This document shows, piece by piece, positions 1-64,000 of a DNA stretch of 64,000 nt. This DNA is from TPA_inf: Saccharomyces (Eukaryota): positions 512,001 through 576,000 of the forward strand of contig BK006941.2 of the NCBI GenBank assembly GCA_000146045.2, in the 5' to 3' direction. The notes below the pieces were generated by a model. It did no database searches and had not been told where the DNA came from. It saw nothing but the letters and a program-made list of their open reading frames with translations. Numbering within the stretch: position 1 is the first letter of the stretch; the number at the start of each line of letters is the position of its first letter. The translations under genes were made by a program, and so were the position numbers.

Positions 1-732
1 CAAGATCCTGAAAAACTGCCTCTGATCATCGTTGCTTGTGGATCATTTTCTCCCATAACATACCTACATTTGAGAATGTTTGAAATGGCTTTAGATGATA
101 TCAATGAGCAAACGCGTTTTGAAGTGGTTGGTGGTTATTTTTCTCCAGTAAGTGATAACTATCAAAAGCGAGGGTTAGCCCCAGCTTATCATCGTGTCCG
201 CATGTGCGAATTAGCATGCGAGCGGACATCATCTTGGTTAATGGTTGATGCCTGGGAATCTTTACAATCAAGTTATACAAGGACAGCAAAAGTCTTGGAC
301 CATTTCAATCATGAAATAAATATCAAGAGAGGTGGAATCATGACTGTAGATGGTGAAAAAATGGGCGTAAAAATCATGTTATTGGCAGGCGGTGATCTTA
401 TCGAATCCATGGGCGAGCCTCATGTGTGGGCTGATTCAGACCTGCACCATATTTTGGGTAATTATGGATGTTTGATCGTGGAAAGGACTGGTTCTGATGT
501 TAGGTCCTTCTTGCTTTCCCATGATATCATGTATGAACACAGAAGAAATATCCTTATTATCAAACAACTTATTTACAATGATATTTCCTCTACGAAAGTG
601 CGGCTTTTCATCAGACGTGGAATGTCAGTTCAATATCTTCTTCCAAACTCTGTCATCCGTTACATCCAAGAGTATAATCTATACATTAATCAAAGTGAAC
701 CGGTCAAGCAGGTCTTGGATAGCAAAGAGTGA
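1..732 (+). CDS. NMA2: Nicotinamide mononucleotide adenylyltransferase, C-terminal part. The CDS begins upstream of the window; frame 1 is open from base 1.
   Basis: Frame 1 from base 1 reads ...KLPLIIVACGSFSPITYLHLRMFEMALD, which is the GxFxPxT/HxxH nucleotidyltransferase motif. The ORF continues to the stop at 732 and matches my memory of yeast NMA2. Confidence 0.8.
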   Translation, partial: QDPEKLPLIIVACGSFSPITYLHLRMFEMALDDINEQTRFEVVGGYFSPVSDNYQKRGLAPAYHRVRMCELACERTSSWLMVDAWESLQSSYTRTAKVLDHFNHEINIKRGGIMTVDGEKMGVKIMLLAGGDLIESMGEPHVWADSDLHHILGNYGCLIVERTGSDVRSFLLSHDIMYEHRRNILIIKQLIYNDISSTKVRLFIRRGMSVQYLLPNSVIRYIQEYNLYINQSEPVKQVLDSKE

Positions 733-1158
733 GTTTATTACAACTCTGATACTGCAGCAGTTCAAATTTACCACTTTCCTCTTCAAGGTGCATAGAAAAA
801 AAGTTCCTGGATGCACGATTTAAAATGTTTACAGCAGAGCAACAATCATGTGAACAATGTCAAACATTTATTTTAACACTTAATAATTATAATATAACCA
901 CACCAGCGGTAAGTTTCATAAGGAAAACCTTTCAGACAAACATTCCAGTGAATCGTATACGTAAATCAGCAAAATTAGCTTATAAAATACAGAATCCGAA
1001 GATACTTGATCTACTCGCGTTACTATTAATGCGGGTAATGATCTATATTGAATTTTGCACGTCTATAGTAACTTAAAAGTCTTGTAATATTTGAAGTAAC
1101 AATGCCGTATAATACTGCATAATAGCCCTATCAATCGGAATATACCAAAACATCCTTT

Positions 1159-2340
1159 ATGTCCTGTTCTCAAAATAAGACTTCTGTCAGTCTGGCCTGG
1201 CGTGAATGCATATCCATCGCTTCCGTCCTAATTGGCGCGTATGCATCATACAAATACTATAAGCTGTTCAAAACACGCGATATTCCACGTCCAAAAGAAG
1301 GCGTTGAAGAACTCATAGGAAACACTCCTCTGGTTAAGATCAGATCTCTTACCAAGGCTACTGGAGTTAACATTTACGCTAAGTTGGAGTTATGCAACCC
1401 AGCAGGAAGTGCTAAGGATAGAGTGGCTTTAAACATCATAAAGACGGCTGAGGAATTAGGCGAGCTCGTCAGAGGTGAACCTGGCTGGGTATTTGAAGGA
1501 ACAAGTGGGTCGACTGGTATCTCTATAGCAGTGGTCTGTAATGCGTTGGGTTATAGGGCACACATTTCTTTGCCCGATGACACATCGCTAGAAAAATTGG
1601 CATTACTAGAAAGCCTCGGTGCTACTGTTAATAAGGTTAAGCCCGCTAGTATTGTCGATCCAAACCAATACGTAAATGCCGCCAAAAAGGCATGTAATGA
1701 ACTAAAGAAGAGTGGTAATGGAATAAGAGCAGTTTTTGCCGATCAGTTCGAAAACGAAGCCAACTGGAAAGTACATTACCAGACCACAGGCCCAGAAATT
1801 GCCCATCAAACTAAGGGAAATATTGACGCATTCATTGCTGGCTGCGGTACTGGTGGCACCATAACTGGTGTGGCAAAATTCTTAAAGGAAAGAGCAAAGA
1901 TACCTTGCCATGTCGTTCTAGCGGATCCACAAGGATCTGGCTTTTATAATAGAGTCAACTATGGCGTGATGTATGACTATGTAGAGAAGGAAGGTACTAG
2001 AAGAAGGCATCAAGTTGACACTATCGTAGAAGGGATTGGGTTAAACAGAATCACTCATAATTTTCATATGGGCGAAAAGTTTATTGATGAATCAATACGA
2101 GTCAACGATAATCAAGCCATTAGAATGGCAAAATACCTATCGGTAAACGACGGGCTATTCGTGGGGAGTAGTACAGCTATTAATGCGGTAGCCGCTATTC
2201 AGGTTGCAAAAACGCTTCCTCACGGCTCAAACATTGTGATTATTGCATGCGACAGCGGTTCAAGACACCTAAGTAAATTCTGGAAAGAAGCTAAAGAAAT
2301 CGATCACGACGTGTCATTAGAAGAAGTAATAAATATCTAA
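1159..2340 (+). CDS. MCY1: PLP-dependent cysteine synthase / CBS-like protein (YGR012W), 393 aa
   Basis: 393-aa ORF with an N-terminal TM segment and a cysteine synthase fold (SAKDR lysine motif, GTGGT glycine loop). Its position between NMA2 and SNU71 fits YGR012W. Confidence 0.75.
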   Translation: MSCSQNKTSVSLAWRECISIASVLIGAYASYKYYKLFKTRDIPRPKEGVEELIGNTPLVKIRSLTKATGVNIYAKLELCNPAGSAKDRVALNIIKTAEELGELVRGEPGWVFEGTSGSTGISIAVVCNALGYRAHISLPDDTSLEKLALLESLGATVNKVKPASIVDPNQYVNAAKKACNELKKSGNGIRAVFADQFENEANWKVHYQTTGPEIAHQTKGNIDAFIAGCGTGGTITGVAKFLKERAKIPCHVVLADPQGSGFYNRVNYGVMYDYVEKEGTRRRHQVDTIVEGIGLNRITHNFHMGEKFIDESIRVNDNQAIRMAKYLSVNDGLFVGSSTAINAVAAIQVAKTLPHGSNIVIIACDSGSRHLSKFWKEAKEIDHDVSLEEVINI

Positions 2341-2553
2341 CATAGATGTATAAATCAGTACTGAGTTATCTTCTATTAAATTGTAGGAACAAATATAAAA
2401 AAGCAGTTTTCGCTGCTACATTTTTTGCTACTTTCCGTGGTAATGATGCCCGCTAAAAAGTGCAAAAGTAATTAGATAGATCAAGAACAAAAACAGACCA
2501 GGACCAAAATCAAGCTCATAAAAGTTCCTTAAGAGTACGTCGATTTACAGAAC

Positions 2554-4416
2554 ATGAGGGATATTGTATTTGTATCACCGCAGCTGTATTTGTCATCACA
2601 GGAGGGTTGGAAAAGTGATTCTGCCAAAAGTGGGTTCATCCCTATCCTCAAAAATGATCTACAACGTTTTCAGGACTCATTAAAACATATAGTTGACGCC
2701 AGAAACAGCTTATCAGAGACACTGCTAAATAGCAACGATGATGGGAGTATACACAATTCTGACCAGAATACTGGTTTGAATAAAGACAAAGAGGCTTCAA
2801 TAGCAGATAACAATAGTGCTAACAAGTGCGCCACAAGCTCTTCCCGTTACCAAGAGCTCAAACAATTTCTTCCCATTTCCTTAGACCAACAGATTCATAC
2901 AGTATCTTTACAAGGTGTCTCTTCATCATTTTCTCGCGGACAGATAGAATCATTGCTAGACCACTGTTTGAATTTAGCGTTGACTGAAACTCAAAGCAAT
3001 TCCGCATTGAAAGTAGAAGCTTGGTCTTCTTTTTCTTCGTTTTTAGATACCCAGGACATTTTTATAAGATTCAGTAAGGTTGATGAAGATGAGGCATTTG
3101 TTAATACGCTGAACTACTGCAAAGCCTTATTCGCGTTTATTAGAAAGCTACATGAGGATTTCAAGATTGAGTTACACTTGGATTTGAACACAAAAGAATA
3201 TGTCGAAGACCGAACAGGAACTATACCGAGTGTTAAGCCAGAAAAGGCTAGCGAATTTTATTCTGTTTTCAAAAACATTGAAGATCAAACAGACGAAAGA
3301 AATTCAAAGAAAGAACAGTTGGATGACTCTTCCACACAATACAAAGTGGATACAAACACTTTAAGTGATTTGCCATCGGATGCTTTGGACCAATTGTGCA
3401 AGGATATAATAGAATTTAGGACAAAAGTTGTCAGTATAGAGAAAGAAAAAAAAATGAAAAGTACGTACGAGGAAAGTAGGCGTCAAAGACACCAAATGCA
3501 AAAAGTTTTTGATCAAATAAGGAAAAACCACTCAGGAGCCAAAGGGAGCGCCAATACAGAGGAGGAGGATACTAATATGGAAGATGAAGATGAGGAGGAT
3601 GACACTGAAGACGACCTTGCCTTAGAGAAGAGAAAAGAAGAAAGAGACCTGGAAGAATCAAATCGTAGATATGAGGATATGTTACACCAATTACATTCCA
3701 ATACAGAGCCTAAGATAAAATCCATTAGGGCTGATATCATGAGTGCTGAAAACTATGAGGAACATTTGGAGAAAAATCGCTCATTATATTTGAAGGAGCT
3801 ATTACACCTTGCCAACGACGTTCATTACGACCACCATAGATCTTTCAAGGAGCAAGAGGAAAGAAGGGACGAAGAGGATAGAGCTAAAAATGGAAATGCA
3901 AAGGAACTGGCGCCTATACAACTATCGGATGGTAAGGCCATATCTGCAGGGAAGGCTGCCGCCATCACCCTTCCTGAAGGCACTGTGAAGAGCGAGAACT
4001 ATAACGCGGACAAGAATGTGTCTGAGAGCTCAGAACACGTCAAGATCAAATTCGACTTTAAGAAGGCTATTGATCACTCAGTTGAAAGCTCTAGCGAAGA
4101 CGAGGGATACAGAGAGAGCGAGCTACCTCCAACAAAACCCTCCGAGAGAAGCGCGGCAGAGGACCGTTTGCCATTTACAGCAGATGAACTGAACATAAGA
4201 CTAACTAATCTGAAGGAATCGCGCTACGTGGACGAACTGGTGCGTGAATTCCTCGGCGTCTACGAGGACGAGCTGGTGGAATACATTCTTGAGAACATCC
4301 GCGTGAACCAGAGCAAACAGGCCCTTTTAAATGAGCTAAGGGAGACTTTCGACGAGGACGGGGAAACGATAGCTGATAGACTGTGGAGTCGTAAAGAATT
4401 TCGCTTGGGGACCTGA
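2554..4416 (+). CDS. SNU71: U1 snRNP component Snu71, 620 aa
   Basis: 620-aa ORF with an acidic and charged central region. Length and neighbouring genes match YGR013W. Confidence 0.8.
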   Translation: MRDIVFVSPQLYLSSQEGWKSDSAKSGFIPILKNDLQRFQDSLKHIVDARNSLSETLLNSNDDGSIHNSDQNTGLNKDKEASIADNNSANKCATSSSRYQELKQFLPISLDQQIHTVSLQGVSSSFSRGQIESLLDHCLNLALTETQSNSALKVEAWSSFSSFLDTQDIFIRFSKVDEDEAFVNTLNYCKALFAFIRKLHEDFKIELHLDLNTKEYVEDRTGTIPSVKPEKASEFYSVFKNIEDQTDERNSKKEQLDDSSTQYKVDTNTLSDLPSDALDQLCKDIIEFRTKVVSIEKEKKMKSTYEESRRQRHQMQKVFDQIRKNHSGAKGSANTEEEDTNMEDEDEEDDTEDDLALEKRKEERDLEESNRRYEDMLHQLHSNTEPKIKSIRADIMSAENYEEHLEKNRSLYLKELLHLANDVHYDHHRSFKEQEERRDEEDRAKNGNAKELAPIQLSDGKAISAGKAAAITLPEGTVKSENYNADKNVSESSEHVKIKFDFKKAIDHSVESSSEDEGYRESELPPTKPSERSAAEDRLPFTADELNIRLTNLKESRYVDELVREFLGVYEDELVEYILENIRVNQSKQALLNELRETFDEDGETIADRLWSRKEFRLGT

Positions 4417-4942
4417 AACAGAAGGGCCTTGGCGCGCGTCCCAAAAGGGAAAGGCTCGCTCTGAAACAGGCGAAGACACGAAAACAAATTACCGTTTCGG
4501 GGCGTTTTGCAGCAAGTGGCTAGACACGTCGGGCGTTGCCAGATCAAAATAGCACCAGTGGGTGTTTTTTTACTATCTCATCTTCGTGCTGATATATATA
4601 ACTTTTATACATTTCCATAGTACCAAGTTCTTTATTTCCTGCATTTTTACATTTATAATAGATTACCAAAACTATTCGACCTCACCAAGGGACCCCATAA
4701 TATTGCTAAAATAATCTTACCTGTTTTTTACCATTTTTTTCTTTTTTTCCAGAAGTAATAAGCTCTCTCTTAGAAGAACTAAAAGCATCTGACTTCGGCT
4801 CGTTCCAACCGACCAAAATATTTGTGAAAATATTATTCATTCCTTTAACGACTTATTGTGTATTCTGTTCATCTCTAGCTGGCTTCCACCTCGTTTCCTA
4901 TTTTTATTGACTTTTCATTAGGCTTCCTAATTATACCCATCT

Positions 4943-7900
4943 ATGCAGTTTCCATTCGCTTGTCTCCTATCGACCCTTGTAATTAGTGGGTCATTGGCCC
5001 GGGCCAGCCCCTTCGACTTTATATTCGGCAATGGAACGCAACAAGCTCAGAGCCAAAGCGAGAGTCAAGGTCAAGTTTCTTTCACCAATGAAGCTTCTCA
5101 GGATAGTTCCACCACCTCTTTGGTAACAGCCTATTCTCAAGGTGTTCATTCGCACCAGTCTGCAACAATAGTGAGTGCCACAATCTCTTCCCTCCCATCT
5201 ACTTGGTATGATGCGAGCTCCACTTCCCAGACTTCTGTGTCATATGCCAGTCAAGAATCCGACTATGCCGTTAATCAAAACTCTTGGAGCGCGTCTACTA
5301 ATCAACTGCCATCTACCAGTACGACAAGCTACTATGCGCCAACCTTCAGTACATCGGCCGATTTTGCTGCTTCTAGTGTAAATGCAGCTTCTGATGTCTC
5401 CACTGCCAGTGTTCCCATTGATACGAGTGCTAATTCTATCCCTTTCACAACTACAAGTAACATAGAGACTACAACGAGTGCACCTCTCACTTCGGACACT
5501 CCACTTATTTCCACTAGTACGATGTCCGCAGCTGATAACGTATTTTCGTCAGCAAACCCTATTTCTGCCTCCCTAACAACCACCGATAGTTCAGAAAGTT
5601 TTGACCAAACTTCGACTGCTGGTGCCATTCCGGTGCAAAGTTCAGCAGATTTTAGTAGTTCTAGTGAAATTTTAGTACAAAGTTCGGCGGATTTCAGTAG
5701 CCCTAGTTCTCCAACTACTACCGATATATCGCTATCAGCTGCCCCACTGCAAACAAGTGAATCAAGCAGTTTTACCACTGCATCAGCAGCTCTACCAGTA
5801 AGTTCAACAGACGTTGATGGCTCAAGCGCCTCACCTGTAGTGAGCATGAGCGCCGCAGGACAAATAGCTAGCTCAAGCAGCACAGATAATCCAACTATGT
5901 CAGAAACCTTTTCGTTAACATCTACAGAAGTTGATGGTTCCGATGTTTCATCAACAGTGAGCGCATTATTATCGGCTCCTTTTTTACAAACAAGTACTTC
6001 CAACAGTTTCAGCATTGTTAGCCCATCGGTATCTTTTGTTCCATCACAGAGTTCCTCAGACGTTGCTAGCTCCAGTACTGCAAATGTAGTTAGTTCATCC
6101 TTTTCTGATATTCCACCGCAAACTAGTACCTCAGGGAGCGTAGTTTCGGTAGCGCAATCCGCATCTGCCCTCGCATTTCAAAGTTCAACAGAGGTATATG
6201 GTGCCAGTGCCTCGAGCACAATGAGTTCATTATTATCAACTACTTCGCTACAGTCTACTACTTTGGATAGCTCAAGTTTAGCTAGCTCCTCTGCGTCGAG
6301 TTCAGACCTTACAGATTATGGCGTCTCCAGTACAGCAAGCATACCGCTGTTGTCAGCCTCAGAACAAGCAAGTACTTCCAGCAGTTTTAGCGTTGTTAGC
6401 CCTTCGGTATCTTTTGTTCCATCACAAAGTTCCTCAGATGTTGCTAGCACCAGTGCTCCAAGTGTAGTTAGTTCATCCTTTTCTTATACTTCACTGCAAG
6501 CAGGTGGCTCTAGCATGACCAATCCCTCTTCATCAACTATAGTATATTCAAGTAGTACTGGCAGTTCTGAGGAATCCGCTGCATCTACAGCTTCTGCAAC
6601 ACTGTCGGGCTCCTCGTCTACTTATATGGCAGGAAATTTGCAATCACAGCCTCCATCCACTTCAAGTTTGCTTTCGGAGTCTCAAGCTACAAGCACTTCA
6701 GCTGTGCTAGCTAGCAGTTCTGTTTCTACAACTTCACCCTATACCACTGCAGGTGGTGCATCTACAGAGGCCTCATCCCTCATATCATCTACATCTGCGG
6801 AAACTTCCCAGGTAAGTTATTCACAAAGCACAACTGCATTGCAAACTTCCTCATTCGCATCGTCTTCAACAACAGAAGGAAGTGAAACATCTAGTCAAGG
6901 TTTTTCTACCAGCTCTGTTTTAGTTCAAATGCCTTCTTCGATTTCCAGCGAATTCTCACCCTCTCAGACGACAACTCAAATGAATTCTGCAAGCTCATCA
7001 TCTCAGTACACTATATCATCCACTGGTATACTTTCTCAGGTTTCAGACACATCGGTGTCTTATACAACTTCAAGTTCGTCTGTTTCTCAAGTTTCAGACA
7101 CACCAGTTTCTTATACAACTTCAAGTTCGTCTGTTTCTCAAGTTTCAGACACACCGGTTTCTTATACAACTTCAAGTTCGTCTGTTTCTCAAGTTTCAGA
7201 CACACCAGTTTCTTATACAACTTCAAGTTCATCTGTTTCTCAAGTTTCAGACACACCGGTTTCTTATACAACTTCAAGTTCGTCCGTTTCTCAAGTTTCA
7301 GACACGTCAGTACCTTCTACAAGTTCCAGATCGTCCGTTTCTCAAGTCTCAGACACTCCGGTGCCTTCTACAAGTTCAAGGTCGTCCGTTTCTCAAACAT
7401 CTAGCTCACTACAGCCCACCACTACATCCTCCCAACGTTTCACCATTTCCACTCATGGAGCGCTTTCTGAAAGTAGTTCTGTTAGCCAACAAGCTTCTGA
7501 GATTACTAGCTCAATCAATGCAACAGCTTCCGAATACCATAGCATCCAGACAACCGCGGCTACTCAATCCACAACTCTATCTTTTACCGACGCAAACAGC
7601 AGTTCTGCTTCCGCTCCATTGGAAGTGGCAACGTCTACGCCAACCCCATCTTCAAAGGCATCCTCTCTGTTGCTTACACCATCAACATCCTCTTTAAGTC
7701 AGGTTGCTACAAATACTAATGTACAGACGAGTTTAACAACGGAATCGACGACCGTTTTAGAACCATCAACGACTAACAGTTCCAGTACGTTTAGTCTGGT
7801 CACTTCAAGTGACAACAATTGGTGGATTCCAACTGAGTTAATCACGCAGGCACCAGAAGCTGCATCCACTGCATCTTCTACCGTTGGAGGAACACAAACT

Positions 7901-8863
7901 ATGACTTTGCCCCATGCAATTGCAGCCGCGACACAAGTTCCCGAGCCTGAGGGCTACACCCTAATCACAATAGGGTTCAAAAAAGCTTTGAACTACGAAT
8001 TTGTTGTATCAGAACCAAAATCATCGGCTCAAATCTTCGGATACTTGCCTGAAGCTCTGAACACACCTTTTAAGAACGTATTCACAAACATTACGGTACT
8101 ACAAATAGTGCCATTACAGGATGACTCACTCAACTACTTAGTAAGTGTTGCTGAAGTATACTTTCCAACTGCAGAAATAGAGGAGCTGTCAAATCTAATT
8201 ACCAACTCTTCAAGCGCTTTTTACACGGATGGAATGGGTACAGCAAAATCTATGGCTGCAATGGTTGATTCCTCAATACCGCTAACGGGCCTCTTACACG
8301 ATAGTAACAGCAACTCTGGCGGATCTTCGGACGGATCCTCCTCCAGTAATTCGAACTCAGGATCTTCAGGTTCAGGATCTAATTCGAACTCCGGTGTGTC
8401 TTCATCTTCCGGAAATTCCTATCAAGATGCCGGTACTTTGGAATATTCATCCAAATCTAACTCCAACGTATCCACTTCTAGCAAATCAAAGAAAAAAATC
8501 ATTGGTTTAGTTATCGGCGTTGTTGTTGGTGGATGCTTATATATTTTATTCATGATTTTTGCTTTCAAGTATATCATAAGAAGGCGGATTCAAAGTCAAG
8601 AAATTATCAAGAACCCAGAAATTTCCAGTATCAGTTCAAGTGAATTTGGTGGAGAGAAAAATTACAATAATGAAAAGAGAATGAGCGTTCAAGAATCCAT
8701 AACACAATCTATGCGAATTCAAAATTGGATGGATGATAGTTACTATGGTCACGGGTTGACAAATAATGACTCAACTCCAACCAGGCACAATACATCGAGT
8801 TCCATACCAAAAATTTCAAGACCAATTGCTAGCCAAAACTCCCTGGGTTGGAACGAAGTTTGA
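4943..8863 (+). CDS. MSB2: Signalling mucin Msb2 (HOG/filamentous-growth osmosensor), 1306 aa
   Basis: 1306-aa ORF with a signal peptide, a very long Ser/Thr-rich mucin domain containing tandem repeats, a C-terminal TM helix (IIGLVIGVVVGGCLYILFMIFAF) and a short cytoplasmic tail. Confidence 0.9.
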   Translation: MQFPFACLLSTLVISGSLARASPFDFIFGNGTQQAQSQSESQGQVSFTNEASQDSSTTSLVTAYSQGVHSHQSATIVSATISSLPSTWYDASSTSQTSVSYASQESDYAVNQNSWSASTNQLPSTSTTSYYAPTFSTSADFAASSVNAASDVSTASVPIDTSANSIPFTTTSNIETTTSAPLTSDTPLISTSTMSAADNVFSSANPISASLTTTDSSESFDQTSTAGAIPVQSSADFSSSSEILVQSSADFSSPSSPTTTDISLSAAPLQTSESSSFTTASAALPVSSTDVDGSSASPVVSMSAAGQIASSSSTDNPTMSETFSLTSTEVDGSDVSSTVSALLSAPFLQTSTSNSFSIVSPSVSFVPSQSSSDVASSSTANVVSSSFSDIPPQTSTSGSVVSVAQSASALAFQSSTEVYGASASSTMSSLLSTTSLQSTTLDSSSLASSSASSSDLTDYGVSSTASIPLLSASEQASTSSSFSVVSPSVSFVPSQSSSDVASTSAPSVVSSSFSYTSLQAGGSSMTNPSSSTIVYSSSTGSSEESAASTASATLSGSSSTYMAGNLQSQPPSTSSLLSESQATSTSAVLASSSVSTTSPYTTAGGASTEASSLISSTSAETSQVSYSQSTTALQTSSFASSSTTEGSETSSQGFSTSSVLVQMPSSISSEFSPSQTTTQMNSASSSSQYTISSTGILSQVSDTSVSYTTSSSSVSQVSDTPVSYTTSSSSVSQVSDTPVSYTTSSSSVSQVSDTPVSYTTSSSSVSQVSDTPVSYTTSSSSVSQVSDTSVPSTSSRSSVSQVSDTPVPSTSSRSSVSQTSSSLQPTTTSSQRFTISTHGALSESSSVSQQASEITSSINATASEYHSIQTTAATQSTTLSFTDANSSSASAPLEVATSTPTPSSKASSLLLTPSTSSLSQVATNTNVQTSLTTESTTVLEPSTTNSSSTFSLVTSSDNNWWIPTELITQAPEAASTASSTVGGTQTMTLPHAIAAATQVPEPEGYTLITIGFKKALNYEFVVSEPKSSAQIFGYLPEALNTPFKNVFTNITVLQIVPLQDDSLNYLVSVAEVYFPTAEIEELSNLITNSSSAFYTDGMGTAKSMAAMVDSSIPLTGLLHDSNSNSGGSSDGSSSSNSNSGSSGSGSNSNSGVSSSSGNSYQDAGTLEYSSKSNSNVSTSSKSKKKIIGLVIGVVVGGCLYILFMIFAFKYIIRRRIQSQEIIKNPEISSISSSEFGGEKNYNNEKRMSVQESITQSMRIQNWMDDSYYGHGLTNNDSTPTRHNTSSSIPKISRPIASQNSLGWNEV
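7036..7395 (+). repeat. Tandem 51-bp repeat, about 7 copies, inside the MSB2 coding sequence. It encodes the 17-aa unit SSSSVSQVSDTPVSYTT.
   Basis: The unit tcaagttcgtctgtttctcaagtttcagacacaccagtttcttatacaact repeats head-to-tail with a few substitutions. It also produces an antisense repeat-derived ORF at 7011-7277. Confidence 0.9.
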
Positions 8864-9089
8864 TAGCAATGTCTGCAGAGACTTTCTCCGCTTGCATAAC
8901 CTTATAAACTTATAACGATACCTACTTATTTCATATCTTATGTATAGTTCTCCTTCAAGGAGACGTTGTTTTAATACTTTTATCTATTCCATTTATCATT
9001 ATCTACTTTGTAATCAAAGATCGAAGCACTGCTGTGTGCGTTGATTTGGGCCTGACACGAGAAGAAAGTGCGTTACGTACATCAAGATT

Positions 9090-10076
9090 TTATTCAAAAT
9101 CCAGCGTCTCCTCCGCAAAAAAGTTCAGAATACATTTGAATGAGTCCTCTGGATTCTCCAACAGTAAATTATGCCCAGTATTAAATTCTCGGACATCAGC
9201 ACAGGGAAAGTTATACCTCAGGAGGGAATAATCATTGTTAATAAAGTTAGACTGCAGGCCTTTCATGAATAAAACTTTACGACTGGCTGTGCCTTTTTGG
9301 AAGAAGTCCCTTTGGTTCGATAGATCCGGCCATTTTTTCACTTCATCCAACAGGTTCGGCATGCTGGAGAGAGGCATTGAGTAATTTATATAAGGATCAT
9401 GCTGTTGTTGTTCATAGTGTAACTGTGCTTGGTGTACATTATTGGATTTTACAGAAAGAAAACCGTTGGCAAAGTAGAGTGCCACAGCTCCACCACATTT
9501 CCTCTTATTACATTCCAAACTTTTGAAAAGCTCAAGAACTTTTTTCTGCCAGCTGGGGGAACCTCTTAAAATCTTGACATCTCTGCGGATAATCCGCATT
9601 ATTAAGTCATAGTTTTGTAATATCATGGGATCTAATTCTGGGGTTTCATAAGGCGGTAAATCAATTGATATACACTTTCGTATATTAATATTCTTGTACA
9701 ATGTGGTTAATAATGCAATTTTACCACCCATAGAGAATCCCAGTAAATAAATAGGTCTCTCCAAGCCAATATGAGTTTCAATAAAATAAATCAAATCATT
9801 GGTCAGTGTAGTGTAGTCATAAGGTATTGCTTTTGGTGAAATGCCATGATTTCTTACATCAACAGAAAAAATATCCGCGTCAAGCTTCCTTGAAAGAAGC
9901 TTATTGAGAGAATGAAACATCACGTGTGAGCCCAAAAGGCCATGGATGTTAATAATTGCAGGTCTTTGCTCGAATTTTATTAGCGATGAAACATCTGAGG
10001 GTAAACGCGTTCTATGGAATGATAAATCGACAATTATTTTATAAGGTAGCGCTTTATTATGCGCTAGTCTCGACAT
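9090..10076 (-). CDS. Alpha/beta-hydrolase fold protein (YGR015C), 328 aa, ABHD11-like
   Basis: 328-aa ORF with the GFSMGG nucleophile-elbow motif and an HG oxyanion motif. It is a paralogue-like relative of IMO32 found later in the window. Confidence 0.75.
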   Translation of the reverse strand: MSRLAHNKALPYKIIVDLSFHRTRLPSDVSSLIKFEQRPAIINIHGLLGSHVMFHSLNKLLSRKLDADIFSVDVRNHGISPKAIPYDYTTLTNDLIYFIETHIGLERPIYLLGFSMGGKIALLTTLYKNINIRKCISIDLPPYETPELDPMILQNYDLIMRIIRRDVKILRGSPSWQKKVLELFKSLECNKRKCGGAVALYFANGFLSVKSNNVHQAQLHYEQQQHDPYINYSMPLSSMPNLLDEVKKWPDLSNQRDFFQKGTASRKVLFMKGLQSNFINNDYSLLRYNFPCADVREFNTGHNLLLENPEDSFKCILNFFAEETLDFE

Positions 10077-10260
10077 TTGTAAGCCCTCTTCCCACGGTTC
10101 CTTTTATTTTGCAGTTTGTATACGTCTCGACCTTGGCATGAGACAAAAACAGTTTCCCCAAAAGACGCGCTGTGGTATTCAGTAAAGGCTGGTTTCTATG
10201 ATAGGTTGAGTTTAGAATAATTTTTAAACAGGATACTAAGATAAAGCAAATATTTCAATC

Positions 10261-10833
10261 ATGTCCAGATTAAGAAGATTCAATAGAAAGATCTTAAGCT
10301 TGAGTTCTGACTACACTCATGACGGTGAATCTGATCAAGAAGATGTATCCATATTACCATTAGATACAGAAGAGCAGGAAGAACTCATACAAAAATTTGA
10401 GACTAATGCTCACATCACAAATAAGCTGTACATAAACCTGTTAAGCATATTGTATTTGCTATATGGCGGACTGCTAATGATACTCGTAAGAAAATCGCGA
10501 GGGTATATTAAGTTAGCACTTCTTGCTGGCGCTAATTCTTTGATCTGTTCGTGCATCACACTTAGATATGATATTGTAAACGACTATCTTTTGTTCAAAA
10601 AGTTTAAGTTAAGAGTGAGCAATTTTTCTATTAACATAATAAACATTATTTTACTAGTACTTATGGCTTGGATAAGTTTCAATCATGTGGTCGAAGATAA
10701 AAAAACGGTGCTCTGTTTGCAAGTTCCAATGTTTTTATTCTGGGTCGCTGTGCTTGTGAAAAGATGGGCTCGAAATATCGAAGATGAAATCGCAGATCTA
10801 AGATGCTTGAAATACAAATACAAAAATGCTTAG
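10261..10833 (+). CDS. Small membrane protein of unknown function (YGR016W), 190 aa
   Basis: 190-aa ORF with several hydrophobic helices; position matches YGR016W. Confidence 0.65.
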   Translation: MSRLRRFNRKILSLSSDYTHDGESDQEDVSILPLDTEEQEELIQKFETNAHITNKLYINLLSILYLLYGGLLMILVRKSRGYIKLALLAGANSLICSCITLRYDIVNDYLLFKKFKLRVSNFSINIINIILLVLMAWISFNHVVEDKKTVLCLQVPMFLFWVAVLVKRWARNIEDEIADLRCLKYKYKNA

Positions 10834-22458: not shown

Positions 22459-23218
22459 GATTTATTAAATGTTCTATGATAAAGTAAAAAGTAAAAACAT
22501 ACTTGTTAGTAAAAAACCGAACTCTAGTAGAATTTGGGATAAAGACTATTTGCTAATGACTTGAATTGTAGATTGAATTTAACTGTAAATCACCACTAAG
22601 TACGTAGTTTCCTTCTCTCAAAGTACCATGGGTAGCTAGATCTGTGCTATGGAGCATATAACAGAGACATGGATATTCATCCCATTAAGGTAGAACAGGC
22701 TTTTATGACATATTAAATCCTGGATTGGCCAGTCACTATTTCATCTTATCCGCCTAATATTGGTTTCAAATTTATAGATACATACACTAAAACTAACAGG
22801 GCTTGACGGTTTTCGATAACAAAGAATACGATTTCAATATTCAACTGAGCAATCTTAATAGTATTAAATGCTTCGTGAACTTTAAGAGATACTTCGTGAA
22901 GTTGTTCTGTCGCACAATTCTTCCTGTAGAAGGCGTCCTTCGTTTTTTTGTCTTCGCGCGTTACAGGGTAAATGAACCTCTTTATGGGTGAATGGGTTAC
23001 ACAAATGCACGGATGCATATATAAAATATAGAATTTTGCTTTATATTATTTTGAGCGGGCTAGAATCCACTCAGTGTACAAAGTACTATTCATTATATTG
23101 AACTGAAGAGGCAAGAACTATTTAGCTCAATCAACCACCTTAATAAAGTATTTGGAGTGATATATCGGCTTGTTTTAGTTTAATTCTTGTGGATATTTAG
23201 ATATCAAGGTTGTTGGAA

Positions 23219-23514
23219 TAAAAATCCACTATCGTCTATCAACTAATAGTTATATTATCAATATATTATCATATACGGTGTTAAGATGATGACATAAGTT
23301 ATGAGAAGCTGTCATCGAAGTTAGAGGAAGCTGAAGTGCAAGGATTGATAATGTAATAGGATAATGAAACATATAAAACGGAATGAGGAATAATCGTAAT
23401 ATTAGTATGTAGAAATATAGATTCCATTTTGAGGATTCCTATATCCTTGAGGAGAACTTCTAGTATATTCTGTATACCTAATATTATAGCCTTTATCAAC
23501 AATGGAATCCCAAC
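23219..23514 (+). repeat. Ty1-type delta LTR, 3'-truncated (solo delta)
   Basis: Starts TGTTGGAATAAAAATCCACTATCG and is nearly identical to the LTRs of the adjacent Ty1 for about 295 bp. It diverges after ...atctcaacattc. Confidence 0.85.
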
Positions 23515-23759
23515 AATTATCTCAACATTCCCCCATTTTTCAAAGGTAATTTTTGGAATTCCTTGCAAAGCTGTAATTAGGTATACAAAATACACTAGAT
23601 ACTCTACTCGACGATATAGTAATCCTCATAAGGGAATCGGTATTTCTAATATTACGTTATTTTTATTTTCTTTTACTGTTTTCTATGTTGTAGTTCATAA
23701 TTCCATAACATTATTAATCCTAGTGCTTCAGCTTCCATTGAATCTGATGACTTTTTCTC
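23515..23759 (-). repeat. Divergent delta-like LTR fragment in the opposite orientation, 5'-truncated by the Ty1 insertion
   Basis: Its reverse complement aligns with internal and 3' delta sequence (gagaa..gtcatc..ggaagctgaagc..aggatt.ataatgt....gtatacctaat) at roughly 75-80% identity. Confidence 0.6.
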
Positions 23760-24056
23760 TGTTGGAATAAAAATCCACTATCGTCTATCAACTAATAGTT
23801 ATATTATCAATATATTATCATATACGGTGTTAAGATGATGACATAAGTTATGAGAAGCTGTCATCGAAGTTAGAGGAAGCTGAAACGCAAGGATTGATAA
23901 TGTAATAGGATCAATGAATATAAACATATAAAACGGAATGAGGAATAATCGTAATATTAGTATGTAGAAATATAGATTCCATTTTGAGGATTCCTATATC
24001 CTCGAGGAGAACTTCTAGTATATTCTGTATACCTAATATTATAGCCTTTATCAACA

Positions 24057-25379
24057 ATGGAATCCCAACAATTATCTCAACATTCACATATTTCTCATGG
24101 TAGCGCCTGTGCTTCGGTTACTTCTAAGGAAGTCCACACAAATCAAGATCCGTTAGACGTTTCAGCTTCCAAAACAGAAGAATGTGAGAAGGCTTCCACT
24201 AAGGCTAACTCTCAACAGACAACAACACCTGCTTCATCAGCTGTTCCAGAGAACCCCCATCATGCCTCTCCTCAAACTGCTCAGTCACATTCACCACAGA
24301 ATGGGCCGTACCCACAGCAGTGCATGATGACCCAAAACCAAGCCAATCCATCTGGTTGGTCATTTTACGGACACCCATCTATGATTCCGTATACACCTTA
24401 TCAAATGTCGCCTATGTACTTTCCACCTGGGCCACAATCACAGTTTCCGCAGTATCCATCATCAGTTGGAACGCCTCTGAGCACTCCATCACCTGAGTCA
24501 GGTAATACATTTACTGATTCATCCTCAGCGGACTCTGATATGACATCCACTAAAAAATATGTCAGACCACCACCAATGTTAACCTCACCTAATGACTTTC
24601 CAAATTGGGTTAAAACATACATCAAATTTTTACAAAACTCGAATCTCGGTGGTATTATTCCGACAGTAAACGGAAAACCCGTACGTCAGATCACTGATGA
24701 TGAACTCACCTTCTTGTATAACACTTTTCAAATATTTGCTCCCTCTCAATTCCTACCTACCTGGGTCAAAGACATCCTATCCGTTGATTATACGGATATC
24801 ATGAAAATTCTTTCCAAAAGTATTGAAAAAATGCAATCTGATACCCAAGAGGCAAACGACATTGTGACCCTGGCAAATTTGCAATATAATGGCAGTACAC
24901 CTGCAGATGCATTTGAAACAAAAGTCACAAACATTATCGACAGACTGAACAATAATGGCATTCATATCAATAACAAGGTCGCATGCCAATTAATTATGAG
25001 AGGTCTATCTGGCGAATATAAATTTTTACGCTACACACGTCATCGACATCTAAATATGACAGTCGCTGAACTGTTCTTAGATATCCATGCTATTTATGAA
25101 GAACAACAGGGATCGAGAAACAGCAAACCTAATTACAGGAGAAATCTGAGTGATGAGAAGAATGATTCTCGCAGCTATACGAATACAACCAAACCCAAAG
25201 TTATAGCTCGGAATCCTCAAAAAACAAATAATTCGAAATCGAAAACAGCCAGGGCTCACAATGTATCCACATCTAATAACTCTCCCAGCACGGACAACGA
25301 TTCCATCAGTAAATCAACTACTGAACCGATTCAATTGAACAATAAGCACGACCTTCACCTTAGGCCAGGAACTTACTGA
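24057..25379 (+). CDS. TYA: Ty1 TYA (Gag), 440 aa
   Basis: 440-aa [29 protein letters not shown]... starting inside the 5' LTR. Confidence 0.95.
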
Positions 25380-28300
25380 ATCTACGGTAAATCACACTAA
25401 TCATTCTGATGATGAACTCCCTGGACACCTCCTTCTCGATTCAGGAGCATCACGAACCCTTATAAGATCTGCTCATCACATACACTCAGCATCATCTAAT
25501 CCTGACATAAACGTAGTTGATGCTCAAAAAAGAAATATACCAATTAACGCTATTGGTGACCTACAATTTCACTTCCAGGACAACACCAAAACATCAATAA
25601 AGGTATTGCACACTCCTAACATAGCCTATGACTTACTCAGTTTGAATGAATTGGCTGCAGTAGATATCACAGCATGCTTTACCAAAAACGTCTTAGAACG
25701 ATCTGACGGCACTGTACTTGCACCTATCGTACAATATGGAGACTTTTACTGGGTATCTAAAAGGTACTTGCTTCCATCAAATATCTCCGTACCCACCATC
25801 AATAATGTCCATACAAGTGAAAGTACACGCAAATATCCTTATCCTTTCATTCATCGAATGCTTGCGCATGCCAATGCACAGACAATTCGATACTCACTTA
25901 AAAATAACACCATCACGTATTTTAACGAATCAGATGTCGACTGGTCTAGTGCTATTGACTATCAATGTCCTGATTGTTTAATCGGCAAAAGCACCAAACA
26001 CAGACATATCAAAGGTTCACGACTAAAATACCAAAATTCATACGAACCCTTTCAATACCTACATACTGACATATTTGGTCCAGTTCACAACCTACCAAAA
26101 AGTGCACCATCCTATTTCATCTCATTTACTGATGAGACAACAAAATTCCGTTGGGTTTATCCATTGCACGACCGTCGCGAGGACTCTATCCTCGATGTAT
26201 TTACCACGATACTAGCTTTCATTAAAAACCAATTTCAGGCCAGTGTCTTGGTTATACAAATGGACCGTGGTTCTGAGTATACTAACAGAACTCTCCATAA
26301 ATTCCTTGAAAAAAATGGTATAACTCCATGCTATACAACCACAGCGGATTCCCGAGCACATGGAGTCGCTGAACGGCTAAACCGTACCTTATTAGATGAC
26401 TGCCGTACTCAACTGCAATGTAGTGGTTTACCGAACCATTTATGGTTCTCTGCAATCGAATTTTCTACTATTGTGAGAAATTCACTAGCTTCACCTAAAA
26501 GCAAAAAATCTGCAAGACAACATGCTGGCTTGGCAGGACTTGATATCAGTACTTTGTTACCTTTCGGTCAACCTGTTATCGTCAATGATCACAACCCTAA
26601 CTCCAAAATACATCCTCGTGGCATCCCAGGCTACGCTCTACATCCGTCTCGAAACTCTTATGGATATATCATCTATCTTCCATCCTTAAAGAAGACAGTA
26701 GATACAACTAACTATGTTATTCTTCAGGGCAAGGAATCCAGATTAGATCAATTCAATTACGACGCACTCACTTTCGATGAAGACTTAAACCGTTTAACTG
26801 CTTCATATCATTCGTTCATTGCGTCAAATGAGATCCAAGAATCCAATGATCTTAACATAGAATCTGACCATGACTTCCAATCCGACATTGAACTACATCC
26901 TGAGCAACCGAGAAATGTCCTTTCAAAAGCTGTGAGTCCAACCGATTCCACACCTCCGTCAACTCATACTGAAGATTCGAAACGTGTTTCTAAAACCAAT
27001 ATTCGCGCACCCAGAGAAGTTGACCCCAACATATCTGAATCTAATATTCTTCCATCAAAGAAGAGATCTAGCACCCCCCAAATTTCCAATATCGAGAGTA
27101 CCGGTTCGGGTGGTATGCATAAATTAAATGTTCCTTTACTTGCTCCCATGTCCCAATCTAACACACATGAGTCGTCGCACGCCAGTAAATCTAAAGATTT
27201 CAGACACTCAGACTCGTACAGTGAAAATGAGACTAATCATACAAACGTACCAATATCCAGTACGGGTGGTACCAACAACAAAACTGTTCCGCAGATAAGT
27301 GACCAAGAGACTGAGAAAAGGATTATACACCGTTCACCTTCAATCGATGCTTCTCCACCGGAAAATAATTCATCGCACAATATTGTTCCTATCAAAACGC
27401 CAACTACTGTTTCTGAACAGAATACCGAGGAATCTATCATCGCTGATCTCCCACTCCCTGATCTACCTCCAGAATCTCCTACCGAATTCCCTGACCCATT
27501 TAAAGAACTCCCACCGATCAATTCTCGTCAAACTAATTCCAGTTTGGGTGGTATTGGTGACTCTAATGCCTATACTACTATCAACAGTAAGAAAAGATCA
27601 TTAGAAGATAATGAAACTGAAATTAAGGTATCACGAGACACATGGAATACTAAGAATATGCGTAGTTTAGAACCTCCGAGATCGAAGAAACGAATTCACC
27701 TGATTGCAGCTGTAAAAGCAGTAAAATCAATCAAACCAATACGGACAACCTTACGATACGATGAGGCAATCACCTATAATAAAGATATTAAAGAAAAAGA
27801 AAAATATATCGAGGCATACCACAAAGAAGTCAATCAACTGTTGAAGATGAAAACTTGGGACACTGACGAATATTATGACAGAAAAGAAATAGACCCTAAA
27901 AGAGTAATAAACTCAATGTTTATCTTCAACAAGAAACGTGACGGTACTCATAAAGCTAGATTTGTTGCAAGAGGTGATATTCAGCATCCTGACACTTACG
28001 ACTCAGGCATGCAATCCAATACCGTACATCACTATGCATTAATGACATCCCTGTCACTTGCATTAGACAATAACTACTATATTACACAATTAGACATATC
28101 TTCGGCATATTTGTATGCAGACATCAAAGAAGAATTATACATAAGACCTCCACCACATTTAGGAATGAATGATAAGTTGATACGTTTGAAGAAATCACTT
28201 TATGGATTGAAACAAAGTGGAGCGAACTGGTACGAAACTATCAAATCATACCTGATACAACAATGTGGTATGGAAGAAGTTCGTGGATGGTCATGCGTAT

Positions 28301-29325
28301 TTAAAAACAGTCAAGTGACAATTTGTTTATTCGTAGATGATATGGTATTGTTTAGCAAAAATCTAAATTCAAACAAAAGAATTATAGACAAGCTTAAGAT
28401 GCAATACGACACCAAGATTATAAATCTAGGCGAAAGTGATGAGGAAATTCAATATGACATTCTTGGCTTGGAAATCAAATACCAAAGAGGTAAATACATG
28501 AAATTGGGTATGGAAAACTCATTAACTGAAAAAATACCCAAACTAAACGTACCTTTGAACCCAAAAGGAAGGAAACTTAGCGCTCCAGGTCAACCAGGTC
28601 TATATATAGACCAGCAAGAACTAGAGCTAGAAGAAGATGATTACAAAATGAAGGTACATGAAATGCAAAAGCTGATAGGTCTAGCATCATATGTTGGATA
28701 TAAATTTAGATTTGACCTATTATACTACATCAACACACTTGCACAACATATACTATTTCCGTCCAAGCAAGTGTTAGATATGACATATGAATTGATACAG
28801 TTCATATGGAATACGAGAGATAAGCAATTAATATGGCACAAAAGCAAACCTGTTAAGCCAACAAATAAATTAGTTGTTATAAGCGATGCCTCGTATGGCA
28901 ACCAACCGTATTATAAATCACAAATTGGCAACATATATTTACTTAATGGAAAGGTAATTGGAGGAAAGTCCACCAAGGCTTCATTAACATGTACTTCAAC
29001 TACGGAAGCAGAAATACACGCGATAAGTGAATCTGTCCCATTATTAAATAATCTAAGTTACCTGATACAAGAACTTGACAAGAAACCAATTACCAAAGGA
29101 TTACTAACCGACAGTAAATCTACAATCAGTATAATTATATCCAATAATGAAGAGAAATTTAGGAACAGATTTTTTGGTACTAAAGCAATGAGATTGAGAG
29201 ATGAAGTATCAGGAAATCATCTGCACGTATGCTATATCGAAACCAAAAAGAATATTGCAGACGTAATGACCAAACCTCTTCCGATAAAAACATTCAAACT
29301 ATTAACAAACAAATGGATTCATTAG
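25359..29325 (+). CDS. TYB: Ty1 TYB (protease-integrase-RT-RNase H), expressed as a Gag-Pol fusion by +1 ribosomal frameshift at CTT AGG C (25359-25365)
   Basis: +1 frame ORF 25606-29325 with protease DSGAS, the integrase HHCC/DDE core, RT YxDD (FVDDM) and RNase H motifs. The frameshift heptamer is in the TYA frame, 38 bp before the TYA stop. Confidence 0.95.
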
Positions 29326-29849
29326 ATCTATTACATTATGGGTGGTATGTTGGAATAAAAATCCACTATCGTCTATCAACTAATAGTTATATTATCAATA
29401 TATTATCATATACGGTGTTAAGATGATGACATAAGTTATGAGAAGCTGTCATCGAAGTTAGAGGAAGCTGAAACGCAAGGATTGATAATGTAATAGGATC
29501 AATGAATATAAACATATAAAACGGAATGAGGAATAATCGTAATATTAGTATGTAGAAATATAGATTCCATTTTGAGGATTCCTATATCCTCGAGGAGAAC
29601 TTCTAGTATATTCTGTATACCTAATATTATAGCCTTTATCAACAATGGAATCCCAACAATTATCTCAACATTCACATATTTCTCATTCTCAATCTTCATG
29701 GTATCTTTTTTACACCGTATATGATAAAATACAAGTAATATAAATACCAGCCACTGGATGACATTGAAATTTTATTCTAATAAATGCATCAGCTCTTTAA
29801 AAACATTGCTATTTAGCTATTTGAAGCCAGAAATTTTCACAGATTACCA

Positions 29850-29921
29850 TCCGATATAGTGTAACGGCTATCACATCACGCTTTCACCGTGGAGACCGGG
29901 GTTCGACTCCCCGTATCGGAG
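29850..29921 (+). tRNA. tE(UUC): tRNA-Glu (anticodon UUC)
   Basis: tccgatatagtgtaacggctatcacatcacgctttcaccgtggagaccggggttcgactccccgtatcggag matches yeast tRNA-Glu(UUC). It lies 165 bp downstream of the Ty1 3' LTR. Confidence 0.95.
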
Positions 29922-30109
29922 TGTTCTTTTTCTTACCTCTTGAAAAAGAGGTAGTAAAGTCAATATAAATTCTTGGCTGAAGTATTTCAATACAATTGGT
30001 CAAGGAAGTTATTATTTTTTTAATGACTTATATCTGTCCAACACAACAGGTTACACCATATAATCTCTATTTACTGGACAGGCGGAAATCGATAGTTTAG
30101 CTTTCCTAA

Positions 30110-31291
<1,182 letters not shown>

Positions 31292-31552
31292 GGAAGGAAA
31301 ATTAGAAAAAAAAGAAGAAAGCTTTTTATTCACGCATCATATCATATCAGATAAGCTAGTTTTCACATAATATGTGTATATGCAGTATACTCCTGTACAT
31401 AACTTCCTTTATTTCTGCTTTATAATTATATACTAGTTATTTTTCTTGGGCCGCTTTTATTACGGCAACTATTCTATCAGGTTTAGTCATAATCTAAATC
31501 TAAAGATGGGGAAAAGCCAAAAACACTCAACTTTCAATGAATACAAAGCTTC

Positions 31553-32205
31553 ATGAAAGCAATAGATAAAATGACGGATAATCCACCACAAGAAGGCTTA
31601 AGTGGGAGGAAAATAATATATGACGAAGATGGCAAACCGTATGTTGGATTACGCAAAGCAATTCAGGATCTACTGATCCAATCAAGCTTGTGATTTTTTA
31701 TTAACAAATTCTCTATAATAGTTGCCGATCATGTAACACCCTACTTGACTTTCAGTACGTGACCGGGAAGATATCTAATGGCCTGAAGAACCTCTCATCT
31801 AACGGTAAACTAGCAGGTACGGGGGCTCTCACTGGCGAAGCTTCAGAGTTGATGCCTGGCTCAAGAACATACAGGAAGGTTGACCCTCCTGACGTAGAGC
31901 AACTAGGTAGATCTTCATGGACGCTGTTACACTCTGTAGCTGCCAGCTATCCTGCTCAACCTACAGACCAACAGAAGGGTGAAATGAAACAGTTCTTGAA
32001 TATCTTCTCACATATTTATCCTTGCAACTGGTGTGCTAAAGACTTTGAAAAATATATCAGAGAAAATGCACCACAAGTTGAGTCAAGAGAAGAACTTGGG
32101 AGGTGGATGTGTGAAGCCCACAATAAAGTCAATAAGAAATTGAGGAAGCCCAAATTTGACTGTAATTTCTGGGAAAAAAGATGGAAGGACGGCTGGGACG
32201 AATAA
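31553..32205 (+). CDS. ERV1: FAD-linked sulfhydryl oxidase Erv1 (mitochondrial IMS disulfide relay), 189 aa, two exons: 31553-31638 and 31722-32205
   Basis: Exon 1 encodes MKAIDKMTDNPPQEGLSGRKIIYDEDGK and ends cc|GTATGT. Exon 2 follows the 3' splice site aatAG| and continues P-CRSC (the shuttle cysteine pair) through the Erv/ALR core with the CxxC motif in YPCNWCAKDF. Confidence 0.85.
31639..31721 (+). other. ERV1 intron, 83 nt, with GTATGT 5' splice site and AG 3' splice site
   Basis: Splicing is required to join the two in-frame pieces of Erv1. The best branch-point candidate, TATTAAC at 31699-31705, is non-canonical. Confidence 0.75.
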
Positions 32206-32576
32206 GTACAATCTCAGAATTCTGAAGGAACACATAAAAGACAATTTATACATATTTACAGATTCTCGTGTATATAACACTCCAATCGTATTGATCAGTC
32301 ATATGTTGGCTTTTTTATTTAGGCTTGAGCTCTAACTTTCCAGATGAATGACTTTTCTACTAATATATGTTAGGATTAATAGTTTTATATGTATAAAAAT
32401 ATTTAGTCAGTATTTAGCTAAAAAGTTTACTTTCAAAGAATTGTCATGTTTGCAGCTAGTGCCTCTGGTCTTTTGAGTATTCCCAGCCCTTGTTTAGAGG
32501 TCATCAAGAATGAACTTGAAATTAGCCGTATCAGTGGTATTAACCTCTTCTAAGAAGAGCAGAAAAAGAAAAAAAT

Positions 32577-32648
32577 CTCCGCGACGGGGAATTGAACCCC
32601 GATCTGGCACGCGACAAGCGCCCATTCTGACCATTAAACTATCACGGA
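32577..32648 (-). tRNA. tD(GUC): tRNA-Asp (anticodon GUC), second copy, minus strand
   Basis: Exact reverse complement of the 72-nt tRNA-Asp at 19610-19681. Confidence 0.95.
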
Positions 32649-33680
32649 AGAAATATCTGTGAAATGTGACTCTTATAGCATACTATTTTAGTTATGAATT
32701 GTGAAAATCCTCCCTGTCCTGCGTTCTACAATTTATTTAGTACTTGTTTGGCAAAAACGTCTCTCAGTGCCATTTACTTTGTAAAAAGTGCAGACTACAT
32801 CGCATCAACGGTCATATTAGGAGCCACTTCTATTTTTAACTCAACATGATCATTCAAAAATGTCGATACACTTGCATTTTATTGTACATACTAGTTGGAA
32901 GAGGCAGCGTCGATTTTGCTGAAATTTCTAGTAACTTGTAGCAGCAATACATTATATCATAAAAATAACCTGACTTGTAAAAGTTGAAACCCTAACTTTT
33001 ATTATTTCTTTCAATATTTTTCGATTAGACGTGAAAGATGACCAAGCACAACTAACAAAAAATTTGCATCCTCATAAAAAGCAAGACTTTTTGTATGTCG
33101 AAACAAAATTATTAAAAAACACGCATTAACACAGACACGAATTTGGCATACTTTCATTTTACTTTATATCTAGTGAAAAGTAGAAATTGTTTAAGGGAAC
33201 TACTTCACAGTGACCACTGATACTAGAATATGGAAATAAGAAAAGTTGCTAAGTAGGAGCCTAACAATCTTTTTTTATATTTTTCCATATTCCTTTATTG
33301 TCATGGGTCAAGACTGTATATGTTAGTGAAAGTTTTAGGGTTCTTGTGACAAACTTCACCAACATAAACATGGCCTCTTCGAAGATCCGTAGATTTTGCA
33401 TTTTTGCGGTGGTTTATGGATTCAAAGCGAGGCCTAAATTAACGATCATGTCTTTGCTATTATATCAGAGGGCATATCATTGAATTTCCGATTTCCAAAG
33501 GGAAGAAAATAAATAAAGTTGTGCTATTTCCATGCATCCTTTTTTCTTTCATTCAATGACACATACTTCTTGTAGTAGGAACAATTGGTAGTTCTGATAT
33601 CGATTAAGCCTTCTAAAAATGCTTTATATTATAAAGTACAAATGCAAGAAGTAGCTATGGATGCTAAAGAGCTGGTCGAT

Positions 33681-34157
33681 TTATTGTTTGGTGAATGAAT
33701 GTAGGTTTAAATCAATGATCTCTGAATCAGAAACAAGGGTGACCAAAATTGGAACCTTGAGCCTTTCTTCCTGTAGTTCATTTCTGCCTTCTCTTTTTAT
33801 ATCGAACGATGTTAATTTATTCCACTGATAAATTTTCTTATTGTTCTTAATATAACCCTTTTTAAATATTTCCAAAATACTTAACATTTTTTGAATATGT
33901 GGACCGTAAGAGAATATACAAACTACTTGTTGTAGACCCAAACTTCTATCTGCCATGTTGATTTGTTTATCTAACTTATTTACAGACTTCTTAATGTTAT
34001 CGTTCTTCGATATGCCATGATACTGTATTGATGTACTGTTGTTACCATTATTTGCTAAGGACGGTATAACTGTTTCTTTGAGAAACCGAAGACATTGAGT
34101 GGAGGAAGAGATATCCAAATCTCTACTAATTTCATTGTAATATACGCCATTGATCAT
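33681..34157 (-). CDS. POP6: RNase P / RNase MRP protein subunit Pop6, 158 aa
   Basis: The 158-aa ORF MINGVYYNEISRDLDISSSTQCLRFLKETVIPSL... matches Pop6. Confidence 0.85.
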   Translation of the reverse strand: MINGVYYNEISRDLDISSSTQCLRFLKETVIPSLANNGNNSTSIQYHGISKNDNIKKSVNKLDKQINMADRSLGLQQVVCIFSYGPHIQKMLSILEIFKKGYIKNNKKIYQWNKLTSFDIKREGRNELQEERLKVPILVTLVSDSEIIDLNLHSFTKQ

Positions 34158-34440
34158 TTTGATTTGCTTTTATCTTTTTTTCTTCTTCTTCTTTTCAATC
34201 TCTTCCAAACAATCTTGGCCTCATCTTCATGGAATTTTTCGAAATACTCATCAGCAAGTGTCCGATGCCTTCTCAATTTTTTCCAAGAGCGTGCGGGGGT
34301 TGGTTATCCAGTACATGTGTTGCTTGAAACTGCCAACAAAAAAGAAAAGAAAATAAGAATATATTAGTACGCCAATAGTAAACGTCACCCCGAGGTTTAA
34401 AAACTAACCGTGATATACGAGGAGAATTGGTAACGGTACA

Positions 34441-35469
34441 ATGATGATACTGGGTAAAGCCGGGATCCTGGCACAGTATGGGACAATATATGTGAGACAA
34501 AATACCATTCGGAATAATTTAAGTTCCTGCATTTTTAAGCAGTCACTATGTGCCTTTCATTCATTAGCAAAGGTGCTGCAACAAAAGCAAGTCCCACTGG
34601 ACCTTTCATATGACATAATCAAGAGAGATGCAGTAAAAACTGGGGATGAAGGGAAGCCAAGACCACCTATTATCATACTTCACGGCTTATTCGGTAACAA
34701 GCTCAACAACCGAAGCATTGGCCGTAACCTTAACAAGAAATTGGGAAGAGACGTGTATCTGCTGGACCTAAGAAATCATGGATCCTCACCACACAGTTCA
34801 GTCCATAACTACGAAGTCATGTCGGAAGACGTGAAACACTTTATCACAAAGCACGAATTAAACACCAATGGAGGCCCTATTATAATAGGACACTCAATGG
34901 GTGGTAAAGTTGCCATGATGCTGGTCCTGAAAAACCCGCAACTTTGTTCGATGTTAGTCTGTATAGAGAACGCTCCGGTGAGTTTGCGCCCTAACGCTGA
35001 GTTTGTCGAATACATCAAAGCGCTGATGGAAATCGTCAACGACAAGGGCAAAACTATCCGCACGCTGAAACAGGCTGATGAACACCTTGCAGAGAGGATC
35101 GGCGGCAATGAGCTAGTAAGGCGGTTTCTCCTAACGGCGCTGAAAAAGGTCAAGATGGACAATTCATCGTCTGTGTCGTCATATACATTCGAAGAACGAA
35201 TTCCCCTCGCAACACTGAAAGATGCCATTGTCAAAGGTGAAATTGCCGCGTGGCCCCTAGATCCTGCTCGTGAACGATGGACGCGGCCTGCGCTATTCAT
35301 CAGGGCTACTCAATCGCATTATGTGGTAGACGAGTATCTTCCGATCATCGGCGCGTTCTTTCCACGCTTTGAAACACGTGACATCGATGCGGGTCACTGG
35401 GTAAATGCGGAGAAGCCTGGGGAATGTGCCGAAAGCATCGTCGATTTTGTGGAGCGGCACGAGGATTAA
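34441..35469 (+). CDS. IMO32: Mitochondrial alpha/beta-hydrolase (ABHD11-like), 342 aa
   Basis: 342-aa ORF with an N-terminal presequence-like region, the GHSMGG nucleophile motif and HGLFG. It is paralogous to the YGR015C product. Confidence 0.75.
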   Translation: MMILGKAGILAQYGTIYVRQNTIRNNLSSCIFKQSLCAFHSLAKVLQQKQVPLDLSYDIIKRDAVKTGDEGKPRPPIIILHGLFGNKLNNRSIGRNLNKKLGRDVYLLDLRNHGSSPHSSVHNYEVMSEDVKHFITKHELNTNGGPIIIGHSMGGKVAMMLVLKNPQLCSMLVCIENAPVSLRPNAEFVEYIKALMEIVNDKGKTIRTLKQADEHLAERIGGNELVRRFLLTALKKVKMDNSSSVSSYTFEERIPLATLKDAIVKGEIAAWPLDPARERWTRPALFIRATQSHYVVDEYLPIIGAFFPRFETRDIDAGHWVNAEKPGECAESIVDFVERHED

Positions 35470-35505
35470 AGGCAAGCGCCCCGGAGCAAGGTGCCAGTAG
35501 CACCA

Positions 35506-35520
35506 GTCGGTGGCTGTGCG
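35506..35520 (+). promoter_or_regulatory. Candidate calcineurin-dependent response element (Crz1 site, GNGGCKCA-like) in the GSC2/FKS2 promoter
   Basis: gtcGGTGGCTGTGcg lies about 750 bp upstream of the GSC2 ATG. The FKS2 CDRE has been reported at roughly this distance and contains a GGTGGCTG core, but this is from memory and not verified. Confidence 0.4.
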
Positions 35521-36251
35521 CTTGCCGTAGCACATGACATACGGACTATTGTGTGAGTGGTGATGGGGTGTAGGCAGTGCCACACCAGTTTAAAGGCCTA
35601 GTAACGGCAAATCGCCAAAAGAGATGATGCTGATGCATACGATAAGATCGTCAGTTTCACGTTCGCGGTTCGAACATGGAATTGTGGCTAAAGAAATTTG
35701 GGCGGTATGATGCAAATGAGGTGTACGTATGTATATATAGCAAAGAGTAGAATAAAATGAGATAAAGCCTCGTTCGTTCTCTCCATTTCTTCCCTGTTTC
35801 TCCTTTATTTTCTCTACTGCTTATTTCGAGTTCACCAGAGAACAAGAGAGCAGGAACGCAAAGAGTGTGTGACACGAAATTCAAGATACAAAAATAAAAG
35901 CTTACGTTGTGTATTTCAACTGGTGTGCTAAGAATAGAGTTTCATAAAGTACTGCATTTATTCATATATTATTTTTGTTATTTGTATATATACTTCACAC
36001 TTAGAGTTCTACTAAAAGTCTACCCAGCACGCATCCTTCGTTTATTTTTACATCTCTCTTTTGCTTTTCCTTTTTTTTTTTGGTGCTTGCTAGATACTAC
36101 TGAAGATCAAAGGTTACAAAGAACGCCGCATATATTTTCTGCAGGCATATTAAAGAAGTTACAAAAGGATTAATCGAAGCGCTGTTTGGATACACTCCTG
36201 TAAAGAGAAGAAAAGGAAAAAAATAAAAAGTGGACAATAAATAATTATTAA

Positions 36252-41951
<5,700 letters not shown>

Positions 41952-42247
41952 TTTTTTTAGTTTACAATCTATTTTTGTTTCTAAGCAAGTTTATCACGCA
42001 AATACATAAGTATATTTTTACTTTCTATTCTTCCTAGTTTATATTTATTTCATTGTAACTTTCTTAGAAGCTCGGTCCTCTCGCTATATAGTAGGATCTG
42101 CAACATATTTGGATGTGGGTGGGCGTTCTCCTTCTTTTTTAGATGTAAGGTCCAACACGTATAACAGGTGATACACATAGAAAGACACGTGGAAATAACA
42201 GTCATTTACGAATATTTAAAACCTGAGCAACTCCGTCAAATTTGATC

Positions 42248-42967
42248 TTAATCTTTTCTGGGGCCCCATCTAATTCCCAGAAAGCCCTTCGAATTAGAAA
42301 CCGGATGCAATTTTGGCTTGATCAAATAGTAACGCTTCTCTCCGGGAACATCAACGTACATGTTGATAAAGTCAGGTTGATAATTCTGTTTGGATTCTTT
42401 AGCCTCTAAGTGAACCAACGCTATTTTCTTTTTGGATTCAACGTGGAATCTCATATAGTGATGTGTCCTACCTTCTTTATCTAATTTTTTGGTAGATACT
42501 ATAGGCCTGTTTCTTGTCCATTTGTCATTCGTTATAAGCTCACCGTACGCTTTCAATCTTTCTTTTCCCGTAATGCCATCGTCGCACTGTAACAAACTTC
42601 TTATATCTTTGTTTTTCTCTACCATAGAAACTGCTCTGTTGAAAAGCTGTGTATCACCTGAAGGCGAAAATAGTTCTGAAAGAATTAGGTAAATAACAAT
42701 AGCAGATATACCAACAGCTCCTATCACAAGTATGCCAGAAAAGGTGAACGTAGAAGCGGATTTTACTTGAGGCCATAATGGCTTAGGTTTATTCCTAGTC
42801 TTGTCATCCTTCTTTCCTGATGTTGCGCCGGTGCCATTACTATATAATCTTGTTCTAAGCAGTGACGTATGAGTTATTACCGATGAGTTCACGAAAGTAT
42901 TATATCGTGGAAACAAAGGCTTTCTATGTCCTAAACGGAGTAAAGACCTAGGCAAACTTGAGCTCAT
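42248..42967 (-). CDS. TIM21: TIM23 translocase subunit Tim21, 239 aa
   Basis: 239-aa ORF with a presequence, one TM helix and an IMS domain; matches Tim21. Confidence 0.85.
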   Translation of the reverse strand: MSSSLPRSLLRLGHRKPLFPRYNTFVNSSVITHTSLLRTRLYSNGTGATSGKKDDKTRNKPKPLWPQVKSASTFTFSGILVIGAVGISAIVIYLILSELFSPSGDTQLFNRAVSMVEKNKDIRSLLQCDDGITGKERLKAYGELITNDKWTRNRPIVSTKKLDKEGRTHHYMRFHVESKKKIALVHLEAKESKQNYQPDFINMYVDVPGEKRYYLIKPKLHPVSNSKGFLGIRWGPRKD

Positions 42968-43497
42968 TGTTTAAACTTGGAGTCAGGAAAATAATATACG
43001 AATGATTTTACCAACCTGATATCTAAAATTAAATTTAGAACTATAACCTGCTGTCACTGGCGGAAAAATACGCCCTCAGGTTTGACCTAGTAGAGCTGAA
43101 CATCTTTTCACTGCTTTCTGTATCCTTTATTTATTGGAGCTTCCGAAACTTCCCAAGAAAAGTGAAGAAAAAACCAGGAAAATCAAAAGACATGACGCAT
43201 ATAATGTACACCTTTTTTTTTTCGCGGCCAAAAATTTAACCTACTCATCTAGATCAGTGGTTGGTAGAGCAGTATTCCGTCATTTTTCATGTCCAGGTTC
43301 GAAGCTGACCTGGTATTATCCGGTTTTTTTTCTTGTTGACCAATAGGAAAAAAAAAAATTAAAATAAAGTCACAGAAATTCAATGAATATTATAAATTTT
43401 TCTTGTTTGTTTCCCTAGTTGTTATTTTTATAAAAAAAATTCTTGTAGACAATAAAATAAGAAATGCCCATTTTGTAACTTAGCGAAAGATGCCCAG

Positions 43498-43522
43498 TAC
43501 ATCCCTTTTACACCCGTGCATT
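43498..43522 (+). promoter_or_regulatory. Tandem Rap1-like sites (ACAYCCRTRCAT) in the RPL26B promoter
   Basis: gtACATCCCTTTTACACCCGTGCATT lies about 290-315 bp upstream of the RPL26B ATG, the usual Rap1 position for ribosomal protein genes. Confidence 0.5.
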
Positions 43523-43811
43523 AAAGGTGTTTGGGTTTAATAGGAGCTTTATCATATCTCTTTGATTTTTTTTCTGCTGTCCTCGGCTTGAGGGACTCAC
43601 AGAGATCTGGAAATTTTCAGATTGTCAGTGCTTAGGATGGGTTGTCAGTAGACGGTGGCCGCCGTGGATGGGAAATCTCATACGTTTACACACATAGTGT
43701 TTGGAAATTAATAGTAGCAATAGCTATCTGGCTACTGTTTTAAAGTATTAGCCCGTTCTCAGTGCTTCTTTTTTAAGGAATAACAACGGCAAGACCAAAG
43801 ATATATCAAAT

Positions 43812-43980
43812 ATGGCTAAGCAATCTCTAGGTATGTTTGGAGGATACGAATAACGATAGAAAACATGAGTGAATTTCCGTCCACGAAAAAATGTTAACAT
43901 AAAATGCAAGAGAACAATTAATCGAATAATGTTAAATTATTGTAAAACAATGTGTATGATGAGGAGGAATGTACCTAAGC

Positions 43981-44014
<34 letters not shown>

Positions 44015-44672
44015 AACAGCTTTTGCATATTCAATCCAGGCATAGGGCGACTATTTAGCACTCAACGATTTTTAAGCTTGTGTATTGCTGACATAAATTC
44101 CGGCTTTAGAATCCAATATTGAAAAACGTGAGTACGCAGAGGAGATAGAAGAAAAGTAGGAAGTTACCGTTTATATTGATTTGTGAAATGCATACTCCGT
44201 TGGATGTGGGGCAACATAGATTTAAGTGTGGATGAAAATTATGTGCTCATTGTGAAAAAAAAGTTTTGCTTTTACTAACAAATTTTTTTATTATTTGTTT
44301 TCAATAGACGTTTCCTCTGACAGAAGAAAGGCCAGAAAGGCTTATTTCACTGCTCCATCCTCTGAACGTCGTGTTTTGTTATCTGCTCCATTATCCAAGG
44401 AATTGAGAGCTCAATATGGTATCAAGGCTTTGCCAATCAGAAGAGACGATGAAGTCTTGGTTGTTCGTGGTTCCAAGAAGGGTCAAGAAGGTAAGATTTC
44501 ATCTGTTTACAGATTGAAGTTTGCTGTTCAAGTTGACAAGGTCACCAAGGAAAAGGTCAACGGTGCTTCCGTTCCAATTAACTTGCACCCATCCAAGCTT
44601 GTTATCACTAAGTTACACTTGGACAAGGACAGAAAGGCTTTGATCCAAAGAAAGGGTGGTAAATTGGAATAA
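43812..44672 (+). CDS. RPL26B: Ribosomal protein L26 (uL24), 127 aa, two exons: 43812-43830 and 44308-44672
   Basis: Exon 1, ATGGCTAAGCAATCTCTAG, is followed by GTATGT. The 477-nt intron has the TACTAAC branch point at about 44275 and the 3' splice site aatAG at 44306-44307. Exon 2 encodes [50 protein letters not shown]... Confidence 0.9.
43831..44307 (+). other. RPL26B intron, containing a 31-nt poly(A) tract at 43982-44012
   Basis: Consensus yeast splice signals (GTATGT, TACTAAC, AG). Confidence 0.85.
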
Positions 44673-45071
44673 ACTAGCTCGACTTTAACATAGATCATAC
44701 AAAAAATACAATAAATAAATCCTGTGTTTCTTTTATGTATATTTTTTATCAATTTCAATTTAGTTTAGTTTAGTTTCTTTAAAAATAAAATTGTAATTTC
44801 TCACATTCTGCCTTCGGGTCTCAAGGGCTGGTTGGTAGACGAATGCGCTTGTTTCTAGCTGAGCGGCAGATGCATGAATTCAATGCAAGAAAATGAGAAA
44901 ACTTCCAATATTAAAATGTGATTGTTAATTATTAGTATATTTATGACAATATATATATGTACATAGGGTGATTATGAAGATGAGTAAGATGCGAATGGAT
45001 ATGAGGATATGAATCTTTTTAGAGACAATGAAGATGCAAAGAAGTAGTTAAGCACATTGACCTCAGGGTTG

Positions 45072-45422
45072 CTATATGCTACTTTTAGTCCGTTGGATTT
45101 CTGAAGCAGTATTGGCCACAAAAATTTCTTCATTATTTCTACGATTAGAGTTTCTTCTGGATTTTTCTCGTCCCTGAGACTTACTCCTTTTCAAGTCATT
45201 TTCAGCAGCAGCTTTGATTAAATCATATCTTGTGATTTTACTTGGAGAGCTATTGTGATGGGAACTTTGTCTGCATGTGACTGTATTAGTCAGAGATGTT
45301 ATGGGCTTAACCATAAGGGAAGAAACTATGGCACGCATGAATGAATTACTGCTTTTACTGCTGTCATCTGTTGAGTTTGCTGAGTCTTCCGTTCTTGTAG
45401 TCTTGGCTGGTGTGAGTAACAT
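45072..45422 (-). CDS. Small Ser-rich protein of unknown function (YGR035C), 116 aa
   Basis: 116-aa ORF; position matches YGR035C. Confidence 0.55.
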   Translation of the reverse strand: MLLTPAKTTRTEDSANSTDDSSKSSNSFMRAIVSSLMVKPITSLTNTVTCRQSSHHNSSPSKITRYDLIKAAAENDLKRSKSQGREKSRRNSNRRNNEEIFVANTASEIQRTKSSI

Positions 45423-46148
45423 TACGTATTGTTTCTGTAGAGAAGATAACTTATAACTTCCGTCTTGTCACTAGTTGTTTTAATTATATGTTTGTTACAA
45501 GTTTTTATGTATAGATATATGTTACAACTTTTAGAAGTATTGTGGACATAACAGAGAGAAGGGAATGTTGCTATATTTATATATTTTATATATTGCCCTC
45601 AAAACTGTATCTCATCTTTTTTTCTGCAATCCTTGCTTTCGTAATCTAAGTGTGGGTGACATGCTAAATCCGCGGCTTTCCTTAAGCTTTTTCACAAACC
45701 ATCTATTATGTCCAGAAGCTCCGCTGATTATCCGTGGAAAAGGGTCTTATTCTGCCGTAGGAAACTTCTTCTCGAGAAAAAAGTGAGTTCACCCGCGGCG
45801 CTCTCGTAAAACCCGAGGGCCGATTCTTTCCCTCCGTGGAACAATCGGCCCCGCGGCGTCAGAGGGTATTATCTCCGCAAGTGATAGAACTCACATTTAT
45901 TCTACGTTCTGCATGGTTTTGATTATCTTCTTTTGCACGATGTCACATACTTTTTCGATTACCGTCGCTTTACACAGTAACTGTTTAAAACGAGCGTTCT
46001 TAATTAATAACTGTAGGAGAGCAGGCTTTCGGCTTTCTTTATGAGAAATAAGGACTACTCCAGCTTGCCAAGTTTTATCCAGTTACACAAACGCTCAAGA
46101 TCGCCTCGCTAAAATAGATGAAAAAATAAGAAAAATGAAATGTTCAAC

Positions 46149-46868
46149 CTAATCCCTTTTGGATTTATCATTGAAAGATCGCTGATTTATTCTTTTCCAA
46201 TACGCCTCGTAATTCTCTTTCAATGTCAAAGGCGCCAGATTGTAAGAATCTGTCATGTAAAATAATCTGACAATACGTAGTTTTAAAAACCAATTGATTA
46301 AACCAAGCTCTCTTATGATGCCAACTATAAAAAAATAAAGTGATCCAGTCAGTGCCCCCACGCTGAATCCCACGATTACTTGATCTAAATTGTGGTAGTG
46401 CAAGTAAACTCTGGAAAAGCAAACGCAAAACGATAATAAAGCCAATGCACCAGAAAAAATGCATTTTTCTAAGAAGTTTAGATTCTTCCAGGAAGTGTAT
46501 ATCTTCAGAGAGTTATAGGTAAAACAAAACCCCATGAATTGGGAGTGTGCACTGGGCATCCCGTAACCGGATCTTATAGTGTCATTTTGGAACGACGCAC
46601 CGAACGATACGGGGCGTGGCTGTTTTATTATATTCTTGATCACGTTATTGAATATTTCGTTCATCAATTGGCCAAAGGCTACAATGCAGGCTTCTAACTC
46701 TCTTGTGATGATAAACCACGACAAATAAAAAGCTAGCACTAGGATGGGCATCAGCGAGAAATATGCACTAAGGAATGATAGAAAGTCATGCGAATCATAG
46801 AGAATGTATGTGTCATCGAATGGTATAACATTTGGATTTGGATTTATTGCAGCGGCGGTACTATTCAT
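46149..46868 (-). CDS. CAX4: Dolichyl-pyrophosphate phosphatase (PAP2 family), 239 aa
   Basis: 239-aa membrane ORF with PAP2 phosphatase motifs (KxxxxxxRP, PSAHS, SRxxxxxHxxxD); matches CAX4/CWH8. Confidence 0.85.
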   Translation of the reverse strand: MNSTAAAINPNPNVIPFDDTYILYDSHDFLSFLSAYFSLMPILVLAFYLSWFIITRELEACIVAFGQLMNEIFNNVIKNIIKQPRPVSFGASFQNDTIRSGYGMPSAHSQFMGFCFTYNSLKIYTSWKNLNFLEKCIFSGALALLSFCVCFSRVYLHYHNLDQVIVGFSVGALTGSLYFFIVGIIRELGLINWFLKLRIVRLFYMTDSYNLAPLTLKENYEAYWKRINQRSFNDKSKRD

Positions 46869-47730
46869 GATATGATCCGATTCAAAACAAATTTTGATGT
46901 AGATAAAATGCCTGGTATAATGAGTGGTAGAGAAGAAAATTAGACGAAAAGAATGAGAACGAAGAAATGATTTAAAGTGATCACAGTGGCAATCACTTTC
47001 CCCTTTTTAACGCGTGTTGAGCAATCGATTGATGTCTCTACCATATGTAGCATTTTCTCAGAAGGCAAACTTTTCTTTTTCTTTCTACTTTTCCAACAAG
47101 AAATTTTAAGTTTTCCCAGAAACCCGAATTCTCCTATTTCATCCACCACGTAAGAACGGTTTTCTTCCTGGCGTAATTAAAAGCATAAAGAAAAACTGAA
47201 CAAGCTCTAGATGTAGATCAGGGTATACATGGTGCGCTTCAGTAAGTGTACTGTACCACTAGTTTGGCGTCTGTCACTTGAATTGCGGATTTGTGTAGAG
47301 CAATGAAAGCGCTGCTTCTGCCGCCATCAAAAAAAACTGAGTAGTTATTAAAGCCTATGTATGACAATATAAAAATGTATACAGATCAGTCTGTATATAA
47401 ATCATGAAAATATCTTTAAAAATTTCAAGAGCGTGTTTCCGCTAAACCTTGTCATATTCAACACAAATCAGTATCATTCTCGGCGTAAATTACATGCGAA
47501 TCTCCCTAATTGTGATTCAATATTCCAGCGAACCCCGAGAATTTAAATAGAACAGAGTATATGCATTTATTAACAGTTATTACGCCTTGTCCCCAGGGAG
47601 AGTAGTAAGGGATATGGGCATTTATAAATGTACATAAGTCACGTTTTTGCAGCCAATAAAATATAATAATAGAATAGTAACAAGGAAAGCTAGGCCAAAA
47701 CTCCTTACATGGAGCTAGTATACCCCTTTT

Positions 47731-47994
47731 CTAAGAGGAGTACTTGGCAATCAGTTGATCAACAAGGGCAATGTATTCCTTTTCGGCATCTTCCTGGGAT
47801 TTACCTTTTAAGTTTTCCCAGGCTTCCCACTTGTAGCGGTCCTTCATGTTGAAAATACCAGGCTTTTCCTTGTCGTTGTCACCTACAGTGGCTTGCTTGT
47901 ACAGAGCATACAATTCTAATAATTCATCAGTGGAGGGCTTCGTTGGTAGCTCGTTGACGGCTTTAGCTTTTTCTTCGAATAATTGGGAAACCAT
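47731..47994 (-). CDS. ACB1: Acyl-CoA-binding protein, 87 aa
   Basis: The 87-aa ORF MVSQLFEEKAKAVNELPTKPSTDELLELYALYKQATVGDN... is the canonical ACBP. Confidence 0.95.
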   Translation of the reverse strand: MVSQLFEEKAKAVNELPTKPSTDELLELYALYKQATVGDNDKEKPGIFNMKDRYKWEAWENLKGKSQEDAEKEYIALVDQLIAKYSS

Positions 47995-48681
47995 TTTGCT
48001 GAAAACACTAGTTTAACTAATTTTAGAGTTTTAGTCTTCCTTCTTTTGCTTCACACAGTGAAATGATGTACATAACGTACTTGCTTCCGAGACAGACCAA
48101 TTGATCCAAGCTAGCTATATATATGGCGGTCATTGGGGAGTTGGCCTGGAGCTGTTGAGTTTGCGGACGTGTCAGAGAGCGCGTAGGGCCGCCAGCGCCA
48201 CCTGTCTTCAGGCACCAAGGCCGTAATCTCTTCCGACGGTCATTTTTTAATGGAATGTTTCAATACGAGAGTTTGTGGCATGTAGTTTAGGAACGGATTA
48301 TAGAGAATAGTCGAAATATGTTTAGTCCCTACACAAATTGCTAGACTACCTGTTTCGAGTTTCCTCTATTCCTTTGCTAACGGAGCTGCGGTATATAAAC
48401 CATCGTAGACTCAAAGCCGTTACCCGACAACTATCGGGTATAGTGAAATGCCTATGTTTTCACTTTAAGACCTTAGAAAACTATCATGAGATCTCGCCTT
48501 CAGATGCAGATATTTCAGTGGATTCACGAAACAAGAAAAATTCACTGATCGATAACATCTTCCTTTGCTTGATATTCCCTTTTTGAATTTCCCTAACTAC
48601 CTTTTGTTGTTTACCACATATTCTCTAAAAAGCAGAGTTATTCTTATTTTGTATTTCATTGCATTTTTATCCATTTAGTTA

Positions 48682-49350
48682 ATGACCGAATTAGATTATC
48701 AAGGAACTGCTGAGGCGGCTTCTACCTCGTATAGTCGAAATCAAACGGACCTTAAGCCGTTTCCTTCTGCAGGCAGTGCATCTTCATCAATTAAAACGAC
48801 GGAACCTGTGAAAGATCATAGAAGAAGGCGTTCTTCCAGCATAATTTCACATGTGGAACCGGAGACTTTTGAAGATGAAAATGACCAGCAACTTCTACCA
48901 AATATGAATGCTACTTGGGTAGACCAACGCGGCGCTTGGATTATTCATGTGGTCATTATCATACTGCTGAAACTATTTTATAATTTATTTCCTGGTGTTA
49001 CCACAGAATGGTCGTGGACTCTGACTAATATGACATATGTTATTGGGTCCTATGTCATGTTCCATCTGATTAAGGGTACCCCTTTCGATTTCAATGGTGG
49101 TGCTTATGACAACTTGACGATGTGGGAACAAATTGACGACGAGACTTTATATACTCCTTCAAGAAAATTTTTGATTAGTGTCCCGATCGCCCTATTCTTA
49201 GTTAGTACTCATTATGCTCACTATGATTTGAAATTGTTTTCATGGAATTGTTTTTTGACAACCTTTGGTGCTGTTGTCCCAAAGTTACCTGTTACTCATA
49301 GATTAAGGATTTCTATCCCAGGTATCACAGGTCGCGCCCAAATTAGTTGA
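48682..49350 (+). CDS. ORM1: ORMDL-family regulator of serine palmitoyltransferase, 222 aa
   Basis: 222-aa ORF with an N-terminal Ser-rich phosphoregulatory region and a conserved ORMDL membrane core. Confidence 0.9.
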   Translation: MTELDYQGTAEAASTSYSRNQTDLKPFPSAGSASSSIKTTEPVKDHRRRRSSSIISHVEPETFEDENDQQLLPNMNATWVDQRGAWIIHVVIIILLKLFYNLFPGVTTEWSWTLTNMTYVIGSYVMFHLIKGTPFDFNGGAYDNLTMWEQIDDETLYTPSRKFLISVPIALFLVSTHYAHYDLKLFSWNCFLTTFGAVVPKLPVTHRLRISIPGITGRAQIS

Positions 49351-49661
49351 ACATAGTTTATTTCAATCTTGTATCTAGATGTTTTTGCTATATTTATATT
49401 TTCTGGGCCAAATCACTAACGCTTTGAAATTTCAAAAGCCAACAACGGATTTCGGACTTCATTTATGTAAATGAAAAAGAATGTGAACAAAAATTGAAAA
49501 AATTCCATATTAATGCACCTTCTAAACCTATTTGTTGAAATTGTATTTAATTCATATAATCATATTCTATTCAAAAAGAATAACAGATAGTATTAGCACT
49601 ATTTCACGTACTGCTTCTAATACTATTATCACAAAATAGACATCGGAAAACTCAAAAATAA

Positions 49662-49743
49662 CGACAACTGCAGGACTCGAACCTGCGCGGGCAAAGCCCA
49701 AAAGATTTCTAATCTTTCGCCTTAACCACTCGGCCAAGTTGCC
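49662..49743 (-). tRNA. tS(AGA): tRNA-Ser (anticodon AGA), 82 nt with long variable arm
   Basis: The reverse complement, ggcaacttggccgagtggttaaggcgaaagattagaaatcttttgggctttgcccgcgcaggttcgagtcctgcagttgtcg, matches yeast tRNA-Ser(AGA). Confidence 0.95.
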
Positions 49744-50198
49744 AATGTATACATTGCTGTTTCCTGGTTTGAAGAAGCTAATCGTGCACGTAAACAACAA
49801 TCTATACTACAAGTAAAAAAATGGGGAAAAAGATGCTGAAGGTGAGATATATGTGGGTAATTAGATAATTGTTGGGATTCCATTGTTGATAAAGGCTATA
49901 ATATTAGGTATACAGAATATACTAGAAGTTCTCCTCGAGGATTTAGGAATCCATAAAAGGGAATCTGCAATTCTACACAATTCTATAAATATTATTATCA
50001 TCGTTTTATATGTTAATATTCATTGATCCTATTACATTATCAATCCTTGCGTTTCAGCTTCCACTAATTTAGATGACTATTTCTCATCATTTGCGTCATC
50101 TTCTAACACCGTATATGATAATATACTAGTAATGTAAATACTAGTTAGTAGATGATAGTTGATTTCTATTCCAACATACCACCCATAATGTAATAGAT

Positions 50199-53100
50199 CT
50201 AATGAATCCATTTGTTAGTTAATAGTTTAAATGTTTTTATCGGAAGAGGTTTTGTCATCACATCAGCAATGTTCTTCTTGGTCTCGATGTAGTATACGTA
50301 TAGATTATTACCTGATACTTCATCTCTAAGTCTCATTGCCTTTGTGCCAAAAAATCTGTTTCTAAATTTCTCTTCATTTGTAGACTTAATTATACTGATC
50401 GTTGATCTACTATCAGTAAGTAAGCCTTTAATAATTGGTTTCTTGTTAAGTTCTTGCACAAGGTGACTGAGGTTATTCAATAGCGGAATAGCTTCACTGA
50501 CTGCGTGTATTTCTGCTTCTGTAGTTGAAGTGCATGTTAACGAAGCCTTTGTCGACTTTCCTCCAATCACTTTTCCGTTGAGTAGGAAAATGTTACCAAT
50601 TTGTGACTTGTAATATGGTTGGTTACCATATGAAGCATCGCTTATTGCGACTAGTTTATTATCTGGCTCGGTAGGTTTGTTTTTGTGCCATATCAGTTGT
50701 TTATCTCTAGTGTCCCACATGAATTGTATTAACTCATATGTCATGTCTAAAACTTGCCTAGAGGGGAATAGTATATGTTGAGCAAGTGTGTTGATGTAGT
50801 ATAGTAAGTCAAATCTAAATTTATATCCAACATATGAAGCTAGACCAATCAACTTTTGCATTTCATGTACCTTCTCTTTGTATTCATCTTCATCTATTTC
50901 TAGTTCATCCTGGTCTATATAAAGACCTGGTTGACCTGGAGCGCTAAGTTTTCTTCCTTTTGGATTCAAAGGTACGTTTAATTTGGGTATTTTCTCAGTT
51001 AATGAGTTTTCCATACCTAATTTCATGTATTTACCTCTTTGATATTTGATTTCTAAGCCAAGTATGTCGTACTGAATTTCGTTATCACTTTCACCCAGAT
51101 TTATTATCTTTGTATCGTATTGTTTCTTGAGTGTTGTTATGATTTTCTTATTTGCATTTAAGTCTTTGCTGAACAATATCATATCATCAACGAATAAGCA
51201 AATTGTTACTTGACTATTCTTAAATACGCATGACCATCCACGAACTTCTTCCATACCACACTGTTTTATCAGGTATGATTTGATAGTTTCGTACCAGTTC
51301 GCTCCACTTTGTTTCAATCCATAAAGTGATTTCTTCAAACGTATCAACTTATCATTCATTCCTAAATGTGGTGGAGGTCTTATGTATAATTCTTCTTTGA
51401 TGTCTGCATACAAATATGCCGAAGATATGTCTAATTGTGTAATATAGTAGTTATTGTCTAATGCAAGTGACAGGGATGTCATTAATGCATAGTGATGTAC
51501 GGTATTGGATTGCATGCCTGAGTCGTAAGTGTCAGGATGCTGAATATCACCTCTTGCAACAAATCTAGCTTTATGAGTACCGTCACGTTTCCTGTTGAAG
51601 ATAAACATTGAATTTATTACTCTTTTAGGGTCTATTTCTTTTCTGTCATAATATTTGTCAGTGTCCCAAGTATTCATTTTCAATAGTTGGTTGACTTCTT
51701 TGTGGTATGCTTCGATATATTTTTCCTTTTCTTTAATATCTTTATTATAGGTGATTGCCTCATCGTATCTTAAGGTTGTCCGTATTGGTTTGATTGATTT
51801 TACTGCTTTTACAGCTGCAATCAGGTGAATTCGTTTCTTCGATCTCGGAGGTTCTAAACTACGCATATTCTTAGTATTCCATGTGTCTCGTGATACCTTA
51901 ATTTCAGTTTCATTATCTTCTAATGATCTTTTCTTACTGTTGATAGTAGTATAGGCATTAGAGTCACCAATACCACCCAAACTGGAATTAGTTTGATGAG
52001 AATTTATCGGTGGGAGTTCTTTAAATGGGTCAGGGAATTCGGTAGGAGATTCTGGAGGTAGATCAGGGAGTGGGAGATCAGCGATGATAGATTCCTCGGT
52101 ATTCTGTTCAGAAACAGTAGTTGGCGTTTTGATAGGAACAATATTGTGCGATGAATTATTTTCCGGTGGAGAAGCATCGATTGAAGGTGAACGGTGTATA
52201 ATCCTTTTCTCAGTCTCTTGGTCACTTATCTGCGGAACAGTTTTGTTGTTGGTACCACCCGTACTGGATATTGGTACGTTTGTATGATTAGTCTCATTTT
52301 CACTGTACGAGTCTGAGTGTCTGAAATCTTTAGATTTACTGGCGTGCGACGACTCATGTGTGTTAGATTGGGACATGGGAGCAAGTAAAGGAACATTTAA
52401 TTTATGCATACCACCCGAACCGGTACTCTCGATATTGGAAATTTGGGGGGTGCTAGATCTCTTCTTTGATGGAAGAATATTAGATTCAGATATGTTGGGG
52501 TCAACTTCTCTGGGTGCGCGAATATTGGTTTTAGAAACACGTTTCGAATCTTCAGTATGAGTTGACGGAGGTGTGGAATCGGTTGGACTCACAGCTTTTG
52601 AAAGGACATTTCTCGGTTGCTCAGGATGTAGTTCAATGTCGGATTGGAAGTCATGGTCAGATTCTATGTTAAGATCATTGGATTCTTGGATCTCATTTGA
52701 CGCAATGAACGAATGATATGAAGCAGTTAAACGGTTTAAGTCTTCATCGAAAGTGAGTGCGTCGTAATTGAATTGATCTAATCTGGATTCCTTGCCCTGA
52801 AGAATAACATAGTTAGTTGTATCTACTGTCTTCTTTAAGGATGGAAGATAGATGATATATCCATAAGAGTTTCGAGACGGATGTAGAGCGTAGCCTGGGA
52901 TGCCACGAGGATGTATTTTGGAGTTAGGGTTGTGATCATTGACGATAACAGGTTGACCGAAAGGTAACAAAGTACTGATATCAAGTCCTGCCAAGCCAGC
53001 ATGTTGTCTTGCAGATTTTTTGCTTTTAGGTGAAGCTAGTGAATTTCTCACAATAGTAGAAAATTCGATTGCAGAGAACCATAAATGGTTCGGTAAACCA

Positions 53101-54165
53101 CTACATTGCAGTTGAGTACGGCAGTCATCTAATAAGGTACGGTTTAGCCGTTCAGCGACTCCATGTGCTCGGGAATCCGCTGTGGTTGTATAGCATGGAG
53201 TTATACCATTTTTTTCAAGGAATTTATGGAGAGTTCTGTTAGTATACTCAGAACCACGGTCCATTTGTATAACCAAGACACTGGCCTGAAACTGGTTTTT
53301 AATAAAAGCTAGTATCGTAGTAAAAACATCGAGGATAGAGTCCTCGCGACGGTCGTGTAATGGATAAACCCAACGGAATTTTGTTGTCTCATCAGTAAAT
53401 GAGATGAAATAGGATGGTGCACTATTTGGTAGGTTGTGAACTGGACCAAATATGTCAGTATGTAGGTATTGAAAGGGTTCGTATGAATTTTGGTATTTTA
53501 GTCGTGAACCTTTGATATGTCTGTGTTTGGTGCTTTTGCCGATTAAACAATCAGGACATTGATAGTCAATAGCACTAGACCAGTCGACATCTGATTCGTT
53601 AAAATACGTGATGGTGTTATTTTTAAGTGAGTATCGAATTGTCTGTGCATTGGCATGCGCAAGCATTCGATGAATGAAAGGATAAGGATATTTGCGTGTA
53701 CTTTCACTTGTATGGACATTATTGATGGTGGGTACGGAGATATTTGATGGAAGCAAGTACTTTTTAGATACCCAGTAAAAGTCTCCATATTTTACGATAG
53801 GTGCAAGTACAGTGCCGTCAGATCGTTCTAAGACGTTTTTGGTAAAGCATGCTGTGATATCTACTGCAGCCAATTCATTCAAACTGAGTAAGTCATAGGC
53901 TATGTTAGGAGTGTGCAATACCTTTATTGATGTTTTGGTGTTGTCCTGGAAGTGAAATTGTAGGTCACCAATAGCGTTAATTGGTATATTTCTTTTTTGA
54001 GCATCAACTACGTTTATGCCAGGATTAGATGATGCTGAGTGTATGTGGTGAGCAGATCTTATAAGGGTTCGTGATGCTCCTGAATCGAGAAGGAGGTGTC
54101 CAGGGAGTTCATCATCAGAATGATTAGTGTGATTTACCGTAGATTCAGTAAGTTCCTGGCCTAAG
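50199..54165 (-). CDS. TYB: Ty1 TYB (Pol), expressed by +1 frameshift as a Gag-Pol fusion
   Basis: 1239-aa +1-frame ORF with protease, integrase and RT/RNase H motifs. Confidence 0.95.
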
Positions 54166-55467
54166 ATGAAGGTCGTGCTTATTGTTCAATTGAATCGGTT
54201 CAGTAGTTGATTTACTGATGGAATCGTTGTCCGTGCTGGGAGAGTTATTAGATGTGGATACATTGTGAGCCCTGGCTGTTTTCGATTTCGAATTATTTGT
54301 TTTTTGAGGATTCCGAGCTATAACTTTGGGTTTGGTTGTATTCGTATAGCTGCGAGAATCATTCTTCTCATCACTCGGATTTCTCCTGTAATTAGGTTTG
54401 CTGTTTCTCGATCCCTGTTGTTCTTCATAAATAGCATGGATATCTAAGAACAGTTCAGCGACTGTCATATTTAGATGTCGATGACGTGTGTAGCGTAAAA
54501 ATTTATATTCGCCAGATAGACCTCTCATAATTAATTGGCATGCGACCTTGTTATTGATATGAATGCCATTATTGTTCAGTCTGTCGATAATGTTTGTGAC
54601 TTTTGTTTCAAATGCATCTGCAGGTGTACTGCCATTATATTGCAAATTTGCCAGGGTCACAATGTCGTTTGCCTCTTGGGTATCAGATTGCATTTTTTCA
54701 ATACTTTTGGAAAGAATTTTCATGATATCCGTATAATCAACGGATAGGATGTCTTTGACCCAGGTAGGTAGGAATTGAGAGGGAGCAAATATTTGAAAAG
54801 TGTTATACAAGAAGGTGAGTTCATCATCAGTGATCTGACGTACGGGTTTTCCGTTTACTGTCGGAATAATACCACCGAGATTCGAGTTTTGTAAAAATTT
54901 GATGTATGTTTTAACCCAATTTGGAAAGTCATTAGGTGAGGTTAACATTGGTGGTGGTCTGACATATTTTTTAGTGGATGTCATATCAGAGTCCGCTGAG
55001 GATGAATCAGTAAATGTATTACCTGACTCAGGTGATGGAGTGCTCAGAGGCGTTCCAACTGATGATGGATACTGCGGAAACTGTGATTGTGGCCCAGGTG
55101 GAAAGTACATAGGCGACATTTGATAAGGTGTATACGGAATCATAGATGGGTGTCCGTAAAATGACCAACCAGATGGATTGGCTTGGTTTTGGGTCATCAT
55201 GCACTGCTGTGGGTACGGCCCATTCTGTGGAGGTGGTACTGAAGCAGGTTGAGGAGAGGCATGATGGGGGTTCTCTGGAACAGCTGATGAAGCAGGTGTT
55301 GTTGTCTGTTGAGAGTTAGCCTTAGTGGAAGCCTTATCATATTCTTGAATTTTGGAAGCTGAAACGTCTAACGGATCTTGATTTGTGTGGACTTCCTTAG
55401 AAGTAACCGAAGCACAGGCGCTACCATGAGATATATGTGAATGTTGAGATAATTGTTGGGATTCCAT
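54145..55467 (-). CDS. TYA: Ty1 TYA (Gag), 440 aa
   Basis: 440-aa ORF with the canonical ...[19 protein letters not shown]... Gag sequence. Confidence 0.95.
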
Positions 55468-57094
55468 TGTTGATAAAGGCTATAATATTAGGTATACAGA
55501 ATATACTAGAAGTTCTCCTCGAGGATTTAGGAATCCATAAAAGGGAATCTGCAATTCTACACAATTCTATAAATATTATTATCATCGTTTTATATGTTAA
55601 TATTCATTGATCCTATTACATTATCAATCCTTGCGTTTCAGCTTCCACTAATTTAGATGACTATTTCTCATCATTTGCGTCATCTTCTAACACCGTATAT
55701 GATAATATACTAGTAATGTAAATACTAGTTAGTAGATGATAGTTGATTTCTATTCCAACAGAAGGAGATAAAAATTTCAAAATGTTTCTATGATAAATTT
55801 ATAATGAATTTATAATAATGTTTTGGGCTGTTTCCCTTTAGATTATTTAGCTTATCGTACATAATCGCACATAATCAGACTCTTTATTATATATAATTAA
55901 ATATTTCGAGATTTACATACTAGTGGTTACTTAAAAGTGTAATCGCAAATTATATCAGAAATGAACAAAGATACGCAGTCCAAATTATTGACAACAACCA
56001 GCATATGTACTTAGTAATATTTTATGAAGTTACTAAATCAAGATTAGAAACGTAAAAATAGAATAACATGATCAAGTTCAAGTCTGAATTTCCTTTAATA
56101 TTTGGATAAGTAAATTCACTACGTGACATGATTGGTTGGTGCCAACATAACACAATTTTAACATTATGTAATCTACAGGATAAGTAGCATTCTGTGTAAC
56201 AAATTGTAGTAAGTCTGGCAAATCTCTACTCTCTTAAAGGTATAAGGATTGTCCAGATACCCGATATTACTAGAGGCCGTCATGTATAAAATGTGGTAAC
56301 GTAAAATATACACTTAACAGAAAGTTAAAAAAGGTTAAGTTATACGTGGCTTTCTCCTTTTTTCTTTTCAAGTACCTACCTGCTGTTAATTAATAGTTAA
56401 TATTGATCACGAGAATAACAGATCTTCATATACAGTATAAGAGAGATCTATAAAACTAAAAATGGATAGATTTTGATGAAATTCGTGGGCCGATATACTC
56501 TTCAGTTTGTCATTCATGATTTATTATAATATAGACTTCATAAGTGAACTTTGTAGTTTCTGGTGATTACTATAGCGATACTTTTCGAATAGTCACAACA
56601 AGAGCTTCTGCTTCACGTTTTTTGGAAACAAAAGACTGAGGAGGGGCTAAATATAAATACTGATTCATATTACGAAAGGAAATAAAAAAATAACTATATG
56701 TAGATTTATATTAATATTGTATAATTGCAGTCCTTGTATTTGAAGAGAATGTGGATTTTGATGTAATTGTTGGGATTCCATTGTGATTAAGGCTATAATA
56801 TTAGGTATGTAGATATACTAGAAGTTCTCCTCGAGGATTTAGGAATCCATAAAAGGGAATCTGCAATTCTACACAATTCTATAAATATTATTATCATCAT
56901 TTTATATGTTAATATTCATTGATCCTATTACATTATCAATCCTTGCGTTTCAGCTTCCACTAATTTAGATGACTATTTCTCATCATTTGCGTCATCTTCT
57001 AACACCGTATATGATAATATACTAGTAACGTAAATACTAGTTAGTAGATGATAGTTGATTTTTATTCCAACATACCACCCATAATGTAATAGAT

Positions 57095-60000
57095 CTAATG
57101 AATCCATTTGTTAGTTAATAGTTTAAATGTTTTTATCGGAAGAGGTTTTGTCATCACATCAGCAATGTTCTTCTTGGTCTCGATGTAGTATACGTATAAA
57201 TTATTACCTGATACTTCATCTCTAAGTCTCATTGCCTTTGTGCCAAAAAATCTGTTTCTAAATTTCTCTTCATTTGTAGACTTAATTATACTGATCGTTG
57301 ATCTACTATCAGTAAGTAAGCCTTTAATAATTGGTTTCTTGTTAAGTTCTTGCACAAGGTGACTGAGGTTATTCAATAGCGGAATAGCTTCACTGACTGC
57401 GTGTATTTCTGCTTCTGTAGTTGAAGTGCATGTTAACGAAGCCTTTGTCGACTTTCCTCCAATCACTTTTCCGTTGAGTAGGAAAATGTTACCAATTTGT
57501 GACTTGTAATATGGTTGGTTACCATATGAAGCATCGCTTATTGCGACTAGTTTATTATCTGGCTTGGTAGGTTTGTTTTTGTGCCATATTAATTGTTTAT
57601 CTCTAGTGTCCCACATGAATTGTATTAACTCATATGTCATGTCTAAAACTTGCCTAGAGGGGAATAGTATATGTTGAGCAAGTGTGTTGATGTAGTATAG
57701 TAAGTCAAATCTAAATTTATATCCAACATATGAAGCTAGACCAATCAACTTTTGCATTTCATGTACTTTCTCTTTGTATTCATCTTCATCTATTTCTAGT
57801 TCATCCTGGTCTATATAATGACCTGGTTGACCTGGAGCTCTAAGTTTCTTTCCTTTTGGGTTCAAAGGTACGTTTAGTTTGGGTAATTTTTCTGTCAAGG
57901 ATTTTTCCATACCTAATTTCATGTACTTGCTTCTTTGATATTTGATCTCTAATCCAAGTATGTCGTACTGAATTTCGTTATCACTTTCACCCAGATTTAT
58001 TATCTTTGTATCGTATTGTTTCTTGAGTGTTGTTATGATTTTCTTATTTGCATTTAAGTCTTTGCTGAATAATATCATATCATCAACGAATAAGCAAATT
58101 GTTACTTGACTATTCTTAAATACGCATGACCATCCGCGAACTTCTTGCATGTCGCAACAATTTATTAAATATGATTTAATGGTTTCATACCAGTTTGCAC
58201 CACTTTGTTTCAAACCATAGAGTGATTTTCTCAAACGTAGTAATTTATCATTCAAACCTAAATGTGGTGGAGGTCTTATGTATAATTCTTCTTTGATATC
58301 AGCATATAAGTAAGCAGAGGATATGTCCAGCTGTGTGATATAATAGTCGTTGTCTAATGCGATTGACAGTGACGTCATCAGTGCATAGTGATGTACGGTA
58401 TTGGATTGCATATCAGAATCATATGTATCGGGGTGTTGAATGTCGCCTCTTGCAACAAATCTAGCTTTGTGTGTACCATCACGTTTCTTGTTAAATATAA
58501 ACATTGAGTTTATTACTTTTTTAGGATCTATGTCATTTCTATCATAATATTTGTTTGTATCCCAAGTGTTCATTTTCAATAGTTGGCTAATTTCTTTATG
58601 ATAAGCTTCAACATATCTGTCTTTTTCTTTGTTGTCTTTATTATATGTAATTGCTTCATCATATCTTAAGGTCGTTCGAACTGGTTTGATCGATTTCACT
58701 CCTTTTATTGCTGCAATTAAATTTATGCGTTTCTTCGATCTTGGTGGTTCCAGACTTCTCATATTCTTATTATTCCATGTGTCTCGGGATACCTCAATTT
58801 CAGTTTCATTATCTTCTAATGATCTTTTCTTACTTTTGGTAGTAGTCAGAACATTAGAATCATCCATACCACCCAAACTGGAATTAGTCTGACGAGAGTG
58901 TATGTGTGGAATATCTTTTGAAACATCAGAAGTGTCCGTAGGAGATTTATGGGTTAAGTCAGGAAGTGGGAGGTCGTCAAGAATAGAATCAGCCGTAACA
59001 TTTTTTGAGGATTTGTCAGGCATTATATTAGGAGTCGCATGGTCAGAAGATCGATATTCTGGCGGATCCGTATCAATGGAGGGTGTATTATCACATACAG
59101 CCTTTGTTTCTATGGAGATGATGGGAGTAGTGGATTCACTGTTGGACGAACGGTCATCTATTGAGGGCGTACTATTTGTAGTCCTGTATTTGATATTTGT
59201 ATCACTATTTCGTTGAATATATGGTTCCTCCGTACCACCCAAACGTGTAGTTTTGATGTTTTCAAGTCCATAATTAACTCTATCCTGTGAGGTCAAATCA
59301 ATCATCTCATTGGTACTACCAGGTCGGTTTTGGTTTCGTGCAGTGAAGGTAGACGAGTGTCTAGGTGAAGTAGTATCTGATTCAACGGTACCACCCATTT
59401 CGGTACTCTCTTTATTAATGATATGGGGTGTACGAGATCGTATAGTAGATGGAAGAATATTGTATTCAGATATGTCGGCATCAACTTCTTTTGGTGCACG
59501 TACTTTTTGGACTGGTTCCTTGTCTAATTGTAAAGGGTTTATTGATTGGGACGAGAAGTCGTTCACTAGAGGATCAGAGTTTATTTCAATCTCCGATTGA
59601 TAGTCATGATCAGATTCTGTATTTTGATCATATGACTGCTCTGTTTCATTTTGTTCAATAAAAGATTGGTTATGGGCTGTTAAACGATTGAGATCATCAT
59701 CAAAAGTGAGTGTATCGTAGTCGAACTGGTCCAATTTCGTTTGCTTGTTTTGTAATATAACGTAATTGGTAGTATCTACTGTCTTTTTTAATGATGGAAG
59801 ATAGATAATATAGCCATAAGAGTTTCGTGACGGATGTAAGGCGTAACCTGGAATGCCACGAGGATGTATTTTCGAGTCGGGATTATGGTTGTTAACTATA
59901 ACCGGTTGACCGAAAGGTAGTATAGTAGTAATGTCCAGTCCAGCTAAACCTGCATGTTGTCTTGCAGATTTATCGTTTTTTTGGTGAGACTAATGAATTT

Positions 60001-61136
60001 CTGATTATAGTAGAAAATTCGACTGCTGAGAACCATAGATGATTTGGTAGACCACTGCAATGAAGCAGTGTGCGACAATCGTTTAATAAAGTACGATTTA
60101 ATCGTTCAGCGACACCGTGTGCTCTAGAATCTGCCGTGGTTGTATAGCATGCAGTAATACCTCTGTTCGTAAAGAACTTATGAAGAGTTTTGTTAGTGTA
60201 CTCGGAGCCACGATCCATCTGGATAACTAGAACGCGAGCATTGAATTGGTTCTTAATAAATGCTAATATCGATGTAAAAACATTGAGGATAGATTCTTCA
60301 CGACGGTCGTGTAATGGGTACACCCATTGGAATCTGGTTTTCTCATCTGTAAACGATATAAAGTAAGAAGGTGCACTTTTCGGTAAGTGATGTACAGGAC
60401 CAAATATATCGGTGTGCAAGTACTGAAAAGGCTCATATGATTCTTGGTACTTTAGTCGTGATCCTTTGACATGTCTATGTTTCGTGCTTTTGCCGATTAG
60501 ACAGTCAGGACATTGATATGTGCTAGCGTTAGACCATTCAATATCCGATTCCTTCAAATATGTAACTGCATTCTTCTTAAGAGACTTCTGAATACTTCGG
60601 AAGTTAGCATGTCCAAGCATTCGATGTATTAACGGATATGGATATTTATTTACGCTTTTGCTTTTGTTGACGTTGTTTATTGTTAGCTTTGAAATGTGCG
60701 AAGGAATTAGGTATTTTTTAGATAACCAGTAAAAGTCTCCATGTTTGACTATGGGAGCTAGTACTGTACCATCCGATCTTTCTAAAGTGTTTCTGGTAAA
60801 GCAGGCAGTAATATTTTGATTAGCCAGCTCACTCAAACTTAATAGATCATAGGCTATGTTTGGTGTGTGTAGTGCTTTTATTGATGTTTTGGTGCCGTTC
60901 TGAAAGTTGAAGTGAAGATTACCAATGGCATTTATAGGAATGTCTTGTTTTTGAGCATCGACTATGTTTATTTCAGAATTGGGTGTTGCATGGTGTAAAT
61001 AATGGGCTGATCTGACAAGCGTTTGCGAAGCTCCTGAATCAATAAGAAGGTGATCAGGTAGTTCGTCATTCGAGTCTATTGTGTGTGTTGGCTTAGATTC
61101 TTTCTGTTGCTGGCCTAAGACTAAGTTCGTCGTCAT
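57095..61136 (-). pseudogene. TYB: Ty2 TYB (Pol) split into two ORFs (59970-61136 and 57095-59734) by a frameshift in a T7/A7 homopolymer at 59976-59982
   Basis: The upstream piece ends ...SLVSPKKR-stop. The -1 frame continues [25 protein letters not shown]... straight into the downstream ORF, so restoring 2 nt (or removing 1) in the A-run would give one continuous Pol. Confidence 0.8.
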
Positions 61137-62409
61137 CGCTTAAGTATTGTGATGAAACGGTTGATTCATTAATGTGATCATTGTTCACCCTTGAGAATTT
61201 ACTAGATGTAGCAATATTGTGAGCTTTTGCTGCTCTTGGTTTTGAACTATTTGTTCTATGATAATTACGAGTTGTAACCTTTGTGTTAGTCGTGTTTGGA
61301 GATGTGCGAGAAACATTTTTGTATTCGCTGTGTTGTTTGTATTGGGACGGTTTATTTAGATTCATGATTTTATTTTCGTCATATATTAATTGAATTTCAG
61401 CGAATAATTGGGAAAGTTTCATGTTCGTTTTGGTACGATATTGATTACGTAGGTATTTGAAGTCACCGGATAGACCTTTAAGTATTAGTTGACAGGCCAA
61501 TCTGTCGCTAACATTGATATTGTTTTCTTTTAGCCTCTGAATGATCGTACTGACTGTAATTTCAAATGTATCAGCAGATGTACTTCCGTCGTACTCAAGG
61601 TTGGCAAGAGCTATCCAATCCTTTAATTCTTGATTGTTAGTTTGCATTTTGGACACACTTTTACAAAGGACTGTAAGGATGTCAGCATAATTAATTTCTA
61701 AAATTTGTTTTACCCATGTTGGCAATAAATGAAATGGGGCAAATGCTTGGAAGGTATTGTATATATACGCATGTTCTTCATAAGTCATTTGTCTTTTGAT
61801 TTCACCCTGGTCATTTGGAATGATGTCACCGAGATTAGAGTTCTTCAAAAATCTGATGTAAAATTTAACCCATGTAGAAAAGTTTTCTTCTGATGTTAAA
61901 GTGTGTGGTGGTAAGACGTTATTTCCCACCTTTGTCTTAGCTTGAGGTATTTCAGAGTGTTGATTTTTTAAATCGATTGGATCAGGTGAGGAAGTACTCA
62001 GTGGTGGGATATACTGTGGCAACGGATAGTGTGGGTCCGGTTGATAATACGCAGGTGACGTTTGATAATGTGAACACGTCATCATAGATGGTTGTTGGTA
62101 ATGTGCCCAGTTAGAGGCCATAGCTTTGTTTGGGGTCATCATGCCGTGCTGTTGGTACTGTCCATTCTGTGGAGGTGGTACTGAAGCAGGTTGAGGAGAG
62201 ACATGATGATGGTTCTCTGGAACAGCTGATGTCCCAGGTGTTGTCTCTTGTTGAGAATTAACCTTAGTGGAATCTCTATCAAATTCCGGTAAATTGGAAG
62301 CTGAAACGGCTAACGGATCTTGATTTTATGGGACTTCCTTAGAAGTAACCGAAGCATAGGCGCTACCATGAAGAGAATGTGGATTTTGATGTAATTGTTG
62401 GGATTCCAT
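61093..62409 (-). pseudogene. TYA: Ty2 TYA (Gag) with a premature stop at codon 27 (TAA at 62326-62328, minus strand). The remaining ORF 61093-62142 restarts at an internal Met.
   Basis: From the ATG at 62407-62409 the frame reads [27 protein letters not shown]-stop-NQDPLAV..., whereas Ty2 Gag continues here (other copies have a sense codon). Confidence 0.8.
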
Positions 62410-62887
62410 TTTTTATAAGGCGATAATATTAGGTATGTAGATATACTAGAAGTTCTCCTCGAGGATTTAGGAATCCATAAAAGGGAATCTGCAATTCTAC
62501 ACAATTCTATAAATATTATTATCATCATTTTATATGTTAATATTCATTGATCCTATTACATTATCAATCCTTGCGTTTCAGCTTCCACTAATTTAGATGA
62601 CTATTTTTCATCATTTGCGTCATCTTCTAACACCGTATATGATAATATACTAGTAACGTAAATACTAGTTAGTAGATGATAGTTGATTTTTATTCCAACA
62701 GTATTTATGTTTTGTCATTCTTTTCTACATAATCTTGAAACTAGGTAGATCTACAATTGAAAAGTAAATACTAACATTATTTACTAAATTTAAGTTAGAA
62801 ATCGGCACGAAAAAAATTTGACAGATTACGAGAGTCCAGCCAAAATATGAGTATATTACTATTTCCCCTTGGTGAAAGAAATGAAAG

Positions 62888-63199
62888 ATGTTATTTTTTA
62901 CCGGCTTAGTAATACTGAGCTACTTACTTGGGGGAAAGAAAGATTGGCTACTTATTATGTATGAAGCCTCAGATTACCTTGAATTCCTCAACCGTTTGAG
63001 CAGTATGCTCTTCAAATTCGAACTTTTTGAACATCTTTCCTCCACATTCCTGATTTTTTCACATTCAAAACGCGCTGTGAAGCTGTTAGAAATTTACAGA
63101 TCGAGGCATATTTCTATATATAATGTATTTTTATTAAGACACCCAAAGTACTTCCAATCTGTAGATATTGCACTTTATCTGACCAGAAGCCAGACTTGA
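62888..63199 (+). CDS. Short ORF upstream of KSS1 (YGR039W-like), probably dubious
   Basis: 103-aa ORF with no recognisable domain; flanked by a Ty LTR and the KSS1 promoter. Confidence 0.2.
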   Translation: MLFFTGLVILSYLLGGKKDWLLIMYEASDYLEFLNRLSSMLFKFELFEHLSSTFLIFSHSKRAVKLLEIYRSRHISIYNVFLLRHPKYFQSVDIALYLTRSQT

Positions 63200-63301
63200 A
63201 CAGTTACATATTGTGCTTTGCAGTCGTTAAATTTCCCGAACTGTTTTCGTATTTTTTTTTCTTTTCCTCTTTTCCACTGGATCAGATCAAAAGCCGACTA
63301 A

Positions 63302-64000
<699 letters not shown>

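Follow-up and report, generated by a model that had tools for sequence, protein, structure and literature searches.

In Saccharomyces cerevisiae S288C, a Ty1 retrotransposon lies upstream of a tRNA-Glu(UUC) gene with delta sequences of both orientations at its side. The locus raises the question of how many insertions built it, and whether the younger elements truncated the older ones or split them. We analysed a window of 64,000 nucleotides from chromosome VII (contig BK006941.2, positions 512,001 to 576,000), compared it with other strains and revisited an earlier sequence-only reading. We are highly confident that the locus comprises the annotated element YGRWTy1-1 and a complete solo delta within one old, split LTR upstream of tRNA-Glu, with a likely three-step history.

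Structure and identity of the Ty1

The full-length element and the nearby tRNA gene have the following parts (window positions):

23755-23759 and 29686-29690: TTCTC target-site duplication, 5 bp, on both sides of the Ty1
23760-29685, plus strand: full-length Ty1, 5926 bp, delimited by LTR comparison
23760-24097, plus strand: 5' LTR, 338 bp, identical to the 3' LTR
24057-25379, plus strand: TYA (Gag), open reading frame of 440 amino acids (Pfam TYA PF01021, 772 bits; identical to Q12085)
24098-24107, plus strand: minus-strand primer-binding site (PBS) TGGTAGCGCC, read from the sequence directly after the 5' LTR
25359-25365, plus strand: +1 frameshift heptamer CTTAGGC, in frame with TYA
25363-29325, plus strand: TYB (Pol), read in the +1 frame; successive Pfam domains Pol_BBD, rve, SH3_retrovirus, RVT_2
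29340-29347, plus strand: polypurine tract (PPT) GGGTGGTA, adjoining the 3' LTR
29348-29685, plus strand: 3' LTR, 338 bp, identical to the 5' LTR
29850-29921, plus strand: tRNA-Glu(UUC) (ARAGORN; Rfam RF00005, 61.9 bits)

The two LTRs agree at 338 of 338 positions, with termini TGTTGG...TTCTCA; this fits Ty1, whose LTRs are direct repeats of ~334-338 bp that start with TG and end with CA. In Ty1, the primer-binding site is complementary to the 3' end of the initiator tRNA-Met, and tRNAiMet primes minus-strand synthesis. When one base is skipped at CTTAGGC, translation continues into a Gag-Pol protein of 1755 amino acids that stops at 29325. Its domain order is of the copia type, with integrase (rve, Pol residues 228-328) before reverse transcriptase (RVT_2, 846-1053) in the Pfam scan. 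All tested marks of a full-length Ty1/copia element (Pseudoviridae) are thus present: LTRs, 5-bp duplication, PBS and PPT, TYA/TYB frameshift and domain order. The LTR alignment, open reading frames and Pfam domains bear out the sequence-only reading of a 5926-bp Ty1 with matching LTRs, both priming sites and intact TYA and TYB.

The same window holds a Ty2-like element (56741-62700) that shares with the Ty1 delta-type LTRs, the same primer-binding site and a 5-bp duplication; it differs in LTR length (332 bp versus 338 bp) and in its internal region. The internal region of the element at 23760-29685 is 96% identical to that of another Ty1 in the window and 71-83% identical to that of the Ty2-like element. 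Because of these identities, the LTR lengths and an exact protein match to Ty1-GR1, we assign the element to Ty1 and not Ty2.

In an exact-sequence look-up, both Gag (440 amino acids, Q12085) and the Gag-Pol fusion (1755 amino acids, NP_058158.1 / Q12141) matched the S288C Ty1-GR1 proteins with no differences. The element is flanked by the genes for Rps25a and Msp1p, that is, it sits between RPS25A and MSP1, and coordinates in the re-annotation of Carr et al. 2012 (PMC3511429) equal window positions plus a constant offset of 512,004. Proteins, flanking genes and coordinates all agree with YGRWTy1-1 (YGR027W-A / YGR027W-B; UniProt Q12085 / Q12141, 'Transposon Ty1-GR1') on S. cerevisiae S288C chromosome VII, and the two are the same element. 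The Ty1 is already in the S288C reference annotation, and a 2012 publication reported both that it is nested in a fixed old LTR and that its frequency in the population is low. Beyond quality control, the significance of the present analysis is slight; what it gains is a corrected anatomy, with a complete solo LTR that has its own duplication and an old LTR that is split and not a set of truncated fragments.

A complete solo delta and a split old LTR

The delta sequences beside the Ty1 are as follows:

23188-23210, minus strand: probable leftmost piece (U5 end) of the old delta, placed by alignment register and containing the left AAGGT; boundary uncertain by a few bp
23206-23210 and 23543-23547: AAGGT duplication, 5 bp, on both sides of the solo delta
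23211-23542, plus strand: complete solo delta, 332 bp, TG...CA, aligned end to end with the Ty1 LTR
23543-23759, minus strand: middle piece of the old delta (BLAST), containing the right AAGGT and the left TTCTC
29686-29782, minus strand: rightmost piece (U3 end) of the old delta (BLAST), beginning with the right TTCTC

The plus-strand delta had been described as a 3'-truncated copy at 23219-23514; it in fact spans 23211-23542 at full length, with AAGGT on both sides. Aligned with the Ty1 LTR, 325 of 338 columns are identical, including the last base of the terminal TCA, and the differences amount to a 6-bp indel and seven substitutions, against none between the Ty1's own LTRs. Empty alleles in other strains have a single AAGGT and lack the solo delta. 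Both termini, an intact 5-bp duplication and absence from the empty allele are what characterizes a solo LTR. The element corresponds to chrVII_st100+_TY1 (535215-535546) in Files S2/S3 of Carr et al. 2012 (PMC3511429).

The minus-strand pieces are one old LTR of ~328 bp, interrupted by two separate insertions, neither of which lies within the other. The middle piece is 72% identical to positions 93-318 of the reverse-complement Ty1 LTR (BLAST, E 3e-25), with a local score of 215 against 72 +/- 7 for shuffles; the rightmost piece is 72% identical to reverse-complement LTR positions 3-97 (E 8e-7) and scores 85 against 57 +/- 5.7 (maximum 73.5). With one TTCTC removed, the two cover reverse-complement LTR positions 24-246 and 248-338 without overlap or gap. 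Removing 23211-23547 and 23760-29690 in silico gives a sequence colinear with reverse-complement LTR positions 6-338 at 72% identity, and six LTR variants align end to end with this reconstruction, which shows 70-73% identity to current deltas. The Ty1 is therefore a nested insertion: its joined flanks form one colinear LTR, and that form is present in other genomes. This agrees with the sequence-only reading that the Ty1 entered older delta sequence. That reading was right that the segment it placed at 23515-23759 is a minus-strand delta, but the middle piece begins at 23543, and the Ty1 did not truncate this delta: more of it follows to the right of the Ty1 (29686-29782), and a further piece probably precedes the solo delta (about 23188-23210). 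Aligning the left-flank segments with LTRs, the check it had suggested, thus upheld their delta origin and overturned the truncation of both.

From the alignment register, the solo delta probably lies within the old LTR and not just beside its end. In semi-global alignments of the six LTR variants, the old LTR terminates at 23188-23190 and stays in register with the middle piece, and the leftmost and middle pieces are contiguous in strains without the solo delta; by itself the 23-nt leftmost piece is not significant against the six variants (shuffle p about 0.07-0.45). In their re-annotation, Carr, Bensasson and Bergman 2012 (PMC3511429) also record the two larger pieces, joined by REannotate as chrVII_s187-_TY1 (535548-535763 and 541690-541786), along with the same solo delta and the same nested Ty1. 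Their version differs in leaving out the ~23-nt left piece, and hence has no solo delta inside the old LTR.

No convincing target-site duplication of the old delta was found: its flanks match at two of five positions (ATTCT/AATGC), or at four of five (AATTC/AATGC) if the boundary is moved by 1 bp. A search for its orthologue in two assemblies of a further Saccharomyces species (L011, L020) and one of S. mikatae (L021) did not find orthology. These three have delta-like LTRs of their own upstream of the orthologous tRNA-Glu, at differing distances, which are ~71% identical to the old delta and no closer to it than unrelated deltas are.

Empty sites and population frequencies

We compared the locus with 29 other S. 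cerevisiae assemblies, leaving aside short Logan contigs (L031, L032, L038-L042) that break inside the tRNA gene and are uninformative on the site. The Ty1 is absent from 28 of the 29, in line with the earlier expectation that many strains would lack it, and the reconstructed pre-insertion sequence is intact in 19. Eight of these match the reconstruction base for base across the two junctions, where AAGGT and TTCTC each occur once; another 11 agree with it in span or match it colinearly at 99.8-99.9%. The TTCTC repeat, already noted on both sides of the Ty1 in the sequence-only reading, is a real duplication and not a chance match, because it is single-copy in these empty alleles. Only one assembly (L005) shares the window's structure, with four 1-nt indels. 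With this empty-site evidence, the locus can serve as a clear case study of Ty1 elements integrating one after another beside a tRNA gene.

Published frequencies point the same way. Carr et al. 2012 (PMC3511429) scored the old delta in 22 of 22 strains, the solo delta in 3 of 18 (S288c, W303 and YS4) and the Ty1 in 2 of 19 (S288c and W303; scored absent in YS4), and flagged the Ty1 as '1-nested' in a fixed 'Inactive' solo LTR (Files S2/S3). That study and our sample concur that the old LTR is fixed and the two younger elements are rare. A solo delta without the Ty1 was not found among the 29 assemblies.

Alternative explanations

Could the flanking deltas instead be remnants, a 3'-truncated plus-strand delta abutting a minus-strand fragment, with the Ty1 insertion having removed the rest and the older elements partly lost? 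At first glance the solo delta does end differently, its final 12 nt reading CCCCCATTTTTCA against CACATATTTCTCA at the Ty1 LTR end, and minus-strand similarity to the left does end at the Ty1 boundary. Yet the solo delta aligns to its final base within a perfect AAGGT duplication, the missing minus-strand part lies directly right of the Ty1 and in register, and the empty alleles show that nothing was deleted. Truncation is refuted by the full-length solo delta, the colinear old LTR left on removing the inserts and the empty alleles; we give it next to no probability. Just as improbable, in our estimate, is that two or three old delta fragments of separate origin lie in register by accident. 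Although the leftmost piece falls short of significance by itself and identity to present-day deltas is just 70-73%, the middle and right pieces tile the LTR once a single TTCTC is removed, are contiguous in 19 strains and were also made one element by REannotate (PMC3511429).

It is very unlikely that one event, for instance a tandem or multimeric Ty insertion, ectopic recombination or gene conversion, brought in the solo delta together with the Ty1. The two share orientation and co-occur in S288C and L005, and identity between the solo delta and the Ty1 LTRs is 96%. They nevertheless have separate perfect 5-bp duplications at different targets (AAGGT and TTCTC), with 212 bp of old delta between them that is colinear with the empty allele; the 6-bp indel and seven substitutions of the solo delta contrast with the identical Ty1 LTR pair, and YS4 is scored with the solo delta and without the Ty1 (Carr et al. 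2012, PMC3511429).

Proposed history

Our preferred reading is that separate insertions entered one old LTR, and the sequence-only count of at least three integrations holds: the old delta, the solo delta (AAGGT) and the Ty1 (TTCTC). Starting from the observed anatomy, duplications, empty sites and population polymorphism of the locus, the history probably ran as follows. The first to arrive would have been an old element of Ty1/Ty2 type, which integrated in minus orientation at about 68-395 bp upstream of tRNA-Glu(UUC). It would have been reduced to a solo LTR, and this LTR would have diverged until about 72% identity was left and reached fixation in the species. A Ty1-lineage element would then have entered in plus orientation near the old LTR's U5 edge, duplicating AAGGT, and recombination between the two LTRs of this unobserved parent would have left the complete 332-bp solo delta. 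A later Ty1, again in plus orientation, would have inserted 212 bp further right in the old LTR and duplicated TTCTC; it is still complete, its two LTRs identical and its reading frames open. We infer that the solo delta preceded the Ty1 from the published score of one low-coverage SGRP strain, YS4. By the presumed mechanism, standard Ty1 targeting, integrase would be tethered to Pol III through AC40 and make 5-bp staggered cuts at positioned nucleosomes within ~1 kb upstream of the gene.

Insertions upstream of the tRNA gene

The tRNA was the sole match in an Rfam scan of 22800-30300, and the Ty1 3' LTR ends 164 nt from it, which places the Ty1 in its usual target window, as proposed earlier with a distance of 165 bp. 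In ancestral coordinates counted from the tRNA-Glu start, TTCTC lies at -160 to -164 and AAGGT at -372 to -376. Other strains have further insertions. L001 has a plus-strand solo delta of independent origin that duplicated CTTTT, at a site equivalent to window 29705-29709 (-141 to -145), and L023-L030 carry minus-strand deltas with duplication GAATC, at the equivalent of window 23740-23744 (-175 to -179). In ancestral coordinates, the young insertions seen at the locus all fall 141-376 bp upstream of the tRNA; both orientations occur, and the duplications are 5 bp long.

Ty1 integration is known to favour a 1-kb window with roughly 80-bp periodicity and nucleosomal targeting (PMC3545840), and a second source reports that targeting requires an integrase-AC40 interaction (PMC7459421). 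In the literature, such hotspots also depend on active Pol III transcription and on nucleosome phasing (PMC7459421, PMC3545840). As in other hotspots, insertions here fall within ~1 kb upstream of a Pol III gene, in a region reused independently. Set against what these two sources describe, the locus is the same in placement and in having several independent alleles, with no difference detected. It is a real, previously known and ordinary Pol III-targeted Ty1 hotspot.

The four young insertion sites (AAGGT, GAATC, TTCTC and CTTTT), from different lineages, fall within the old delta, three of them within 39 bp. We think it very improbable that the fixed ~328-bp old delta supplies a positioned nucleosome or other chromatin context and so turns this tRNA-Glu into an exceptionally hot landing pad, which would account for four independent young insertions inside it. 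On the ordinary account, the old delta simply occupies the stretch ahead of the tRNA that Ty1 targets, and the data fit either account. Multi-delta arrays also occur among other strains' alleles, and L025 has a 340-bp Ty3 sigma element 13-17 bp upstream of the tRNA.

Ty1 insertion and flanking deltas

The old minus-strand delta upstream of tRNA-Glu(UUC) is split, not truncated, around a full-length Ty1. Features were located by sequence reading of 22900-24200 and 29200-30300 and by alignment in Python.

23206-23210 and 23543-23547: AAGGT duplication, on both sides of the solo delta
23211-23542, plus strand: solo delta, aligned end to end to the Ty1 LTR
23755-23759 and 29686-29690: TTCTC duplication, directly outside both Ty1 ends
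23760-29685: full-length LTR retrotransposon (Ty1), 5926 bp
23760-24097 and 29348-29685: Ty1 5' and 3' LTRs by pairwise alignment, 338 bp each
from 24098: primer-binding site (PBS) TGGTAGCGCC, directly after the 5' LTR
24057-25379: TYA ORF, 440 aa (Pfam TYA, 772 bits)
29340-29347: polypurine tract (PPT) GGGTGGTA, directly before the 3' LTR
29850-29921, plus strand: tRNA-Glu(UUC), ARAGORN and Rfam in agreement

A full-length Ty1 with TTCTC on both sides, as first read from the sequence, was upheld by LTR alignment, ORFs and Pfam. Its LTRs are identical at all 338 positions. The heptamer CTTAGGC at 25359 is in frame with the 440-aa ORF; if one base is skipped at this heptamer, the frame continues to 29325 as a 1755-aa fusion protein. 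In the second ORF Pfam places integrase ahead of reverse transcriptase, with hits to Pol_BBD, rve, SH3_retrovirus and RVT_2. By exact-sequence look-up, the 1755-aa protein is NP_058158.1/Q12141 and the 440-aa protein NP_058159.1/Q12085, both 'Transposon Ty1-GR1' of S. cerevisiae S288C with neighbours Rps25a and Msp1p; the element is therefore YGRWTy1-1, a name used in the literature for a Chr7R repeat site. Its identical LTRs and open reading frames are consistent with a recent and potentially still active insertion.

The flank anatomy needed correction. The sequence-only reading had a 3'-truncated plus-strand delta at 23219-23514 and a minus-strand delta cut short by the Ty1. The former spans 23211-23542 and can be aligned with the Ty1 LTR over its entire length: 325/338 columns are identical, there is one indel of 6 bp, and the U5 end (...CCCCCATTTTTCA) is a variant. 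With AAGGT on either side as a target-site duplication of its own, it is a complete solo LTR. Recombination between an element's two LTRs leaves a solo LTR with an intact duplication. As for the minus-strand delta, its remainder lies in register to the right of the Ty1: when the solo delta with one AAGGT and the Ty1 with one TTCTC were taken out, the rejoined sequence was colinear with the reverse complement of LTR positions 6-338 across both junctions (72% identity). The middle piece (23548-23759) scored 215 against 72 +/- 7 for shuffles and ends at LTR position 246, and the right piece (29691-29782), beginning at position 248, scored 85 against 57 +/- 5.7 (maximum 73.5).

Whether the solo delta sits inside the old LTR or at its edge turns on a leftmost piece of ~23 nt, which had no significance alone with six LTR variants (p 0.07-0.45). 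Semi-global alignment placed the old delta's ends at 23188-23190 and 29782 with all six variants (70-73% identity), and an internal position is probable on this alignment. In ancestral coordinates the old delta extends from about -68 to -395 relative to the tRNA start.

Empty sites and independent insertions

The locus was fetched from 29 S. cerevisiae chromosome-scale assemblies with the window's own Msp1p and Rps25a as queries, together with two further alleles of Msp1p. The sequence-only reading had anticipated that many strains would lack the full-length Ty1; 28/29 do, and 19 carry the ancestral allele, with 481-485 bp from left anchor to tRNA versus 6750 bp in the window. These agree with the reconstruction across both junctions, with a single AAGGT and a single TTCTC. 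Only one assembly (L005) has the window's structure, four 1-nt indels apart; its proteins bear SCEN_ locus tags, and it is probably CEN.PK113-7D.

Other strains carry insertions of their own. L001 has neither S288C insert and bears an independent plus-strand solo delta (~9172-9503) of a subtype differing from the S288C copies, duplicating CTTTT at the position that corresponds to 29705-29709 of the window; the TTCTC site lies 15 bp to its left. Upstream of MSP1 in all strains with one particular MSP1 allele (L023-L030) are minus-strand deltas with duplication GAATC (window 23740-23744, 11 bp left of TTCTC). L023 has one clean solo LTR insertion there; L024, L028 and L030 have lost ~190 bp, consistent with recombination between old and new deltas; and L025, L026, L027 and L029 hold arrays of two or three deltas, with a run of N at 7127-7226 in L029. 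L025 also has a 340-bp Ty3 sigma element at 7293-7633, corresponding to window ~29833-29837, which places it 13-17 bp before the start of tRNA-Glu. It matches a sigma probe at 98.8% over 341 bp, and its flanks, ACTTT and ATTTT, agree at 4/5 positions. Just upstream of a tRNA is the usual Ty3 position.

Young duplications relative to the tRNA start, in ancestral coordinates
CTTTT: -141 to -145
TTCTC: -160 to -164
GAATC: -175 to -179
AAGGT: -372 to -376

The Ty1 3' LTR ends 164 nt short of tRNA-Glu. The original observation is real and its interpretation as a tRNA-proximal hotspot is correct. Standard biology in the literature would account for it by Ty1 targeting upstream of Pol III genes; this needs the interaction of integrase with AC40 (PMC7459421).

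Delta-like LTRs also occur upstream of the orthologous tRNA-Glu in two assemblies of another Saccharomyces species (L011/L020, reverse complement, ~11048-11709) and in S. mikatae (L021, 2249-3205). They lie at other positions, and no orthology to the S. cerevisiae old delta was detectable in these three. A Ty3/gypsy-type Pol is encoded nearby in L011 (1347-5033).

Published record

The whole feature is previously annotated and published, and is therefore of low interest. All three elements were catalogued by Carr, Bensasson and Bergman 2012 (Files S2/S3; PMC3511429), whose sacCer2 coordinates equal window + 512,004.

chrVII_st100+_TY1, 535215-535546: solo, 'Active' lineage; 3/18 scored (S288c, W303, YS4)
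chrVII_s187-_TY1, 535548-535763 and 541690-541786: solo, 'Inactive'; 22/22
chrVII_i8+_TY1 (YGRWTy1-1), 535764-541689: '1-nested'; 2/19 (S288c and W303 only)

Since the low-coverage strain YS4 is scored with the solo delta and without the Ty1 (PMC3511429), this single strain suggests the order old delta, parent of the solo delta, Ty1.

Other features of the window

49843-55760, minus strand: second full-length Ty1, duplication GAAGG
~56164-56283: short Ty3p-like LTR fragment, between the two minus-strand Ty elements
56741-62700, minus strand: Ty2-like element, 5960 bp, duplication GTATT, PBS TGGTAGCGCC

The second Ty1 corresponds to YGRCTy1-2 (PMC3511429; bioRxiv 10.1101/2025.05.08.650247). It starts 98 bp upstream of tRNA-Ser(AGA) (49661-49744, minus strand) and has 334-bp LTRs (329/334 identical), an internal region 96.4% identical to that of the first Ty1, and ORFs of 440 and 1239 aa. 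About 1 kb away, the Ty2-like element (332-bp LTRs, 326/332 identical) is inactivated, with a TYA stop at codon 28 and its Pol region split into ORFs of 879, 388 and 349 aa. The pair has been described as a 'double Ty insertion with four Crick-oriented LTRs' (bioRxiv 10.1101/2025.05.08.650247). The Ty3p-like fragment, entered at chrVII 568168-568287 (PMC3511429), gave only a weak 33-nt match (56164-56196) to the sigma probe.

A 1306-aa ORF (4943-8863) has internal tandem repeats at 7032-7396 and 5986-6499, with self-matches at multiples of 51 bp (83-92% identity), suggesting a repetitive, probably mucin-like product. Within the window, unlike tRNA-Glu and tRNA-Ser, neither tRNA-Asp(GUC) gene (19609-19682, plus; 32576-32649, minus) had detectable delta-like sequence beside it; the two are 97.6% identical over 85 bp with short flanks. 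A short way downstream of the first lies a 36-bp near-perfect palindrome (19839-19875, 94% self-complementary).

Follow-up and report, generated by a model that had tools for sequence, protein, structure and literature searches.

YGRCTy1-2, a Ty1/Ty2 mosaic retrotransposon at a polymorphic site upstream of a tRNA-Ser(AGA) gene in Saccharomyces cerevisiae

The locus and the structure of the element

A full-length member of the Ty1 family of LTR retrotransposons (Ty1-copia type, Pseudoviridae) was found on the minus strand at positions 49843-55760 of the window (the whole 64-kb stretch of DNA that was analysed), with a length of 5918 bp. Its 440-amino-acid Gag is identical, residue for residue, to Q12485/NP_058161, and its 1755-amino-acid Gag-Pol, assembled across the frameshift, is an exact match to Q12269/NP_058160; both entries are named 'Transposon Ty1-GR2'. 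From this identity it follows that the element is almost certainly YGRCTy1-2 (Ty1-GR2; ORFs YGR038C-A and YGR038C-B) of S288C chromosome VII, from which no difference was detected and with which it shares its flanking genes. It is already annotated in the yeast reference strain and, as such, is real but ordinary. Open reading frames of 1895, 239 and 222 amino acids flank it on the left side and another begins on the right side. The flanking genes correspond to GSC2, TIM21, CAX4, ORM1 and KSS1, with YGRCTy1-2 between ORM1 and KSS1; Pfam marks at the orthologous loci were consistent with these names.

Two further full-length elements lie in the window: a plus-strand Ty1 at 23760-29685 (YGRWTy1-1 by position), with open TYA and TYB frames, the frameshift heptamer and a TTCTC target-site duplication, and a Ty2 at 56741-62700 (YGRCTy2-1 by position), in the same minus-strand orientation as YGRCTy1-2, with 332-bp LTRs and a GTATT duplication. 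All three are listed jointly as chromosome VII repeat regions in the literature.

On the plus strand YGRCTy1-2 reads TGAGATAT...TTCCAACA, corresponding to TGTTGG...TCTCA on the minus strand. The 3' LTR (49843-50176, minus strand) and the 5' LTR (55427-55760, minus strand) are direct repeats of 334 bp each with TG...CA termini, in agreement with the approximately 334 bp of Ty1 LTRs. Each combines a Ty2-type U3 with a Ty1-type R-U5, and they carry different U5 alleles (...ATCTAATTACCCACATATATCTCA in the 3' LTR and ...ATCTCAACATTCACATATATCTCA in the 5' LTR). The primer-binding site, TGGTAGCGCC (55417-55426, minus strand), directly adjoins the 5' LTR, and the polypurine tract, GGGTGGTA (50177-50184, minus strand), abuts the 3' LTR. 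TGGTAGCGCC is expected to pair with the 3' terminus of initiator tRNA-Met.

The pentamer GAAGG is present both beside the 3' LTR (49838-49842) and beside the 5' LTR (55761-55765), where the probability of a random 5-bp match at the local base composition is approximately 0.0013. These pentamers are a true target-site duplication, because nine other S. cerevisiae assemblies carry the uninterrupted site with one GAAGG.

Coding capacity and predicted life cycle

The TYA (gag) frame (54145-55467, minus strand) comprises 440 codons and a TGA stop, with no internal stops, and encodes a Pfam TYA domain (PF01021, E=1.7e-233). The TYB (pol) frame (50199-54185, minus strand) comprises 1328 codons and a TAG stop, lies in the +1 frame relative to TYA and is open from element nt 1576. 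Within the overlap of the two frames, the heptamer CTT AGG C is found in TYA frame 0 (54159-54165, minus strand; element nt 1596), where +1 frameshifting is predicted to occur. The Pfam domains of Gag-Pol are TYA (amino acids 17-400), Pol_BBD (459-533), rve (663-763) and RVT_2 (1281-1487); together with a protease barrel, they are arranged in copia order. The DSGAS, HHCC, FVDDM and DASYG motifs were all identified, giving TYA-gag followed by TYB-pol in the order PR-IN-RT-RH, while the Pfam search of Gag-Pol returned no separate RNase H hit. TYA also has in-frame methionines at residues 249 and 259 (Met249 and Met259; start codons at element nt 1038 and nt 1068), which is where the chains that PDB 7nlh and 7nli name Ty1 Gag p22 begin.

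The integrase (Gag-Pol residues 583-1217; 51816-53720, minus strand) aligned along all 635 residues with chain W of 7z0h, the Pol III-bound IN1 structure (1432 bits). Its motifs include HHCC, D154, a bipartite NLS (KKR596-598 and KKR628-630) and, inside the NLS, the TD1 motif KNMRSL (K617-L622; window 51872-51855). The roles and definitions of these integrase motifs, among them the AC40-binding KNMRSL, are those given in PMC7459421 and PMC10050235. With open frames and intact catalytic and targeting motifs, YGRCTy1-2 is apparently coding-competent.

Its life cycle would be that established for the Ty1 family; the sequence parts that this cycle requires were verified here, and activity of this copy is presumed. 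Transcription by Pol II would start in the 5' LTR and yield an R-U5...U3-R RNA, from which Gag would be translated and, when the ribosome occasionally slips +1 at CUU AGG C, Gag-Pol. Gag would build virus-like particles in which the proteins are matured by protease, and reverse transcription would be primed by initiator tRNA-Met at the primer-binding site and by the polypurine tract. Insertion of the cDNA by integrase would then generate the 5-bp duplication. The KNMRSL motif would bind the AC40 subunit and so tether the integrase to RNA polymerase III, directing insertions to nucleosomal DNA approximately 1 kb or less upstream of tRNA genes and outside the first ~80 bp.

The first-pass annotation had described a 5918-bp minus-strand Ty1 at this position with 334-bp LTRs, flanking GAAGG pentamers, intact TYA and TYB and the CTT AGG C site, and the measured termini, LTRs and duplication agree with it, as do the frames, which are free of stops and frameshifts. 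Its view that both Ty1 copies look coding-competent also holds at the level of open TYA, open TYB and the heptamer.

Relation to Ty1 and Ty2

Comparison at sites informative between the plus-strand Ty1 and the neighbouring Ty2 showed that YGRCTy1-2 is a mosaic of the two types. The Ty2 was matched at 47 of 50 informative sites in nt 17-234, more than 1300 sites in nt 260-4521 matched the Ty1, nt 4542-5818 were mostly Ty2-like (~195 sites) and nt 5844-5915 were Ty1-like. The Ty2-type portion thus includes some 1.3 kb of 3' TYB (nt 4542-5584 being mostly Ty2-type) and a ~240-bp U3 joined to a Ty1-type R-U5 in both LTRs; in each, the change from Ty2 to Ty1 type falls in the interval 234-260 of the LTR. 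The genome of this copy is of Ty1 type over the stretch that begins with R of the 5' LTR and extends to approximately nt 4520; beyond approximately nt 4540 it is mostly Ty2, up to and including the U3 of the 3' LTR. When a genome of this kind is reverse transcribed, the LTRs necessarily acquire a Ty2 U3 and a Ty1 R-U5, as both LTRs show.

Ty1/2 hybrids with a Ty2 3' TYB segment and a 240-bp Ty2 U3 account for 18 of 32 S288C Ty1 elements (PMC4022208; PMC3511429); both papers credit the class to Jordan and McDonald (1998). YGRCTy1-2 resembles them in its Ty2 U3 in both LTRs, Ty2 3' TYB and Ty1 gag and hypervariable pol, and its Ty2 segment of more than 300 bp makes it a 'long' hybrid as defined in PMC4022208. 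Unlike the described hybrids, it also has two small patches of Ty2 type in 5' TYA, at nt 412-425 (Gag 40-44) and nt 513-530 (Gag 74-79), and its Ty2-type block is interrupted by a Ty1-type island at nt 4755-4838. The Gag 74-79 patch is common to JR1 and ER1, and the 40-44 patch to LR1. On these comparisons YGRCTy1-2 is a member of the known Ty1/2 hybrid lineage. The name Ty1 given in the first-pass annotation stands, as the proteins are those of Ty1-GR2, and is refined by the Ty2-type U3 and 3' TYB to Ty1/2 hybrid.

Alternatively, the Ty2-like parts could have been acquired after insertion, by ectopic gene conversion from the neighbouring Ty2 rather than from a hybrid parent. The donor would lie in tandem and in the same orientation only 980 bp away; it matches YGRCTy1-2 at 89 of 89 informative sites in nt 4909-5455, and the U3 regions are 97-99% identical. 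However, the Ty2-type Gag-Pol variants at 74-79, 1401-1607 and 1674-1725 are also present in the unlinked Ty1-JR1 and Ty1-ER1, the U3 of YGRCTy1-2 differs from that of the neighbour at a few sites, and the hybrid class is a common one. Moreover, the shared type switch near the U3/R border would arise automatically from a chimeric RNA but is unexpected from two independent conversions. Later conversion is therefore considered improbable, and descent from a hybrid parent is preferred.

Classification as a Ty2, with or without patches of Ty1, was rejected as having next to no likelihood. The LTRs do have 96% identity to the Ty2 LTRs against only 87% to the LTRs of the plus-strand Ty1, and 1.3 kb at the 3' end is Ty2-type, but in the family-defining regions, gag and hypervariable pol, more than 1300 informative sites are of Ty1 type and identity to the Ty2 is only ~50-80%, and the proteins are those of Ty1-GR2. 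The published discriminators are these same regions together with a 1-bp deletion fixed in Ty2 LTRs (PMC3511429). Over nt 542-4491, more than 1200 informative sites agree with the Ty1, and identity to the Ty2 is only 13-89% per 100-bp window; the single-base gaps (tagtata-tct and gcctt-a) are found in both LTRs of the Ty2 in the window, the only Ty2 LTRs used as reference, and in neither LTR of YGRCTy1-2.

The plus-strand Ty1 shares architecture and length class with YGRCTy1-2 and agrees with it at nearly all informative sites in nt 260-4521, but it has a Ty1-type U3, its 3' TYB is 76-83% identical and its Gag-Pol differs at 54 amino acids. The neighbouring Ty2 shares organisation, primer-binding site, frameshift heptamer and targeting, with nearly identical U3 and 3' TYB, but is only ~50-80% identical in Gag and hypervariable pol and, unlike YGRCTy1-2, has broken TYA and TYB frames. 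The first-pass annotation was silent on both the Ty1/Ty2 mosaicism and the non-identity of the LTRs.

Insertion site, polymorphism and age

A tRNA-Ser(AGA) gene of 82 nt (49662-49743, minus strand; Rfam RF00005, 58.8 bits), followed by the T-run TTATTTTT, is the presumed Pol III target; ARAGORN called the same gene (anticodon aga) at 49661-49744 on the minus strand. The spacer between the 5' end of the tRNA and the 3' LTR (49744-49842, minus strand) includes the left copy of the target-site duplication and measures 99 bp with the Rfam ends, exactly as first annotated, or 98 bp with the ARAGORN ends. Relative to the tRNA gene, the target pentamer occupies -95 to -99. Ty1 insertions are found up to 1 kb upstream of Pol III genes, with none in the first ~80 bp (PMC10050235, PMC3545840), so that the position is, as had been proposed, the one expected for Pol III-directed integration. 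Position and family knowledge together suggest that this insertion was tethered to Pol III. The integrase responsible came from the parent element and not from the YGRCTy1-2 copy itself.

A coincidental position beside the tRNA gene is very unlikely, even though one insertion alone cannot prove targeting. All three full-length elements in the 64-kb window are upstream of tRNA genes (the plus-strand Ty1 ends at 29685, 164 bp upstream of tRNA-Glu), while the 1-kb upstream windows of ~275 tRNA genes make up an estimated ~2% of the genome only. The same 1-kb stretch has received independent LTR insertions in two other assemblies (L009 and L010) and a sigma element in four (L001, L003, L005 and L006), and the 99-bp distance falls in the documented range, beyond the first 80 bp from which insertions are excluded.

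Presence of the insertion was compared across ten other S. cerevisiae chromosome assemblies, which were those with the longest contigs rather than a random strain sample, and it was absent from all ten. Nine carried the unoccupied site with a single GAAGG and the tenth had a deletion there; the reconstructed 60-bp empty site was matched at 60/60 positions in three of the nine. In assembly L007 only ~4 of 2171 flanking bases depart from the window sequence, and still YGRCTy1-2 is missing. The insertion is polymorphic in S. cerevisiae.

This comparison and an LTR age comparison had both been suggested in the first-pass annotation, and the latter revealed a single clustered 5-nt patch in otherwise identical LTRs. 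The pair is identical at 329 of 334 positions, all five differences fall within 7 bp of U5, and the remaining 327 of 327 positions are identical. The 5' LTR version of U5 equals the plus-strand Ty1 at all five sites, and verbatim copies of the 3' LTR version are present in four unrelated metagenome contigs, in two of them as a 5' LTR beside a primer-binding site and in two with other flanks. Both versions are thus alleles in circulation among Ty1 LTRs, and the five differences record one recombination-type event and not ageing.

Five independent point substitutions, with LTRs ~1.5% diverged in an old insertion, would be compatible with the raw LTR identity of 98.5% but are scarcely credible given the clustering: when five differences were scattered at random over 334 bp, not one of 2,000,000 trials put them all within 7 bp (P ~1.5e-7 by our own count). 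Both U5 versions occurring in other Ty1 LTRs, the identity of the other 327 positions and the empty site in the nearly identical L007 haplotype also speak against it. As the LTRs are identical apart from the U5 patch and the site is empty in other strains, YGRCTy1-2 is a non-fixed and apparently young insertion.

Tentatively, the U5 mismatch may be the trace of reverse transcription in a particle with two different packaged Ty1 RNAs, although we consider this somewhat less than an even chance. Synthesis of minus-strand DNA would then have continued through U5 of the second RNA, and the resulting U5 heteroduplex would have been resolved in one way in the 5' LTR and in another in the 3' LTR. Alternatively, the 5' LTR and internal region may have been converted after integration, with another Ty1, or Ty1 cDNA, as the donor. 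If two packaged RNAs were indeed the source, natural LTR pairs could be mined for the frequency with which both packaged RNAs contribute to one cDNA.

Structure, identity and probable targeting of Ty1-GR2

Ty1-GR2 (GR2), the minus-strand Ty1 under study, was found to span 5918 bp (49843-55760) with the termini TGTTGG...TCTCA and a pair of 334-bp LTRs on the minus strand (3' LTR, 49843-50176; 5' LTR, 55427-55760). The pentamer GAAGG lies directly outside both ends of the element (49838-49842 and 55761-55765); the chance of such a 5-bp match between flanks is approximately 0.0013 given the local base composition. TYA starts at element nucleotide 294 (position 55467) and stops at a TGA at 54145 (minus strand, 440 codons), while the +1 frame carrying TYB is open from element nucleotide 1576 to a TAG at 50199 (minus strand, 1328 codons), the 1239-amino acid TYB from a TTG reported by the ORF finder being an artefact of the bacterial start-codon rule. 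The frameshift heptamer CTTAGGC (54165-54159, minus strand) is in TYA frame 0. The boundaries, LTR lengths, GAAGG duplication and intact TYA and TYB with a CTT AGG C site described in the first-pass annotation were therefore all reproduced.

The primer binding site (PBS), TGGTAGCGCC, directly follows the 5' LTR, and GGGTGGTA adjoins the 3' LTR. Three internal copies of this polypurine motif were also noted in the integrase-coding region (52416-52409, 52260-52253 and 51978-51971, minus strand); the copy at element nucleotide 3783 has the context TTTGGGTGGTATTGG, similar to the 3' polypurine tract (PPT), and may, we assume, be PPT2, the second plus-strand priming site of Ty1.

The minus-strand tRNA-Ser(AGA) gene was placed at 49661-49744 by ARAGORN and at 49662-49743 by Rfam (82 nt, 58.8 bits), and is followed by TTATTTTT. 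With the Rfam ends the distance between the GR2 LTR and the 5' end of the tRNA gene is exactly the 99 bp originally reported, and the target pentamer therefore occupies positions -95 to -99.

Pfam matches along the GR2 proteins follow the order of copia elements: TYA (E=1.7e-233), the protease Pol beta-barrel, rve (the integrase core) and RVT_2. Residues 583-1217 of Gag-Pol aligned over the whole 635-residue Ty1 integrase (IN1) as seen by cryo-EM in complex with Pol III (7z0h, 1432 bits), and Gag residues 249-359 matched chains named Ty1 Gag p22 (7nlh). The motifs DSGAS, HHCC, integrase D154, FVDDM and DASYG were all found; the bipartite nuclear localisation signal (NLS) of integrase (KKR 596-598 and KKR 628-630) and the predicted AC40-binding motif KNMRSL (integrase 617-622), whose roles have been described (PMC7459421, PMC10050235), are both intact. 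Ty1 inserts at periodic hotspots in nucleosomal DNA, up to approximately 1 kb upstream of genes transcribed by Pol III, and leaves the first ~80 bp free of insertions (PMC7459421, PMC10050235, PMC3545840). GR2 has the complete set of parts, and its position at -99, inside this published window, fits the Pol III targeting rule, as the initial interpretation of its location had proposed. Ty1 elements are transcribed and read with a +1 slip, assemble particles in which reverse transcription starts from a tRNA primer, and integrate tethered to AC40; by analogy with the family GR2 would be expected to follow the same cycle.

The GR2 Gag protein (440 amino acids) was an exact match to the S288C 'Transposon Ty1-GR2' Gag (Q12485, NP_058161), as was Gag-Pol (1755 amino acids, assembled by skipping the A of CTT-A-GGC) to the S288C Ty1-GR2 Gag-Pol (Q12269, NP_058160). 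To the left of the element are ORFs for a 1895-amino acid glucan synthase, ribosomal protein L26, a PAP2-family protein and an ACBP protein, one left-hand neighbour presumably being TIM21, and a 222-amino acid ORMDL protein (48682-49350), which we take to be ORM1; the kinase gene starting at 63399 to the right is presumably KSS1. These ORFs agree with chromosome VII, and together with the exact protein matches they identify the element, on sequence grounds, as YGRCTy1-2.

Occupancy of the GR2 site in other strains

Presence or absence across strains, a check proposed in the first-pass annotation, was assessed in ten chromosome-scale S. cerevisiae assemblies retrieved by exact ORM1 protein look-up, a non-random sample consisting of those with the longest contigs, and GR2 was absent from all ten. 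The ORM1-KSS1 interval, which is 14 kb long in the window, measured 1.3-2.6 kb in every assembly. In nine assemblies the target (...GATGCTGAAGGAGATAAAAA...) is unbroken and has a single GAAGG, and a 60-bp reconstructed empty site matched at 60/60 positions in three of these (L004, L007 and L008); in the tenth (L002) a deletion (10904-11003) takes out both the target site and the tRNA-Ser gene. Likewise, 10/10 assemblies lacked the neighbouring Ty2 and had one GTATT at its site. L007 differs from the window at only ~4 of 2171 flanking bases, yet carries neither GR2 nor this Ty2; as it represents nearly the same haplotype without either element, both insertions are recent on that haplotype.

An exact-protein look-up of GR2 Gag for further carriers returned only two short ENA metagenome scaffolds (L011 and L012), which on alignment were collapsed chimeras of several Ty1 copies without useful flanks and thus uninformative as to whether the insertion is present; Ty sequences in such short-read assemblies are not assignable to a locus.

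Independent insertions in other strains occupy the same kilobase upstream of tRNA-Ser. An LTR of ~340 bp, absent from the window, is inserted 15 bp upstream of the tRNA gene in four assemblies (L001, L003, L005 and L006); its sequence was read in L003 only (11079-11418), where it runs TGTTGTAT...ATACAACA with the target-site duplication TTACT, and we take it to be a Ty3 sigma. L009 carries a solo delta (11819-12147) with 94% identity to the GR2 LTR, and L010 an insert of ~480 bp (11082-11560) containing a diverged delta.

Ty1/Ty2 mosaicism and the U5 patch

The GR2 LTRs share 96% identity with the LTRs of the neighbouring Ty2 and 87% with the LTRs of the plus-strand Ty1 in the window. Sites differing between the local Ty1 and the local Ty2 were scored according to which of the two GR2 follows. 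The U3 of the 5' LTR (GR2 nucleotides 17-234) was Ty2-type at 47/50 sites, while R-U5 and most of the interior (260-4521) were Ty1-type over more than 1300 sites, apart from small Ty2-type patches in 5' TYA (412-425 and 513-530). The 3' part of TYB and the U3 of the 3' LTR (4542-5818) were mostly Ty2-type (~195 sites, with 89/89 in 4909-5455) around a Ty1-type island at 4755-4838, and the R-U5 of the 3' LTR (5844-5915) was Ty1-type. On these diagnostic sites GR2 is classed as a Ty1/Ty2 mosaic.

The type switch falls between LTR positions 234 and 260 in both LTRs. Exactly such a pattern is predicted if the reverse-transcribed RNA was Ty1 in its 5' portion and Ty2 in its 3' portion, since the 3' end of the RNA is the template for U3 and its 5' end the template for R-U5. 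Ty1/2 hybrids are a class on record, presumably formed in heterozygous particles through recombination while the RNA is being reverse-transcribed (PMC4022208, PMC3511429). The Ty2-type parts of GR2 could also have come from the Ty2 next to it by local gene conversion, but this is a weaker explanation than such recombination, since Ty2-type amino acid variants of GR2 are shared by the unlinked Ty1-JR1 and Ty1-ER1.

The comparison of the two LTRs, suggested earlier as a measure of age, revealed 5 differences in 334 positions, all confined to a 7-bp stretch close to the U5 end, where the 5' LTR reads ...ATCTCAACATTCACATATATCTCA and the 3' LTR ...ATCTAATTACCCACATATATCTCA; five differences fell in such a span in 0 of 2,000,000 random placements. 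The 5' allele is that of the plus-strand Ty1 at 5/5 sites. In a metagenome scan the 3' allele was found verbatim in four unrelated contigs, in two of which the PBS follows (making it a 5' LTR there) and in two of which the flanking DNA is different; sequence searches did not find it in the twelve comparison loci, and its only match within the window was the GR2 3' LTR itself. Because the one allele occurs in the plus-strand Ty1 and the other in metagenome contigs, both already existed among Ty1 LTRs, and the difference is one exchange event rather than accumulated mutation. The exchange may have taken place during reverse transcription, from two packaged RNAs with a heteroduplex U5, or may reflect later conversion of the GR2 5' LTR. 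Identity at 327/327 positions outside the patch indicates a young insertion, while the LTR divergence itself is not naively readable as age, as the sole differences constitute one allelic patch.

Other elements in the window and significance

The neighbouring Ty2 (YGRCTy2-1 by position; 56741-62700, minus strand, 5960 bp, 332-bp LTRs, target-site duplication GTATT) lies in tandem with GR2, 980 bp apart. Unlike GR2 it is not coding-competent: the TYA frame stays open for at most 410 codons, and TYB passes from one frame into another near element nucleotides 2712-2728. Until GR2 arrived, ~1.07 kb separated this element from the tRNA-Ser gene downstream of it, a distance at the far limit of the usual targeting window.

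The plus-strand Ty1 (YGRWTy1-1 by position; 23760-29685, 5926 bp, target-site duplication TTCTC) lies upstream of tRNA-Glu(UUC) at 29850, with 164 bp between its end and the gene, and has open TYA and TYB frames with CTTAGGC, so that both it and GR2 look coding-competent, as first suggested. The two are nearly identical base by base over element nucleotides 542-4491, but the LTRs and 3' TYB of the plus-strand copy are of the different (Ty1) type. A solo delta LTR (23211-23530, plus strand) and two LTR fragments (23544-23759 and 29712-29780, minus strand) directly beside it are remnants of earlier insertions at a tRNA-Asp/tRNA-Glu hotspot. The H/ACA snoRNA snR46 was also located, at 33370-33566 on the plus strand (Rfam RF01253, 228 bits).

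YGRCTy1-2, YGRCTy2-1 and YGRWTy1-1 are chromosome VII repeat regions active in non-allelic recombination, for which the tandem Ty1-Ty2 pair is a documented substrate (2025 preprint, bioRxiv 10.1101/2025.05.08.650247). The first-pass observation of GR2 is confirmed and its interpretation supported; GR2 has little value as a discovery, since the reference annotation already includes it, its class is well described, and its targeting mechanism is well understood and structurally solved, and the hybrid structure, the single allelic U5 patch and the empty sites elsewhere are descriptive additions that agree with published work. GR2 is usable as a clean positive control. Many S288C 'Ty1' copies are Ty1/Ty2 mosaics, a point that bears on assigning them to a family by LTRs or 3' ends.

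Follow-up and report, generated by a model that had tools for sequence, protein, structure and literature searches.

How did a Ty1 retrotransposon come to carry the 3' end of a Ty2 element, and was this sequence obtained from the Ty2 element that lies next to it? The question is raised by YGRCTy1-2, one of three Ty elements in a stretch of 64,000 nucleotides of chromosome VII of S. cerevisiae S288C (the window), in which GSC2 and UGA1 are neighbouring genes. The initial annotation, which worked from the raw sequence alone, had described this minus-strand Ty1 as a mosaic with a Ty2-like 3' end, and it was a genuine recombinant that was recognised in this way. The three elements are:

23760-29685, plus strand: YGRWTy1-1 (Ty1-GR1), 5926 bp, target-site duplication TTCTC, the non-hybrid Ty1 comparator
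49843-55760, minus strand: YGRCTy1-2 (Ty1-GR2, YGR038C-A/B), 5918 bp, a full-length Ty1/2 hybrid
56741-62700, minus strand: YGRCTy2-1, 5960 bp, target-site duplication AATAC, a degenerate pseudogene used as comparator

The Gag-Pol protein of YGRCTy1-2, reconstructed with its +1 frameshift, exactly matches NP_058160.1 / Q12269 ('Transposon Ty1-GR2 Gag-Pol polyprotein'), and the protein of YGRWTy1-1 exactly matches Q12141 ('Ty1-GR1'). YGRWTy1-1 is Ty1-type in both U3 and 3' pol and its LTRs are 100% identical to each other; its LTR is one of the reference sequences in Additional file 1 of PMC4022208. In YGRCTy2-1, a private stop codon lies at 62327 and 1 bp is inserted at 59982. The comparison set further comprised three additional Ty2 copies (L001, L007 and L008, metagenome contigs unlinked to the window), two additional Ty1 copies (L004 and L006, two loci of GCA_012275245.1, the assembly of another strain) and a Ty1-like element of S. 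mikatae as outgroup. The 5' LTR of L001 is Ty1-type and was excluded from the Ty2 consensus, because this scaffold, a 6080-bp metagenome assembly, is probably chimeric across the LTR. With the 355-aa C-terminus as query, a protein search yielded nothing but fragments and sequences of distant yeasts and could not tell Ty1 from Ty2, and a search with the Ty2 pol ORF retrieved the Ty2 cluster.

By its LTRs, target-site duplication, primer-binding site, frameshift and domain order alike, YGRCTy1-2 is a Ty1 element (Pseudoviridae, copia-type LTR retrotransposon). It is flanked by the intact 5-bp duplication CCTTC (55761-55765 and 49838-49842) and bounded by LTRs of ~334 bp (55427-55760 and 49843-50176) of the form TGTTGG...TCTCA, and the tRNAiMet primer-binding site TGGTAGCGCC directly follows the 5' LTR. 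The +1 frameshift CTTAGGC (54159-54165) joins gag (TYA) and pol (TYB) into a product of 1755 aa with the Pfam domains TYA (17-400), Pol_BBD (459-533), rve (663-763) and RVT_2 (1281-1487), in this order. Gag and a hypervariable region of pol are named as the regions that separate Ty1 from Ty2 in the introduction to PMC3511429. The identity of YGRCTy1-2 to Ty1-GR1 and to Ty2 is 98.7% and 66%, respectively, in gag, and 100% and 57% in the hypervariable region. The element is inserted 99 bp upstream of tRNA-Ser(AGA).

Read from its 5' end, the element alternates between the two families: U3 (Ty2), R-U5 (Ty1), gag, protease, integrase and N-terminal RT (Ty1), C-terminal RT and RNase H (Ty2, with a short Ty1-like patch), U3 (Ty2) and R-U5 (Ty1). 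The segments are:

55521-55760, minus strand: 5' LTR U3, Ty2-type (55527-55760: 98.3% identity to Ty2, 79.8% to Ty1-GR1)
55427-55520, minus strand: 5' LTR R-U5, Ty1-type (99% Ty1-GR1, 84% Ty2)
51241-55426, minus strand: Ty1-type body with the primer-binding site TGGTAGCGCC, gag, protease, integrase, hypervariable region and N-terminal RT half (99.0% Ty1-GR1, 69.1% Ty2; 1130 of 1156 informative sites Ty1-type)
51219-51240, minus strand: crossover interval in pol, Gag-Pol codons 1410-1417, within RVT_2 and ~10 codons upstream of the FVDDM motif
51058-51218, minus strand: Ty2-type block 1, RT catalytic region (99.4% Ty2, 161/162 positions; 79.6% Ty1-GR1)
50923-51057, minus strand: Ty1-like patch of 135 bp inside the Ty2-derived tract (94.8% Ty1-GR1, 87.4% Ty2)
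50177-50922, minus strand: Ty2-type block 2 with C-terminal RT, RNase H, pol stop codon and polypurine-tract region (99.3% Ty2, 741/746; 84.7% Ty1-GR1)
49937-50176, minus strand: 3' LTR U3, Ty2-type (49943-50176: 98.7% Ty2, 79.8% Ty1-GR1)
49843-49936, minus strand: 3' LTR R-U5, Ty1-type (94% Ty1-GR1, 84% Ty2)

In the 5' LTR, 47 of the 49 informative sites at element nt 17-234 are Ty2-type, the last at nt 234, and the first Ty1-type site follows at nt 260. R begins near element nt 241, adjoining an XhoI site at nt 238; nt 241-5561 of Ty1-H3 start with R-U5 (PMC5454406). In both LTRs the Ty2-to-Ty1 junction falls between LTR nt 234 and 260 and thereby brackets the U3/R boundary (nt 241). The two U3s are identical. 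The sole difference between the LTRs is a cluster of 5 variant nucleotides in the U5 of the 3' LTR (LTR positions 315-321), which is missing from the 5' LTR, and the 3' R-U5 shows 100% identity to its counterparts in L004 and L006. The patch at 50923-51057 is Ty1-type at 13 of 16 informative sites (Fisher p = 1e-14); it differs from all four Ty2 copies and has a site pattern common to L004 and L006.

Within pol, the maximum chi-square breakpoint was placed at element nt 4521/4542 with a value of 1019, the best of 2000 permutations reaching 33. In RNA order, informative sites are 1130 Ty1-type versus 26 Ty2-type to the left of this point and 16 versus 169 to its right (Fisher p = 4e-165). The switch thus lies between 51240 and 51219 and not at ~51500 as first proposed: identity at 51220-51500 is still 99.3% with Ty1-GR1, against 83.6% with Ty2. 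Accordingly, the near-identity to Ty2 claimed for 50177-51500 holds for the 1043 bp at 50177-51219 (97.8% Ty2, 85.2% Ty1-GR1 in a three-way alignment), whereas the whole interval amounts to 94.8% Ty2 and 88.2% Ty1-GR1. The proposed size of 1.3 kb fits when the 3' LTR U3 is counted in, since the Ty2-like tract runs through this U3 down to 49943 and totals 1277 bp. The LTRs 49843-50176 and 56741-57072, also taken to be near-identical, are so in the Ty2-like U3 (98.7%) but not in the last 100 bp (84%), which are essentially the Ty1-type R-U5; overall identity is 94.9%.

The same change is seen in the protein. Of the 54 Gag-Pol positions at which Ty1-GR1 and Ty1-GR2 differ, Gag accounts for 10 and Pol for 44. 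At aa 1401-1725, Ty1-GR2 has the Ty2 state at 34 of the 36 differing positions and not at every one as had been stated, the exceptions being K1401, which is like neither element, and E1600, which is private to Ty1-GR2. At 36 diagnostic protein sites, Ty1-GR2 is in the Ty2 state throughout (36/36), and Ty1-GR1 (36/36) and Ty1-JR2 (35/36) are in the Ty1 state; Ty1-JR1, Ty1-ER1 and Ty1-H have the Ty2 state at the first 22-23 of these sites, followed by short Ty1-state patches. The statement that Ty1 and Ty2 share their RT/RNase H end applies to the hybrid subfamily only, Ty1-GR1 being ~84% identical to Ty2 in this region.

The segment phylogenies proposed as a check were incongruent and had breakpoint structure: Ty1-GR2 falls with Ty1-GR1 in the tree of nt 335-4521 and with Ty2 in those of nt 5170-5584 and U3, and L004 and L006 cluster with Ty1-GR2 over nt 4542-5080 (100% bootstrap). 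Bootstrap values are given for some clades only (rooted tree versus unrooted replicates), and we rely on topologies, reported clades and the permutation test. Along 3' pol, Ty1-GR1 is 89-92% identical to the S. mikatae outgroup, whereas Ty1-GR2 falls to the Ty2 level of 81-86%. From nt 4840 on, the values are 91-93% for Ty1-GR1 and 81-88% for Ty1-GR2 and Ty2, and the dominant site pattern beyond this point unites Ty1-GR2 with Ty2 and Ty1-GR1 with the outgroup. Therefore, the foreign sequence sits in Ty1-GR2. Together with the literature, tree incongruence and outgroup polarity support Ty1 x Ty2 recombination, the leading reading of the initial annotation.

This polarity also bears on a reading without any transfer from Ty2, in which YGRWTy1-1 is a diverged sublineage whose 3' end has accumulated substitutions or stems from another Ty1 subfamily, e.g., Ty1'. 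Ty1-GR1 is indeed odd at gag nt 412-530, at nt 4071-4105 and at about half of the sites in nt 4542-4700. [quoted passage not shown] However, the identity between Ty1-GR2 and Ty2 leaps from 83.6% to 99.4% across 21 bp, independently of Ty1-GR1, and beyond nt 4840 it is Ty1-GR1 and not Ty1-GR2 that is close to the outgroup. A chi-square of 1019 is furthermore beyond what substitutions scattered by chance would give. We consider this explanation highly improbable, and private mutations of the plus-strand Ty1 are rejected as the main cause of the pattern.

The 12-letter Pol example quoted initially (aa 1265 and 1271; window 51674-51656) falls outside the Ty2-like tract, and at most of these sites other Ty1, S. 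mikatae and Ty2 agree and Ty1-GR1 deviates. Two short patches were considered as extra Ty2 transfers and rejected. The bases of the gag patch (55231-55248) are present in every other Ty1 compared, and nearly all those at 51656-51690 are carried by other Ty1. Since these bases are shared by other Ty1 and, at many of the sites, by the S. mikatae element, both patches are peculiarities of Ty1-GR1.

Was the Ty2 sequence donated by the neighbour? YGRCTy1-2 and YGRCTy2-1 are adjacent and in direct orientation, 980 bp apart, they are 99.3-99.4% identical across most of the tract, and Ty pairs on chromosome VII include this one as a known site of non-allelic recombination (PMC12151323). Local ectopic gene conversion, by which the Ty1 3' end would have been converted at the DNA level, was thus suggested by adjacency. 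The tract is, however, equally similar to unlinked Ty2 copies, with 97.7-97.9% identity to all four, three of which are unlinked. It contains a 135-bp patch that is not Ty2, and three of its U3 substitutions are missing from the 3' LTR of the neighbour. Moreover, the U3 of the 5' LTR, 5.6 kb off, is also Ty2-type and identical to the 3' U3, the junction falls at the U3/R boundary in both LTRs, and breakpoint and patch also occur in Ty1 elements elsewhere. A direct donor test is powerless, because none of the 20 private changes of YGRCTy2-1 falls within the tract, where it matches the other Ty2 copies at 99.9-100% and has no private variant. On this evidence a conversion by the neighbouring element is very unlikely.

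Instead, we propose that YGRCTy1-2 belongs to the known Ty1/2 hybrid subfamily, formed by template switching and spread by retrotransposition, a reading to which we assign a probability of about 85%. When its segments are arranged as in the genomic RNA (R-U5 ... pol ... U3-R), the mosaic reduces to one main switch from Ty1 to Ty2. One virus-like particle would have held one Ty1 RNA and one Ty2 RNA, with the Ty1 R-U5 serving as template of the minus-strand strong-stop DNA. This DNA would have been transferred onto the 3' R of the Ty2 RNA, after which reverse transcriptase would have copied the Ty2 U3 and 3' pol end and then returned to the Ty1 template at codons 1410-1417, within RT. Once reverse transcription was complete, the same chimeric LTR would have been present at both ends of the element. 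The recombinant lineage would have spread by ordinary retrotransposition, one copy inserting upstream of tRNA-Ser(AGA). We infer both the template switch and the heterozygous particle, which have also been proposed in the literature: the hybrids are presumed to have arisen by recombination as RNA was reverse-transcribed in heterozygous virus-like particles (PMC4022208). Ty1 and Ty2 leader sequences may disfavour the packaging of heterodimers (PMC5454406); therefore, co-packaging must be rare. A Ty1-type U3 in the 5' LTR and missing or mismatched duplications were looked for as signs against retrotransposition, and neither was present.

Alternatively, the ancestral exchange between Ty1 and Ty2 may have taken place at the DNA level, by chromosomal gene conversion or by cDNA that converted a resident element, with the product spreading by retrotransposition afterwards. 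The mosaic goes beyond one switch, as it includes an internal patch and the 3' ends of its relatives are variable, and the clustered differences between 5' and 3' LTRs in Ty1-GR2 and Ty2 resemble short conversion tracts. By contrast, the junction at the U3/R boundary is a specific signature of minus-strand transfer. Since the 3' U3 of any hybrid RNA ends up in both LTRs, this signature is proof that the hybrid went through reverse transcription and not of how the first exchange came about, and an RNA-level and a DNA-level ancestral event cannot be told apart by sequence alone. We regard a DNA-level origin as unlikely.

A single template switch accounts for neither the 135-bp patch nor the 5-nt U5 difference between the LTRs; both call for additional switches or subsequent conversion. 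The patch is shared across strains and only 94.8% like pure Ty1, and could derive from a third parental lineage. The discordant U5, whose 3' variant matches another Ty1 lineage, could reflect reverse transcription from two templates (intermolecular plus-strand transfer) or cDNA-mediated conversion of the resident element. It is doubtful that either of them records an undescribed event; if true, this would refine the picture of Ty replication and recombination in a small way, without introducing a new kind of element.

Ty1/2 hybrids were described by Jordan & McDonald (1998, J Mol Evol 47:14; 1999, Mol Biol Evol 16:419), as cited in PMC4022208, PMC3511429 and PMC7055915. They make up 18 of the 32 Ty1 elements of S288C and owe a segment of TYB and the U3 (240 bp) of the LTR to Ty2 (PMC4022208), which is itself thought to have been acquired by S. 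cerevisiae from S. mikatae (PMC3511429). In the S288c background the hybrids are transcribed and transpose at particularly high rates, as cited in PMC4022208. YGRCTy1-2 has the properties of this class: both LTRs combine a Ty2-type U3 (98.3% and 98.7%) with a Ty1-type R-U5 (99% and 94% to Ty1-GR1), TYB ends in a Ty2-type 3' segment (50177-51219), and the 4521/4542 breakpoint and the patch (nt 4704-4838) are common to YGRCTy1-2, L004 and L006. In Ty1-JR1, Ty1-ER1 and Ty1-H, Ty2-state residues start at the same point. YGRCTy1-2 may itself be named among the 14-18 hybrids published for S288C. Its name is absent from the examined supplements of PMC4022208, whose sequence file has the LTRs of YGRWTy1-1 and YGRCTy2-1; the comparison set of that study left hybrids out, by its own statement.

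The finding is therefore real but ordinary, as the hybrid class was published in 1998-99, and since the element is part of the reference genome nothing new follows from it. It remains a textbook-level case of modules exchanged between two transposon families: promoter region (U3), RT C-terminus and RNase H come from Ty2, and capsid, protease and integrase are Ty1. In YGRCTy1-2, as in the published hybrids, gag and hypervariable pol are Ty1, 3' TYB and the 240-bp U3 are Ty2-derived, and both LTRs are chimeric; with a Ty2 TYB segment >300 bp it is of the 'long' type (PMC4022208). There is no substantive difference from them, and patch and discordant U5 may or may not be part of the original descriptions. 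Canonical Ty1, represented by Ty1-H3 (M18706), has the same length of 5918 bp; the likeness is drawn from length and published description, and canonical Ty1 is highly similar to Ty2 in LTRs and 3' pol according to the S5 Fig legend of PMC7055915. Recombinants of canonical Ty1 and Ty1' (PMC7055915) are comparable mosaics within a family, with incongruent gag, pol and LTR trees. Their partners are Ty1 subfamilies, whereas the tract of YGRCTy1-2 is derived from Ty2, a separate family. Retroviral copy-choice recombinants such as the circulating recombinant forms of HIV-1 arise in a way similar to that proposed here, by template switching between two co-packaged RNAs and with an LTR composed of the 3' U3 and the 5' R-U5. 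In HIV-1, however, the parents are co-infecting viruses, whereas Ty elements are confined to the cell, and both parents belong to transposon families resident there.

The minus-strand Ty1 YGRCTy1-2 is a mosaic whose 3' part resembles the neighbouring Ty2, YGRCTy2-1. In this study, it was compared with that Ty2 and with the plus-strand Ty1, YGRWTy1-1.

Ty elements and nearby genes
23760-29685, plus strand: YGRWTy1-1, 5926 bp, target-site duplication TTCTC
49843-55760, minus strand: YGRCTy1-2, 5918 bp, target-site duplication CCTTC
56741-62700, minus strand: YGRCTy2-1, 5960 bp, target-site duplication AATAC
36264-41951: GSC2 open reading frame, near the Ty elements
13229-14644: UGA1 open reading frame, near the Ty elements

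The Gag-Pol of YGRCTy1-2, rebuilt with the +1 frameshift at CTTAGGC, is an exact match to NP_058160.1/Q12269 ("Transposon Ty1-GR2 Gag-Pol polyprotein"), and that of YGRWTy1-1, rebuilt likewise, matches Q12141 ("Ty1-GR1"). The window thus belongs to chromosome VII of S. cerevisiae S288C (~512-576 kb), where the same elements have been named at ~573 kb (PMC12151323).

The Ty1 insertions adjoin tRNA genes (49661-49744, 29850-29921, 19609-19682 and 32576-32649); the 3' LTR of YGRCTy1-2 is 99 bp away from tRNA-Ser(AGA), and YGRWTy1-1 is 164 bp away from tRNA-Glu(TTC). This placement agrees with the expected targeting to sites upstream of Pol III genes. Next to YGRCTy2-1, ARAGORN detected no tRNA gene; before the insertion of YGRCTy1-2 this Ty2 would have been ~1 kb upstream of tRNA-Ser. 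The flanks of YGRWTy1-1 (23544-23759 and 29686-29780) are ~72% matches to LTR positions 93-318 and 3-97, and an older, inverted, degenerate delta LTR appears to have been its insertion site. A solo delta just upstream (23211-23542) is intact and shares 96% identity with the YGRWTy1-1 LTR. A head-to-tail repeat of seven copies with a 51-bp period (6981-7447) lies in the 1306-aa open reading frame 4943-8863, which from its length and position we take to be probably the mucin gene MSB2. YGRCTy2-1 itself is a pseudogene, with a private C>A at 62327 creating TAA early in gag, a private 1-bp insertion in pol (59982) and eight private substitutions clustered at 59705-59749; between its two LTRs there are 6 differences, of which 5 form a cluster at LTR nt 279-290.

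In a three-way alignment, examined in 200-nt windows and classified site by site, a clear mosaic was seen: YGRCTy1-2 is YGRWTy1-1-like from LTR nt 260 to element nt 4521 and Ty2-like from nt 4542 to 5818. Identity over 51241-55500 is 99.0% to YGRWTy1-1 and 69% to Ty2, and over 50177-51219 it is 97.8% to Ty2 versus 85.2% to YGRWTy1-1. A breakpoint scan against the unanimous consensus of four Ty2 copies, with the element taken in RNA order (R ... U3), placed the best single breakpoint between nt 4521 and 4542 (51240/51219), with an overwhelming chi-square of 1019; across 2000 permutations the highest value was 33. The informative sites were divided 1130:26 left and 16:169 right of it (Fisher p = 4e-165). 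The tract had initially been annotated as 50177-51500; its part up to 51219 stands, but 51220-51500 (281 bp) is 99.3% Ty1-like and the breakpoint proposed at ~51500 moves ~280 bp towards the 3' end. The crossover falls in codons 1410-1417, within the RVT_2 domain (1281-1487) and ~ten codons ahead of the FVDDM motif at 1425. Between the two Ty1 Gag-Pol proteins there are 54 residue differences (Gag 10, Pol 44), in line with the more than 40 Pol differences first reported. A Ty2 match had been claimed at every such position; it is found at 34 of the 36 differences in aa 1401-1725, and the example KMK/KMN (aa 1265 and 1271, 51656-51674) is not part of the tract; at these two sites YGRWTy1-1 is the odd one out. 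Within the tract, a 135-bp patch (50923-51057) is Ty1-type at 13/16 informative sites (p = 1e-14). Private divergence of the neighbouring Ty2 does not account for this patch, because the patch is unlike all four Ty2 copies.

The outgroup was L005, a Ty1-like element of S. mikatae. From nt 4840 on, its identity is 91-93% with YGRWTy1-1, as elsewhere in pol, versus 81-88% with YGRCTy1-2 and Ty2, and the dominant site pattern joins YGRCTy1-2 with Ty2 and YGRWTy1-1 with the outgroup. Independently of YGRWTy1-1, identity between YGRCTy1-2 and Ty2 rises from 83.6% to 99.4% over 21 bp. Together, these sequence comparisons show that YGRCTy1-2 carries Ty2 sequence, and recombination between Ty1 and Ty2, the main interpretation of the initial annotation, was right.

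YGRWTy1-1 has peculiarities of its own at nt 4542-4700 and in gag nt 412-530 (about 24175-24295). In the latter, a cluster of 12 sites, it departs from the Ty2 consensus, which YGRCTy1-2 and two Ty1 copies of another S. cerevisiae assembly (L004 and L006, GCA_012275245.1) share; L002 and L003 agree with YGRCTy1-2, the S. mikatae element partly. The Gag residues are TEECE/TAQSHS versus IQEYD/PASVPP, and the cluster resembles a patch acquired from a different Ty1 lineage. Recombination within pol between canonical Ty1 and Ty1' has been reported for some S288c elements (PMC7055915), and these peculiarities fit it. In S. mikatae IFO 1815 (OX365762.1), a Ty2-type LTR (L005:7321-7581 and 1343-1410) is split by the full-length Ty1-like element; its identity is 95.8% with the Ty2/hybrid U3 of S. 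cerevisiae and 81% with the Ty1-type LTR, which fits the S. mikatae origin proposed for Ty2 (PMC3511429).

The adjacent YGRCTy2-1 was considered as donor of the tract, with three Ty2 copies from metagenome contigs (L001, L007, L008) and L004 and L006 as added comparators. Tract identity is 97.7-97.9% for all four Ty2 copies, the neighbour as well as the others, and YGRCTy2-1 has no private variants within it, so that a direct donor test is without power. This donor is rejected on the breakpoints shared with other elements, the internal patch and the Ty2-type U3 of the 5' LTR, which suffice. L004 and L006 have exactly the 4521/4542 breakpoint and 4704-4838 patch of YGRCTy1-2, and the three group with 100% bootstrap in the nt 4542-5080 tree. 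At the 36 diagnostic residues, Ty1-JR1, Ty1-ER1 and Ty1-H have the Ty2 state at the first 22-23 and thereafter differing short Ty1-state patches; the Ty1 state is found at 36/36 in Ty1-GR1 and 35/36 in Ty1-JR2. The shared breakpoint and patch, together with the Ty2-state onset in other Ty1 elements, show that the mosaic was inherited, not made on the spot, in a lineage that went on recombining. In L004 and L006 (both 1155-7080) the Ty2-type block is internal, in RT/RNase H; Ty1-type sequence resumes at about nt 5154/5166 and 5081/5089, respectively, and their LTRs, U3 included, are purely Ty1-type. They are a mosaic class distinct from U3-carrying hybrids.

The 3' LTRs of YGRCTy1-2 and YGRCTy2-1 (49843-50176 and 56741-57072), initially described as near-identical, are 94.9% identical overall; the description holds for the Ty2-like U3 part (98.7%) but not for the other 100 bp, essentially R-U5, which are 84% identical and in YGRCTy1-2 are Ty1-type. 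The U3 of the 5' LTR (55521-55760), missed at first, is likewise Ty2-type and identical to that of the 3' LTR. In both LTRs the Ty2-to-Ty1 junction lies between nt 234 and 260, bracketing the U3/R boundary at nt 241 (PMC5454406); a XhoI site is at nt 238. Such an arrangement is expected if reverse transcription builds each LTR by joining the U3 of the RNA 3' end to the R-U5 of its 5' end. The two LTRs of YGRCTy1-2 differ at only five positions, clustered in U5 at LTR positions 315-321 (3' 49856-49862, ...TCTAATTACCCAC...; 5' 55440-55446, ...TCTCAACATTCAC...), and L004 and L006 match the 3' version at 100% in their own 3' R-U5. We read this as a sign of a short conversion tract or of an unusual strand transfer, not of point mutation.

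YGRCTy1-2 is thus a mosaic that has passed through reverse transcription. In RNA order, its whole architecture is explained by a single switch within RT together with the obligatory minus-strand transfer. By the simplest route in our reading, Ty1 RNA would be the template for strong-stop DNA, which would transfer to a Ty2 RNA packaged in the same particle, at its 3' R; Ty2 U3 and 3' pol would be copied, and synthesis would return to the Ty1 RNA. We infer a heterozygous particle and a template switch, as previously proposed (PMC4022208). To account for the internal patch and for the U5 discordance, further switches or later conversion are required.

Three Ty1 subfamilies are distinguished, Ty1, Ty1' and Ty1/2 (PMC7175516). 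Ty1/2 hybrids make up 18/32 full-length S288c Ty1 elements, inherited a TYB segment and a 240-bp LTR U3 from Ty2 and are of a "long" (>300 bp of Ty2 TYB) or a "short" (60 bp) type (PMC4022208); 18 recombinant Ty1/2 elements form a clade with common LTR breakpoints (PMC3511429). The former study excluded hybrids from its comparison set; its supplementary sequence file includes the LTRs of YGRWTy1-1 and YGRCTy2-1, and the name YGRCTy1-2 was found in none of the supplements searched. YGRCTy1-2, an element of the reference genome, shares all defining features of Ty1/2 hybrids that were tested and is a long-type hybrid, of a class known since 1998-99.

Follow-up and report, generated by a model that had tools for sequence, protein, structure and literature searches.

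In yeast, the reference genome holds 13 catalogued Ty2 copies, YGRCTy2-1 among them. The architecture of this copy, its CTTAGGC frameshift heptamer, and its protease, integrase and reverse transcriptase motifs are those of intact family members such as Ty2-C (YCLWTy2-1; UniProt P25384) and Ty2-OR2 (Gag, Q12293). Intact S288C Ty2 copies have a serine codon (TCA) at Gag position 28 and a run of six A residues (A6) in TYB, and encode full Gag and Gag-Pol, whereas YGRCTy2-1 has TAA and A7 at the same two sites. A second point of reference is provided by work on the related Ty1 element, where a mini-Ty1 supplied with proteins in trans has been shown to need only 380 nt from the 5' end and 357 nt from the 3' end of its RNA (PMC4974528). 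The element described here is, with very high probability, YGRCTy2-1, a full-length Ty2 killed by two independent point lesions, located on the minus strand of S288C chromosome VII at 568745-574704.

The sequence under analysis (the window, 64,000 nucleotides in total) corresponds to approximately 512-576 kb of Saccharomyces cerevisiae S288C chromosome VII; positions below are those of the window unless chromosomal coordinates are indicated. The GSC2, UGA1, SNU71, IMO32 and EAT1 products encoded within it match S288C proteins exactly, as do two Ty1 Gag proteins, which correspond to Ty1-GR1 (Q12085) and Ty1-GR2 (Q12485). Direct reading and a script both place the element at 56741-62700 on the minus strand, with a length of 5960 bp. 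Carr et al. 2012, following Kim et al. 1998, give YGRCTy2-1 at 568745-574704, also 5960 bp and minus (PMC3511429, supplementary file 2); the same listing has YGRWTy1-1 at 535764-541689 and YGRCTy1-2 at 561855-567764. A single offset of 512004 carries these published coordinates onto the window, with all four comparable boundaries fitting. Position, strand, length and neighbours thus agree, and no difference between the published element and the window copy can be detected, nor any clash between the published element and the two lesions, indicating that they are the same element. This is an already named and catalogued copy, ordinary and with nothing unexpected about it. Its surroundings include YGRCTy1-2, at a distance of 980 bp, and YGRWTy1-1 and GSC2 upstream. 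The literature likewise places YGRCTy1-2 and YGRCTy2-1 side by side at ~573 kb, and this pair has been documented as a hotspot of Chr7R rearrangement.

The termini and cis-acting regions are those expected of a Ty1/copia-type member of the Pseudoviridae, with direct LTRs that begin with TG and end with CA, a 5-bp target-site duplication on both sides and, adjoining the 5' and 3' LTRs respectively, a primer-binding site and a polypurine tract. The duplication, which reads AATAC on the minus and GTATT on the plus strand, is present at 62701-62705 on the 5' side and at 56736-56740 on the 3' side, and is intact, as the first-pass annotation of this sequence had reported. The 5' LTR (delta; 62369-62700, minus, 332 bp) has the form TGTTGG...TTCA, contains the TYA start codon, and has an R region that starts from GAGGAGA (62460). 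The 3' LTR (56741-57072, minus, 332 bp) is 98.2% identical to it, and five of the six mismatches fall within 13 bp. The primer-binding site, TGGTAGCGCC (62359-62368, minus; RNA nt 93-102), abuts the 5' LTR, its role as the tRNAiMet primer site, including its complementarity, being that described in PMC4974528; the polypurine tract, GGGTGGTA (57073-57080, minus), abuts the 3' LTR. The element inserted upstream of a tRNA-Ser(AGA) gene, at a distance of approximately 1 kb, generating the 5-bp duplication, and acquired the lesions later.

The coding region has the domain order of a Ty1/Ty2 element. The TYA (Gag) frame, of 438 codons, occupies 61093-62409 on the minus strand (Pfam TYA, E=6.9e-198), and its ATG lies at 62407-62409. 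The programmed +1 ribosomal frameshift heptamer that leads from TYA to TYB, CTTAGGC, is intact, occurs once in the TYA frame (61113-61119, minus), and is followed by a TYB frame that is open in +1 from 61139. The upstream part of TYB (59970-61139, minus) encodes the protease, with its DSG motif, as well as the N-terminal domain and catalytic core of integrase (Pfam Pol_BBD, gag_pre-integrs and rve, in that order after TYA). The downstream part (57095-59989, minus), in the +1 frame, encodes the SH3-like C-terminal domain of integrase, reverse transcriptase and RNase H (Pfam SH3_retrovirus, then RVT_2), in 964 open codons that begin at 59989 and finish at the usual TYB stop (57095). Gag-Pol contains the DSG, HHCC, D,D,E and FVDD motifs. 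Beyond the two lesions there are no further stops or frameshifts in the coding sequence, and when both are undone in silico one continuous Gag-Pol of 1770 amino acids is obtained. The LTRs, primer-binding site and polypurine tract being intact as well, the earlier description of an otherwise well-preserved copy is borne out.

The first-pass annotation also proposed that the LTR ends, Gag and the C-terminal region of integrase were of Ty2 type, and comparison with other Ty elements agrees with this assignment. The repaired Gag-Pol shares 99% identity with the Ty2 TYB cluster and 99.0% with Ty2-C of S288C across all 1770 residues, of which 17 differ, some of them clustered (Gag 147-162; Pol 887-896). 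Identity to Ty1-GR2, encoded in the same window, is 50% in Gag and 77% in Pol. The possibility that the element is a Ty1 variant, or a Ty1/Ty2 hybrid, rather than a true Ty2 was considered in view of the facts that delta LTRs are common to Ty1 and Ty2, that LTR identity to Ty1-GR2 is 95-97%, that the RT/RNase H region is ~92% identical to that of the neighbouring Ty1, and that a 45-bp patch at 59705-59749 and a short stretch of LTR resemble conversion tracts. Nevertheless, at the DNA level the element aligns end to end with five Ty2 copies at 98-99.3% identity; Gag and the C-terminal region of integrase are of the Ty2 sequence type, and the 45-bp patch does not affect the family assignment. 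A hybrid or Ty1 origin was therefore rejected on the basis of end-to-end Ty2 identity, and is considered next to impossible.

Within this true Ty2, neither TYA nor TYB is open as it is in an autonomous copy. TYA is interrupted after 27 residues by a TAA (62326-62328, minus) that occupies codon 28, which is TCA in intact Ty2; the changed base is 62327, or nt 134 of the RNA. The stop and its position were already recognized in the first-pass annotation, although its title referred to codon 27. The second lesion is an A7 homopolymer (T7 on the plus strand; A6 in intact Ty2) at 59976-59982 on the minus strand, a +1-base insertion at approximately Gag-Pol residue 810, which lies between the integrase core and the C-terminal domain and is directly followed by an in-frame TAA at 59970-59972. 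Here too the break had been placed at the correct T7 run, but the frame map indicates that TYB passes there from element frame 1 to frame 2, a shift of +1 relative to its upstream part, as expected of a single-base insertion, and not of -1. The alignment to other Ty2 copies that had been called for in order to determine which bases had changed points to 62327 (TCA>TAA) and to the extra A (A6>A7). The ancestral states, TCA (Ser28) and A6 (within SPKNDKS), are found in the five intact Ty2 DNA copies of the comparison set, all metagenome-derived, and in all Ty2 proteins examined, in disagreement with the A9/T9 run that had been put forward as the intact state. Metagenome copies served for this comparison after look-ups of the exact products of two reference Ty2 proteins had given no match. 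The C>A transversion that turned TCA into TAA blocks production of Gag as well as Gag-Pol when translation begins at the usual start, and the expansion from A6 to A7 cuts Pol after the integrase catalytic core, so that the C-terminal domain of integrase, reverse transcriptase and RNase H are no longer in frame. No passage that explicitly states both lesions of YGRCTy2-1 was found in the literature.

One or both lesions could potentially be explained by sequencing or assembly error, the genomic copy being an intact, autonomous Ty2; homopolymer length is a classic site of such errors, and slippage had been raised as an alternative from the outset. The nonsense codon is addressed by the independent CEN.PK113-7D assembly (CP046087.1), in which the syntenic locus carries a tandem whose two copies both have the same TAA; the TAA is thus real, and it is not a site where a homopolymer artefact could arise. 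For the homopolymer, the same nanopore assembly reads A6 in both copies, which would favour an error in the window. However, it drops a single A from three further A6 runs of the element at which the window agrees with every intact Ty2 copy, and its short-read polishing employed only reads whose mapping quality was 20 or higher, a filter that appears to have left Ty repeats largely unpolished. Its A6 call is consequently uninformative rather than contradictory, and the assembly was dropped as an arbiter of the A-run. An A7 run and an identical truncated product of 388 amino acids are present in an independent ENA contig (L001), a SPAdes-style, short-read metagenome assembly. This contig differs from the window at ~20 sites downstream and resembles several Ty2 copies joined into one short-read chimera; it thus indicates that A7-bearing reads exist elsewhere, without implying that they originate at the YGRCTy2-1 locus. 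In addition, the reference element is published as 5960 bp long, like the window copy, whereas an A6 copy would measure 5959 bp. Neither A7 nor TAA variants were found in JGI metagenome contigs or in IMG/VR, whose content of yeast DNA is too small to be informative; a length-tolerant scan of these collections yielded two Ty2-bearing contigs only, both A6. No other record of the exact 879-amino-acid product of the post-frameshift ORF was found, and a look-up of the neighbouring Ty1 Gag returned only short contigs without synteny. Taken together, the TAA in CP046087.1, the A7 in L001 and the published length largely exclude slippage, and even if A7 were wrong the nonsense codon by itself would inactivate the element; an error that conceals an intact copy is thus very unlikely, and two genuine lesions are the preferred reading.

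Relative to five other Ty2 copies, YGRCTy2-1 shows 18 nucleotide differences that are private to it, both lesions among them, and its insertion is polymorphic: of 25 strains that could be scored, 3 have it (Carr et al. 2012, PMC3511429). Together with the LTR identity of 98.2%, these values fit an element that died recently, as had been surmised at first reading.

YGRCTy2-1 is predicted from its sequence to be non-autonomous. The promoter-bearing LTR, R-U5, primer-binding site, 5' cis-acting RNA region, polypurine tract and 3' LTR are nevertheless intact, so that its RNA could still be mobilised, and by analogy with mini-Ty1 the copy may be mobilisable in trans. Proteins from intact Ty2 (or Ty1) copies could package, reverse-transcribe and integrate this RNA, which could alternatively recombine with those copies. 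The transcript may also be less stable and poorly translated owing to the early stop. Since the nonsense base, at RNA nt 134, lies within the 5' cis-acting region, competence for mobilisation in trans is not guaranteed. A working or regulatory protein could in principle still be made, through readthrough, through A7 slippage, or through re-initiation at Met90, which would yield an N-truncated Gag of 349 amino acids, perhaps a dominant negative similar to p22. An in-frame ATG at 62142 does open a 349-codon ORF that extends to the normal TYA stop and is annotated as a gene in CP046087.1, and PMC4599808 and PMC8458377 describe an N-truncated Gag, p22, in Ty1 copy-number control. On the other hand, no sign of expression was found, restoration of Pol would require two rare events on one RNA, and residual protein activity of this kind is regarded as scarcely credible. 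It is also highly improbable, if marginally less so, that YGRCTy2-1 is not inert, its transcript or the Met90 Gag interfering with Ty2/Ty1 particle assembly in a p22-like manner, or its co-packaged RNA spreading the lesions by recombination; were this true, the tandem duplicate of the lesion-bearing copy in CEN.PK113-7D would be more than chance.

A non-autonomous YGRCTy2-1 represents a routine case of a young LTR retrotransposon that has been inactivated by point mutation while retaining its cis-acting ends, and its description has little import beyond bookkeeping, apart from showing, through the first-pass annotation, that a Ty2, its exact limits and both disabling lesions can be read from raw sequence. 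Defective copies of this type are substrates for ectopic recombination and possible passengers of trans-complementation. The closest experimental parallel is provided by mini-Ty1 donors employed with a helper Ty1 (Xu and Boeke 1990, reviewed in PMC4974528), which, like YGRCTy2-1, lack functional proteins and keep the terminal cis-acting sequences, and so would need their proteins in trans. Those donors, however, are engineered deletions of Ty1 that were tested experimentally, whereas YGRCTy2-1 is a natural, full-length Ty2, and in contrast to mini-Ty1 it carries point lesions, one of which falls within the 5' cis-acting region.

The minus strand of 62705-56736 carries every structural part of a Ty-type LTR retrotransposon: an AATAC pentanucleotide (GTATT on the plus strand) flanks the element at both ends, and the 5960 bp between its two copies (62700-56741) form a Ty2 element whose LTRs, 332 bp each, start with TGTTGG, end with TTCA and are 98.2% identical (6 mismatches). 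The primer-binding site (PBS) TGGTAGCGCC (62368-62359, minus strand) directly follows the 5' LTR, the polypurine tract GGGTGGTA (57080-57073, minus strand) adjoins the 3' LTR, and a single CTTAGGC heptamer lies in the TYA frame (61119-61113, minus strand). The 5' GAGGAGA and downstream UCUCCUC, whose roles as pairing partners have been described for Ty1 RNA (PMC4974528), are also present.

Both reading frames of this element are interrupted. TYA starts at an ATG inside the LTR (62409-62407, minus strand) and runs for 27 residues up to a TAA at 62328-62326, after which its frame is open for 410 more codons, up to the normal stop at 61093. TYB, in the +1 frame, is open from 61139 to a TAA (59972-59970) that directly follows a run of seven adenines (A7, 59982-59976); from 59989 to the normal TYB stop at 57095, 964 codons can be read without interruption in a third frame (+1 relative to TYB). 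In silico conversion of the first TAA to TCA, removal of one A and a programmed +1 shift at CTTAGGC gave one unbroken 1770-residue Gag-Pol; since repair at two sites is sufficient, the TAA and A7 are the only disabling lesions. The main reading of the first-pass annotation, a Ty2 with a Gag nonsense codon and an integrase frameshift, is thus borne out, and the lesion coordinates that it proposed (62326-62328 and 59976-59982) proved exact when the frames were re-read. Three small corrections apply: the stop occupies codon 28 rather than 27, the downstream frame is +1 relative to TYB rather than -1, and the intact homopolymer is A6, as in intact Ty2 copies, rather than A9.

The ancestral states are consistent throughout the family. 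Every retrieved Ty2 protein carries KEVPSNQDP and SLVSPKNDKS, and intact Ty2 DNA of unrelated assemblies (L003, L004, L005, L008 and L009, all metagenome-derived) has TCA and A6 at the sites covered. Compared with these five copies, the window element displays 18 private differences, two of which are the lesions themselves (C>A at 62327 and the added A). Half of them (9 of 18) fall in a 45-bp patch of the integrase C-terminal region (59705-59749), which changes ILQDKQSKLDQFNYD to a different set of 15 residues, with substitutions otherwise seen only in the CEN.PK allele discussed below. Judged from sequence, the patch looks like a single tract acquired by conversion, recombination or template switching from a Ty2 variant outside the sampled copies, in line with a published count of 19 recombination events for the 13 full-length Ty2 elements in the reference genome (PMC3511429). 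The LTR mismatches are similarly clustered, five of the six falling in a 13-bp stretch immediately before the TYA ATG (62410-62422 versus 56782-56794; CGCCTTATAAAAAATGG versus AGCCTTAATCACAATGG); there the 3' LTR matches the usual Ty2 form and the 5' LTR resembles a variant found in L004. This cluster probably reflects one conversion event and not five point mutations, in which case LTR divergence would overstate the age of the element.

The first-pass annotation had also raised sequencing slippage at the homopolymer. The 349-residue ORF that begins at the first ATG after the stop occurs in one other record only, CP046087.1 of GCA_002571405.2, an assembly that a Delft-lab study names as its reference, presumably the CEN.PK113-7D nanopore assembly described in PMC5812507. 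Its locus and the adjoining flank align with the window at 99.86% identity, and the codon-28 TAA is present in both copies of a tandem Ty2-LTR-Ty2; the nonsense codon is therefore independently confirmed at the same chromosomal position. At the A-run, CP046087.1 has A6, which was set aside as evidence against A7: the record likewise lacks one A in each of three further A-runs of the element (59789, 59006 and 58522), where the window and all intact Ty2 copies have A6 and the deletion breaks the frame. For short-read polishing, the nanopore assembly drew solely on reads of mapping quality 20 or higher (PMC5812507), a filter that we infer leaves repeats largely unpolished; together with the under-calls, this renders the A6 uninformative. 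The exact 388-residue product ending at the frameshift-made stop is encoded, with A7, on an independent SPAdes-style ENA metagenome contig (L001, ERZ21852950 NODE_7877; coverage ~10). Aligned to 59232-61230, L001 matches other Ty2 copies downstream of the A-run, with consensus Ty2 states in patch 59705-59749, and has three extra bases (AAA) near 59656. It is thus probably a short-read chimera across Ty2 paralogues, showing that A7 reads exist in other data without itself establishing their locus of origin. This support, together with the identical 5960-bp reference length, makes it very likely that A7 is real, while the codon-28 TAA is almost certainly real. Each lesion is sufficient by itself to deprive the element of autonomy.

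The tandem itself, at CP046087.1 7443-17050, is syntenic to 56741-62700, and the locus stops before the end of the second copy. In the middle LTR, common to both copies, nt 94 has the 3'-LTR state and nt 279-291 the 5'-LTR states, a recombinant pattern expected from an unequal LTR-LTR crossover. A published LEU2/NFS1 duplication on chromosome VII of CEN.PK113-7D lies between two Ty elements, and might be connected to this tandem.

Two further Ty elements lie in the window, at 23760-29685 (plus strand) and 49851-55760 (minus strand). Carr et al. (2012, supplementary file 2; PMC3511429) list YGRWTy1-1 at chrVII 535764-541689 (+), YGRCTy1-2 at 561855-567764 (-) and YGRCTy2-1, of 5960 bp, at 568745-574704 (-); an offset of 512004 from these coordinates gives four independently measured boundaries (23760, 55760, 56741 and 62700), and the listed Ty2 length is that of the window element. 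According to a recent preprint, YGRCTy1-2 and YGRCTy2-1 form a pair of neighbouring repeats at ~573 kb through which Chr7R rearrangements arise. The boundaries, the length and this description identify the window Ty2 as YGRCTy2-1, which Carr et al. label 'Full, Active' and find as a polymorphic insertion in 3 of 25 scorable strains (PMC3511429). The element is thus already known, named and catalogued, in a reference genome better studied than that of any other eukaryote, and a young LTR retrotransposon with point mutations is ordinary. UniProt and SGD list Ty2-GR2 proteins on chromosome VII and are not known to list Ty2-GR1 ORFs, which would be consistent with a copy whose frames are broken.

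The neighbourhood agrees with S288C. Exact-sequence matches identify the two Ty1 Gag proteins as S288C 'Ty1-GR1' (Q12085) and 'Ty1-GR2' (Q12485) and a 1895-residue ORF as GSC2; UGA1, SNU71, IMO32, EAT1 and YGR012W are also exact S288C matches. These eight proteins aside, exact translations of a 1306-residue ORF (4943-8863; presumably MSB2, from its size), with seven 51-bp tandem repeats at 6981-7447, and of a 551-residue ORF (17264-18919; which we take, by size, to be MTL1) were absent from the protein collection, which could reflect repeat-length variation or a collection filter. The window also holds four tRNA genes. The Ty2 lies upstream of tRNA-Ser(AGA) (49661-49744), at ~1.1 kb without the intervening 5.9-kb Ty1, a distance that fits Pol III-directed targeting of Ty1 and Ty2 (PMC4974528). 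Solo delta LTR remnants surround YGRWTy1-1, with one direct copy and one inverted fragment upstream (23211-23528 and 23546-23759) and a short inverted fragment adjoining tRNA-Glu downstream (29712-29780), and indicate repeated insertions at a Pol III hotspot. Carr et al. (2012, PMC3511429) list a fixed solo Ty3p LTR fragment at chrVII 568168-568287, whose coordinates would place it at ~56164-56283, between the Ty1 and the Ty2.

By Pfam, the Gag frame matches TYA, the fragment upstream of the frameshift matches Pol_BBD, gag_pre-integrs and rve, and the downstream fragment matches SH3_retrovirus and RVT_2; the A7 insertion therefore separates the integrase catalytic core from the C-terminal domain. 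The motifs DSG (protease), HHCC and D,D,E (integrase) and FVDD (RT) are all kept. From its normal start, YGRCTy2-1 yields no Gag or Gag-Pol, and even with readthrough, Pol would lack the integrase C-terminal domain, RT and RNase H. The element would be a non-autonomous passenger on which, by Ty1 precedent, proteins from helper copies would act in trans: Ty1 elements without functional gene products transpose with helper proteins, and require only 380 nt at the 5' and 357 nt at the 3' terminus of the RNA (PMC4974528). The corresponding parts are intact in YGRCTy2-1 except for the nonsense substitution (RNA nt 134, downstream of the PBS), which might affect packaging or priming. The early stop may also reduce translation-coupled RNA stability.

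A protein search with the repaired product led to a cluster of 1056 members at 99% identity, in which the entries that bear a name are Ty2 proteins of S288C, among them Ty2-C Gag-Pol (P25384), Ty2-OR2 Gag (Q12293) and 'Ty2-DR1'. A cluster of yeast Ty2 Gag/Pol fragments at identity of at least 90% also holds NCBI entries labelled Streptococcus uberis (GAA5351190.1, GAA5349144.1 and WP_461254127.1) and Parabacteroides merdae (MTT11453.1), almost certainly yeast DNA contamination of bacterial assemblies. The proposed Ty2 identity is upheld by the 99% cluster and by Ty2-C, which differs from the repaired product at 17 of 1770 residues, whereas the Ty1 copy 1 kb away shares only 50% identity with it in Gag and 77% in Pol.
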